In this document: one piece after another, positions 1-64,000 of the stretch | How positions within the stretch are numbered: the stretch's first letter is position 1 | Layout: the number at the start of each line of letters is the position of its first letter | Source: Octopus vulgaris | Taxonomy: Eukaryota | DNA: 64,000 nt | NCBI GenBank assembly: GCA_951406725.2 | Contig: OX597821.1 | Span: 79,484,001 to 79,548,000, forward strand | Direction: 5' to 3' | Translations under genes and position numbers: made by a program | Notes under the pieces: generated by a model | The model's database searches: none | What the model was told of the DNA's origin: nothing | Seen by the model: only the letters and a program-made list of their open reading frames with translations

Positions 1-3000
1 GGCATGTCGGCGAGACGGCACTACCGTGCCTTGACAGCTTGTCGCGAACAGGTAAAGCCGCACGGAAACACTGCCAGGCCAGGGATTTCTGGTAATTATC
101 CAGATACCCCGGCCCGAACGTCCTCCGGAACAGGTTGACCAACTGATTTTCATCGTAGCCCAGGGTCTCCCCCAAGGCGTCTTCGGACTTAACCTCCACT
201 AACCCGCTATAGAAATCCGTGGTGGAATTCCTGTTGCCGGCGTTGCCCACCCGAGAGAGTAGCTGGAGCGCCTGACGGCACTCCAAATGCCATTCACTCA
301 GTTTAGGTCTCCGCTTGATCCATGCACCGATGTCCGTTAGGGATGTTAACTGGGGAAAGTAGAACCGGACGTGCGGTGACCACACCTGCTCTCCATCCAG
401 GTAAAGCCAGAGGTGCCTCAACCTTAACGCGAGTTTTCGCATCCTCAGCCAAGGCATCCCTAGCCCACCCTTTAGCGGTTTCTGGCAGCAGACAGAGCGC
501 TTTACAAGTGGCTTTCCTCCTTTCCACAAAAATCGGAAAAGGATTCTCTCCAACTTGTTCAGCCACAAATCGGGGCAAGGCACCACGGTCAGACGGTAGG
601 TGATTACTGATGCTATAAACATCTGCACCACTTCCGCCTTCCCTAGCAGGGATAACGCCCGCCCAGACCAGGTTTGGGTTAGAGCGGTCACCATGTTGGC
701 CACCTCACTCCAATTTTTCTCAATCTGGAGGTCTGTCCCGAACCAGACTCCGAGCAGCTTAACAGGACCTTCCGTCCAACGCCCTACGACGTTATTGGAC
801 GGCATCGGCTTGCCCCTCCAGGTGCCGAGTTGCAAACCGACCGACTTGTCCTTGTTAACCTTTGCTCCTGCCACCGCCTCGTAGCTTTTGATGGCCTCTT
901 CCACCACTGGAAGCTGGCCTTCGTCTGCCACGATGATGGAGGTGTCATCCGCATACGCCGTAGCTCCTCTTCCACACCATGGATCATGCGGGGCGCCCCC
1001 TAGTGCCTCCAACTTCCGCAGCAAAGGCTCAAGAGCCAATACGTATAGGAGCGAGGACAGGGGACACCCTTGACGAACTGAACGCTCGATCCTGAACGGC
1101 TTCGAAAAGAAACCGTTCACCTTGACTACAGACTCGATGTCGCTATACAAAGCAGCGATCCAACCTCGAAAGGTCGGGCCTAGGCCAGCCTCTCCGAGGA
1201 CCGCCGCCAAGTACCGATGGTCGACCCTATCAAATGCTTTGGACTGGTCTAAATGTACCAGTGCTCCCCCTGCGCCAGAAAGCTTCCCCACCCTCTCTAA
1301 GGAGTAGCGTATAAGGTGGAGATTGTCGTAGATTGTTCTGCCAGGGATAGCGCACGTTTGCGCTTCCCCGACAAGTTTGTCCACGACCCGCGCCAACCTT
1401 TTTGCTAGCACCTTGGCCAGAATCTTTAACTCTGTGTTCAACTGAGTTATGGGCCTGAAGTTCCCTATCTCGTCCCCCTTGTTCGGGTCCTTCCTGATCA
1501 ACGTCACCGCCCCCCGGCTCGCAGACTTGGGAATTCTCCCATTCTGCTGCCAGTTGGCGTAGACGCTAGCCAGCAGGTGCCCGAACAAGTCTGGCATACT
1601 TTTATAAAATTCATAGGGCAGACCATCGAGACCCGGTGACTTCTCCCCGGGGCACTTGCCCAACACCTCGATTACTTCCTCGGCTGTGATTGGCCCTTCA
1701 CAGCACTCAGCCTCTCGTGTCGAGAGGCGCGGGCCATCAGACAGGAAGTCCCTAAGGGCCTCACCATGATCCAGCGTCCCGCACCTCCCGAACAACTCGG
1801 CAAAGTGCTTGTGAAGTGCCTCACACATCTCGTCCCGCTTCTTGATCGTGCATCCGTTTTCATCAACAAGAGACCCAATTGTGGCATCGTTTCCACGCTG
1901 TGTTTCTATCGTACGGGCCCATCCGGCAACATTAATTCCCTCACGGCCCAATGCTCGTACTTTAGCCCGAACTCTACATCCCTCATGTTTGGTTTTGAGG
2001 TGACGGTCTAATGCCGTTCTCGCCGCTAAAATGTGAGATGCAGAGCCCAACCTCAACGCTTCCTCTAAGTTCTTAACTAGTTGCCCTTCTATTCTAGCCC
2101 TATCTAGTCTTAGTTGTTTACTAAATCTAATGGACTCGAATCGAATGGCTCTTTTGAGGGCGAACCACCACCGGTTATTAACCACGGCTCCGGTTAACGC
2201 CCTCTGCACTAACACCTTAATCCGGCTACGGTATGCCTCGCGAGTCAAAATAGACTTGTTCAGCTTCCAGTAGCCGGTTCTTATCTTAAGTGTGCTATCT
2301 ATGTCCAGTCTACACGTAACCATTCTATGGTCAGTATAGGGCACCTGGACGAGCTGTGGACAACTAAAACTAGACTTATCTCTAGTTCTTATCACTATCC
2401 TGTCTAGATAAGACTTGAACCTTCCGTTGCCACTCATCCAGGTCCACTCTGGGACGTTCGGATGGTCAAGTCTGTAACGATCTGCCAGCTGAAACCGCTT
2501 AAGCAGATCCACGAGACGTGAGTTCACTTTCCTATAGATCGAGCCAACGCTATCGATGTGTACGTCAACGATAGCATTAAAGTCCCCTAATATCACTAAA
2601 GTCTTCGACGTCACGAGAAAGCCCTCTAGGCGCCGATAAAAATCAGTTTGGAAACCTCTAGCACAAGGTGCATAGAGTCCGATCAACCTGAAGGCCTTAC
2701 TGCTGTATGTCACATCAAGGACGACCAGCCCACCTTCTGGGTCTACATAGACTGTACTTGTCTGCAGAGCCAAGTCTTTACGGATCAGTACCACTACACC
2801 CCCTCGCCCTCCGGTCTGGCCAGGTGACATGATTTTCTCGCAGCCATTCAGGAGAGGCGAGAAGGTTTGTAGGCTGTCCAGCTTGGTCTCTGTAGCAACC
2901 ATCACATGTATATCATGTGATCTGAGGTCGTCGAGGAAACAAGCCTGCTTCCACTTCGAACTCAGACCACGCACATTTAAACAACCAAGGTTAAGAGAAG

Positions 3001-3004
3001 CTAT
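1..3004 (-). CDS. Tx1 ORF2, endonuclease-reverse transcriptase, open to the window edge
   Basis: IASLNLGCLNVRGL...ATETKL...LYAP at the start and TAYADDT at about 941-961 are in the same frame. Absent from the ORF track, consistent with no stop before position 1. Confidence 0.88.
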   Translation of the reverse strand, partial: MASLNLGCLNVRGLSSKWKQACFLDDLRSHDIHVMVATETKLDSLQTFSPLLNGCEKIMSPGQTGGRGGVVVLIRKDLALQTSTVYVDPEGGLVVLDVTYSSKAFRLIGLYAPCARGFQTDFYRRLEGFLVTSKTLVILGDFNAIVDVHIDSVGSIYRKVNSRLVDLLKRFQLADRYRLDHPNVPEWTWMSGNGRFKSYLDRIVIRTRDKSSFSCPQLVQVPYTDHRMVTCRLDIDSTLKIRTGYWKLNKSILTREAYRSRIKVLVQRALTGAVVNNRWWFALKRAIRFESIRFSKQLRLDRARIEGQLVKNLEEALRLGSASHILAARTALDRHLKTKHEGCRVRAKVRALGREGINVAGWARTIETQRGNDATIGSLVDENGCTIKKRDEMCEALHKHFAELFGRCGTLDHGEALRDFLSDGPRLSTREAECCEGPITAEEVIEVLGKCPGEKSPGLDGLPYEFYKSMPDLFGHLLASVYANWQQNGRIPKSASRGAVTLIRKDPNKGDEIGNFRPITQLNTELKILAKVLAKRLARVVDKLVGEAQTCAIPGRTIYDNLHLIRYSLERVGKLSGAGGALVHLDQSKAFDRVDHRYLAAVLGEAGLGPTFRGWIAALYSDIESVVKVNGFFSKPFRIERSVRQGCPLSSLLYVLALEPLLRKLEALGGAPHDPWCGRGATAYADDTSIIVADEGQLPVVEEAIKSYEAVAGAKVNKDKSVGLQLGTWRGKPMPSNNVVGRWTEGPVKLLGVWFGTDLQIEKNWSEVANMVTALTQTWSGRALSLLGKAEVVQMFIASVITYRLTVVPCPDLWLNKLERILFRFLWKGGKPLVKRSVCCQKPLKGGLGMPWLRMRKLALRLRHLWLYLDGEQVWSPHVRFYFPQLTSLTDIGAWIKRRPKLSEWHLECRQALQLLSRVGNAGNRNSTTDFYSGLVEVKSEDALGETLGYDENQLVNLFRRTFGPGYLDNYQKSLAWQCFRAALPVRDKLSRHGSAVSPTC

Positions 3005-3021
3005 TACAAAAAGTAAAAGTT

Positions 3022-4360
3022 CTACTTAGATTTCGTTGGAGAGGTTGGGGCCGACCTCACCACACATTTGTGGGCCCCTTCTTTCTCCTCCTTCATCAGA
3101 TAGTCCGGCAAGTTCGCGATATGCCGGATGGCGTTTGGTTGTCTGTCTTTTAATTGTTTGAACGTTGTTTCCGCAATCCACGCATATCTCTCGTTTCGAT
3201 CTTTGTATTTCTTGTACAGTCTTGCTGACTGATGCGGAACCACAATATCGTTTATGTATTTGTTTTGTGTGTCGAATTCAATTAATATGAGTTCATTTTT
3301 TTTGTCTTCTTTTTCTGGGCCAGTTGAGCGGGATTTTTTTTCGTGTCTGTGGTGTGTCTTTGTTTTTATTATTTTTTGTAGGGGATGTGGACGGGGATGA
3401 TGCACGAATTCTTTTACGAACTGTTGTAAATCCCCCCTCTGATACCTCCATGGTATCGTCTGGGGTAGCAATAGTTTGTTCAATAGGCGCCGCAGTTTTT
3501 AAGGGGGTGGGAGGTTTTAAAAATGTAGGGGTTTGTGAGTGCGAGGGCTGGGTTTTTTCTTCAGTTTGTTTTGGGGTTGGCACCGTAACAGCAGGAGTGG
3601 GATTTTTTGTTTTTGTAGGGGTGGGTGAGTTTGCAAGGGTAGGGATTTTTTTATTATCTGAGGGGCCTGGTGTCTGCGGTTTCTTTTGCTTGTCTGGACA
3701 GTCTACACGAATGTGGCCCTTTTTGCCGCAGGCGTAACAGGTGGGTCTTCGGCCTTCGACCTGTACCCTGAGGGCTACGTTCTCGCCCACGAGCACCCTC
3801 TCAGGAAGGAGCTGCAGGTCCTCCGGTGTTCCTTGAATTATTATATTAATGTTTCGCCCAAGCCAATATAGCGGGGCAGAGCATGTTACTTGTAGTATTT
3901 TAATTTTGTCCGTCCTTTTATATAACAGGGAGGCCACTACCTCTACCGGATCTACTTCCGGCGGGGCTTCTGCAATCCTGACCCGGGACGTCCTGCGTCC
4001 CCTATAGCTTGGGAAAAGTACCACCTCCTTGGTTTTTAGGGGGTTCACAGAATGCCCGCGGGCCACCTCTTCCCCCGAGAAGCGGACATCCACAGTGCCA
4101 TATGCCCGTCCCCTGGCGACGTACACAATGTCCTTCCAAATCGGGGACAGGCATTTCTCGATGGTGTTTTTTTCAAAGTGTTTGAGCCTTCTGCTTTGTG
4201 GACAGAAGGTTTTAAACACTACGGTCCGCTTCTCGGTCTCCACGATACTTTTTCTTCCAGTTTTTCTTCCAAAGCAGTTCAATAGTTCAAAAAATTTCAA
4301 TTCCCACCCCCATTCGGTGGAGGGGCACGAAAATAGTCTGGCAAGACTATATATAGTCAC
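3022..4360 (-). CDS. Tx1 ORF1 (zinc knuckle CYACGKKGHIRVDC), probably frameshifted near 3335
   Basis: ORF 3293-4360 plus overlapping ORF 3022-3483, whose C-terminal part looks like the continuation; an A-run lies at about 3333-3341. Confidence 0.75.
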
Positions 4361-4574
4361 GTAGATGAAAAAGCCACAATGGCTAACAGTTCAACCGGAG
4401 AACAAGACAGTTCAACAACGTTCAAAAACAAATTTTCAGTAGTAAAATTCAACAATTAACAACACAGCAAAACTCTTACCGGGAAGAAAACGCGTCCAAA
4501 CCGTAGTAAGGTAAGCAAAGTCACTCTTTAGTCAGTGAGGTTAGCAAGCTACTTACCACACAGCCACTCCTGCG

Positions 4575-4686
<112 letters not shown>

Positions 4687-4942
4687 CACATATATATATA
4701 CATATATGCGACGGGCTTCTTTCAGTTTCTGTCTACCAAATCCACTCACAAGGCTTTGGTCGGTCTGAGGCTATAGTAGAAGACACTTGCCCAAGGTGCC
4801 ACGCAGTGGAACTGAACCCGGAACCATGTCGTTGGTAAACAAGCTACTTACCACACAGCCACTCCTGCGCCTTTGCTGTTTACCTCATTTTATAAGGGTT
4901 TTTTTTATAAACTTTCTTTTTTCCCATTTTTTTATTTAAAAG

Positions 4943-5028
4943 ACATGGACCTCAAAGAAATCATAGAAAAAATTGAAGCCGGTGACATGGATGGTGCGAA
5001 AAACATGGTAGAACAATATTCAGGAAGC
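4943..5028 (+). CDS. ANK-RING-Death (Mind bomb-like) gene, first visible exon: MDLKEIIEKIEAGDMDGAKNMVEQYSGS
   Basis: Pyrimidine tract and AG at 4941-4942, ATG at 4945, donor GTAAGT at 5029. Phase 0 joins the next exon. Resembles the helix before the first MIB ankyrin repeat. May be an internal exon of a gene starting upstream. Confidence 0.7.
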
Positions 5029-6089
5029 GTAAGTTGTTCATTGTATTGCTTTCTCAAAGTTGGCAATTTATTTATTAATTTAGACATAACTAGCAGTATT
5101 GCCCGCCGTTGCTCAGGTTTGTAAGGGAAATAACTATATAAGCACTTTTAGAGAGTTACTTCCCTTATATAAACCGAGCAAAAGATGGATTAAAAATGCG
5201 GAAAAATGATGGTAATTTTTTTAAATCGTAGACTCATCGTAGACGCGCGCTAATACCCAGAAGGGCTCGATATGAATGACGACTATAAGATACCCGCTTT
5301 TGGTTAAACTGCACCGCAAAATGTGGGAGTAGTTAGGAATCTAAATCGGAGGAGACGGACTCTCACACAACTTCAGTTTTATATATAAAGATATATATAT
5401 ATATATATATATATACGACTAGCAGTATCGCCCGGTGTTGTTCGGGTTTGTATTTTTTTTTAATCGTAGACTCATCATAGACGCGCGCTAATACCCAGAA
5501 GGGCTCGATATGAATGACGACTATAAGATACCCGCTTTTGGATAAACTGCACCGCAAAATGTGGGAATAGTTAAGAATCTAAATCGGAGTAGACAGACAC
5601 ACACACAACTTCAGTTTTTGAAATCTTCCAAACTAACCACATGTATTTGTCCATTATATTTCCTTTCGTTCTTCACCTCTTTCTTCTAATCATCATCTTT
5701 GCTAGTTTTTATAAATACTTAATCAAAGCTAGAAGCATGCCAGAGGTGATTGAATAGGAGTTCACATATTGCAATGGAGTATTCCCTACATCATGGTTCT
5801 GGGTTCAGTCCCATTGCATGGCTTCTTGGACAAGTGTCTTCTGTTATAGTTTCAGGCCGTCCAAATTCTTGTGAATGGGTTTGATAGACCGAAACTAAAT
5901 GAAGCCCACTATGGAGGTGCTGTATAGTTGGGTAAGACAAATACAGGTGGATCAGTTAAATATGATTTTATACATTTTCCACTCTCAGATTCACACACTT
6001 ATGCAGCGGACTTTCAGATTTTCTAAACCCTGTAAAAGAACTCGAAACTTTGGGCCACGAAACAGGCCCTTTGCGATATCCTTACATCG

Positions 6090-6157
<68 letters not shown>

Positions 6158-6830
6158 CAGAGAATGTGAGTCGGTCTTCCTGCCTGTCTGCCTGTGTGTC
6201 TATATGTGTGTATCCTAGGGCGGCGAGCTGGCAGAAGCGTTAGCACGCCGGGCGAAATGCTTAGCAATATTTCGTCTGCCGCTACGTTCTGAGTACAAAT
6301 TCCGCCGAGGTCAACTTTGCCTTTCATCCTTTCGGGGTCGATAAATTAAGTACCAGTTACACACTGGGGTCAATGTAATCGACCTAATCCGTTTGTTTGG
6401 CGTTGTTTGTCCCCTCTGTGTTTAGCCCCTTGTGGGTAGTAAAGAAATATATATGTGTATCATTAAAACTCGAGAACTACCCAACCGATTTCATTCGAAT
6501 TTTATACACGCATTACTTAAGTTCCATGAAGTGTCTTTGACCAAACGAATTCTAAACTTCTTGCCTAATTCGAGCACGAAGGAATCTTTCATCGCGTACA
6601 CTGTTTCGGTATTACATGTCAAAAGTGAAACAATAACATCTCTAATGTAATGTGATATAATAATTTCACTATATACTTTCAATTTCAGTCATTTTCACTA
6701 TGTATTTATATACATGTTTCTATATGTATGTATATGCATGTATGTATATATATATATAGGTATGTTTGTATGTATATACATATACATATACATATATACA
6801 TGTATTTATATACGTATATATTTATATCTT

Positions 6831-6863
<33 letters not shown>

Positions 6864-6867
6864 GTAC

Positions 6868-6901
<34 letters not shown>

Positions 6902-7083
6902 GTGTGTGTGTGGGTGTGTGTATACACATATATATATGTATACATATATATATATATATATATATAGTTGCCCATTTTGTATAAGACATTGTAGATCTTT
7001 AGCTGGGCTAAAAAAAGTCACATTCGATCACAGGAACAGTTAAGCTTCGTGCAATGGTCATACTCGATAACGAGGGGGCAGCC

Positions 7084-7139
<56 letters not shown>

Positions 7140-7841
7140 TGTATGTATATATTGATAAAAATGGCAAAATAACAAAAGAATGAAATAGACCTCGATATTA
7201 TGTAAATAGAGGAATTTATCTGTAAATGTAATATGTGACGATTATTCAAATATGTACGTTTTCAAGTGAGGGCGGATGAATGTATACTTTTAGGTGTAGG
7301 CACGTGGGTGTGCGGCCGCGCATGTGCAGGTATGAACAGGCGCGCTTACGCGAATACTATGAACTATTTTACTCCCTCCCCTTAATTAGCGGTCATTCAA
7401 ATAGCTTTTTTGTCTTAATAACGGTCAATCACACAGTAATTTCCCTTTGTATAATGGTCATTTTTCATAGCATTTTTCCGATGGCTGGAAAACTGAAGAG
7501 AGGGCGGCGTGGATTTCCACATCGGCATCCGAAACTCGGGGTTTTATCATGGCTACCAAATAATTGTCACATATTACATTTACAGATATGTATGTATATA
7601 TATATATGTGTGCGTGTGTATGTATTTATATGTATGTATACATATATATGTAAATATAAGTATATATATATATAAATATATATATATATATTCATGTATA
7701 TATATTTATGTATGTATATTTATGTATATATATATATGTGTATACATATATATATATAAGTATATATATATATAAATATATATATATATATTCATGTATA
7801 TATATTTATGTATGTATATTTATGTATATATATATATGTGT

Positions 7842-7883
<42 letters not shown>

Positions 7884-8060
7884 AGGTATATATGTGTATA
7901 TATATATGTATATTTATATATATAGAGATGCATGTATATTTATGTATATATATGTTTGTATATATATACATGTATATATATATATGTATCTGTATGTATA
8001 TATATATGCGTATATATATATGTATGTATATGTATATATACGAGTATATATGTGTGTGAA

Positions 8061-8434
8061 GTACTGAACGAACAGTTCTAAAGAGTGTTCACTACACCGC
8101 TGGGGCACAGGCAGGTGAACAAGCCAGCAGAATTCCTTGATACTTTACCTGTGGCCAAAGTGGCAAAAATTGAGTGCATAGACACTGAAGATGTAATACT
8201 GGCCATAGATGAGGTTGACACAAACTCAGCTGCTGGCCCTAAAGGAGTTCCAGTGGTCCTTCTCAAATCATTCAAGCGAGCCATTGCAAAACCACTGCAG
8301 CTTCTTTTCAGAGCTTCCTTGGAAGTAGTATGCTTCCAGACAAACTGAAGGAAGGGATAATATGCCCTATCCAGAAGGGAGGAAGCAGGGCAGATGTTAA
8401 GAATTATAGCTCTCTCTCACTCTCTTTCTCTCTC

Positions 8435-8502
<68 letters not shown>

Positions 8503-9427
8503 TCTCTCTCTCTGACCTCACACATCAGCAAAGTCATGGAACAAATAGTCAGCAAGAAACTAATCGAGTTCCTCGAAGAAAATTACTTGCTGACTGACAC
8601 CCAGGAGGAATTTCGACCAGGTAGAAGCTGTCTAACACAGCTCCTGCAACACTACGACTGGGTGTTAGAACAGCTGCTGAATGACTCAAATGTGGATGTG
8701 ATATATCTCGATTCTGCAAAGCCTTTGACGAAGTCGACCATGGTATGATATGTTACAAACTGCGTGATTTAGGCATAGGCGGAAAACTTGGAGAGTGGCT
8801 GCATAACTCTCAAAAAGATAGACGTCAGGCAGTGGTGGCCAATGCAGTCACCTCCAAGAAAACACAAATAGCAAGAGGTGTTCCATAGGGCACTGTCTTA
8901 AGGCCACTGCTATTCATAGTGCCTCTCTCAGACATGCCCTCAGCTGCTCAGATAGGCACCGTTGCTAGCTATGCAGATGGCACGAAAGTCTCTCAGATAA
9001 TACAAAATCCTGGAAATATTGCAAATTTGCAGCAGGAGTTGGACGCAATATACAGATGGGCTGAGGACAACAACATGCAGTTTAATGCAGGAAAATTCCA
9101 GGCCCTCACACAAAGCTAAACATGCAGACAGGATACACTGGCCCAGGAGGGTTTGAAATCCCTGAATCAAAATTAATGCGTGACCTGGGCACTGACATGA
9201 GCAAAGATGCATCTTTTCAATTTGGTAATAAAATGCAGCCGGATGACTGGTTGGATGCTCCGAACTTTCAAAACAGGAGAAAAGGAGACATTGATGATCC
9301 TTTCGAGGACATACATCTTCAGCCGCTTGGACTACTGCCCCCAACTATGGTCACCACACACTATAAAATCCACGGCGGAACTCGAAGCAATCAAATGAAT
9401 CTACACAAAGAAAATTGTCTTGATACA
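8061..9427 (+). mobile_element. Degraded CR1-type LINE reverse transcriptase fragment
   Basis: FRPGRSCLTQLL, VDVIYLD, YADGTK and LDYCPQLWSP split across frameshifts; (CT)n expansion at 8410-8512. Confidence 0.85.
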
Positions 9428-9828
9428 TTATAGGCGCATGAGTGACTGTGTGGTAAGTAGCTTGCTAACCGACCACATGGTTCCGGGTTCAGTCCCACTG
9501 CGTGGCATCTTGGGCAAGTGGCTTCTACTATAGCCCCGGGCCGACCAATGCCTTGTGAGTGGATTTGGTAGACAGAAGCTGAAAGAAGCCTGTCGTATAT
9601 ATGTATATGCGTGTATTTGTTTGTGTGGCTGTGTTTGTCCCCCTAGCATTACTTGACAATGGATGCTGGTGTGTTTACGTCCCCGTCACTTAGCGGTTCG
9701 GCAAAAGAGACCGAGAGAATGAGTACTGGGCTTACAAAGAATAAGTCCCGGGGTCGATTTGCCCGACTAAAGGCGGTGCTCCAGCATGGCCGCAGTCAAA
9801 TGACTGAAACAAGTAAAATAGTAAAAGA

Positions 9829-9872
<44 letters not shown>

Positions 9873-9947
9873 CCTTGTGAGTGGATCAGGTAGACGGAAA
9901 CTGAAAGAAGCCTGTTGTATATATATGTATATATATATATATATAGA

Positions 9948-11258
9948 TAAGAAAGTTTGTTTGGTAAAGCACGTGGGTGAATATATAAGAAAATAGTAAA
10001 GTGTGAAAAAACGACAGAAGGCTTAAATGTTAAAAAATATATGTATTTGTGTCAAAATGTCTGGAGAATATTGGAAAAATTTTTTTTCCTTTCCTTAAAA
10101 TGACATAATTTTAAAAATTTTTTAAGAAATTACCGGTTTCGCGTGTAGCTTTTCAAATTTCTTGTGACGTTATGTTTATATTGCATGGAATTATCGTTGT
10201 TTTTATTTCCAGGAGATTTCTAAATAAGGGGAGGTAGTGAGTGATTTTTTCCGGTGTAGGGGAGATAATCGCTTAAAAATTTTTTTTTTTTTCCTTTTTT
10301 CCTTGTTAATTTCTCTGTGTCAGTATGTTCGGATGGTTGAGTCTGGGTTTGTACTTTTCAATGAAGAATGTTTCCTTGTTCAGTCTCATTTGTGTTGATG
10401 ATCCGAAAGCACATTGGTAAAATGGGAAGATTAAAAATTGTGGCAGTAGTTGCTTTGCGCATTTCTCAATGTGCTCACTAAAAGGTATCATTCTATATTC
10501 TGGGAATGCAATCTGTTGTCGATGCAGTGTGCATCTACGCCTGAGTGATAGTCCCGTGGAACCCACGTAGTCTTGGTGGCAGCCCGAGCATTTAATAACA
10601 TAAATTATGTTTTCAGAGGCACAAGTAAAGTTAGATTTGATCTTAAATTTCTGTCCCTCTTTAAAGAAGAATTCTGATCCTTCCAATAGGTTAGGACATG
10701 TTGCACAGTTCGATCTACCACATTTTTTTACTTTTGCATCCGTAATTTTAGAAGACAATTTTGCCTTTGTGAGAATCTTTTTAAGTGATTTAGGCTGTTT
10801 GTAGCTTTTAATGATTTGGTGTATGTTTAGAATTTCCTTTAATTTTGGGTTTTTATGAAGTATTGGTAAATTCTGGGTGATGATGGTGAAGGCTTCTTTG
10901 TTTCTGGGGTTGTATGTAGATATGTAAGGTAGTATTTTCGGGGAAGGTGTGTTGTTGTGTTGAACTTTTCTTAAAGTTTCTATGTTGATTTCTGTTGCAC
11001 GTCTGATCCCATCCTCTATGAGTTGAGCTGGGTAATGTCTGTCAATTAGGGTGTTTTTGAGTTCTTGCAGTCTAAAGTTCCTGGTATTTTGTTCTGACAC
11101 TATTGTGCATATCCTTCTTGCAAGGTTGAAGGGGATGTTTGTTTTAGTGTGTCTTGGGTGGCATGAATTAAAAAGAAGGTATTGTTTGGCGTCTGTGGCT
11201 TTGTAAAAAAATGTCTGTTTCTATTTTAAGGTTAATTTTTTTAATTACTATATCCAAG
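9948..11258 (-). mobile_element. Penelope-like element (Neptune-like), 3' part with GIY-YIG endonuclease ORF 10306-11100
   Basis: CGRSNCATC, NIIYVIKCSGC..DYVGST, R...H and E.FFI......LN motifs; hammerhead-like motif downstream; flanked by (TA)n. Confidence 0.85.
10125..10162 (-). ncRNA. Degenerate minimal hammerhead 3' of the PLE GIY-YIG ORF
   Basis: agaaat-TTGAAAA-gctacacgc-GAAA-ccgg-TA-atttct; core mutated. Confidence 0.5.
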
Positions 11259-11503
11259 TATACATACATATATATATATGTATGTATGTATGTGTGTAAA
11301 TGTTTGTGTGTCTGTATTTGTCCCCCTAGCATTGCTTGACAACCGATGCTGGTGTGTTTCCGTCCCCGTAACTTAGCGGTTCGGCAAAAGAGACCGATAG
11401 AATAAGTACTGGGCTTACAAAGAATAAGTCCCGGGGTCGATTTTCTCGACTAAAGGCGGTGCTCCAGCATGGCCACAGTCAAATGACTGAAACAAGTAAA
11501 AGA

Positions 11504-11599
<96 letters not shown>

Positions 11600-11888
11600 G
11601 AATTTTATGTGTGTGTGTGTGTGTGTGCGTTTATGTGTCTGTGTCCCCCCACCATCGATTGACAACCGGTCTTGGTTTGTTTATGTCCTAGTAACTTAGC
11701 GGTTCAGCAAAAGAAAACGACAGAATAGGTATTAGGCTTACAAAGAATAAGTCCTGGGATCGATTTGTTCGACTAAAGGCGGTGCTCCAGTATGGCCAGA
11801 GTCAAATGACTGAAACAAGCCAAAGAATAAAAGAATATATTTATATATATAGGTGCAGGTGTGGTTGTGTGGTAAGTAGCTTGCTTAC

Positions 11889-13070
11889 TTCCGGTTAACC
11901 AGAATGCAACACTAGTTGGTCTGAACTGTTACAGTGAGATGTGAGTTTCGGCTCCGCGAATAGAAAAAAAGAACAAAAAGAAAAATTGTCAATTATGGCT
12001 CACTATACAGAGCAAAATATTGGGTTCTCATCACCGTAACGGTGAATTGAGAATTTTTGCTTGAAAATTCATTTTGTAAATTCTGCTGGGCGTATCTCGC
12101 CACAAAAATAAGAATAAGCCATTTGGATTACCTTTTTGGAGTATTATACAAAGGATTCCCTATCTGTACTATTTGTGAGGTTTTTCTTTTACTTTTCCCT
12201 TCTATTTTTTCTTTCTTTCTAAATGTTGGTTCATTCTTTTCATTACTTTAATTTCAGTGTCCTCCCCTCCTCTTTTATTTTGTTTTATTTTTATTCGGTT
12301 TAATTTTTTGGCAGACTGTCTTTTGAACTACTTTTGAACTGTTTTTTGACATGGCAGAGAAGGAACTTAAAAAGAAAAACTCTGTCTTAGTGTGGGAAAT
12401 TAACCCGCCTAAGCAGTGGTTAAAAGATATGGAGAAGATGGTGGTACTTAGAACTTATTCTAAAGTTCTTAATTCCATTACCGTCTTCCCAAAACAAGTC
12501 ATAAAAATTGAACTTAAAGAACATTTGTCCACTTTAAAATATATATCCCGTGGTGTCAAACATGCAACCGTATGGTTGCTGTTTGACAACGGGGAAAAAG
12601 CTCGCCAGTTTGCGAGTCAGCCTTTAGAAGGCAAGGAAATACTGTTTCTCCCGTCATATTGTGGAAGAAAATTAATACGAGCCTGGATATGTGGGCTCCC
12701 CCCGGGCACCGAAGCGGATTGGATTGAAGATACCATCCGACGGGGACTGGGGGATGGCGGGCCCAGGCTCTTAAATGTAAGGGTATTGTCGGCGGTCGAT
12801 TGGGAAGGATCAAAAGCGATTTTGACCCTGTGGACCCCATCGACCACAACAGATCAAGTTTTTCCAAATTTCTTGAAAATGGCTGGCTGCAGGTATCCGG
12901 TGATACTAGAGGGACGTCCCCCCAAGTGTCACTCGTGCCTGCAGCCAGGCCACATTAAAAGGAACTGCCCCCAGGTAAGGTCCTGGAACAGTCACTAGAT
13001 GCCACCTCCCCTACCCGGTCAAAGGGAGAGGTGGATGTGGTCGAGGAGGCTTCAGCCTCCTCAACTCAAA
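11889..13070 (+). mobile_element. Second Tx1-like element, 5' fragment with ORF1 (12351-12998)
   Basis: EGRPPKCHSCLQPGHIKRNC knuckle and LFLPSYCGRK, similar to LFPSYRGRR in the first element; no ORF2. Confidence 0.8.
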
Positions 13071-13702
13071 AAGGATTAAAAAGGCAATAAGTCCTGGGGT
13101 CGATTTGCTCGACTAAAGACGGTGCTGCAGTATGGCAGCAGTCGAATGACTGAAACAAGCCAAAGTTTAAACGAATCTCTATATATATAAAACTGAGAAT
13201 GTGTGTCTGTCTGTCTGTGTGTTTCCCTAAAACTTGAGAACTACACAACCAATTTCATTCAAATTTTACACATGCCTTACTTAAGGTCCGGGGAGTGTCA
13301 TCGGCAAAAATAATGTTAACTTTTTCCCTAGGGCGACCCCACAGCAATATCATATCTTCTCCACTATTACAGTATTACGTGTTAAAAGTGAAACAAAAAC
13401 ATATCTCTTTTGTAATGCAGACACTTTCACTTTAATACTGAAACTATTAAAGTGAAAGCATTATATAACAGGGTTTGTCCCCTCTATGTTTAGCCCCTTG
13501 TGGGTAATAAAGAAACAGATGTGTGTGTGTGTTCGCGCGCTTGTGATTGTGTGTTTGTGTGTGTATGTATGTGTGTGTATGTGTATGTGTGTGTGCGTTT
13601 CGTCCATCTTTCTTGTCCTTGTTTTTTTCTCTTTTTTCTCCAACATGTTCACTCATGCATCTGCCTTACTCTCCGTCTGCCTCTCTCTCTCTCTCTCTCT
13701 CT

Positions 13703-13742
<40 letters not shown>

Positions 13743-13783
13743 CCTTTAATTTATTTCAAAAGCCCTCACTCTCTTCACTTCAG

Positions 13784-13935
13784 ATTAACCAATCAGATTC
13801 AAACGGTAAAACTTACTTGATGACTGCTGTTGAACTGGGCAACACACATTTAATAAACTTCCTCATAGATGCCGGAGCTGATTTAGATATGAGAGACAGA
13901 AGCGGTTCCACTGCTTTACATTATGCGGTGATTGG
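13784..13935 (+). CDS. Exon 2, ankyrin repeats: INQSDSNGKTYLMTAVELGNTHLINFLIDAGADLDMRDRSGSTALHYAVIG
   Basis: CAG acceptor ending 13783, GTAAGT donor at 13936, ankyrin consensus (GADLD..D..G.TALHYA), phase 0 to 2. Confidence 0.92.
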
Positions 13936-14124
13936 GTAAGTTCAGAATTAACTAAAATCTTTAGATTTTTATTTCTTCCTAAAGTTCTTCCAATTCCAGA
14001 GAGTTTAACTATCCAAAGATGCAGTATGACATGATGACAACATGAAAGTAGCAACCAAAAACTCTTTTGGAGATTTGCTATCAAAACATTATTTTTCTTT
14101 TGAAGATAATCTTTGAGACCCAAT

Positions 14125-14205
<81 letters not shown>

Positions 14206-14419
14206 ATCCAAACAAGAAAACACAGAAAAACAAAAAAACACAACAACGCGAGGACGTGGAACAAATAAAGTATTATTGGACGCTCAGGAGAGAAGGGAAG
14301 AAGGAGGGTTTAACGTTTCGAGCGGAGCTCTTCGTCGGAAACATAGGAGAAGGAAGGATCCCGAGAAGGGAAGACAGAGGAAAAAAATCGCCAGCGGTAC
14401 TCACGAGGTCACATAAATA

Positions 14420-14883
14420 TAACTAATGTAGGATAAAGTTTTTTTCGGGAAAAAAATTTTATCAATGGCCAGCATATCAAAAAATACCTTAAATGTTAAA
14501 TTTATAAATAATTTAACAAAATAAGGGTAAAAGAAAAATTCTAATGCCAAATATGCCGAAAAAAAGACAAAATTGTCAATAACCATTATAATTTATGCGT
14601 CTCGAAACAAATATATTTGGGGTACTTAGGTCTGCTCAGGACTTAGTGCTTGCTTTTTCCATGGGTATGAGTAAGTATTTCACTTATATCTCACGTATTT
14701 ATCGCCGAGGAGGGGAAAATTCTTATGAATTAACCCCGAAATTGGGACGAATACGGTAATAACGGATTTTTTAAAAATTTCTATCGGCTTGTTTCGAGAC
14801 GCATAAATTATAATGGTTATTGACAATTTTGTCTTTTTTTCGGCATATTGGGCATTAGAATTTTTCTTTTGCCCTTATTTTGT

Positions 14884-14887
<4 letters not shown>
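14420..14887. mobile_element. Fold-back PLE-like remnant
   Basis: Arms ~14513-14610 / 14789-14887; degenerate hammerhead at 14547-14620. Confidence 0.6.
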
Positions 14888-14975
<88 letters not shown>

Positions 14976-15380
14976 CTCTTTTTTCTCTCTTTTACTTGTT
15001 TCAGTCATTCGACTGCGGCCATGCTAGAGCACCGCCTTTAATCGACCAACTCGACCTCGGGACTTATTCTTTTGTAAGCCCAGTACTTATTCCATCGGTC
15101 ATTTTTGCCGAACCGCTAAGTAACGGGGACATAAACACACCAGCATCGGTTGTCAAGCAATGATAGGGGGACAAACACAGACACACAAACACACACACGC
15201 ATATATATACATATATACGACGGGCTTCTTTCTGTTTCCGTCTAGCAAATTCACTCACAAGGCTTTGGTCGGCCCATGGCTATATTAGAGACACTTGCCC
15301 AAGGTGCCATGCAGTGTGACTGAACCCGGAACCATGTGGTTGGTAAACAAGTTACTTACCACACAGCCACTCCTGCGCCT

Positions 15381-15414
<34 letters not shown>

Positions 15415-15579
15415 CTTGTTTCTTTCTGTGTTCCTTTCTGTGGAAGAGCGTAGGCTCGAAAAGTTAAAGACTTTTTCACTTCCCGAGCGTTAAACTAATA
15501 CATCTGTTTGCTGTCTACACCACTTGTCTTCGTCTTTTGGGTTTTGGGTTTTGTTTTTGTAAATTCTCCCTATATACGA

Positions 15580-15990
15580 TAGGGAGAATATACCGCCAAC
15601 TTTGCCCAAACGACTTGAATATTAGCTTCAAGATTCATCCAAGACTGGGACCACGGGCCATACGTCCCCCGCCCAATTCAAGATCACAGCATACATGTAC
15701 ACTGCAACATAATTTCTTTTCTTCAACTGGCCCTGCCCTATTTAACATTGTCTCGAAAGAGATCAAAGAGGAAAAGGATCCCATCAACTTTAAACGGAGT
15801 CTGGATAGATTCCTTCAAGGAATACCAGATAAGCCACCCATAATTGGATACAACTCACCCAACAAAAACTCACTACTTGAATGGACCATAAACAAAACTT
15901 GACTTAAACAGGATTTAGATAATCCTATCAGGTAGTGCTATTAAGTTAGACATGGCTTGGACCAATCTTTGGTCGAAACATATCTAAGTT
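15580..15990 (+). mobile_element. CR1-type LINE 3' fragment
   Basis: FFSSTGPALFN..., FKRSLDRFL..IPD.P. Confidence 0.7.
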
Positions 15991-16009
15991 TATCTAAGTA
16001 TATATATAT

Positions 16010-16237
16010 TAGTAAAAACGGTAAGATAATAAAAAAAAATGAGACCTCAATATTATGTAAATAGAGGAAATTTATCTGTAAAAATATGTGACAATTATTC
16101 AATAGCCAAGATAAAACTCTGAGTTTCGGATGCCGAGGTGGCCAGATAACCGAAGAGATGGTGTTGTGGATTTCCACCTCGGCATCCGAAACTCAGAGTT
16201 TTATCTTGGCTATTGAATAATTGTCACATATTTTTAC

Positions 16238-16240
<3 letters not shown>
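16010..16240. mobile_element. Short fold-back PLE-like remnant; related copy at 7150-7590
   Basis: Arms ~16073-16141 / 16174-16242 with a hammerhead at 16144-16206. Confidence 0.65.
16144..16206 (+). ncRNA. Hammerhead-like motif with CCGAAGA core; CTGAAGA in the related copy at ~7488-7550
   Basis: agataa-CCGAAGA-gatg..catcc-GAAA-ctcagag-TT-ttatct. Confidence 0.55.
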
Positions 16241-16281
<41 letters not shown>

Positions 16282-16286
<5 letters not shown>

Positions 16287-16940
16287 AATATGAGAGGGAA
16301 CCACTATGTGGAAGCCCTTACGCTAAAAAGAGATCTGCAAAGCTCTCAACCACTAAGAATTGTTCTCCATAAAATTTAGCACACCATTAACGTAAGCGAG
16401 CAAGACAAATGAATAACAAAAATATAGATTAACCCCATACAATTGTTTCACTGATAATAAATTATGCAATTTTGACTTTAATTTTAAATTAATATGTTCT
16501 CAAACCGGCGAAAACTACTGCAGTGAATTATTTATGCAGTATTTATTTCTGATAATTTGGCGCGCCTGAACGAGGACTTTTGAAGATAACCGTAGATGTA
16601 ATAGGTGGAACTACATGTATTTTCGACCTCGTGTTTATATCAGGCATGGAGTTCGACAAATTATATCTTTATATGAGGATCTCACTGATGAGCTGCAGTT
16701 GAGTTGGGTAAGTAAAATTGCATAATTTATTAACAGTGAAACAATTGTATGGGGTTAATCTATATTTTTGTTATTTTGCGGATCTCTTTTTAGCGCAAGG
16801 GCTTCCACGTAGTGGTTCCCCTCTCATATTTATGTATGAATACTATTTACTGAATCTCAGTTTTTTATATGCTAGACCACTGGTGTTAAATTGATGTTAT
16901 TAAATTAATATCCAATTTTTCACCCTCATTTTGACTTTAA
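16282..16940. mobile_element. Fold-back PLE-like remnant
   Basis: 16282-16478 is inverted relative to 16711-16836 (with an indel); hammerhead at 16678-16756. Confidence 0.7.
16678..16756 (+). ncRNA. Minimal hammerhead ribozyme
   Basis: gatctca-CTGATGA-gctg..cagt-GAAA-caattg-TA-tggggtt; stem I is wobble-rich. Confidence 0.65.
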
Positions 16941-16959
16941 TATATATATACATATATTG

Positions 16960-17543
16960 TTGGCATCCTTTTTGTCTCGCATAAAATAGTCTAGTCCGAC
17001 TTTAACATTTCATGTCCTGATACATTTCCTGCTGTGGCTGTGTAGTTCTATCCTGGACAAACACTCACTCTGGCAGGTACCGCAAATGTAGCGAAGACTG
17101 TTCCTGGCTAGTTGTAATGTCATAGTTTCTTGTTGACGTCTTTTCTTGTCTTTCCATTTTCTCCTCTCTCCCTCTGTCACTCCTTTGTATTCCCTCTTTT
17201 ACGGTACGTCGCCAATCTCCTCGGTTGCTGGCAACTGCTTCCCAATTGCTAATATTGATGTTGCAGGCCTTCATGTCCCTTTTGCAAACATCCTTGTAAC
17301 ATAAGAAGGGCCTCCCCACAGACCTAGTACCCCTAGCAAGCTCTCCGTAGAGTATGTCCTTGGGGATTCTGCCATCTTTCATACGGCTAACATGCCCAAG
17401 CCATCTCATACGTCTTTGTGTGAGGAGTGCAAACATGCTTGGTATTCCTGCTTGCTTGAGGACATCTTTGTTGGGGATATGATTGCCATTGGATGCGGAG
17501 GATTTTCCGGAGGCAGCGCAGGTGAAAGATGTTTAGGCGACGC
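16960..17543 (-). mobile_element. RTE-clade LINE 3' fragment
   Basis: QRRMRWLGHVSRMKDGRIPKDILYGEL..G.R..GRP. Confidence 0.85.
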
Positions 17544-17613
<70 letters not shown>

Positions 17614-17689
17614 ATCATAAATAATGTGTTTTTGTTTTTCAGTTGCATCAACTATAGATAGGAGGGGAACGGGATAAACTACCCGCATC

Positions 17690-18320
17690 AACTTGCTACA
17701 AAAGCAGGTGGTAATCTTACTCTGTCCTTGTTCTTACTGCAAGTTTCCGAAGAGTACAGTTCAATTTAAACAGTTATTTTTGAAAGCTATAATGGAAGTG
17801 ACAAAGGAGCATATTCAGCATATTTTGCTTTATGACTTCACTAAAGGCAACAAAGCAACGGAAAGTGCAAGGAATATTAACGTAATAAGTGGAGATTGGA
17901 CAATAAACGTGGTTTTCAAATGTGGTTCCAGGAATGCCAGCTAGCTTTCAAGACGAAAGGTGTACTTCCATCAGGATAATGCTCGGCCACATACAGCAAG
18001 AATGACATTCCAAAGGCAGGAGTAGTTTGAATGGGAAACGATACTAAACCCATATTCGTCGGACATTGCCTCATCTGACTGTCATTTATTCCGCAGTCTT
18101 CAAAATCATTTGGACAGGAAAAAATATGAATTCTGTGGACGAGGTCAGAACATGTGAACTTTGGAAAGGGTGCCTTGCAATTCTACCTGACAGATAGAAG
18201 AGCATGACAGGTAGAAAATGAAGGAGTGTATATTTTAAATTAAAAAGGAATTTTGTTTATCTCAGTTTTTAAAAATAAACGAAGTATAAAAACAGCATTA
18301 TTTATGGGATGACCGAATAT
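17690..18320 (+). mobile_element. Degraded mariner transposon
   Basis: KEHIQHILLYDF..G..A.E.ARNI, FHQDNARPH and PYSSDIASSD.HLF remnants. Confidence 0.75.
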
Positions 18321-19087
18321 AAAGCCTATCAAATAAATTATGTTTTGGGCGCAACTCTTTTTTATTACTAAAATAACCTCGGAAACGAGGTCGGAACACA
18401 CAATGTTGAAGTCATTTTCGCGCAATATTTCGATGTGCTTCTAATGTTTCACTTTCGTCCGATGTTTCGCACATACGTAGAAGTCTACACAGAGAAACAT
18501 TTATTAAAATGTACACATAGATATTGTATTAAAATAAGCCACAACCCAAAAAAACTTCACTAAAAGACATCCATTTCTGTATGTTATGAGGAAATACAGT
18601 CACTCACTATCTGTCTGTCTGTCTCTCTCTCTCTCTCACACAGCCACGCTCAGGCACATATACAAGCAAAAACGTATGCATATGTATTTATGTACGTATA
18701 TATAAAAATAATATGTATGAGAGAGAGAGAGAAAAACAGAGAGAGCGAGAGCAAGTAAGTGCCACTAGCACATACAAGCACACATGACAACACATACCTT
18801 CACTCACTTTCTCTCCCTCTCTCTCTCTCTCACGCACACATACACACATACATACATACACGTACATACATCTTTCATTCTTCTTCTCTTTCAGTTTCTG
18901 CTCTCACTTCAAAGCAAATGTCGCCCTTTGACTTTCTTCTCACTTTCAATTTTTGCTCTCTTCAAAGCATAAAGAAATAAAAAAAAATTACGGAAATTAA
19001 CGAATAGTCATATGACCGACCATATGATCCAGTTGACAGCCTTGCTGCCTCAATCGAAAGAATGCCATAGAATAACTTCTTTTGGCA

Positions 19088-19312
19088 CAGACACACACAC
19101 ACGCCCTTGCACAGACAAGCACACACACACATACACACACACACGCCCTTGTACAGACAAGCACGCACACACATACACACACACGTCCTTATACAGACAC
19201 GCACGCACACACATACACACACTCACGCCCTTATAGAGACACGCACACAAATACACACACACACACGCCCTTATACAGGCACGCACGCACACACATACAC
19301 ACACACACACAC
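19088..19312. repeat. CA-rich minisatellite (~40-bp unit cacacgcccttgtacagacaagcacgcacacacatacaca)
   Basis: About five degenerate units; another CA-rich degenerate array at 63230-63800. Confidence 0.85.
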
Positions 19313-20029
19313 AGTAAAACTTTTGTACGAACTATGTTATGTCTTGCTGTAAGCACGCGTAAAATTACAGCTCAAATCCAATTGAAATGACATTTTTCTA
19401 TTCTGTAATTTGTATTTGTGATCAGTGTATTTAAAATACCGATCTTCAATATAAACTAAAAGGTAACTTTTCCCAGAAATCCTGTCGTTTACCTTTTGTC
19501 TCCGCGCCTCATTTTTCTCCTAAATTTCTTCCGATTCCTATTTTTTCCATACAGGAAATTAGGATTTTACCCCCAAAACACGTTCTCAATATTTTAATTA
19601 TCTCCCCTTCCACTCCAATTTCTTCATTTTTCTACTTTTTTCATTTTTTTTTCTTGGTAATACGCAGAGAAAAAAACAGAGTACGAATCTTGAAGAATTT
19701 TCTGTTTCATTTTATCTTAACGAAGCACTAAAGTCTCCTTCACAAATATCCATCCAATACCTCACGACTTACAAAAGCTATTTGGAAAACGGGAAGTTTC
19801 TTCAGAAATAATGTCTTTTTCTATATATGGCTGAAGCGGGAAGACCGAAAATGGCTTGAAAGTCATAATATGCCGGCGGAAAATAGCATCACTAGATGAG
19901 ACAAGCTGACACTGAATTAGCTTCGCTGACTGACAGGTGACGGTCGTTTAGAGAATGCGCAGGCTAAAACTACGCGCCTTCACTAGTCAGTTAAAGTGAG
20001 ACAGTGTCACATGATAACTTGCTGGGGCT

Positions 20030-20310
20030 GCCTGCTGGAGCCTAGCGGCAGGTATTTAAAGCGAAAGATTTGACAAGTCAGTCAGTCACCGGCTGACACT
20101 CGCTGACGATACATCGAAGAGGCCAGGGAACAGAAGAAAGAAGAAGAAAGAAGACATGCACCCAACACCGGAGCTGAAGAAACCTCCGAATGGGGAGGGC
20201 CGCCACGTCAAAACGGTAGAGGAGTAGGGGCCGAAACCGGACGTGGTTCGTCCTGATGATGTCTTGAGCTAACTGGATCCTATAAAGGAGCTGTTGTGGT
20301 AGCAGACCAC
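20030..20310. repeat. Unclassified ~280-bp interspersed repeat; inverted copy at 36871-37142
   Basis: ORF-track translations at 20078(-) and 36686(+) match, and the DNA is reverse-complementary. Confidence 0.7.
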
Positions 20311-20963
20311 GAAACACGGTTGTAATTTCTACCTGTTGTTCCTAACATGTCGGGTTTTCAGGTGGTGGTCTGGTATTTGTTAAATCTGCTATTTCTATAC
20401 AATTCTACGCATGCGTGAAACATCAGACGAAAGGAAATATTCAAAGGTTTTAGCTTTTTGAAAGCAGGTCGTTGATGTGGGAGGGACATTGAGTATTACT
20501 TTAAGGAAAACTAAACATTTTAAAATCTATATTTCCCAGTTAAAAATTCAGAAATTACGGTGAGGATGGGGGGAAATCACAATTTTGGAAACGTGATTTT
20601 TGGACAAAATCGTTGTAACCTCCATTTATACGATGAAACAATACATAGTTTGTGATCCTTCTTAAGGCCAGGAAGCACTTTCATGCAAACCCATGCAAAT
20701 TGTATCTCCCACCAATAATCCAGTCCCCTATACATCAGCTGTGACGATTCTGTCCATAAGAAAAGCACAGATAATACAATGTGGTTGTTGATCATAATAC
20801 CCGGATGCATTGCTAGTGTGTGTGTGTTTATGTTTCCGAATTTAGCGCGCCAGAACGTAGACATTTGAAAATAACACCAATGTAATCGGTAGAACTAAGT
20901 ACATGTCTGGTTTTATATAGAGAACTAGTGTTTAGTTTTTCAAATTATATTGAAATTGGAACG

Positions 20964-21038
20964 ATCGTACTGACGAGTTCTGCGAACGAAGGATTACATA
21001 AGTAATTTATTCGGTAACAGACGAAACCGGTATACGAT
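20964..21038 (+). ncRNA. Minimal type I hammerhead ribozyme
   Basis: atcgta-CTGACGA-gt..ac-GAAA-ccgg-TA-tacgat. Confidence 0.8.
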
Positions 21039-21199
21039 TAATTTTTGATTTTTTATAAAATTTTCATCTGCCTTGCCCGCTTATATTCTGGTGTTCGCTG
21101 AATTTTCTCTGGAGAACATTTTTTCTTTATAGTTACATCGTATATGATCTAGCGTATATATATACATATATTTAGCGTATATATGTATATATATATATA

Positions 21200-21281
<82 letters not shown>

Positions 21282-21443
21282 CGCAGGAATGGCTGTGTGG
21301 TAAGTAGCTTGTTTACCAACCACATGGTTCCGGGTTCAGTCCCACTGCGTGGCACCTTGGGCAAGTGTCTTCTACTATAGCCTCGGACCGACCAAAGCCT
21401 TGTGAGTGGATTTGGTAGACGGAAACTGGAAAGAAGTCCGTCG

Positions 21444-21498
<55 letters not shown>

Positions 21499-21711
21499 GT
21501 GTGTGTTTGTGTGTCTGTGTTTGTTCCCCTAGCATTGCTTGACAACCGATGCTGGTGTGTTTACGTCCCTGTTACTTAGCGGTTCGGCAAAAGAGACCGA
21601 TAGAATAAGTCCCGGGGTCGAGTTGCTCGATTAAAGGCGGTGCTCCAGCATGGCCGGAGTCAAATGACTGAAACAAGTAAAAGAGTAAAGAGTATATACA
21701 TATACATATGC

Positions 21712-21783
<72 letters not shown>

Positions 21784-22371
21784 GATTCTTTCAGTTTCTG
21801 TCTGCCAAATCCACTTACAAGGCTTTGGTCAGTCAAAGGATATAGTAGAAGACGCTTGTCTAAGGTGCCACGCAATGGGACTGAAACCGGGACTATGTGC
21901 TTGTGGAGGAAGCCTCTTACCACAGCCCCACTCCTGTGCATGTACGTGTGTGTGTGCGTATATAAATATATATATATATATATATATAAAACAATTTTGT
22001 GCCCCCACCCGAGCCAAACCCACATCCCAACACCACCACGCCACACCACACACCACCACACCACACACAACCTTACCACACCACACCACCCTGCATACAC
22101 TAGCACTGACCACTCCCCAGCACCCAAAACATCATCCACAAACCTACACATGGACACGCGCACGCATCAAGGTCACCAGCCCCTATCCACATGTACGTTC
22201 ACGGTCTCACATACACACGCACGCGCGCCTTCGTTTTGGGATCACCACTACTTTATTATCTCTCCTTCCTTCCAGCTCTCCTGTCTGACCACCTCTGTCT
22301 GGCATTCGCCATGATTGATCGCTAGCGACTGAAACTTTTTTATTATTTCTCTCTCTGCTTATTTCTCTGTT

Positions 22372-22409
22372 TCTTTCTGATGAAGAGCGTAGGCACGAAA
22401 CGTAAAAGA
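22372..22409 (+). ncRNA. Minimal hammerhead ribozyme; related degenerate copies at ~15433-15471 (+) and 14308-14342 (-)
   Basis: tcttt-CTGATGA-agagcgtaggcac-GAAA-cg-TA-aaaga. Confidence 0.65.
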
Positions 22410-22623
22410 CTTTCACACTTCCCGACCGTTAAACTAATACATCTATTTGTGGTTTACACACCCGTTTTATTTTTGTAAACTCCAAATATATATATATATT
22501 TTTTATGTATATATGTATGTATATATGTATACGATTTTGATGGCTTTATTTTTGTGTTGGGAATAATTTTATATTTAATGTAAACATGTCAATGTGTGTA
22601 AAGTTTTTGATTTTTACTCTCAG

Positions 22624-22774
22624 GTTTCAACTTCAAGTGGTGACGATCTTATTATCCCGGGGCAGCGATGAGAATGCGATGAACGAAAAGGGCTGGACTC
22701 CTCTCCATTTGGCTGCGGGGAAGGGGAAAGAATGGAAAGATGTTGTGGCAGCTTTATTACAAACAAATGTTAAG
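22624..22774 (+). CDS. Exon 3, ankyrin: [50 protein letters not shown]
   Basis: CAG acceptor, GTTAGT donor, G.TPLHLAA motif, phase 2 to 0. Confidence 0.92.
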
Positions 22775-22925
22775 GTTAGTGCTGTGATTATATATATGTG
22801 TGTGAATGTTCACATATATATACATATATATATATATATTTATATATATATATATATATATGAATATATGTATACATGTATATATGTATATATGTATATA
22901 TATATATACATATATACATATATAC

Positions 22926-22973
<48 letters not shown>

Positions 22974-22974
22974 T

Positions 22975-23005
<31 letters not shown>

Positions 23006-23007
23006 TT

Positions 23008-23130
<123 letters not shown>

Positions 23131-23739
23131 AGGCGCAATGGCCCAGTGGTTAAGGTAGCGGACTGGCGGTTGTAGGATCGCGGTTTCTATTCCCAGACCG
23201 GGGGTTGCGAGTGTTTATTGAGCGAAAACACCTAAAGCTCCACGAGGCTCCGGCAGGGGGCGGTGGGCGATTCCTGCTGTACTCTTTCGCCACAACTTTC
23301 TCTCATTCTTTCTTCTGTTGGCCTACTCCCTTAGCCAGCGGGGTGGCGTCATTTGAAGGCTAAAACAATACGAAGCGCATTGTGACCAGCGATGTGTAAC
23401 AACATCTGATAGCCCGGTCGGCCACGGTGATCATGGTGATATATATATATATCTATATTTATATTCTTCAGTCAGAAGATAAACTCTACTACCTTAATGA
23501 TCTTAAAATTCGAATCGACATCTCTGTCTATATATCTACCCTCTCTATAATGTTATCAATAAATATGAAAATATGTATCAATGGAAAACCTCTATACATG
23601 GCTGATGATTGCTCAACATTTTAAAACTGTTGTAATACTTACAATGTTTAATAAAATGATGTAGCATGAAATGATCGTACCAAATTACGGAAGATATTCT
23701 TGTTGCTTATTTTGAGTATATATATATATACATATATAT

Positions 23740-24328
23740 AATACATATAAAGGGTGAAATATAATTAATTCAATAAAATCAATAAATTTCACCTAATAGT
23801 CTTTCGGTATGGATAGGACCATGTTCGGTAAAAATTATATAATTATAATAAAAGGGTTACTTGCAACAAGTTGCTTAAACCACATACCGAAAATATTAGA
23901 AATAGCAGACGAATGAGTTACTATTACTATTACTACAAAAATAAGTCTCCACAAACAACATTATTTGTAACCTGTATATGGTAAAAAGAAGGAAGACAAC
24001 GAAATCACACGGTCTACTTGGATTAATTATGGACGATCGTTTCTGGATTAGAATCGTAAGTTCATTTCCTTATCAACATAATATTTCCCATAAATCTAGA
24101 AATGCTAGGAAAAAACTCACCCATCATATATCCGACCAGGCGACATCGAACGATATAACAGTCCGCTAGCATATCCACATTTATATAGACATGCGAATTC
24201 GTATCTCCCTCCAAAATCTCACCACGTGAGTTACAAAAAACAGTACTGCCGAAACTGTCATTCGACTGCTATTTCTAATATTTTCGGCATGTGGTTTAAG
24301 CAACTTGTTGCAAATAACCCTTTTATTA

Positions 24329-24335
<7 letters not shown>
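23740..24335. repeat. Inverted-repeat element (arms ~23840-23916 / 24258-24333)
   Basis: Reverse-complement arms between (TA)n runs; no convincing ribozyme core. Confidence 0.55.
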
Positions 24336-24395
<60 letters not shown>

Positions 24396-24422
24396 TTTTG
24401 AATGTTTTCTTTTCTTTCTCAG

Positions 24423-24580
24423 GTGAATCAACGAAATAGCTTCTTTGGGAGCACACCTCTACACTGGGCCTGTTCCTGGGGCCATACAGACACAGTTCGC
24501 CTCTTACTGAACCACAAAGGTATTGATGCCAATGTCTTGGACATTGATGGAAACACACCACTGCATGTGGCAGTTCGGGA
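24423..24580 (+). CDS. Exon 4, ankyrin: VNQRNSFFGSTPLHWACSWGHTDTVRLLLNHKGIDANVLDIDGNTPLHVAVR
   Basis: CAG acceptor, GTAAGT donor, two TPLH motifs, phase 0 to 2. Confidence 0.93.
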
Positions 24581-25244
24581 GTAAGTCTCCATTGGATCTG
24601 GAATATCCAAATCTGTTTCTTTTATTGTTTTCAGTAATGTTTGTATCTTTTTCATTCAGTCATTCATGTCATAATCCCACCATGGGGTTGTTCTCCTTCT
24701 GTCTTTCACACTGAAATAACACTAGAATCAACTTCATTAATTAATCATCACCATAACTGTTGTTGTTGTTGCCTGACTAAATTCCTTACTTCATCTCATT
24801 CTTCATTACCTCAACATTACAGGTTCAAATCCTTTCTCATCCTTTCATCACATGTAAAACTGCTTTCGCTCTTCCTCTCTGTCTGTCTCTCTCTTTCTCT
24901 CTCTCTTGTAATTCCCTCTATCTTTTGACCCTGGGCTAAATAAAGAAACATCCTGTTACAGTATTTACATTTGTTTCTTTATGTTCCATGTTCAAATCCT
25001 GTCAGAGTATTTACCAGTCTGGGGTCAATATAAACTGTACCAGTAATATCCAGTAATAAACCAGTAATATCTAATAATAAACTATACTCTCTTTTTTTCC
25101 TGTTCTTGTGTTGGACAAAATACTTTGTGGTATTCACTTCCGACTCTTTATGTTTTGAGTTCAAATCCTGCCAAGGTTAGCTTGTCTTTCCATCTTTGCA
25201 AATTTGATAAAATACAATACCAGTCAATGCAGTGGGTCCATGGC

Positions 25245-25580
25245 CCTTCTTTCCCTCCTAAATTTCATGTTTCTATAACACTTGTTCTATGTACCATATA
25301 TACATTTCTTTGTTGATGCAGGTGTATATATCACTGTTCTACTGTGTAGGGTGTGTACTGACTAAATATTGGGGGGGGGGGGCGGTGAGTGTAATAATAT
25401 ACTTACCTGTAATAATATACTTACCTGTAGCTCTTCTTCTCCTCCTAAATTTCATGTTTATATAACACTTGTTCTATGTACCATATATACATTTCTTTGT
25501 TTATGCAGGTGTATATATCACTGTTCTACTGTGTAGGGTGTGTACTGACCAAATATATGGGGGGCGGTGAGTGTAATAAT
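25245..25580 (+). repeat. ~150-bp local tandem duplication upstream of exon 5
   Basis: 25250-25398 is nearly identical to 25436-25579. Confidence 0.85.
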
Positions 25581-25696
25581 TGCTGTAATTAAGTTACGGT
25601 GACCCAATTTTCTAATGACCTAATAATTATCAATTATCTAATCTCTCTGATTTTTGTATTTTTCATATTTTCCTCTCCTCTTTCCTTAACTTTCAG

Positions 25697-25733
25697 GCAA
25701 TGCTATGATGTGGTGACGTTAATGCTGTCCCAG
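25697..25733 (+). CDS. Exon 5 (37 nt): (E)QCYDVVTLMLSQ
   Basis: Strong pyrimidine tract with CAG, GTTAGT donor. Phase 2 to 0 bridges exons 4 and 6 and supplies the second ankyrin helix. Confidence 0.85.
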
Positions 25734-26809
25734 GTTAGTTATATAATACATATAATATATACACAATCTCTACTATTTTATTTATCTGTTTAATATTAAT
25801 ATAATCAAGGGAAGTGTAGGACAAAAGCTTCCAAAGACAAAAACCCCTCGGACAAAAGCCCCACGGTTCTCAGACATCCATTTTTTCTGACAAAAACATA
25901 GTGCTTATAAACAAATTACCAATAATTTGGGAATAAACAAATTTGACATTAATTGCACTGTGATTTTCTAATCGCTCACTTATAGTCAGGCTATATTCTA
26001 TGCTCTTTGCGTCCAGTAATGGTCAACACACTGGTATGCAGTGTTCTTTATTATTGGAGAGGGAGAAAAAAGCTTTTTTTGTAAGATATATTTCTTTATT
26101 ACCCACAAGGGGCTAAACATAGAGGGGACAGACGAACGGATTAAGTCGATTACATCGACCCCAGTGTGTAACTGGTACGTAATTTATCAACTCCGAAAGG
26201 ATGAAAAGCAAAGTCGATCCCGGCGGATTTTGAACTGAGAACGTAACGGCAGACGAAATACCTATTTCTTTATTACCCACAAGGGGCTAAACATAGAGGG
26301 GACAGACGAACGGATTAAGTCGATTACATCGACCCCAGTGCGTAACTGGTACGTAATTTATTGACTCCGAAAGGATGAAAGGTAAAGTCGATCTCGGCGG
26401 AATTTGAACTCACAACTTAACGGCAAACGAAATGCGGCTACGCATTTCGCCCGGCGTGCTAACGTTTCTGCCAGCTCGACGCCTTTTTTTGTAAGATAAC
26501 ACGTTTTCACATTCCGTTCGATTCTCTTCATCATACACACACACACACACACAGGTGTGTGTATGTGTTTATGTGTATGCCTGTCGTGTAATATTCGATT
26601 GCTTCGTGTAGGTTTTATGTTTCTACACATTTCTTGAAGTGTGTTCTGTTATTGTGGCTGTGTGGTAAGTAGCTTGCTTACGAACCACATGGTTCCGGGT
26701 TCAGTCCCACTGCGTGGCACCTTGGGCAAGTGTCTTCTGCTATAGCCTCGGGCCGACCAAAGCCTTGTGAGTGGATTTGGTAGACGGACACTGAAAGAAG
26801 CCCGTCGTA

Positions 26810-26932
<123 letters not shown>

Positions 26933-27037
26933 TTGTGTGTCTGTGTTTGTCCCCCCAACATCGCTTGACAACTGATGCTGGTGTGTTTACGTCCCCCATA
27001 ACTTAGCGGTTCGGCAAAAGAGACCGATAGAATAAGT

Positions 27038-27257
27038 CAGTGGTGTTCAACCTGGGTTCTGCGGAACCTTAGGGTTCCGCCAGTACAGTGCAGGGGTTCC
27101 GCAAGAAGTTACCAAAACTACTAAAATCGGCAATAATTTTTAATTCTCCTGTTCAGATATGTGTGCATAAGACTATTAAATTATTGCACATGGGTTCCTC
27201 GAGCCAGTGGAATGTTTCCTTGGGGTTCCGCTCCAGCAAAAGGGTTGAAAAGCACTG
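27038..27257. mobile_element. hAT-type MITE inserted into a SINE
   Basis: TIR cagtggtgttcaacc / ggttgaaaagcactg; perfect 8-bp TSD GAATAAGT at 27030-27037 and 27258-27265. Confidence 0.85.
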
Positions 27258-28044
27258 GAATAAGTACTAGGCTTAAAAAGAATAAGTCCTGGGGTCGATT
27301 TGTTCGACTAAAGGCGGTGCTCCAGCATGGTCACGGTCAAATGACTAAAAACAAATAACAGAATAAAATAAAAGAATACTTATTTATTTCCCATTGAATA
27401 AATTTCGTTTACTTAAAAATTGGAATTTTTGGAAAATAATTTTACCTTTGTTTTTTTTACAACAGCGGTGTCTGTCTTTGTTTACGTGAAATTATATACT
27501 CTCTTTTACTCTTTTACTTGTTTCAGTCATTTGACTGCGGCCATGCTGGAGCACTGCCTTTTAGTCGAGCAAATCGACCCAGGGACTTATTCTTTGTAAG
27601 CCCAGTACTTATTCTATCGGTTCTTTTGCCGAACCGCTAAGTTATGGGGACGCAAACACACCAGCAACCGTTGTCAAGCGATGTTGGGGGGACAAACAGA
27701 CACACAAACACACACATACATATATATACATATATACGACGGGCTTCTTTCAGTTTCCGTCTACCAAATCCAGTCACAAGGCTTTGGTCGGCCCGAGGCT
27801 ATAGTAGAAGACACTTGCCCAAAGTGCCACGCAGTGGGACTGAACCCGGAACCATGTGGTTCGTAAGCAAGCTATTTACCATACGACGGGCTTCTTTCAG
27901 TTTCCGCCTACCAAATCCACTCACAAGGCTTTGATCAGCCAGAGGCTATAGTAGAAGACACTTGCCCAAGGTGCCACGCAGTGGGACTGAACCCGGAACC
28001 ATGTGGTTCGTAAGCAAGCTATTTACCATACAGCCACTCCTACG

Positions 28045-28086
<42 letters not shown>

Positions 28087-28284
28087 TATACATATATACG
28101 ACGGGCTTCTTTCAGTTTCCGCCTATCAAATCCACTCACAAGGCTTTGTTCAGCCCGAGGTTATAGTAGAAGACACTAGTAGAAGACTGAACCCGGAACC
28201 ATGTGGTTCGTAAGCAAGCTACTTACCACACAGCCACTCCTACGCCTATGTAAATTTTCAATTTCTCTTTTTACCACGTCACAG

Positions 28285-28494
28285 GATTCAGTCGAACTGG
28301 AAATCAAGAACCGTGCTAACAGAACACCATTTCTTCAAGCTGTCTCTCAAAGCAATCTCGGAATGATGCATAAGATGATAGCTCGGGGTGCAAATATAAA
28401 TGCTGTTGATGGTGAAGGCAACAGTTGTTTGCACTTCGCTGTGAACAAAGACGCGTTTCATTCCGAGAGTGCACCCAGGGAAATTTTAGATGAG
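28285..28494 (+). CDS. Exon 6, ankyrin: [70 protein letters not shown]
   Basis: CAG acceptor, GTAAGA donor, [14 protein letters not shown] motif, phase 0 to 0. Confidence 0.92.
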
Positions 28495-28538
28495 GTAAGA
28501 TTTAAAACTGTAAATATATATATTTGTGTGTTTGCATG

Positions 28539-28572
<34 letters not shown>

Positions 28573-28766
28573 CATATATAATAGATATACATATATAATA
28601 TATATACATATAATGTATATATATATATATGTATATATATATACATGCATGTATAATATATATATAATGTACATATATATATATATATACACACATACAT
28701 GTATAATATATATATATTAATGTGTATATATATATATATATGTATATATATATACATATATAATAG

Positions 28767-28824
<58 letters not shown>

Positions 28825-28833
28825 TATATTATA

Positions 28834-28875
<42 letters not shown>

Positions 28876-28947
28876 ATATATATAATGTATATATATATAT
28901 AATATATATATATATATACATACATGTATAATATATATATATATATA

Positions 28948-28986
<39 letters not shown>

Positions 28987-28988
<2 letters not shown>

Positions 28989-31900
28989 AGAAAAAAGCAA
29001 CAAGAATGGATTAGTTTTTCAGTACAATTGTTTCATACGAAGAACAGCTTTATTAAAAGCTGCAAATATTGCAGCAAATACAAGTGTTCCGTCCTCATCA
29101 GCCAAAACACATATGAGTTCTCCAAACATCCTAGGGGGTGAGGCTACACTCATGAAGTATCGAAGATAGTTCTATAAAAAGCAAATTTAGATTGTAAGCA
29201 GACTTCCAAAGTTCTCTAATGATGCACAGTCTTATAACAGGTTTTAAAAAAGCTTGTTAGCTTCACAGAAAAGGTAAATCCATCCATAATAATGTAGGTG
29301 TAATTTCCGGAGATATTAGGAGATATTTCATACTCACAGACGATGAATCTATCCATAATTAATCCATAATAAAGTGGGTATAATTTCCTGATATATGATA
29401 AGATACTGGTCACACTTCTATTCATTTCGCTTAAACCGTGTGAACCTAGAATCAACCTCAAGGACCAGGAAAGGAATTTCATGGAAAACCCTTCGGTAAG
29501 GCTTATTTGTCCAACTAATTCATTGACCGGCTTAGTAAATCTATCCTTGATACTGTTCTACCCCAAATAACCCAGTTTCTTCCCTTAAGTCTATGGCTAA
29601 ATACCGATGAGGTATTAAAATGGTTTAACTCCCTAACCAATACTAATAATCTGGCCTTTATTCAGTTCGACATAAATAATTATTACTCTAGTATTTCCCC
29701 TATTTTGCTAAATAAATCACTTATATTTGCTATGAATCGCTCCCTCATATCTAGAGAGGAAATCGACATTGTGCTATTAGCTAGAAAAACATTTATAGAA
29801 TTTGAAGGAAAGTTATGGACTAGAGCAGACACCCCTAATAATTTCGATATACCCATGGGTTCCAGTGATTCAGCTGAGGTGACTAATTTGGTAGGCGCGT
29901 ATCTATTAAAGTGCATAAAAATGGAGATCCCAGAATTACAAGGTGGTCTATATGGGGATGATGCTCTGTTTGTTATCCCTAGTAATAATAAATCTAGCAT
30001 TGAAAGGATTAGAAAGAAAATTAATAGGTTCTTTAAAGATTTCAACCTTAGCAAAACTTATGAACCTGGCACTAAAATAGTCAATTTCCTAGATATTACA
30101 TTAGACCTTAACTCTAAGCTACATTACTCATTTAGAAAGGAAGGTGAAATCACGAGATACGTAAATAAATTATCCAATCATCCCCCAAATATAATTAAAA
30201 CTTTGATTAGAAATATTTCCTTAAGAATCTCTAAATTATCATTCAATAATGATATATTTAACTCTCATTCTGAGCATTATAATGCGGCGTTATCTAAGGC
30301 AGGATACAACCAAAAGATTACCTTTATTGATTAGGAGAGCTTACATATTCCTAATAAAGGAGGTAACAATAACCACGTAAACAACAATATAGACCACGCC
30401 CGAAATAAAAGTAGAAATAGATTTATGGTGACAACAAATCTAATGTACAAGCCTAAGCATACGAATAAAAATATAGACCAGAGTATAGGTAACTCGGATA
30501 AAATCAATTTAGATAAATCAAAGAAGCATACAAATAATAGTAATAAATACAATGACTCTGGTGAGATCAGTAATAATTCAACTAACCCCAATTCTAATTC
30601 AAGGAAATTTAATAAGAAAGATATAATCTGGCTGAATATTCCTTTCAACTGTGCGATTCTATCAGATATACATGGCAGATTCAAAGTAATTCTAGAAAAA
30701 AATTTCCCAACCTCTCATAGATATCATAGAATTATTTCTAAAAAAGCGTTTAGGATTTCTTATTCAACCCTCCCAAATATGTCCACTTTAATAGCTAAGA
30801 TTAATAATAATAACATTAAGCTAGCCAGGAAAAATTTAAATAATACCAACATGAATACCAATAACAATTGTAATAATATTATCAAAAATAAAAATAATAA
30901 CCACAACAATAGTAACTATCAAAACATAGATAGAATCAATAACCATGGAATAACTAATAATAATATTAATATTAATAGGAGCAATAATGTTAATAATACG
31001 AGTAATGCTAATAGAGAAAATACCGGGAATGAAGACAACAATGATATCTATAACAACAATATACATTCGGATACAAATACTAGCAATAATAGTAGCAATA
31101 CCAATAATGTAAGTAATTATGGTAGGACTATCGAACTAAATGATAGTGTAAAAGGATAAAACTGCTTTAGATAACAACATTAACTATAATAACGATAAAT
31201 ATACTCATAATAATCAGAATAGCAAGAATATGGGATATCTATCCTTAAATAATTCTACATCTGAAGATGATCCCCCTAGGTGTAATTGTAGAATTAGGTC
31301 AAAATGCCCGGCACCTGGTCTGTGCGGGGTAAATAACGTAATCTATAAATGTACCATAACTACTGAGAATAGCAAATTTCTTTATTTAGGTTGTACTATA
31401 AATTTTAAAAAAAGAGTTAGCAATCATATCTCCTCTTTTAAGTTACGTGATAAAGCTGGTAGCACCGCACTTTCAAGTAAGATCTGGGAACTCAAAAATA
31501 ATAATATTAAATATAACCTTAATTGGGAAATAGTTAGAAGAGCGATGCCTTATAGAAATAACAGGGTTGGTTGCCAACTCTGCTCCATGGAGACATATGA
31601 AATTCTAATGCATAGAAAAAATAGGAATTTGTTAAATAACCGCATAGAATTGGGTCTTCTTGTATTCACGCAAAAATTAAGACTCTAAAATATTTTAAAT
31701 AAAAATCATATAGAATAATCGTATGGAGCTAGGTCTATCTTGCTTTTACTAATAAAACAAAACTCTAAGATATTTTAAATAGATAGCTGCGAGCTCTTAC
31801 ACTGTGGTTATTTCTTTCTTTCTAACTGTACCTGATTTGGAACATAAAGAAATAAATAGTATTTGTACGTTGCCAAAAATTTTAATTGACTATATAGTTA

Positions 31901-32990
31901 ATTTAATTTAATCTAATTTTAATCTAATCTAGGTAACCCAACTTAAATCAAATAAATTACTAATACTTCATAATTCTATTATAAAATTAAATAAGTAATG
32001 CTACTCCCTTAAAAATAGTATAAGGAATTTTCACTATGATAAGCAATACTCTCACACCTTTTAACTGATCTCTAGGTATAGAGCTAAAGTCTGTCATTGT
32101 ATAAATAGTAACAATGATAAATAAATAAATAAATAAAATGACCTCCTTTCTAGTATTGCACTTAAATCTCTTAATGTATTTTCCTCTAGTGATAGCCTTT
32201 GACCCATTTATTACTTTCCCTTGTTCTCTTTATATTTTTATATCTGCTTTAGCTCTGTTGGATTGGCAATTAACAACTGTATACTGGTCAAAAGTAATGT
32301 TCTCCTTTATAAATCTCAGATTCCTGCAAATCTAAACCAGAAATAGACTATTCTGTGTAGGTGGGTACTTACAACCCTTTTCCTCTCAGTTACCCCATAA
32401 TGCCCTATGTGGGCGGTTTTTTCTATGATCCACTAAATTCGTTCAGCCATTATAATTCTAACCTAGTAGTTTTGTGAAATGAACAGAAGTATGACCAGTA
32501 TCTTATCATATATCAGGAAATTATACCCACTTTATTATGGATTAATTATGGATAGATTCATCGTCTGTGAGTATGAAATATCTCCTAATATCTCCGGAAA
32601 TTACACCTACATTATTATGGATGGATTTACCTTTTCTGGGAAGCTAACAAGCTTTTTAAAACCTGTTATAAGACTGTGCATCATTAGAGAACTTTGGAAG
32701 TCTGCTTACAATCTAAATTTGCTTTTTATAGAACTATCTTCGATACTTCATGAGTGTAGCCTCACCCCCTAGGATGTTTGGAGAACTCATATGTGTTTTG
32801 GCTGATGAGGACGGAACACTTGTATTTGCTGCAATATTTGCAGCTTTTAATAAAGCTGTTCTTCGTATGAAACAATTGTACTGAAAAACTAATCCATTCT
32901 TGTTGCTTTTTTCTTGTTTATAATCACCCCACATTATTTTATGGTTAATACCATATAGATATCTGGTGCATCTAAGTTAAGTACCGCATT
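28987..32990 (+). mobile_element. Penelope-like element with RT and GIY-YIG remnants and ~440-bp inverted pseudo-LTRs (28987-29428 / 32476-32917)
   Basis: FDIPMGSSDSAEV..LVG, GLYGDD, NFLDITLDL, CNCR...CP..G.C and IYKC...YLGCT..FKKR..NH, interrupted by stops; the arms are near-perfect reverse complements. Confidence 0.9.
32795..32888 (+). ncRNA. Hammerhead in the PLE pseudo-LTR; inverted copy at ~29015-29108
   Basis: ttttgg-CTGATGA-(long stem II)-GAAA-caattg-TA-ctgaaaa; stem I relies on G-U pairs. Confidence 0.7.
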
Positions 32991-33034
32991 CATGTGAATT
33001 CAATAGAACTCACTTGAATCTTAATTGCTTTTAC

Positions 33035-33103
<69 letters not shown>

Positions 33104-33221
33104 GTGTCTATATATGTGTGTGGGAGAGTGCTTGTGTGTATGTGTGTGTGAGAGAGAGAGAGAAACAGACACACATTGCTTGTCATTTCTCAGTTCACAC
33201 CTAACAAACCCCTCCTCCTCT

Positions 33222-34105
33222 GTGGAGGCGCGTGGCTTAGTGGTTAGGGTGTCAGCATCCTGATCGTAAGATTGTGGTTTCGATTCCTGGAGCGGCGACA
33301 AGTTGTGTTCTTGAGCAAAATACTTCCTTTCACGTTGCTCCAGCTGACAAAAATGAGTAACACTGCGATGGACTGGCGTCCCATCCAGCTGGGGAACACA
33401 TACGCAATTGAAACCGGGAAACCGAGCCCATGAGCCTGGCTAGACTTTAAAAAGGGCACATTTATTTTAGTGCAGGCACATGGTCTAGTGGTTAGAGAAG
33501 CGGAATCGCGGTCGAGGGATCGCGGGCTCGAATCTCAGACCGGGCGATGTGTGTGTTTATGATCGAAACACCTAAGCTCCACGTGGCTCCGGCAGAAGGT
33601 AATGGCGAACTTCTGCTAACTCTTTCGCCACAACTTTCTCTCACTCTTTCCTCCTGCATCTTGCAGCTTACCCGCGACGGACCGGCGTCCCGTCCAGGTG
33701 GGGAACCTATACGCCGAGGAAACTGGGAAACTGGCCCTTATGAGCCAAGCACGGCTCGAGAAGGAGCAAACAACAACATAGTATGAATTATCAAACAATG
33801 AAAACAAAATACGATAAAGGCATATAATTTCAGTTTTAAGAATATTCACCTTAGAAATACTGTGACTTCAAAATAACAATACACAGACACCTCAAATGTA
33901 ACTAGTGGAGGCACATGACCGGCTCCGGCAGAAGGTGATGCTGAACTTCTGCTGACTCTCTCACCACAACTTTCTTTCACTCTTTCCTCCTGCATCTTGC
34001 AGCTCACTTGAGACTGACCGGCGTCCTGTCCAGGTGGGGGAACCTATACGCCAAGGAAACCGAGAAACCGGCCCTTTTGAGCCAGGCATGGCTCAAGAAG
34101 GAACA
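33222..34105 (+). mobile_element. Cluster of tRNA-derived SINEs (family C and relatives); also 23128-23435 and 44530-44845
   Basis: ggaggcgc(a/g)tggc.tagtggttag A box, ttcgaatc/ttcgattcc B box, gactggcgtcccatccag segment. Confidence 0.8.
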
Positions 34106-34154
<49 letters not shown>

Positions 34155-34159
<5 letters not shown>

Positions 34160-34640
34160 AATATTAGGGAATAAATCCAAATTTACAGAGAAAAATCAGA
34201 TTTAGGATTGAATCCAATTTTATAGTAAAATATTATATTATATTAAATTAGAGACAAAACCACTATTATGCAAATCAAACAAAGAAAGACTTAAGCCAAT
34301 ACATAAATTAATTTATATAAATTTAGAAATTTAACAATTATAAATAACCACTACGATCGTTTCATTCTTATTTCAGCACATCTTTGAGACATTCTTCAGG
34401 TGGTTTCAAAACCTTCTTGACGAGTTTTAAACTATGAACTAGTTTTAAAACTCGTCAAGAAGGTTTTGAAACCACCTGAAGAATGTCTCAAAGATGTGCT
34501 GAAATAAGACATGAAACGATCGTAGTGGTTATTTATAATTGTTAAATTTCTAAATTTATATAAATTAATTTATGTATTGGCTTAAGTCTTTCTTTGTTTG
34601 ATTTTTAGTGGTTTTGTCTCTAATTTAATATAATATATAT
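34155..34640. mobile_element. Fold-back PLE remnant (arms ~34230-34430 / 34443-34635)
   Basis: Near-perfect palindrome within (TA)n, with a hammerhead in each arm. Confidence 0.8.
34470..34530 (+). ncRNA. Minimal type I hammerhead ribozyme (PLE type); inverted copy at 34346-34405
   Basis: aaccac-CTGAAGA-atgtct..agacat-GAAA-cgatcg-TA-gtggtt: stems I and II pair, stem III is palindromic. Confidence 0.85.
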
Positions 34641-34667
34641 ATATAATATATATTATATATATATCTA

Positions 34668-34704
<37 letters not shown>

Positions 34705-34911
34705 TATGCCCACTAGGCCGCCTTTATCTGGTCAATTGTATAGACAGGTTTTTGTTGGTTTGTTCTTCTTATATTTGATTTGATGCTGTGATTATTGTAT
34801 ATTGTTTTTCTATTAAATATATTGTGTTATTTGTGGTCGACAAATAAATATTTACTCATTAAGTATCAATAAAGTTGATGTTAATCAATAAGATTTGTTC
34901 TGCTCAATATA

Positions 34912-35212
34912 TCTTTATATATAACACTGAAGTTGTGTGAGAGTCTGTCTACTCCGATTTAGATTCCTAACTACTCCCACATTTTGCGGTGCAGTTTAAC
35001 CAAATGCGGGTATCTTATAGTCGTCATTCATATCGAGCCCTTCTGGGTATTAGCGTGCGTCTACGATGAGTCTACGATTTTAAAAAAATTACCATCATTT
35101 TTCCGCATTTTTAATGATTTTTGCTCGGGTTATATAAGGGAGGTAACTCTCTAAAAATGCTTATATAGTTATTTCCCTTACAAACCCGAGCAACGTCGGG
35201 CGATACTGCTAG
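34912..35212 (+). mobile_element. Non-autonomous Helitron-like element (~300 bp); other copies at 5090-5391(-), 5419-5620(-), 37822-38124(+), 57898-58201(-), 58846-59149(-)
   Basis: 5' TC, 3' hairpin cccgagcaacg(c/t)cggg followed by CTAG, inserted between A and T, no TSD. Confidence 0.8.
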
Positions 35213-35440
35213 TTGACAATATATTTAAAAGATGTCTTAATACTGAAGATAAAATAAAAACAAATGGAAATGGGAAATGGACTCAATTAGAGATGATGTA
35301 AGAACTCAATATTTTGTACACGGTTTAATTACTGGATAAACAAGCTAAGAGTAGATTTAGCCGAACTGTTCTGTAATTTGAGGCACCTCAAATGCGCATT
35401 TGTGTAATATTTTTATCGTTATATATTTCCTCATTTGTAG

Positions 35441-35616
35441 TGCTGCACGGAGCTGAACCTGAAAAAGGAAGAATGGTACTCTGGCGTAGTGGTTGCTAGA
35501 TATCTAGCCAACCACGGAGCCGACCTTTACCATAAAAATAACAACAATAACACACCATTGGACCTCATTAAGGACCCAAATTTGAAACAAAGATGGCAAA
35601 CCTTTTCACCACCACA
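35441..35616 (+). CDS. Exon 7, last ankyrin: CCTELNLKKEEWYSGVVVARYLANHGADLYHKNNNNNTPLDLIKDPNLKQRWQTFSPP
   Basis: TAG acceptor, GTAAGT donor, phase 0 to 2. Not in the ORF track. Resembles, from memory, the MIB1 terminal ankyrin [30 protein letters not shown]. Confidence 0.9.
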
Positions 35617-36071
35617 GTAAGTAATTCCTGGCAATGACAAGATAAACCAGTACATTTTCTGTTTTGTAGATAATCATCGTTATATGTTTGTTTAGTTTTA
35701 ATTTCACAAATACATTATACTGTTGTCTTTTATTTTTATCAAAGGCCACACAATAAACAACATGCAGTTGTTAGGTAATCCAAGAAAGAACACGATTTCG
35801 ATTACATGCCCATGATCGGTTCTAGTGACAGATGTACCTCGCTCTCTATTACCCATCTACCTGTCTCAATTCCCTGTTTTAAAGATTTGTGACCAATAAG
35901 AAAATGTAGAACTAAATAGTGAACTGAATGAATACATTTTGAAATTGTTACTTAGAAATAAATGGACTTTATCTGTCTACCAACCTAGTTTTCTCGTTCT
36001 TCTATGTCCGATTCAGTCATTATTATGAAAGATTTCATAAGAAAAAAAACTAGAAACACACACTAAAAGTG

Positions 36072-36110
<39 letters not shown>

Positions 36111-38550
36111 TTTACTTGTTTCAGTCACGTGACTGTGGCCATGCTGGAGCACCGCCTTTAGTCGAGCAAATCGACCCCAGTGTTTCTACAGCTGTATGCC
36201 CTTCCTAACTCCAGCCACTCCGAGAGTGTAATGGGTGATTTTACGTGCCACCAGCACGGGTGCCAATTGCGTGACAGAAGTATCCGCCCCGACTTCGATT
36301 TCACTTGTCTTGATGGATCTTCTTCTCAAGCGCAACATATTGCCAAAGGCCTCGGTCGTATGTCTTTGTCACGGTGAGGCCCAACGCTTTTTACGTGCCA
36401 CCGACACAGGTGCCTGTTTCGCGATACCGGCATCGGACACATTACCTCGGTCAGGTCCGACGCTGGATGGGTCCTTTTATGTGCCACCAACAGGGATAGC
36501 AGATGCCTCTGTGATGTCCAACGCTCGAAAGATGTTTTTTTACGTGCCAGTTATGCAACACCGGCATCAGTAACTTTACCTCTGTGAGGCCCAGCGCTCA
36601 ACAGGTGCTTTCTACGTGAGACTGGCACGGATGCCAGGTATGTGACACTAGCAACAACTAGATTGCGCTCCGTGAGGCCCAATGCTTGAAAGATGCTTTT
36701 TACGTGCCACCAGTCTGTGCGCTAAGTATGTCACACTGGCATACGATATCCCTTAGCTTCAAGGGTCTTCTCGAGCACAGCATATCTCCAAAGGTCTCAG
36801 TCACGGGTCATTGCCTCCGTAAGGTCCAACATTCGAAGATCATGCTTCATCACCTCATTTCATGTCTTCCTGGTCTGCTACCACAACAGCTCCTTTATAG
36901 GATCCAGATAGCTCAAGACATCATCAGGAGGAACCACGTCCGGTTTCGGCCCCTACTCCTCTACCGTTTTGACGTGGCGGCCCCACCTTTCGGAGGTATC
37001 TTCAGCTCTGGTGTTGAGTGCACGTCTTCTTTCTTCTTCTTTCTGTTCCCTGCCCTCTTCGATGTATCGTCAGCGAGTGTCAGCGGGTGACTGACTTGTC
37101 AAATTTTCCCCTTTAAATACCTGCTGCAAGGCTCCAGCAGGTCCCCCCACACACACACACACACGCACACAGTTAAAGATCGGCACTTCTTTACACAGCT
37201 CTCTTCGTCCATATAACAATAGAAGCGCAGTTGTCTATCTTGCACACCACATCTGATGTCCCTTATGACCAACTTTTTCTCAAGACGCTTACACTTTGTC
37301 GTACATACACACTGACACTGTACATCCAGCGAAGCATATTAGCTTCATTTCTTTCAAGCCTACGCACGTCCTCAATAGTCACAGCCCAAGTTTCACTGCC
37401 ATGTAGAACAATGGTTCGCACACAGAGACCTTTTGTTGCTAACAGAGGTAGGAGTGCTCTGAACTATTCCCGTGCATTTAAAAACAAAAATTTGTTTCTG
37501 GATTGAAAACTGTCAAGAGGAACTAAATGTTACATAATCTTTGACAATCAAGTGTATTGCCTGCCATAATTAGGATGGCATGAGGAAGTTAGTTATGTCT
37601 ATTATCCAAGCTAACTAATGTGTAGCAAAGAGCTAAAGCCATTATAATAATGTTACGTTTTTTCTATAAAAGAGGCAATTTATAAAAAATTGCAGCAGAA
37701 CTGTCAGATAAGCACACATGAACTTACTACTGCCAACCTTCAATAAGGAAGACCAGAATCTAATATTGCTATTATTGAAAATATAACTTGAATTATTTAA
37801 TATGAATATTAAATACCTAAATCTTTATATATAAAAGTGAAGTTGTGTGAGTGTCTGTCTCCTACGGTTTAGATTCCTAACTACTCCCACATTTTGCGGT
37901 GCAGTTTAACCAAAAGCAGGTATCTTATAGTCGTCATTTATATCGAGCCCTTCTAGGTATTAGCGCGCGTCTACGATGAGTCTACGATTTAAAAAAAAAT
38001 TTACCATCACTTTTTCCCATTTTTAATGCATTATTTTGCTATTATATAAGGGAAGTAACTCTCTAAAAATGCTTATATAGTTATTTCCCTTACAAACCCG
38101 AGCAACGCCGGGCGATACTGCTAGTAATGAATAAGAATGAATATATCAATACTCACATTATTGAAGTATAAATATAAACTGAAAAAAATACACATATTTC
38201 CTTTCTTGAAATACTGTAATTATTATACATGTAGGCACAGGCATGGTTATGTGCTATGAAGTTTGCTTCCCACATGGTCTCAGTTTCAATCCCACCGCAT
38301 GACTGCATGGCACTTTAGCCCTGGGCCTACCAAAGCCTTGTGAGTGGATTCAGTAGAAAGAAACTGAAAGAAAGAAGCCTGTTATATATACATATACATA
38401 CGCGTATGTGTGCGAGTGTGTGTGTGTATGTGTGTGTGCATTACTGCTTCCTTGCCTTAATTTCATGTTATAGTTTTTAATGAGTGTCACTGTCATGCAA
38501 GCGGTGTACTTCATTTCCAGTCATGGAGAATATTACCTTACTTGGAGACA

Positions 38551-38646
38551 GGGTTAGGGTTAGGGTTAGGGTTAGGGTTAGGGCTAGGGTTAGGGTTCGG
38601 GTTAGGGTTAGGGTTAAGGTTAGGGTTAGGGTTAGAGTTAGGGTTA
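38551..38646 (+). repeat. Interstitial telomere-like (TTAGGG)16 with variants
   Basis: Read directly; embedded in a degenerate SINE-like element at ~38230-38680. Confidence 0.95.
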
Positions 38647-39084
38647 TGGTTGGCAATAGGAAGGGCATCCAGCTTTTGAAAATCCATCTAGAGGAGGGTG
38701 TATTGTCCTTGTTTAGTTTGCAGTCGATTTTCCATCGTTGCCCATATTTTGATTCAATATCCTCAGACCAACATGCATCCGTCTTCCATGTGTTGGTGAG
38801 TCCTGATTTAAGGGAGCTACAATGCATGACTTCAGGTGCACATCAGGTGCCGTAGCAGGATAAATTCAATAAGCAAGTTCATTTTCCCACTTAGCCTTAT
38901 CAGAGGCTAAACAGTGTGCACATACCTCAGAAGAAACTTAACAAGACTGGGTTTGATGCGTAGAACATTTTTAGAGGAAATCTTTTGAAGCGGACAAGTT
39001 GCCAGAAAATCGTCGTAGATCAATGATTCCTTCCGAAGCACTAATTAAAATTATATCAGGTGTGGCAAATTCAGTAGCTTTCTA

Positions 39085-39515
39085 TCATCATCATCATTGT
39101 TCGGCCGTGGTCGAGACAATGGAATTTACCATGCTACGCCAGACCTCACGGTCCATCATGACATTACGGAGGTCCTGTTGCTGGATGCCTGTATCCCTGG
39201 AGATTACATCAGGGTAGGAGAGTGTGCGCCCTCTGGTATTGCGAGTAGATGGCTTCCAGAGGAGAAGAGTAGAAATTACCTCTTTTTCAGCTCTACAACA
39301 ATGTCCAGCAAACTGGACTCTCCTACCTTTCACAAGAGATGACACAGGTGGTAGTTTCCCATATATTTGCATTTTGGTTGGCTGGCGCTTCCACGAGAGA
39401 TTTTGAGCTCTCATAAGGAGGCGAGTGTAGGTTCCATTCAACCGCCTCTCAAGCTTCTTTGATAACGTCCAGGTTTCTGAGCCATATAGTAGAATTGGTT
39501 CGACTGTCGCTTTGA
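39085..39515 (-). mobile_element. RTE/RTEX-type LINE 3' end with (TGA)n tail
   Basis: YTRLLMRAQNLSW, RRVQFAGHC.R, M.DREVWR; tail tcatcatcatca. Confidence 0.8.
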
Positions 39516-39865
39516 CTGTAGCTTTCTAAATGTCCCTGGATTCAGCAGTAACTAGGGGAAGATTTGCAATAGGCTTTTTGATATGATCCTTCATTTTGCA
39601 GTTCTGGAAGGACTTTTGGTTTTCATATCCTTTACATCAAATTTCCCTTCGCATGACCATATGTTTTTCGAGAGCAATCATAACTCACATGCGTCAGGCA
39701 CTGAATGACCCAATTTGGTAGTTGAACTGTTTCCGACCGTCCTTCAGTCATAGAAACATTATGTACCTTTTCTGGGTCTGGGATCACCAGAAGGTTAATA
39801 ATGCAGTGTTCACAGATGGAATCGTGACATTTATTATATTCAAAAGATTTTTCAGTTTTTGTGTG

Positions 39866-39897
<32 letters not shown>

Positions 39898-40204
39898 TGT
39901 ATGTATGTATGTATGTATGTATGTATGTATGTATATATGTATATGTATGTAAGTATGTATGTATGTATGAATGTATGTATGTAAGTATGTAAGTATGTAA
40001 GTATGTATGTATATATGTATATATGAATGCATATGTATGTAAGTATGTATGTATGTATATATAAGTATGTATGTATATATAAGTATGTATGTATGTATGT
40101 GTAAGTGTATGAATGTATATGTATGTATGTATGTATGTATGTGTGTATGTATGTATGTATGTATGAATGTATATGTATGTATGTATATATGTATGTATGA
40201 ATGC

Positions 40205-40235
<31 letters not shown>

Positions 40236-40367
40236 TGTATGTGTAAGTATGTATGTATGTGTAAGTATGTATGAATGTATATGTGTGTATATGTGTATGT
40301 ATGTATGTGTGTATGTATGTATGTATGTATGTATGTATATGTATGTATGTATGCATGAATGTATGTA
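39866..40367. repeat. (TATG)n microsatellite; another at 44110-44395 and (AGAT)n at 40626-40693
   Basis: Read directly from the sequence. Confidence 0.95.
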
Positions 40368-40500
40368 TCGTATATAATTCTCAGGGTATTTTTCTACGTT
40401 AGAAAAGTGATTTGTTTTATTAAATACTGCACCCATACTTTAAGCCATTACTATTGTCTACTTTCGTCCATCCATGCAATTCAAAACCAAATGTACACAG

Positions 40501-40569
<69 letters not shown>

Positions 40570-40624
40570 CGTATAATTATACACTCACATATATATATAT
40601 ATATATATATGTTTATACACACAC

Positions 40625-40695
<71 letters not shown>

Positions 40696-40903
40696 CTCTT
40701 TTACTCTTTTACTTGTTTCAGTCATTTGACTGCGGCCATGCTGGAGCACCGCCTTTAGTCGAACAAATCGACCCCGGGACTTATTCTTTGTAAGCCCAGT
40801 ACTTATTCTATCGGTCTCTTTTGCCGAACCGCTAAGTGACGGGGACGTAAACACACCAGCATCGGTTATCAAACAATGCTAGGGGACAAACACAGACACA
40901 CAA

Positions 40904-40941
<38 letters not shown>

Positions 40942-41420
40942 AACAGGCTTCTTTCAGTTTCCGTCTACCAAATCCACTCACAAGTCTTTGGTCGGCTCGG
41001 GGCTATAGCAGAAGACACTTGCCCAAGATGCCACGCAGTGGGACTGAACCCGGAACCATGTGGTTGGTAGATAAGCTACGTATCACACAGCCACTCATGC
41101 GCCTACAGCAGGGAATATTATGAAACATAAAGGAGCACACCAGGAAGTCTTCTTTAAACAATTACATACAGGCCAAATTTGTGTGGTGATAAATGACACA
41201 CATACACACACACAAACTCTCACACATTCACACACTTTCACACACATGCATACACAGATTCACACACTCATGCATACGCACATTTACATAAATTGATGAA
41301 TGCATGTCTTGACGCTGATGCATCACAAAAATTAGTTGACACGCTGTGGACTACATATATTCCAGAAATATAATTTATTCTGAACAATTCTATGTACACA
41401 GGTTTCTTTATATGTGTATG

Positions 41421-41506
<86 letters not shown>

Positions 41507-42042
41507 GTTTAAATATTTGTTGTGCAAGATTTTTTATGTGAAGTCGTGTGTTGAAACAGATATTGTTATATTTCGGAACGGTCATATTGCCAGTTTAGCC
41601 AATAAAAACACACGCACTATATATTTGGTGTTATTTTGCTTCAGTGATATTTATTTTTTACATTAATCTTAATCTTATTTCGGCCAAAGTTCTTTCGTCA
41701 CACTCCTGTGACCGCATCAGTGGTCCTTTGTTTTCTTCTCACTTATTTGTGTCTCTCCTTACTAACCGTCAGCCATTTTGTATTTCTATTGTATGTCTTC
41801 ATTTGCGCATGCTTATATCTCTATGTGCGTCTATGTTTATTTAGTGTGTGTGTGGGGGGGATGCCTGTAATATTTGTATCTTCTGTTTATATACATTCTT
41901 GTAATTTGTATTTTGTTTTTGCTGTTGTTGCTTTTGTTCTAATTTTGTTCATGTGTTTACATCCACCCATTATTATCATTACATATGCTTGTATGTATGT
42001 ATAACAACAATATTAGTAATAATAATAATAAATCTAATCGAA

Positions 42043-42091
<49 letters not shown>

Positions 42092-43331
42092 TACACATAT
42101 ACAAATATATATATATACACATATACATACATAGATATATATACATATATATAGTTATTCATTTCTATTTGTTTATTCATCTGTGTATTTATTATGTTTT
42201 CAGGATCCTCTATCGTCATATGTTGTGGTGTGTGCTATTGCTCCATTCTAGTTTTCTATTCAGGCTAGGTTTATTTTCTATTATATGTGTAGCTTCTGTA
42301 ATTTGTCTAATTGTTGCATCTGTTCTATGTGTGGACAATATCTTAATCTCTATGTTATTGATTGATCCCCCGTGTTCCTGTTCGGCGTGTTGGTACAGAA
42401 TCGATGAGCTTTTACCTTCCTTGAGTTGTCTCCAATGTTCATTCACCCGCTCTCCAATGCTTATTTCTGTTTCCCCTACGTATGTTACTGTCTTGTTACT
42501 GCATCGTCCCTCTATACATCTTATACTATAGACTACATTTCTAGCTTTACAGTTTGTTTGTGGGCTAAATCTACATACAGTGCAATAGTTATCCGTACAG
42601 AGGGTTCTACTAAAAGGATAGGTTCTACCAATTATAGATCTGATAGGGATGCCTGGCTTTTCAACAACCTTAATTCTTAGTTTAAGTTTATCTAGGGTCC
42701 TTCTAAAGCGGTACGCCAGTTCACTTCCAGGGGTGGTGTCAACGAACATGACACTCTGGTATTTATGGCTATCATACCAAGAGTTGGCCTTCCCTATTTT
42801 CTTTTTTGTCCTTTCTATAGTATTCCATGACTTGTTCCTATAGATTGGGCAAATCCCATTCATATCATTACATAATATATTATCAAATTTCTTCATGGCT
42901 CCTTTGTATACTCTGATCCTTTCTTTATGGCTGTAACATGAACAAAATTAGAACAAAAGCAACAACAACAAAAACAAAATAAAATTACAAGAATGTATAT
43001 AAACAGAAGATACAAATATTACAGGCATCCCCCCCCACACACACACACTAAATAAACATAGACGCACATAGAGATATAAGCATGCGCAAATGAAGACATA
43101 CAATAGAAATACAAAATGGCTGACGGTTAGTAAGGAGAGACACAAATAAGTGAGAAGAAAACAAAGGACCACTGATGCGGTCACAGGAGTGTGACGAAAG
43201 AACTTTGGCCGAAATAAGATTAAGATTAATGTAAAAAATAAATATCACTGAAGCAAAATAACACCAAATATATAGTGCGTGTGTTTTTATTGGCTAAACT
43301 GGCAATATGACCGTTCCGAAATATAACAATA
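41507..43331 (-). mobile_element. Penelope-like element (Naiad-like, tentative), 5'-truncated, with ~395-bp inverted arms (41560-41954 / 42936-43331)
   Basis: ORF 42216-42896: VMFVDTTPGSEL, KVVEKPG, CTDNYCTVC, NVVYSIRC..YVGET...ERVNEH; inverted arms visible; flanked by (TA)n. Confidence 0.85.
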
Positions 43332-43370
43332 TATATATATATATATACATATATATATTACACATATATA

Positions 43371-43535
43371 GGCGCATGAGTGGCTGTGTGGTAAGTAGCA
43401 TGCTAACCAACCACATGGTTCGGGGTTCAGTCCCACTGCGTGGCATCTTGGGCAAGTGTCTTCTACTATAGCCCCGGGCCGACCAAAGACTTGTGAGTGG
43501 TTTTGGTAGACGTAAACTGAAAGAAGCCCGTCGTA

Positions 43536-43605
<70 letters not shown>

Positions 43606-43826
43606 TGTGTGTGTTTGTGTGTCTGTGTTTGTCCCCTAGCATTGCTTGACAACCGATGCTGGTGTGTTTACGTCCCCGTTACTTAGCGGTTCGGCAAAAG
43701 AGACCGATAGAATAAGTACTGGGCTTACAAAAGAATAAGTCCCGGGGTCGATTTGATCGACTAAAGGCGGTGCTCCAGCATGGCCGCAATCAAATGACTG
43801 AAACAAGTAAAAGAGTAAAAGAGTAA
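43371..43826 (+). mobile_element. Abundant tRNA-derived SINE (family A, CORE-like segment, internal (TA)n(TG)n); other copies at ~4539-4871, 9432-9830, 11290-11888, 14975-15380, 21279-21938, 26654-28247, 40695-41104, 44957-46930, 53155-53551, 56113-56580, 60450-60593
   Basis: A box tggctgtgtggt, B-box-like ggttcagtccc, ccttgggcaagt, tail (gtaaaaga)n; many copies on both strands. Confidence 0.88.
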
Positions 43827-43880
43827 ACACGTACACAATCTAATATTTGCTAGAAATGAATTTTATTTTTTGTTCCACAG

Positions 43881-44020
43881 ATGTTTGTGGTGCGGACACG
43901 AAGAGGCCACAACAAAATTCCACCCATGTGGACATCTTATCACCTGTGAAGAATGTTCAACAACTTCTCTTAAGCTATGTCTGAGGTGTTTGAAACCTAT
44001 AACAAGCAGAGGTGGAGTCG
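43881..44020 (+). CDS. Exon 8, C3HC4 RING: CLWCGHEEATTKFHPCGHLITCEECSTTSLKLCLRCLKPITSRGGV
   Basis: CAG acceptor, GTAAGA donor, spacing C-x2-C-x11-C-x-H-x3-C-x2-C-x7-C-x2-C, phase 2 to 1. Confidence 0.93.
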
Positions 44021-44203
44021 GTAAGAAGAACTCTTTGAGAATTTGTCTGTTCGTTCTGTTTGTCTCGTTGCTTTCATTGTGCAGAATGATGCGTTTCATG
44101 TTGTGTATCTATCCATGTATATGTATGTAAGTATGTATGTAAGTATGTATGTATGTATGTATGTAAGTATGTATGTATGTATGTATGTATGTAAGTATGT
44201 ATG

Positions 44204-44240
<37 letters not shown>

Positions 44241-44249
44241 GTATGTATG

Positions 44250-44280
<31 letters not shown>

Positions 44281-44281
44281 G

Positions 44282-44312
<31 letters not shown>

Positions 44313-46426
44313 GTATGTATGTATATGTATGTATGTAAGTATGTATGTATGTCTGTATGTATGTATGTATGTATGTATGTATGTATGTATGTATATATAT
44401 GCATATCTGGCAGATTTACGATGTAATGTGTTCCTGGTATCTTTTCTCTGTGATAATATACCAATCACTACATCCACTAAACATTGTCTTTATCAAAGTA
44501 GGAAATCTTGTCACACAACAAAATGGCTGTGGAGGCATATGGCCTAGTGGTTAGAGCAGTGGAATAACGGTCGAGGAATCGCGGGTTCGAATCTCAGACC
44601 AGGCGATGTGTGTGTTTATGAGCGAAACACCTAAGCTCCACGCGGCTCCGGTAGAAGGTTATGGCGAACTTCTGCTGACTCTTTCGCCACTACTTTCTCT
44701 CACTCTTTCCTCCTGCATCTTGCAGCTCACCTGCGACGGACCGGCGTCCCGTCCAGGTGAGGAACCTATACGCCAAGAAACCGGGAAACCGGCCCTTATG
44801 AGCCAGGGATGGCTCGAGAAGGAAGAAACAACAAAACAACAACAAGATGGTTGTAGTCTGCAACAAAATTAATGGAGGATTCTGCAAGATAATTAGTGAG
44901 TAACTGAAGTATCAATAAATCTCCATGAACAACCTGCTTGACATTGGAATTAAACAGACGCAGGAGTGGCTGTGTGGTAAGTAGCTTGCTTACCAACCAC
45001 ATGGTCCCGGGTTCAGTCCCACTACGTGACATCTTGGGCAAGTGTCTTCTGCTATAGCCTCAGACCGACCAATGCCTTGTGAGTGGATTTGGTAGACGGA
45101 AACTGAAAGAAGCCCGTCGTATATATGTATGTATATATGTATGTATGTATATATGTATGTATGTGTGTGTATGTGGTGTTTGTGTGTCTGTGTTTGTCTC
45201 CCTAGCATTGCTTGACAACCGATGCTGGTGTGTTTACGTCCCCGTTACCTAGCGGTTCGGCAAAAGAGACCGATAGAATAAGTACTGGGCTTACAAAGAA
45301 TAAGTTCCAGGGTCGATTTGCTCGACTAAAGGTGGTGCTCCAGCATGGCCGCAGTCAAATGATTGAAACAAGTAAAAGAGTAAAAGAGTAACTGTTTACG
45401 ATCGACTGTGAGCCATTGGCAGATAATTAAATACAACAGCACTTACGAGAACTTCATTATCATCTTTGGTTACGTGTAAGATTCAGAGGAATATTTTGAA
45501 GGAGTAAAAGTATGCGTTCCAAGTTTGAGAGCCTTTAACACGCAACTCCAAGTTGTATGTTGGTTTTGGGATGATATTAAAACTAATAGAGGCACAGTTT
45601 TGTTTACTCTTTACTCTTTACTCTTTACTCTTTTACTCTTTTACTTGTTTCAGTCATTTGACTGCGGCCATGCTGGAGCACCGCCTTTAGTCGAGCAAAT
45701 CGACCCCGGGACTTATTCTTATCGGTCTCTTTTGCGGAACCGCTAAGTTACGGGGACGTTAACACACCAGCATCGGTTGTCAAGCAATGCTAGGGAGACA
45801 AACACAGACACGCAAACACACACATACATATATATACATACATATATACGACGGGCTTCTTTCAGTTTCCGTCTACCAAATCCACTCACAAGGCATAGGT
45901 CGGCCCGAGGCTATAGTAGAAGACACTTGCCCAAGGTGCCACGCAGTGGGACTGAACCCGGAACCATGTGGTTGGTTAGCAAGCTACTTACCACACAGCC
46001 ACTTCTGCGCCTATGTCTCTCAAATTTTGCTTTTTGGTTCTGACTTGATTGTTACATTCAAACCAGATCACGAAACCTTCAAATATGTCCTGAATAAGAT
46101 GAATAGGTGAACTGAGCAACGAAAATTATCAGCAACAGCCTTTAACAAAGAGATTAGGTACATGTTTATCCGTCTTGAAGTGGTGTTACATGCGTTCGTT
46201 GCTATAGCTTTGATGAACAACTTGCTTGACATTGGAATTAAACAGAGGCAGGAGTAGCTGTGTGATAAGTAGCTTGCTAACCAACCACATGGTTCCGGGT
46301 TCAGTCCCACTGCGTGGCACCTTGGGCAAGTGTCTTCTACTACAGCCTCAGGCCGACCAAAGCCTTGTAAGTGGATTTGGTAGACGGAAACTGAAAGAAG
46401 CCCGTTATATATATGTATACACGAAG

Positions 46427-46477
<51 letters not shown>

Positions 46478-46642
46478 AGCGTAGGAGTGACTGTGCTGTA
46501 AGTAGCTTGCTTACCAACCACATGGTTCCGGGTTCAGTCCTGCTGCGTGGCACCTTGGGCAAGCGTCTTCTACTATAGCCTCTGGCCGACCAAAGCCTTG
46601 TGAGTGGATTTGGGAGATGGAAACTGAAACAAGCCCGTCGTA

Positions 46643-46703
<61 letters not shown>

Positions 46704-47396
46704 ATGTGTGTGTATATGTTTGTGTGTCTGTGTTTGTACCCCTAGCATTGCTTGACAACCGATGCTGGTGTGTTTAAGTCCCCGTAACTTACCGGTTCGG
46801 CAAAAGAGACCTACAGGATAAGTACTAGTCTTACAAAGAATAAGTCATGGGGTCGATTTGCTCGACTAAAAGGCGGTGCTCCAGCATGGTCGCAGTCAAA
46901 TGACTGAAACAAGTAAAAGAGTAAAAGAGATTGTTAGTGAAAATTATAGTCTTGTGAACAGATTTGGCATAGATATAAGCAAAAAAAACTTAGAGATTAA
47001 CTGTAATTAAGTGATAATTAAGTGATAATTAAGTGATAATTAAGTGATATAATTGCAACATTGCAAGATTACGTAGGATGTCTTAATAAAGAGGGGAAAT
47101 TTATGAAGATCGATCACATTTTGTTTTGGATCTAAATATTGGCTGTTACATGGAACCACTTTTTAAAGTATAAAGATATTGACTAAAACCATTATGATCG
47201 CTGGTTGACCATTGATGATAGGAATGCCTCGCAATAATAAAACACATTATTAATAAAGATAAAGAAATTTTGCTGTAAAGTATAAAACTTGGAAACACAT
47301 ACTTCAGCCGAGCTATTTTGTTTATCAGAATAGTGAAGAACAGATCACATTTCTAATTTCCATTTGAATGGTTAGCTGTAAATGAATTATATTAAA

Positions 47397-47741
47397 TTTC
47401 GTTTTGGGATTTGGTTTACAAGATTCTTTATATGAGTTCGTGTGTTGAAGCATATTTTGTTGTGTCTGGGGAGAGTTATTCTCTTTTTGTGCTTTGTAAT
47501 GTAACACACTCACCGGTAAAATTTCCACTTATTTCTTATTTTTATTCTCCTAAAATTTTCGTTGCGTCTTGCAAACTTTTCAATAGTCTTGACTCTTTTC
47601 AATATTGAAGACTATTGAAAAGGTTGCAAGACGCAACGAAAATTTTAGGAAAATAAGAATAAGAAATAAGTGGAAATTTTACCGGTGAGTGTGTTATATT
47701 ATAAGGCACAAAAAGAAAATGACTCTCCCCCAGACACAACA
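47397..47741. mobile_element. Fold-back insertion with target-site duplication
   Basis: Arms ~47458-47590 / 47608-47741; TSD GAATTATATTAAA (47384) / GAATTGTATTAAA (47742). Confidence 0.7.
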
Positions 47742-48648
47742 GAATTGTATTAAAGATATTACTGATATTTCATAAAATCTAGGCTAACATGGTTGGTAAA
47801 ATGGATAAATTAGAAGACATAGGAGAGCCAAGATTGTCTTTTTGGAAAAGAGAACTAAAATGCATTCTTGGTTAGGTGTAAACCTATGAGTTAATGAAAC
47901 CAAAGGGTGAAAGACTCAAAACACTATGTCTCTCTTAGCATTAAAATAATCTATATGGATGGTAAATATTTATTTATTTCTTGCCCAAAAGGGGCTAAAC
48001 ATAGAGGGGCAGACAAGGACAGAAAAACCGATTAAGACGATTAGATCGACTCCAGTGCGTAACTGGTACTTATTTAATCAATCCCAAAAGGATGAAAGGC
48101 AAAGTCGACCTCGGCCGAACTTCAACTCAGAACGTAACGGCAGACGAAATACCTATTTCTTTACTACCCACAAGGGGCTAAACAAGGAGAGACAAACGGA
48201 TTAAATCGATTATATCGACCCCAGTGCGTAACTGGTACTTATTTAATCGACCCCGAAAGGATGAAAGGCAAAGTAGACCTCGGCGAAATTTGAATTCAGA
48301 ACGTAACGGCAGACGAAATACCTATTTCTTTACTACCCACAAGGGGCTAAACATAGAGGGGACAAACAAGGACAGACATAGGTATTAAGTCGATTATATT
48401 GACATCCAGTGTGTAACTGGTACTTAATTTTATCGACCCCGAAGGATGAAAGGCAAAGTCGACCTCGGCGGAATTTGAACTCAGAGCGTAGCGGCAGACG
48501 AAATACCTATTTCTTTAGACCCACAAGGAGCTACACACAGGGAGGACAAGCAAGGACAGACAAACGGATTAAGTCGAGTACATCGACCCCAGTGCGTAAC
48601 TGGTACTTATTTGATCAATCCCAAAAGGATGAAAAGTAAAGTCGACCT

Positions 48649-48775
48649 CTTTTCCTTAGGCAGGTGAGTTTTTTCCTTAGGCAGGTGAGTCTTTTCCTTA
48701 GGCAGGTGAGTCTTTTCCTTAGGCAGGTAAGTTTTTTTCCTAAGGCAGGTGAATCTTTTCCTTAGGCAGGTGAGA
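48649..48775 (+). repeat. Six tandem copies of 21-bp CTTTTCCTTAGGCAGGTGAGT
   Basis: Read directly from the sequence. Confidence 0.95.
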
Positions 48776-49017
48776 TTTGATTGAATGTAGACGGCGAGAT
48801 TTACATGGGTGTACTTGCTAAGATATCAACTACATATCTACAAAATAATGGTTATGAGACTGAAAGTATCCAGAAGACTGAAATCCCTGGAATTTTGGGA
48901 TGTGTAGAAATTGCATCTTCAATCTAGGATACGATACAAGACACAAAGAAGAATAAAAGGGATTTGAATGTTGTATGGCTTGAGCTGTTGAAGAAAACAA
49001 TTGACTTCTTTTATATA

Positions 49018-49636
49018 CGCGGTGTTCTGTTTTTGATTCGACGGTCATTCGGAATGCTCACAGCAGCCATATTCATACCGCTCTATGTCACGCTGGTGAG
49101 ACCCATATTGGAGTACGGGATTCAAGCCTCTTCTCCTTATCTCCTCAAAGACATACATCATCTCGAAAGAGTCCAGAAGCTGGCTACCCACATGGTTCTT
49201 GGTCTCAAGCATTTGTCTTATGAAGAAAGGCTGACGACGCTCGACCTTTATTCTCTAGAAAAACGACGACGCCGTGGTGATCCCATTCTTGCTCACAACA
49301 ACATAAGCTGAAAGTGTAACCTCTCGAAAGAGCTGTTCTTCACTCCTGCTCCAAAGCGTCGGCTGCGGGGTCACTCCGAAAAGCTCTACCTGCGACGATT
49401 TCATTTCAATCGAAGGAGAGGGTCTTTCTCCGTCCGGGTTGCGGATCCGTGGAATAAGCTGCCGGACGAGATAGTGAAGATGCCGATGACCGCTCGTTTC
49501 AAAGTCTCTCTTGAACACAAATGGCCTGAACTCTTTGTATGAACACCACCCTGTACATAACTCCATGTCCCCCTACATGGCCTTGCTTTTTGCTTTTTGA
49601 GCCAAAAAATTAACTTAACTTAACTTAACTTAACTT
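49018..49636 (+). mobile_element. CR1-type LINE 3' end, copy 1, with (TAACT)n tail
   Basis: LYVTLVRPILEY, ERVQKLAT..V.GL..LSYEERL..LDLYSLE.RR.RGD. Confidence 0.9.
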
Positions 49637-50908
49637 ATATACGAGAGAAGATTAAGAATATGATGAAGAACTGCTATAACAATTTCAAAATTTGGTGAAT
49701 AAGAAAGAATTTCACAGCAGACTAGCAACGACTTGAAACTGGAATTGTTGTATGTTACACAATAGGTTATTTGGTTTGGGCTTGTTATGGAGATGTTAAG
49801 TAGATTGGCAAATTGATGAAAAAAATGGATTAAGGAAAATCACTTATGTAGGCATTAATGGATGGCATAACAATAGTAACAGGAGACTAAAAGGAAATGC
49901 AAATAGTTCTAGATAAATAGAATGGACCAATTACTTGGTCAAGAATGCAGTTTAAAGCAAATAAGTAATGCAGCCTGTCGTTTGTGAAAGGCCAGCAGAA
50001 GCAAGTAAAGTTCAAAACAGCAGGAGAAACCATGCCTAAGGTTAAAGAGAAATCTGTAAAAAGTTTAAGATGATGGCTTGCTTCCTCGCCGACTTTTAAG
50101 CGTAGAGGCATTGATATCATGGCAGAAACTTTGGGTGGTTTATAAGCAATAGGTACGTGAAAACGTCTGAGCAGATACGAGATTTGCTGTTTCCGGGTTG
50201 ATCTACATCCTCATCTTGCTTATATACCTTTACTTATCTGTTCTGCTGCACCATTTCAGATATTTACACGGCAGTAATGCCTGGCTGTAGTTAATGAAGT
50301 TTAGAACACCTGATATCACTTTCTGTTCCACTTGTTCCACTTGTTCCACTTTCTGTTCCACCAGTAAAATATTGCTTCATTAAGGAAGATGACTGACATT
50401 ACGATGTGTTCAAATATTTCCTGAATTAGATGACGTGTTGGTGAACTGTGATGCAGGCAGTTAAAATTAAAGATAACCAGCAGAAACATTTAAAAAGCAG
50501 AGTGGGTACACACTTAAACTGGTATGACATGTGTTTTTGTGACAAGATCTTTGATAACCAGCTAAGTTGACACTGGAATTAAGCAAAAAAGAAGAATGAT
50601 GTTTAGTGAATTCTAGAGATGCCATCGATTTGGCAAAGATATAAGAAAAGAATGACAAAACTAAGAGAAAACTGTTATCAAATGTTAATTAAACGAGATA
50701 GTTTCAACATCGTTAGACTATGTAGGATGTCTGTGTAGAAAGAAAGGATATAGGAATGTTAATCTACTTCACTGTGGACCTAAATATTGGGCTATTACAT
50801 GGGACCACTACAGAAAGTAAAAGAAAAGATTTGAGCAGAACCATAGTGGTCTTCAGTTAACCATTAATTATAGGAATGGAATGTTTCACAGCAATAAAGA
50901 ATAGATTA

Positions 50909-52351
50909 TCTTTATATATATAAAACTGAGAATGTGTGTGTTTGTGTCTGTCTGTCTGTCTGTGTGTTTCCCTAAAACTTGAGAACTACAGAACCAATTT
51001 CATTAAAATTTTACACATGCTTTACTTAAGGTCTGGGGGGTGTCATCGGCAAACATTTTTTAACTTTTTGCCTAGGGCGAGCCCACAGCAATATCAAATC
51101 TTCTCCACTACGATTCCCTAAATCTCGAGAACTACACAACCAATTTCATTCAAATTTTACACATACCTTACTTAGGGCCCATGAAGTTTCATGGGCAAAA
51201 AAAGTTCAGCTTCTTGCCTATGGCGAGCCCATAGCAATATCATATCTTCTCCACTATTTCAGTATTACGTGTTAAAAGTGAAACAAAAACATTTCTCTAT
51301 TTTATGTCAGATACTTTCACTTTAACGATAAAAATAATAATAATAACAATTGAATTATATGTAGTAAGTAATAATTAAAATCAAACTAAAGTATAATAGC
51401 AATAATAATTCTCTAAACGAGATATAGACAGTAACTGCTCCATAACAAAAGGGACATTAGCCATTTGAATGTGGCTAGGGACAGGGCAGGGCGGTGGGGG
51501 TGTTACTGATGCATTTAGCCCAGGCGATCATCAACGTCACCAGATAGGCTGACACCATCACAGTGTCCTCTATCCTGCAAAGGGAGATCATTCCCCGAAG
51601 AAGCGGATGCCACATACGAAGAAGCGGATGCCACAAACTGTTATCAAATGTTAATTAAACGAGATAGTTTCAACATCGTTAGACTATGTAGGATGTCTGT
51701 GTAGAAAGAAAGGATATAGGAATGTTAATCTACTTCACTGTGGACCTAAATATTGGGCTATTACATGGGACCACTACAGAAAGTAAAAGAAAAAATTTGA
51801 GCCTACCATACGTTGACGAGAGGCAAACACCTCGAAACCTGGGTCCGTATGTGGCATCCGCTTCTTTGGGGAATGATCTCCCTTTGCAGGATAGAGGACA
51901 CCGTGATGGTGTCAGCCTATCTGGTGACGTTGATGATCGCCTGGGGCTAAATGCATCAGTAACACCCCCACCGCCCTGCCCTGTCCCTAGCCACATTCAA
52001 ATGGCTAATGTCCCTTTTGTTAAAGTATAATATTATTGTAACAAAACAAAAGTAAAAATAGCAATTGGTATAAAATTGCATCAATGACTTGAACTTGAAT
52101 AAGTGGTTTCACATGAATGGGAATAAATTAAAAATAAAATTTAAGTGCAGACATGGAATAGTCCTACAATTCCAGTCTGTTATATATTTTGAGTATTGTT
52201 ATCACTAGCGATATCAAGATATAACTTTGTATTTTGTAATTTATGTGTAGATGTATATATATATAGATGTACATGTAATATGTACATATATATATACACA
52301 TATATACATGCACTAGCACTATGACCCGGCAAAGACGGGTCATAATGCTAG
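50909..52351 (+). mobile_element. Second Helitron-like family, long copy; fragments at ~6150-6700 and 13178-13450
   Basis: A|TCTTTATATA start; 3' hairpin atgacccg..cgggtcat followed by CTAG|T. Confidence 0.75.
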
Positions 52352-52412
52352 TTAATAATAAAGAAAAAGAAAGTCTACTATTAAATGTAAAACTTGGAAA
52401 TATTCATTTCAG

Positions 52413-52484
52413 GTTCTGCAATGTGCGAGGACAAGCATGTACAGACAGACTCACAGCTGTTAGAGACTGCATCCCAGCAACTTG
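52413..52484 (+). CDS. Exon 9 (72 nt, symmetric phase 1-1): (G)SAMCEDKHVQTDSQLLETASQQL, diverged paralog of exon 10
   Basis: TTTCAG acceptor, GTGAGT donor, open frame, flanks homologous to those of exon 10. Could be skipped without a frameshift. Confidence 0.7.
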
Positions 52485-52605
52485 GTGAGTATAAAATAAC
52501 AGTTCATAATTGATTTCTATAAGTTTTACTTTACCAGGGTATATTGTACGTGTGAGAATGACTGATATTGAAAGATTAACTGTGTGATAATTCTATTAAA
52601 GATAT

Positions 52606-53110
52606 GGGCGGCGAGCTGGCAGAAACGTTAGCACGCCGGGCGTAATGCGTAGCCGTATTTCGTCTGCCGTTACGTTCTAGGTTCAAATTCCGCCGAGGTC
52701 GACTTTGCCTTTCATACTTTCGGGGTGGATAAATTAAGTACCAGTTATGCACTGAGGCCGAGATAATCGACTTAATCCGTTGGTCTGTACTTGTTTGTCC
52801 TCTCTGTGTTTAGACCCTTGTGGGTAGTAAAGAAATAGGTATTTCGTCTGCCGTTACGTTCTGAGTTGAAGTTCCGCCGAGGTCGAATTTGCTTCTCATC
52901 CTTTCGGGGTCGATTAAATAAGTACCAGGTATGCACTGGGGTCGATTGTCGACTTTGCCTTTCATCCTTTCGGGGTCGATTGTCGACTTTGCCTTTCATC
53001 CTTTCGGGATCGATTAAATAAGTACCAGGTATGCACTGGGTCGATGTAATCGACTTAATACCTATGTTCCCTCTATGTTTAGCCCCTTGTGGGTAGTAAA
53101 GAAATAGATA
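52606..53110 (+). mobile_element. SINE family B with Nin/Deu-like core, often in tandem multimers; also 6217-6447, 26085-26480, 47985-48647, 55021-55475
   Basis: ggcggcgagctggcagaa head, gttcaaattcc B box, gactttgcctttcatcctttcggggtcgataaa..agtaccag core. Confidence 0.82.
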
Positions 53111-53710
53111 AGGATATCACTGAAAGGTCATAAAATACCCATCGAGGTTAGCACACTTTACTCTTTTAGTCTTTTCCTTGTATCAGTCATTTGACTGCGG
53201 CCATGCTGGAGCACCGCCTTTAGTCGAGCAAATCGACCACAGGACTTATTCTTTGTAAGCCTAGTACTTATTTTATCAGTCTCTTTTGCCGAACCGCTAA
53301 GTTACGGGGATGTAAACACAGCAGCATCGGTTGTCAAGCGATGTTGGGGGGGGGGAAACACACACAGACATATATATATATATATATATACACGATGGGC
53401 TTCTTTCAGTTTCCGTCTACCAAATCCACTCACAAGGCTTTGGTCAGCCCGAGGCTATAGTAGAAGACACTTGCCCAAGGTGCAGTGGGACTGAACCGAG
53501 AACCATGTGGTTGGTAAGCAAGATACTTACCACACAGCCATTCCTGCGCCTATTTGATATTTAAATTTAGGAGACAAAATTCTGAGTTAATGTTATCATT
53601 TGGTCAGGGAATAAATGATTTTCTTTAAACAGGCAAGTTATGTTTTTGTTTGTTTTTCATGTTTACTGTTTGCAACTCAACTTGATTTCGAGCCGGGTCG
53701 TCTGCTGCTG

Positions 53711-54408
53711 GAGATGACCGACCAGGTAAAGAACCTGGGTATCTCGGTGGATTCATCCTTTTCGCCTTCGGCCCAGTGCGTCCATGCTGCCAACAAAGCA
53801 CGCGGAATTCTGTTTTTGATTCGACGGTCATTCGGAATGCTCACAGCAGCCATATTCATACCGCTCTATGTCACGCTGGTGAGACCCATATTGGAGTACG
53901 GGATTCAAGCCTCTTCTCCTTATCTCCTCAAAGACATACATCATCTCGAAAAAGTCCAGAAGCTGGCTACCCACATGGTTCTTGGTCTCAAGCATTTGTC
54001 TTATGAAGAAAGGCTGACGACGCTCGACCTTTATTCTCTAGAAAAACGACGACGCCGTGGAGATCTCATTCTTGCTCACAACAACATAAGCGGAAAGTGT
54101 AACCTCTCGAAAGAGCTGTTCTTCACTCCTGCTCCAGAGCGTCGGCTGCGGGGTCATTCCGAAAAGCTCTATCTGCGACGATTTCATCTCAATCGAAGGA
54201 GAGGGGCTTTCTCCGTCCGGGTTGCGGATCCGTGGAATAAGCTGCCGGACGAGATAGTGAAGATGCCGATGACCGCTCGTTTCAAAGTCTCTCTTGGCCA
54301 GAAATGGCCTGAACTCTTTGCATGAACACCACCCTGTACATAACTCCACGTCCCCCTACATGGCCTTGCTTTTTGCTTTTTGAGCCAAAAAATTAACTTA
54401 ACTTAACT
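53711..54408 (+). mobile_element. CR1-type LINE 3' end, copy 2, nearly identical to copy 1
   Basis: ORF 53615-54325 with the same motifs and the same tail. Confidence 0.9.
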
Positions 54409-56283
54409 TGATAGGCTGTTGTTGTTATCGTTGCTGTTTAGGCAGATGTCTGTCACAATCTTGCAGAGTTGCAATGAATTTTGTTCCAAGTGTGAATGTG
54501 CTGACAGTGTGTTCCTGCTTAAACAACTATTGTATCTCTTTCCTCGAGATAAATACTTGCTGCAAGCTACAATGCAATAACATCGTCCTTTTGGCTTATC
54601 AGCTGATCTTCATGCTCCAATCATTTAGATGGATGGTCACTGTCCAAGCCAGTTCATTGGTTGAGGAACACATCGCTTAAATATTCCGGCTTCTCCGGGT
54701 TGGTATGCCCTTCTTAACATCAACCATTGTATAAACGGTGCTGGCTACATTTTACATGGCAAAAAATACTAGAAATATGTAGTGTCCTCAAGAAGAATAG
54801 ACATTCCTCTCTAACTTATGAAAAGAAATATCAGACAAGCTGGAAGAAAAAAGGAGAGTAAACTTAGTAGATAGCAGCTCCATAAGAACCTTAGTGAGAT
54901 TACTAGGAAGTTATTTGCAGATACTCAGGGTGGTAGGTGAAAATATACTGAAGATGGGCTGGACGGGCATATACAGGTGACCAACGGTGACCAACGGTGA
55001 CCAACGGTGACCAACGGTGACCGAAAGGATGAAAGGTAAAGTCGACCTCGGCGGAATTTGAATTCAGAAAGTAACGGCAGACGACATACCTATTTCTTTA
55101 CTACCCACAAGGAGCTAAACACAGAGGTGACAAACAAGGACAGACAAATGGATTAAGTCGATTATATCGACCCCAGTGCGTAACTGGTACTTCATTTATC
55201 CACCCCGAGAAGATGAAAGGCAAAGTCGACCTCGGCGGAATTTGAACTAAGGACGTAACTGCAGACGAAATACCTATTTCTTTATTACCCACAAGGGGCT
55301 ACACACAGAGGGGACAAACAAGGATAGACAAACGGATCAAGTCGATTACATCGACCCCAGTGAATAACTGGTACTTAATTTATCCACCCCGAAAGGATGA
55401 AAGGCAAAGTCGACCTCGGCGGAATTTGAACTCGGAACGTAACGGCATATGAAATACTGCTACGCATTTCGCCCGGTGACAAACCATTCCCACTCACGAA
55501 CAGTTTGAAATGCCCATCGAAAACCGCAATCAAATATTTTAGCTTGGTTGATTTTAGCAAGAAACAAGTATGTGGCTGTGTGAAGAAGGCAAGAACAAAG
55601 AATGGTATATAAGGTAATGGTGTACCATATAAAGGGTACAAGTATTGTATTCAAGTATGCTATAAGCTTTACCTACTATTTAGAGAGTTGTAACATAAAG
55701 GTGAACTGGTTGATGCCTGGTGCAAGGTAGAAAGATTTAATTAACAAAGGAAGCTAAAGCAAAATTTATTGGCCTGTTCAGACCAATTTTAATCCTGACT
55801 GTAGATGGCTTTAGTTGCTACTTATCTACAAAATCATGGCTTTGGGAAAGAAAATGGCAAGAAGGCTGGTATCTCCGGAATCCATGGTTGTGTGGTACAA
55901 GGATTTTCAATTTGGGATGCATACAATACAGAAAGGGGATTAAAAAGGAGTTTGTTGCTAATACTTATGGTTCTGTACCACTCAGTAGATAGTTCCAATC
56001 AACTGTCGATGAAAGCAATGAACTTCTTTTATACATTGGAAAAGATGAGTGTCTGATGAGGAACTGTTATAACAATTCCAAATTGCGGTTCTTGAAAGAG
56101 TATTTCACAACAGGCGCAGGAGTGGCTGTGTGGTAAGTAGCTTGCTAACCAACCACATGGTTCCGGGTTCAGTCCCATTGCATGGCACCTTGGGCAAGTG
56201 TCTTCTACTATAGCCTCGGGCCGACCAATGCCTTGTGAGTGGATTTGGTAGACGGAAACTGAAAGAGGCCCGTCGTATATATG

Positions 56284-56352
<69 letters not shown>

Positions 56353-57177
56353 TTGTGTGTCTGTGTTTGTCCCTCTAGCATTGCTTGACAACCGATGCTG
56401 GTGTGTTTACGTCCCCGTCACTTAGCGGTTTGGCAAAAAGAGACCGATAGAATAAGTACTGGGCTTACAAAGAATAAGTCCCGGGGTCGATTTGCTCGAC
56501 TAAAAGCGGTGCTCCAGCATGGCTGCAGTCAAATGACTGAAACAAATAAAAGAGTAAAGAGAGAAAGAGTAAAGAGTAAAGAGAGTGTCATCCTCTTGAG
56601 ATTGGAATTGGAATTTCGTCTCAGCTTGTAATGGGGAAGCAGCTTAGATCAGCAAATATATCAGAAGAAATGACTCGAGTGAGATCACCTAACGATTCTT
56701 TAATGGATAATATAACAAAGAGAGCAAAATGAATTGCGAATAGTTCAGGATAGATTGGATGGACTAATTACTTGGTCAAGAATGTGGTTTAAAGCAAATA
56801 GAAATGCAGTCTGTCAGTTATCAAAGGTCAGCAGAAGTGAAGTTCAAAATATCAGGAGAAACCATGCCTAAGGTTAAAGAGAAACCTGTAAAAAGTTTAG
56901 GACGATCGTATACATTACCTTTAACAAAGAGAACAGGTGTATATTTATCCTGTATGAAATTGTGTGCCATGTGTTTGTGAAAAGATCTTTAATGACTAAT
57001 TTGGTTAACATTGGAATTAAGCAGGCAAAGAGAATGTTGGTTAGTTATGTCTAGAGATGAGAGGACAATTCTATGCCATACGTTTGACACAAATGTAAGA
57101 AAAGAAAGACAAAACTAAGAGAAAAACTTTGTTATCAATTGATAATTAAATTGGATAATTGCAGCATTATTAGATTA

Positions 57178-58667
57178 TGAGGGTGAGCTGAAAGGGATCA
57201 TAGGGTTAGGACGAAGGAGTGGTGTGCATTAAGTTTAATATTTCTTAAATGGATTGTCTGATTCCACGTAAACTGACATCTGGATGTTCAAAGAAGACTT
57301 GAAATGGTATTAGTACCGACTTCTTTTGAAAATGGACGAAATTTGGCATCGTGATTTTATCAAGTACTTGCAGAAAAACTTGTTTAGCCCCTACAAGGGT
57401 AATATGCTGACACGGTTGCTATATTCAGTGATGACATTCCAGTTTTATCAACCGTGCAAAAGTGGGCAGCTGAATTTAGGAGGCAACCAGAGAATGTTAA
57501 AGAAGAGGACCCAGCGTCCTGCAACTTCCACAACCGAGGAAATCGTTTAACTTGTACACCGCATGGTGATGGATGACAGGCATTTGACTATAAACTAAAT
57601 AGCCAAATGCTATTAGCATTTTCTGTGAGCGATTGAAGAAGATTCTGCACAATGAACTTAGCATGACGATGGCTAAAATCTGACATTGTTTAAAACAGAT
57701 CCAGTTGGTTTCCTTGAGCATTTCCTAAGTCAGGCTGACTGTTAAATTCATTACTTTGAGCCAGGGACAAAGACTCAATCCATTTGGTGGAAACACACCG
57801 CCTCATCTGCTCCGAAGAAGGTCAGCATCGTTTCATCTGCATCGAAGGTGATAGTCTCAGTTTTTTGTGATGTAAAAGATATTGGGTTTATTAACTACTA
57901 GCAGTATCACCCGGCGTTGCTCGGGTTTGTAAGGGAAATAACTATATAAGCATTTTTAGACAGTTACATCCCTTATATAAACCGAGCAAAAAATGCATTA
58001 AGAAAACGAAAAAATGATGGTAAATTTTTTTAAAATCGTAGACTCATTGTAGACGCGCGCTAATACCCAGAAGGGCTCGATATGAATCCCGACTATAAGA
58101 TACCCGGTTTTGGTTAAACTGCACCGCAAAATGGGGGAGTAGTTAGGAATCTAAATCGGAGTAGACAGACTCTCACACAACTTCAGTTTTATATATAAAG
58201 ATTTTCAGAAGGGCCTCGCCATCAATGGAGAGTACTATGCCAACTTACTGTGGGAGCTACAAAACGCTATCAAGACCAAATGCCCAGGAAAACTAATGAA
58301 AGGGGTCATATATCACCAAGACAATGCTCCAGCACATAAGTCCTTGCTTTCAGTGATTGTTGTGCATGACTGTGGTTTTGAACTAGTTGATAAAACCTTC
58401 CTTTTGTCCTCTTTCCCTGATTCAGCCCCTTCTGATTATCGTTTGTCCATCAACTGTCAAAAATACGCTGTTGGGAACCAGTGACGATGACATCTTATCT
58501 GCAGTTGATGAGTTTTTTTTGGAGCATCTGGATGAAAGATTGTTCACCAATGGGATTCAAGAACTGAAATCCTAATGGAAAACGTATGTGGACCAAAGGG
58601 GTCTGTGTTGAAAAAAAAACTTAATTTTCTCAGATTCCATGAGAATATCTTTTTCAGCCGACCATTA
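57178..58667 (+). mobile_element. Degraded mariner transposon with nested Helitron-like insertion
   Basis: YHQDNAPAH, PDSAPSDY; imperfect TIRs tgagggtgagctgaa / ttcagccgaccatta. Confidence 0.8.
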
Positions 58668-59207
58668 TATCTAGGATGCTTGATAAAGAAAGGGGATTTA
58701 GGAATAGTCTATTCTGCCGTTGACCTGACTATTGAGCTATTATATGGTACCTTTGTAAAACGTATAAACGTGTTGAGCAAAACCGTAGATGCCACCATTT
58801 GACATTTGATGACTGGAATATCTTATAATAATAAAATATAGATTACTAGCAGTATCGCCCGGCGTTGCTCGGGTTTGTAAGGGAAATAACTATATAAGCA
58901 TTTTAGAGAGTTACTTCCCTTATATAACCCGAGCAAAAATCATTAAAAATGCGGAAAAATAATGGTAATTTTTTTTAAATCGTAGACTCAGCGTAGATGC
59001 GCGCTAATACTTAGAAGGACTCAATATGAATGACGACTATAAGATACCCGCTTTTGGTTAAACTGCACCGCAAAATGTGGGAGTAGTTAGGAATCTAAAT
59101 CGGAGGAGACAGAGTCTCACACACACTACTTCAATTTTATATATAAAGATTAATAAAGATTAAGAAATTTTACTATAAAGTGTAAAACATGGAGATATTT
59201 ATTTCAG

Positions 59208-59279
59208 AATCTCGAAAACTGGAAGAGAGGGATCTTCTGCTGGTGGCGCGTCAGTTAGGAAGCAATTGGTGGCATGCTG
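59208..59279 (+). CDS. Exon 10 (72 nt, phase 1-1), Death domain helices 1-2: (E)SRKLEERDLLLVARQLGSNWWHA
   Basis: TTTCAG acceptor, GTGAGT donor, L..VA..LG..W Death-domain signature. Confidence 0.9.
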
Positions 59280-60293
59280 GTGAGTAGAAAGTAACAATCT
59301 CTAATTGATCTCTATACATTTTACCTTCACTTGAGCTTTTGCATGTCAGAAGGACTGAGGTCAGGTTTCATTCCTGGTTTCCATTTGAAATGATAGCTAT
59401 AAAATAATTCTATTAAACGTAAAGTATACTAGCCATCTCAATATGGCTAACCACTAAGGGTGGGTGTTACTGTAGCTTTTAGCCCCAGGAGATCATCGTC
59501 TCCAGCTGGCTTTAGGCACACTTTCTGTGCCCTTATGGTATTTGCAAAGGGAGGTCATCCCTCTCTCGTAAACCTAAGTGATACGCACGGACTGCAGTTT
59601 CGAGGTATTTGCCTCTTGTCAACGTACGGTAATCACCGGTTTTCGATGAAGAGAGACCTGTTTGCAAATATCTATTTAATGTTTTTCCAAGCATTCTATT
59701 AAAGATGTTACTGAAATTTAATAAAATTGAGGTTAGCTTGATTGGTAAAATGGATAAATGAATAAAACACGATAGAGTAGATATTGTCTGTTGGGTGAAG
59801 GGACTAAAATATGTTGTTGTTTAAAGGTAAACAGGTGAGTTAATAACAAGGTTTTTGCGTGTTTTACGTTTTAATGAAGTTTACTTTTTGGTATTTGTAA
59901 TGAAGGAAAGTTAACAACCAAAATAAGTCTTGTTTATTTTACTATAAAACTTTGAGTTAGGTTTTCCTTGAAACAACCACTTCTAGGGTCATTGTGTAAG
60001 AAGCAGATTATTCTGATTCATATCACCATATCCTTATGGCCCTCGCAGGGATATTGAGCAGAGGAAATGAATGAGCGAATCCAATGGTTGGATTCTGTTG
60101 GTGGTTTATGTTGATTCTTTAGGCTCTGATACACTTTTGTCTTCGCAAACACTTCTCCTGCCATTTATTTACCATACATATTCTCAAGTGTGAGATTCCT
60201 AGACATTTCAGCACGGCTGTCCGTACGAACGGACTCTAGCTGGTTAATGATGTAGAGTAGCAACCGATAAATTGCGAGCATGGGAGTGAACCC

Positions 60294-60395
60294 TTACCAC
60301 TTTCTAGCGACGGGACCAGCAGACCTGTCCCTGGTTTCGGGCTATTTCTGCCACTCGTCAGAACTGGACACCTCGTCTGCTAGAGATGGCAGTAA
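60294..60395 (-). ncRNA. Full-size type I hammerhead ribozyme with GUC site and long stem I
   Basis: Minus strand: ctagcagacgaggtgtccagtt-CTGACGA-gtggc agaaata gccc-GAAA-cc agggaca gg-TC-tgctggtcccgtcgctag. Confidence 0.75.
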
Positions 60396-60409
60396 TTCAC
60401 TTCTGGTTG

Positions 60410-60452
<43 letters not shown>

Positions 60453-60589
60453 CGACAGGCTTCTTTCAGTTTCCGTCTACCAAATCCACTCACAAGGCTT
60501 TGGTCGGCCCGAGGCTATAGTAGAAGACACTTGCCCAAGGTGCCATGTGGTTGGTAAACAAGCTAGCTACTTACCACACAGCCACTCCT

Positions 60590-60627
<38 letters not shown>

Positions 60628-60637
<10 letters not shown>

Positions 60638-61440
60638 AAGTAAATAAATGGTACAACGAAGCACCGTTATTTACTGGAAAATAGCGAACGTAATAAATAC
60701 GACGCTAATGTATAGCTTCACTGCGTATGTACTAGTAAAGATGCGTGTGTGCAACAAACATGAAAAAATTTGTTTTACCTCTAGGAAGAACATCTGAAAA
60801 ATGAAAAACCTAGAAACCGATAATGTAGTACCGGTTTCAGATTCTTCAAAATACGTTTGCCAACGTATATTATATTTATCTTCATCAGCTGCATATACCT
60901 CGACAATATTTCAAATGTTGCCACATCTATGCCAGTACACTCGTCTGAACGCCAAAACGGGCTATCCTTTACTGGAAAGTAATAGTCTCGTATTGCATTA
61001 CTATTTTCATTGAAACTTCTTCACTGTTCTCGTTCTGTTAACGTTTTGGCGTTCAGACGAGTGTACTGGCATAGATGTGGCAACATTTGAAATATTGTCG
61101 AGGTATATGCAGCTGATGAAGATAAATATAATATACGTTGGCAAACGTATTTTGAAGAATCTGAAACCGGTACTGCATTATCCGTTTCTAGGTTTTTCAT
61201 TTTTCAGATGTTCTTCCTAGAGGTAAGACAAATTTTTTTCATGTTTGTTGCACACACGCATCTTTACTAGTACATACGCAGTGAAGTTATACATTAGCGT
61301 CGTATTTATTACGTTCGCTATTTTCCAGTAAATATCGGTGCTTCGTTGTACCATTTATTTACTTTTATATGTATAATTTTACCCTCACGGGCTATCCTTT
61401 ACTGGAAAGCAATACTCTCGTATTGCATTACTATTTTCAT
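60628..61440. mobile_element. Fold-back PLE remnant (arms 60628-60959 / 61042-61374; direct repeat 60958-61010 / 61388-61440)
   Basis: ~330-bp inverted arms within (TA)n, hammerhead in each arm, repeated tail. Confidence 0.8.
61107..61178 (+). ncRNA. Minimal type I hammerhead ribozyme; inverted copy at 60823-60894
   Basis: atgcag-CTGATGA-agat..atct-GAAA-ccgg-TA-ctgcat. Confidence 0.85.
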
Positions 61441-61531
61441 ATATATATATATATTTCAAGCGAACGCACAGTCGCTGATTTTGCAACAAGCAAAAATACT
61501 CGTTCTAAAATCTAGGAGATCTATATATTCT

Positions 61532-61641
61532 TAACCACTTTAACACGGCTGTCTGTTCAAACCAGCTAGAGGAGATGTCTTCTTGGGGTTAAAAAATCGC
61601 AGTAGACTATGTTCGAACGGACAGCCATGTTGAAGTGGCTA
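61532..61641. mobile_element. Small MITE-like inverted-repeat element
   Basis: taaccactttaacacggctgtctgttc / gaacggacagccatgttgaagtggcta; related end at ~60200-60240. Confidence 0.5.
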
Positions 61642-61943
61642 CAAATATCACTTGTTAGTACAACTATTGCCTTGATCTCTTAGAGAGATTTTAGAACAAA
61701 CATTTTTGCTTATTCTCAAGTGTAATTTTCATTTAATTCCTTTAAAATGTTTTCTCCATCTTCATTCTCTATTGTTTTGTCATCGTCTTTGGAAATTGAG
61801 AGCCATGTCTTATATTTTTCATGTTCCTTAAGTACTTCTTTAGATATAGTTTCTTTGTTATATTTATAACAACATACAGTACACGTCTTTCATATTATTG
61901 TTAATGCTGTTGCAATTATTTCTTATTCTTATATCTTTTGCAG

Positions 61944-62149
61944 GTATTTTCTTGGACATTAAAACTTCTGAGCTGGACATTATCAAGCGTGACAATAGAA
62001 ATGATACTATAGAGCAGAGCTATCAGATGCTGTACAAATGGTTCACAAGTTGTGATCCAAAGAAACGTACAGCGGAAACAATAAAAGCAGCTCTTGAAGA
62101 AGCTCAATGTTTTAATGCCCTTCAATGTCTATCGTTAGGTATAAAATAA
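61944..62149 (+). CDS. Terminal exon 11, remainder of Death domain: GIFLDIKTSELDIIKRDNRNDTIEQSYQMLYKWFTSCDPKKRTAETIKAALEEAQCFNALQCLSLGIK*
   Basis: TTTTGCAG acceptor, phase 1, EQ.YQML..W...T...I..AL Death-domain pattern, stop TAA ending 62149. Confidence 0.92.
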
Positions 62150-62393
62150 CTTTCTGTGTTGTTGCTGTTCTTATTTAGTCCAAGATCTACCTTCAACGAC
62201 AGAGACTTATCAATAGATAACTTCCATCTTTATCCTAACTATAAAGAACCCATAACCACATTGTCCAATGTGTCCACCTTTAAGGTGATAAGTTGTGAAT
62301 TGAAGAGCATTTAGCTACGAATTCCATTACATCTATATACCTCATAAAATCTCACTGAATGATTTGGCTCCCTTGTTAGAGATTAATTTTTGA

Positions 62394-62399
62394 AATAAA
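62394..62399 (+). promoter_or_regulatory. Candidate polyadenylation signal AATAAA
   Basis: About 245 nt after the stop codon and followed by TG-rich sequence. Confidence 0.35.
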
Positions 62400-62519
62400 T
62401 ATAAACTTTGTATGTGGATTTATAGCATGGCTGTGAAGGTGTTTGTTTTTGTGGGCAGAAAAGTACTTCTATATACATGCATCATGTGTAATTCTGTATG
62501 CGTTTGCGTGTGAATGTGT

Positions 62520-62990
62520 GAATCAATGCTGTGTGTGTTAAAGTAAAAGAATGTATCGTCTGAGCTGAGGAGTAGTGAGGAGACGAAACAGGAAAATGTC
62601 TTCTGGATTGTGATGGTGACGAGAATGTGGTGAAGCAGTTTGTACTTTTACACCAAACGTGGTGATATGTCAAGAGTGGGGTTACCTATGGAACAGAAAT
62701 AACATGCTACTGGGGGAGGCTTTATTCTTATTCGACGTAGCAGCAGGAGGTTTGAACGGGTCGTGTGACATGTCCTACACCAGATAATTGGACTCAACAA
62801 GGCCATGGAGGATGCAAAGGGGCTAGCACCGGACGGCCAGAGATGGAGAGCATAGGTGCATATGGTCAGTTCTGCGAATGATGACGTCTTTGTCGCCACC
62901 AACCTGGGCTGATCCCACACCCATCAAACAAGACCACCAAGTGAGCAAGGGAGATGATTATCGTTATGAAGGTAGATGTCCAACAAGTGT
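62520..62990 (+). mobile_element. Highly degraded RTE-like LINE remnant
   Basis: Weak C-terminal RTE-like peptide (AMEDAKGLAPDGQRWRA). Confidence 0.35.
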
Positions 62991-64000
62991 TATGTGAGAT
63001 GGACAGGCGCGTACTGAACGGTCTATGTGAAAGATAGGGAATTTTTTTAAAAACCGACCTTTCTAGCAATAAATGAAGTAAGTGCAGACAGCTAGAAAAC
63101 TCAACTTCATATCAGACAGATGCCCTGCACCGCGGGTTCCAGCCCAGCACGACACCATGGTACTCCTTGCATTCATAGTTGTGATTCAGATTCCCCGCCA
63201 ATATTTGTTGTAGCTGCAATTGTCGTACACACACAAACGAATAAAAACACTCAGTCGCTCACACACACGCAAACACAGAAATGAAAACACTCTCACACAC
63301 ACAAACACTAAAATGAAAATACTCACACACACAATCACAACACGAACAAACAAACACACACACAAACACAGTTAAACACTCACACACGCACACACTCAAA
63401 CACACATGAAAATCACTCACTCACACACACATTCCCACACGCACACACTCGAACACACAGAAATGAAAACACTCACTCACACACACGCACAAACACAGAA
63501 ATGAAAACACACAGTTCCACACTCACAAACGCACACACTCGAACACACAGAAATACATTCACTCACACACACGCATGGAAATGAAAATAGTCACATATAC
63601 TCACACACAAACGGATGCGCGCACACACAGAAATGAAAACACAGTTACAAGCTCACACGCCTAGAAATGAAAACACACATGTACACACTCACTCACTCAC
63701 ACACACACACGCTCAGACACAAACATTGAAACAGAAACACTCTGTCACACAGGTGCGCGCAAACACAGACGCAGAAATAAAAGCACACACACACACATTG
63801 GCTAACGCAAACACTTATACAATTTCTTCAGAATGTCACGGTTTTAAGGTCAACATATTTAAAGCATAAATACCTACAAGTGTACATCTTTGCATGTATC
63901 TATGTGTGTGTGTGTGTTCGGACGTATATGTGTTTGTGCGTGTTTGAGCACAGCCCACACATACGCCGCCGTAACGTAATGGTTCGGGAAAATAGAAAAA

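Follow-up and report, generated by a model that had tools for sequence, protein, structure and literature searches.

We consider it probable (roughly 60%) that exon 9 of an ankyrin-RING-Death gene in Octopus vulgaris is a spliced linker that likely began as a duplicate of the Death helix-1 exon, and that its predicted LC8 site would pair two such proteins near their RING and Death domains. The gene lies in the 64,000-nt stretch of DNA analysed here (the window), and all features are given on the plus strand. Exons 1-7 (4945..35616; 4945-5028, 13784-13935, 22624-22774, 24423-24580, 25697-25733, 28285-28494, and 35441-35616) encode ankyrin repeats, as shown by Pfam Ank matches on P0004, and, joined at AG/GT ends in matching phase, they form a single frame of 485 aa. 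Exon 8 (43881..44020) encodes a RING finger (Pfam zf-C3HC4_3 on P0004, E 1.8e-8), and is followed by exon 9 (52413..52484), a linker cassette of 72 nt and phase 1-1 that shares homology with the Death helix-1 exon and is spliced in 4/4 runs. Exon 10 (59208..59279) contributes helix 1 and the beginning of the next helix of the Death domain; the Pfam Death match begins within it, and its equivalent in paralog P0007 opens a helix at residues 431-451 in a confident structure model. The coding part of exon 11 (61944..62149) supplies the remaining Death domain and the in-frame stop, and scores 24.0 bits alone against PF00531 (P0007 23.6 bits), above the curated cut-off of 22.6. Pfam searches with exon 9 alone or exon 10 alone gave no match. 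The LC8-type motif of exon 9 is flanked by the RING and Death domains, both of which presumably self-associate in this family. The database model of the host gene omits exons 6, 9, and 10.

MIB1 and MIB2 (Mind bomb), the database label of these octopus proteins, are defined by N-terminal MIB/HERC2 and ZZ domains. In P0007, P0003, and P0004, Pfam matches neither domain ahead of the ankyrin repeats, and exon 1 begins 29 codons ahead of the first ankyrin repeat exon. Ankyrin repeats followed by RING are common to both according to Pfam, but the octopus protein has one RING only and ends in a Death domain. The Mind bomb label is a best-hit name. A fold search returned ankyrin structures only, including the MIB1 ANK structure 8v0e, and a search of representative proteins was dominated by ankyrin proteins; both were silent on the Death and linker parts.

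Exons 9 and 10 are each 72 nt long, with AG/GT ends, phase 1-1, and an open frame. The identities counted in the initial annotation were reproduced: 48/57 between the upstream flanks with acceptors (52356..52412 and 59151..59207), 38/48 between the donors with downstream flanks (52485..52532 and 59280..59327), and 32/72 between the exons. The flanks differ from the exon in identity with Fisher p = 3e-7, and with the splice signals removed the comparison is 68/85 vs 32/72 (p = 5e-6). A+T bias is not the cause of the flank identity, since base composition alone predicts just 35% and 31%. Upstream, the homology ends sharply after 57 nt, identity being 6/20 over the two windows that follow. The exon identity of 44% exceeds the 25% chance level (p = 2.7e-4), with second and third codon positions equally diverged (8/23 and 9/23 identical). 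The data support that exon 9 is homologous in register to a Death helix-1 exon and is now a linker; it lacks the helix-1 core residues L9, V12, A13, and W20, all fully or almost fully conserved among 33 helix-1 exons. Exons 9 and 10 are not most closely related to one another: when 171 units are ordered by their flank distance to exon 9, exon 10 comes 43rd, and the nearest flanks belong to cassettes of other genes. Gene conversion within the gene is unsupported, as median flank distances are 0.41 for same-gene and 0.39 for different-gene pairs.

The codons at 52430..52450 of exon 9 read D-K-H-V-Q-T-D (positions -4 to +2) and satisfy all six specified positions of the seven-residue LC8/DYNLL consensus [DS]-K-x-[TVI]-Q-[TV]-[DE] (PMC3078936). 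It had been suggested that the exon copy became a new linker; exon 9 does act as a linker, and the LC8-type motif in it had gone unnoticed. PMC6607443 gives internal proline, a hydrophobic residue at -4 or +2, and a bulky aromatic at -2 as disfavoured in LC8 ligands, and reports that many peptides bearing the anchor fail to bind LC8. Judged by eye against these preferences, D-4, K-3, and D+2 of exon 9 are favoured, proline is absent, and His at -2 is left undecided. An 89-aa LC8 is encoded in the octopus genome (L171). A model of the LC8 dimer from the genome (G000) with two peptides scored 0.68 (best of three controls, 0.33), with 8 of the 33 peptide residues being intron read-through and peptides lying outside the calibration of the tool. 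Of solved pairs, 51/78 reach the mark passed by this model; of mismatched pairs, 2/108 do (39/65 and 2/126 for eukaryotes). The pass could stem from resemblance to solved LC8-peptide complexes. One of the three complex runs scored 0.26; contact agreement was at least 0% and partner pLDDT at least 45. Modelled contacts are limited to peptide residues 3-14, with V and Q placed on LC8 residues 36 and 62-66. In the predicted fold of paralog P0007, linker residues 366-425 have pLDDT below 50 and no secondary structure, part of which may reflect a shallow alignment, because the RING in the same model also has low pLDDT.

Exon 9 belongs to a family-wide class of cassettes arranged in arrays, which the initial annotation had overlooked. 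Linker cassettes were found in 56/64 regions examined of the octopus ankyrin-RING-Death family, 116 in total and 0-7 per locus; each is bordered by the same flanks as the Death helix-1 exon. Exon 9 clusters with 57-, 72-, and 78-nt cassettes of other genes at bootstrap 100, while supports deep in the cassette tree are 53-66. The Death domain is ancient, and the Death-to-linker direction is drawn from this established knowledge, not from a rooted tree. The genome (G000) contains at least 149 Death-exon matches to exon 11. The relatives named by a word-based search, which may miss other cephalopods, are all Octopus, and a literature search with subscription papers and supplements outside its scope found no publication on the linker of this family. 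The number of cassettes differs among database isoforms, being 3/2/2 in P0007/P0009/P0003 and 5/4/3 in P0018/P0015/P0019. A cassette has also been lost in the window: the relic of a 51-nt linker cassette lies at 46919..47396, where both flanking introns remain and the exon plus 51 nt of the donor intron (102 bp) are gone at the 47307/47308 junction. Against paralogous units the alignment offset moves from 0 to 102 in 4 of the best 6 matches; the remaining 2 are neighbouring units of such loci. We infer that the Death helix-1 exon was duplicated early in the octopus family, before the lineage of the host gene, and that the V-Q-T anchor would have arisen at helix-1 codons 9-11, where V and Q each replaced an L and T replaced a variable residue. 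Tandem duplication, deletion, and exon skipping would later have altered the number of sites. LC8 is a dimeric hub, and its predicted binding to the peptide would pair two protein copies beside the RING and Death domains.

It is also conceivable, though we think it unlikely, that the cassettes are flexible spacers in which an ancestral K-x-V-Q-T arose by chance and was passed on to descendant copies, selection acts only on frame, length, and hydrophilicity, and the distance from RING to Death depends on copy number. The core [KR]x[TVISM]Q[TV], a pattern broadened after inspection of the data, occurs in 73/116 cassettes (35/58 distinct peptides) vs 0/56 helix-1 exons, and in 0.47 of 58 shuffled peptides (maximum 4). 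The strict consensus is matched by just 7 of the 116 cassettes; the full match in exon 9 speaks against a spacer. The 43/116 cassettes without the core favour it; 22 of 56 loci have no core at all in the stretch fetched, and entire arrays read K-x-V-K-T (e.g., P0089). Also in its favour, 113/116 cassettes keep a frame-preserving length, and helix-1 copies of later origin that carry no motif are likewise retained as linkers. The omega of K-3, Q0, and T+1 is only moderately lower than elsewhere in the cassette (0.39 vs 0.73, p = 0.012; p = 0.10 when position -1 is added), but constraint is among the strongest at K-3 and Q0, each of which draws on both of its synonymous codons, and substitutions at -1 are mostly T, S, M, or I. 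The core is retained at 34/49 tips, above all simulations without motif-specific selection (5-22%, P <= 0.0035), whereas the adjacent non-motif residues P2, K3, and E5 are kept about equally well (34, 31, and 40 of 49). An LC8 site remains our preferred reading of the motif.

The initial annotation had attributed the exon divergence to strong diversifying selection, under which the copy departed from the Death sequence and the introns served as a true neutral clock; we now regard this as rather improbable. Pairwise dN/dS between exons 9 and 10 is 0.84, with pS (0.585) above pN (0.541), and omega within cassette clades is estimated at 0.66 (p about 0.002 for a value under 1). Purifying selection therefore acts on the cassettes, and both values fall under the dN/dS limit of 1 that the initial annotation had named as refuting its claim. 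Site models found no significant positive class in three exon types (p = 0.15, 0.44, 1.0, and 0.34; power is low with 12-23 codons). Omega on the stem at the cassette origin is 1.8, which favours diversification but is not significantly above 1 (p about 0.12); an adaptive burst may have occurred at this origin. A seven-class branch model places amino-acid change on stems without flank change, but it hit a bound on two zero-length stems and is uninterpretable. Exon trees are 1.7 times as long as flank trees, and the exon 9-10 distance of 0.556 is just above all 36 helix-1 pairs of like flank distance (maximum 0.54); both are as expected under diversification. In recent paralogs, divergence at first and second positions of the Death exon also equals or exceeds that of introns.

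It had further been argued that neutral decay would not let an exon diverge twice as fast as its introns. An excess of exon over intron divergence is also seen in Death exons with an unchanged role and at fourfold sites. Silent sites evolve at about 2.3 times the flank rate, and fourfold sites are faster than introns in the two deeper divergence bins; in the shallowest bin there is no clear excess, the fourfold and intron values being 0.000 vs 0.040 for helix-1 exons and 0.063 vs 0.047 for the last Death exon. Base composition explains little of the fast silent sites: it predicts 0.17-0.26, against 0.22-0.55 observed in the deeper two bins. That the proximal flanks are specially conserved is unsupported: intron sequence 100-400 nt away diverges alike in 199 pairs (the alignable ones picked among the first 900 of 2371), and that distal introns are not faster is a point in favour of the introns as a clock. 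Exon 9 appears faster than its introns because all exons of the family outrun introns and because it has left the constraints of the Death fold. In snake-venom phospholipases, paralog coding sequence, silent sites included, likewise diverges faster than introns; the octopus proteins differ in being intracellular, with no significant positive class in the three exon types. With silent sites also evolving faster than introns, comparing the identity of exons and introns is a poor way to test for selection in octopus multigene families.

Exon 9 is included in contigs of 4/4 runs, without sequence differences. The runs have no RNA label on record, but the exon junctions in the contigs demonstrate splicing. 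The 3' end of exon 8 directly precedes exon 9 in contigs X11 and X2, the start of exon 10 directly follows it in X11, X10, and X2, and X1, X11, and X10 arrive at exon 11 one 72-nt exon beyond exon 9. The 9-10 junction is present on unbroken contigs in all four runs (X1, X11, X10, and X2). Assembled contigs drop rare variants, including any skipping forms 8-10, 9-11, or 8-11, and show the main splice form. Exons 9 and 10 are adjacent, homologous, and equal in length and phase, as mutually exclusive exons are, but they are joined; because splicing places exon 9 after the RING exon and ahead of exon 10, the two are not mutually exclusive. The initial proposal that exon 9 acts as a first Death exon, alternative or mutually exclusive, giving a disabled or altered Death domain agrees with its length and phase, with the skipping of both exons in database models P0001 and P0004, and with paralog isoforms P0011, P0012, and P0176 that drop or shift the helix-1 exon, but is refuted as the main form by the junctions and the missing helix-1 core and is very improbable overall.

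The predicted LC8 site of exon 9 has counterparts in known systems. The multivalent LC8/DYNLL clients ASCIZ (PMC5963919) and KANK1 L2 (PMC12803091), like the octopus cassettes, carry tandem Q-T motifs in a disordered linker, and LC8 duplexes two chains (PMC12057147). The octopus family differs in having one exon per site, a count that varies by paralog and isoform, and a motif in register on a Death helix-1 ancestor, with binding only predicted. BimEL and BimL contain a DKSTQT site on exon E2C that BimS lacks (PMC4695108); as proposed for the octopus gene, a protein related to cell death gains or loses an LC8 site through splicing, but Bim has a single site, belongs to another protein family, and is not known to have an array or a folded-domain origin. 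In NCoR co-repressors (PMC4554918), as in the octopus family, motif gain, gene duplication, and splicing give isoforms that differ in motif number. The CoRNR boxes, however, appeared within a single large exon before it was split, whereas in octopus the motif exon itself is the duplicated unit.

A broader and more tentative idea, which we consider possible but somewhat doubtful, is that about 150 ankyrin-RING-Death sensors with 0-6 LC8 sites each use the sites as a valency dial: three codon changes would have turned a copy of Death helix 1 into an LC8-binding strand, duplication, deletion, and skipping of the exon would set the number of sites, and the sites would fix how readily each sensor dimerises and fires its ligase and Death domains. 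If true, the passage from a folded-domain helix to a short binding motif would be traceable within one genome, which holds the ancestor, the intermediates, the losses, and a recent deletion scar. LC8 would be the first concrete, though predicted, partner for a large and mislabelled octopus family. The family would also offer a natural series of 0-6 sites per gene in which LC8 valency could be directly tested against RING or Death activity.

The host gene of this ankyrin-RING-Death family has 11 exons from 4945 to 62149 and a single 485-aa open frame. By Pfam, ankyrin repeats are followed by the RING (exon 8, 43881-44020), exon 9 (a 72-nt linker cassette, 52413-52484) and a Death domain split across exon 10 (the helix-1 exon, 59208-59279) and exon 11 (coding part 61944-62149). 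The O. vulgaris database protein P0004, named 'MIB2-like' at source, corresponds to this model minus exons 6, 9 and 10, and Mind bomb identity was rejected by the membership tests applied to the host protein. In P0002 and P0005, models of two other genes, the RING is joined directly to the last Death exon, and we infer that annotation missed the short exons. Short linker and helix-1 exons are often absent from the O. vulgaris family models (P0001, P0002, P0004, P0005), leaving a truncated Death domain. In the octopus genome searched (G000), 150 candidates for the last Death exon were scored and 149 matched, a minimum number in which broken copies are included; the exon occurs many times over in each of two tandem runs at C1 ~216.93-216.97 Mb and ~102.71-102.73 Mb, almost every copy being interrupted by stop codons. 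Just upstream of the host gene, long minus-strand open frames of 1008, 158 and 365 codons (2-4390) resemble, by eye, a LINE retrotransposon that starts with an endonuclease. Retroelement-like frames also occur inside introns (12327-12995, 49017-49626, 53615-54409), with 97% identity between 49017-49626 and 53800-54409.

Exon 9 belongs to a family of cassettes. Eighty stretches near the better genome matches, not a random sample, collapsed into 63 regions, and the window brought the set to 64. A profile built from the shared upstream flank detected units in 56 of these. The helix-1 exon is the last unit ahead of the final Death exon (n=56); the remaining 116 units are linker cassettes, 0-7 per locus, which are lower bounds as many regions end before the RING. 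Lengths are 48, 51, 57, 72 or 78 nt in 113/116, with AG/GT ends in 97/116. Cassettes and the helix-1 exon align in register (11 differences within the first 41 bases in the closest pair), the 51-nt class as a form shorter by 21 nt. The flanks nearest to those of exon 9 are from cassettes of other genes, 9-10% apart, while exon 10 of the same gene ranks 43 of 171 units. Trees from flanks alone and from joint data group exon 9 with the 57/72/78-nt cassettes (bootstrap 100), with weak support at deeper nodes. Nested among the helix-1 exons are two 72-nt linker types that lack the motif, so repeated copying of helix-1 is likely. The host gene has also lost a cassette: 102 bp (a 51-nt exon plus its donor) are absent at 47307/47308. 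The deletion begins exactly at the cassette's acceptor and both intron flanks remain.

The same arrays were observed in O. sinensis and O. bimaculoides proteins, where automatic database models give isoforms with 3/2/2 (P0007/P0009/P0003) and 5/4/3 cassettes (P0018/P0015/P0019). The longest array seen (L092-L093, G000:C31:7422050-7435521) has six near-identical 78-nt cassettes ~2.1-2.6 kb apart and one 51-nt cassette. The 48-nt class (loci such as L107, L124, L135 and L148) has an AA acceptor in 10 units, and because this acceptor appears unspliced in the run contigs, the cassette may be a dead exon carried along in array duplication. In the O. sinensis isoforms P0011 and P0012, an upstream acceptor into the helix-1 exon causes a frameshift; the Death domain is lost, and RING and cassettes are kept. 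Cassettes in the P0089 and P0167 cluster arrays spell K-x-V-K-T and often also C-P-x-C; for one O. sinensis gene of this cluster, at least 14 isoforms are listed whose cassettes differ.

The exon 9 peptide includes DKHVQTD. The LC8/DYNLL motif, [DS]-K-x-[TVI]-Q-[TV]-[DE], is described in disordered segments close to dimerising domains (PMC3078936). The strict consensus is satisfied by 7/116 cassettes; the core [KR]x[TVISM]Q[TV], widened after data inspection, occurs in 73/116 cassettes vs 0/56 helix-1 exons, and in 35 of 58 distinct peptides vs 0.47 in shuffles. Helix-1 codons matching the anchor carry K/R7, invariant L9, L/H/Q10 and variable 11, so three replacements at codons 9-11 suffice. 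An 89-aa LC8 is encoded in the genome, and its complex model with the exon 9 peptide scored 0.68 (runs 0.26, 0.69, 0.68) vs 0.33 for the best control, with peptide contact limited to residues 3-14. The mark applied (contact agreement between runs at least 0%, partner pLDDT at least 45) was reached by 51/78 solved and 2/108 mismatched pairs (eukaryotes: 39/65 and 2/126); for the AlphaFold thresholds of PMC12057147, a rate of 8% false positives is reported. Since the pair is textbook-like, this modelled pass shows likeness, not binding, and many peptides with an LC8 anchor are reported not to bind (PMC6607443). In the model of the P0007 paralog the linker is without structure and a helix begins in the helix-1 exon. 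We favor exon 9 as a predicted LC8 site, placed between RING and Death, that would pair two molecules, with a probability of roughly 0.6. That the cassettes are plain spacer is less probable, though it deserves some weight: retention of residues P2, K3 and E5 is close to that of the core. On the other side, the core is kept in 34/49 tips vs 5-22% in simulations, and the K-3, Q0 and T+1 codons (numbered from the motif Q) are under stronger constraint (omega 0.39 vs 0.73 elsewhere, p = 0.012), a contrast that weakens to p = 0.10 once position -1 is included.

The initial annotation attributed exon 9 to strong diversifying selection, as the exon had diverged faster than its flanking introns. Its counts against exon 10 were reproduced exactly (upstream flank 48/57, downstream flank 38/48, exon 32/72 identical; Fisher p = 3e-7, or 5e-6 with splice signals removed), and the flank likeness exceeds A+T bias, base composition predicting just 31-35%. 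Exon identity is itself above chance (44% vs 25% expected, p = 2.7e-4), with 14, 8 and 9 of 23 identical at codon positions 1, 2 and 3. By Nei-Gojobori, pS is 0.585 and pN 0.541 (dS 1.14, dN 0.96, ratio 0.84; pN > pS in 38% of bootstraps); therefore silent sites are as far apart as replacement sites, both far above the ~0.2 that separates the flanks. At 0.556, the exon distance lies just above that of all 36 helix-1 pairs with comparable distance between flanks (mean 0.32, maximum 0.54), an excess that fits loss of Death constraints plus motif gain.

Exon-over-intron divergence is common to the whole family, not peculiar to exon 9. In disjoint gene pairs binned by intron distance alone, and with intron distances biased low by filtering for alignable blocks, the last Death exon gave 0.289, its fourfold sites 0.256 and introns 0.168 (18 pairs); helix-1 exons gave 0.406, their fourfold sites 0.538 and introns 0.243 (21 pairs). 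The fourfold-site excess fades among the closest gene pairs, and distal intron diverges no faster than proximal flank. Silent exon sites outpace introns between paralogs family-wide, more than base composition accounts for; adjustment for composition alters little. In custom-coded models of short alignments, where paralog recombination could inflate exon rates, whole-class omega was 0.66 for 33 helix-1 exons, 0.71 for 36 51-nt cassettes and 0.49 for 49 last Death exons, and 65 cassettes compared over their first 12 codons gave 0.56; positive-selection site tests on the helix-1, cassette and last-Death classes gave none significant. A branch model with lengths fixed from flanks (82 peptides, two 48-nt types excluded) put the silent-site rate at 2.3 times the flank rate. 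By likelihood, branch omega was below 1 for helix-1 (0.73, p about 0.014) and motif-cassette branches (0.66, p about 0.002), whereas stems, at 1.8 (p about 0.12), and motif-less copies, at 1.4 (p about 0.15), were not significantly above 1. With the pairwise ratio, the site tests and the stem estimate all short of significance above 1, diversifying selection is an improbable main cause.

The initial annotation also raised mutually exclusive splicing. Exon 9 is covered by one contig with zero differences in each of 4 runs (4 studies). The preceding letters are the exon 8 end (X11, X2), the following letters are the exon 10 start (X11, X10, X2), and exon 11 was found one 72-nt exon further along in X1, X11 and X10 contigs matched to the exon 9 contigs by length and depth; therefore the 8-9-10-11 form is made. 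Contigs could miss rare skipping, but this joined order refutes mutual exclusion of exons 9 and 10, which we consider very improbable; by the membership tests, the pair does not belong to that exon class.

In the literature searched (subscription journals and supplements lay outside), nothing was found on the octopus ankyrin-RING-Death linker or on a Death helix becoming an LC8 motif. LC8 motifs are described as emerging anew within existing proteins, with exons unmentioned in the parts seen (bioRxiv 10.1101/2023.09.15.557927). The predicted mode of working of the octopus cassettes resembles that of ASCIZ-type multivalent LC8 clients (PMC5963919); the removal of an LC8 site by splicing in Bim (PMC4695108) can be likened to the cassettes' predicted site, and NCoR (PMC4554918) provides a precedent for exon-set motif number. 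An LC8 dimer is reported to bind two chains, thereby duplexing them (PMC12057147). Lying between RING and Death, an LC8 site would likely keep two molecules in register, which would favor RING-dimer ligase activity and Death-Death contact. Extra cassettes would increase both avidity and length.
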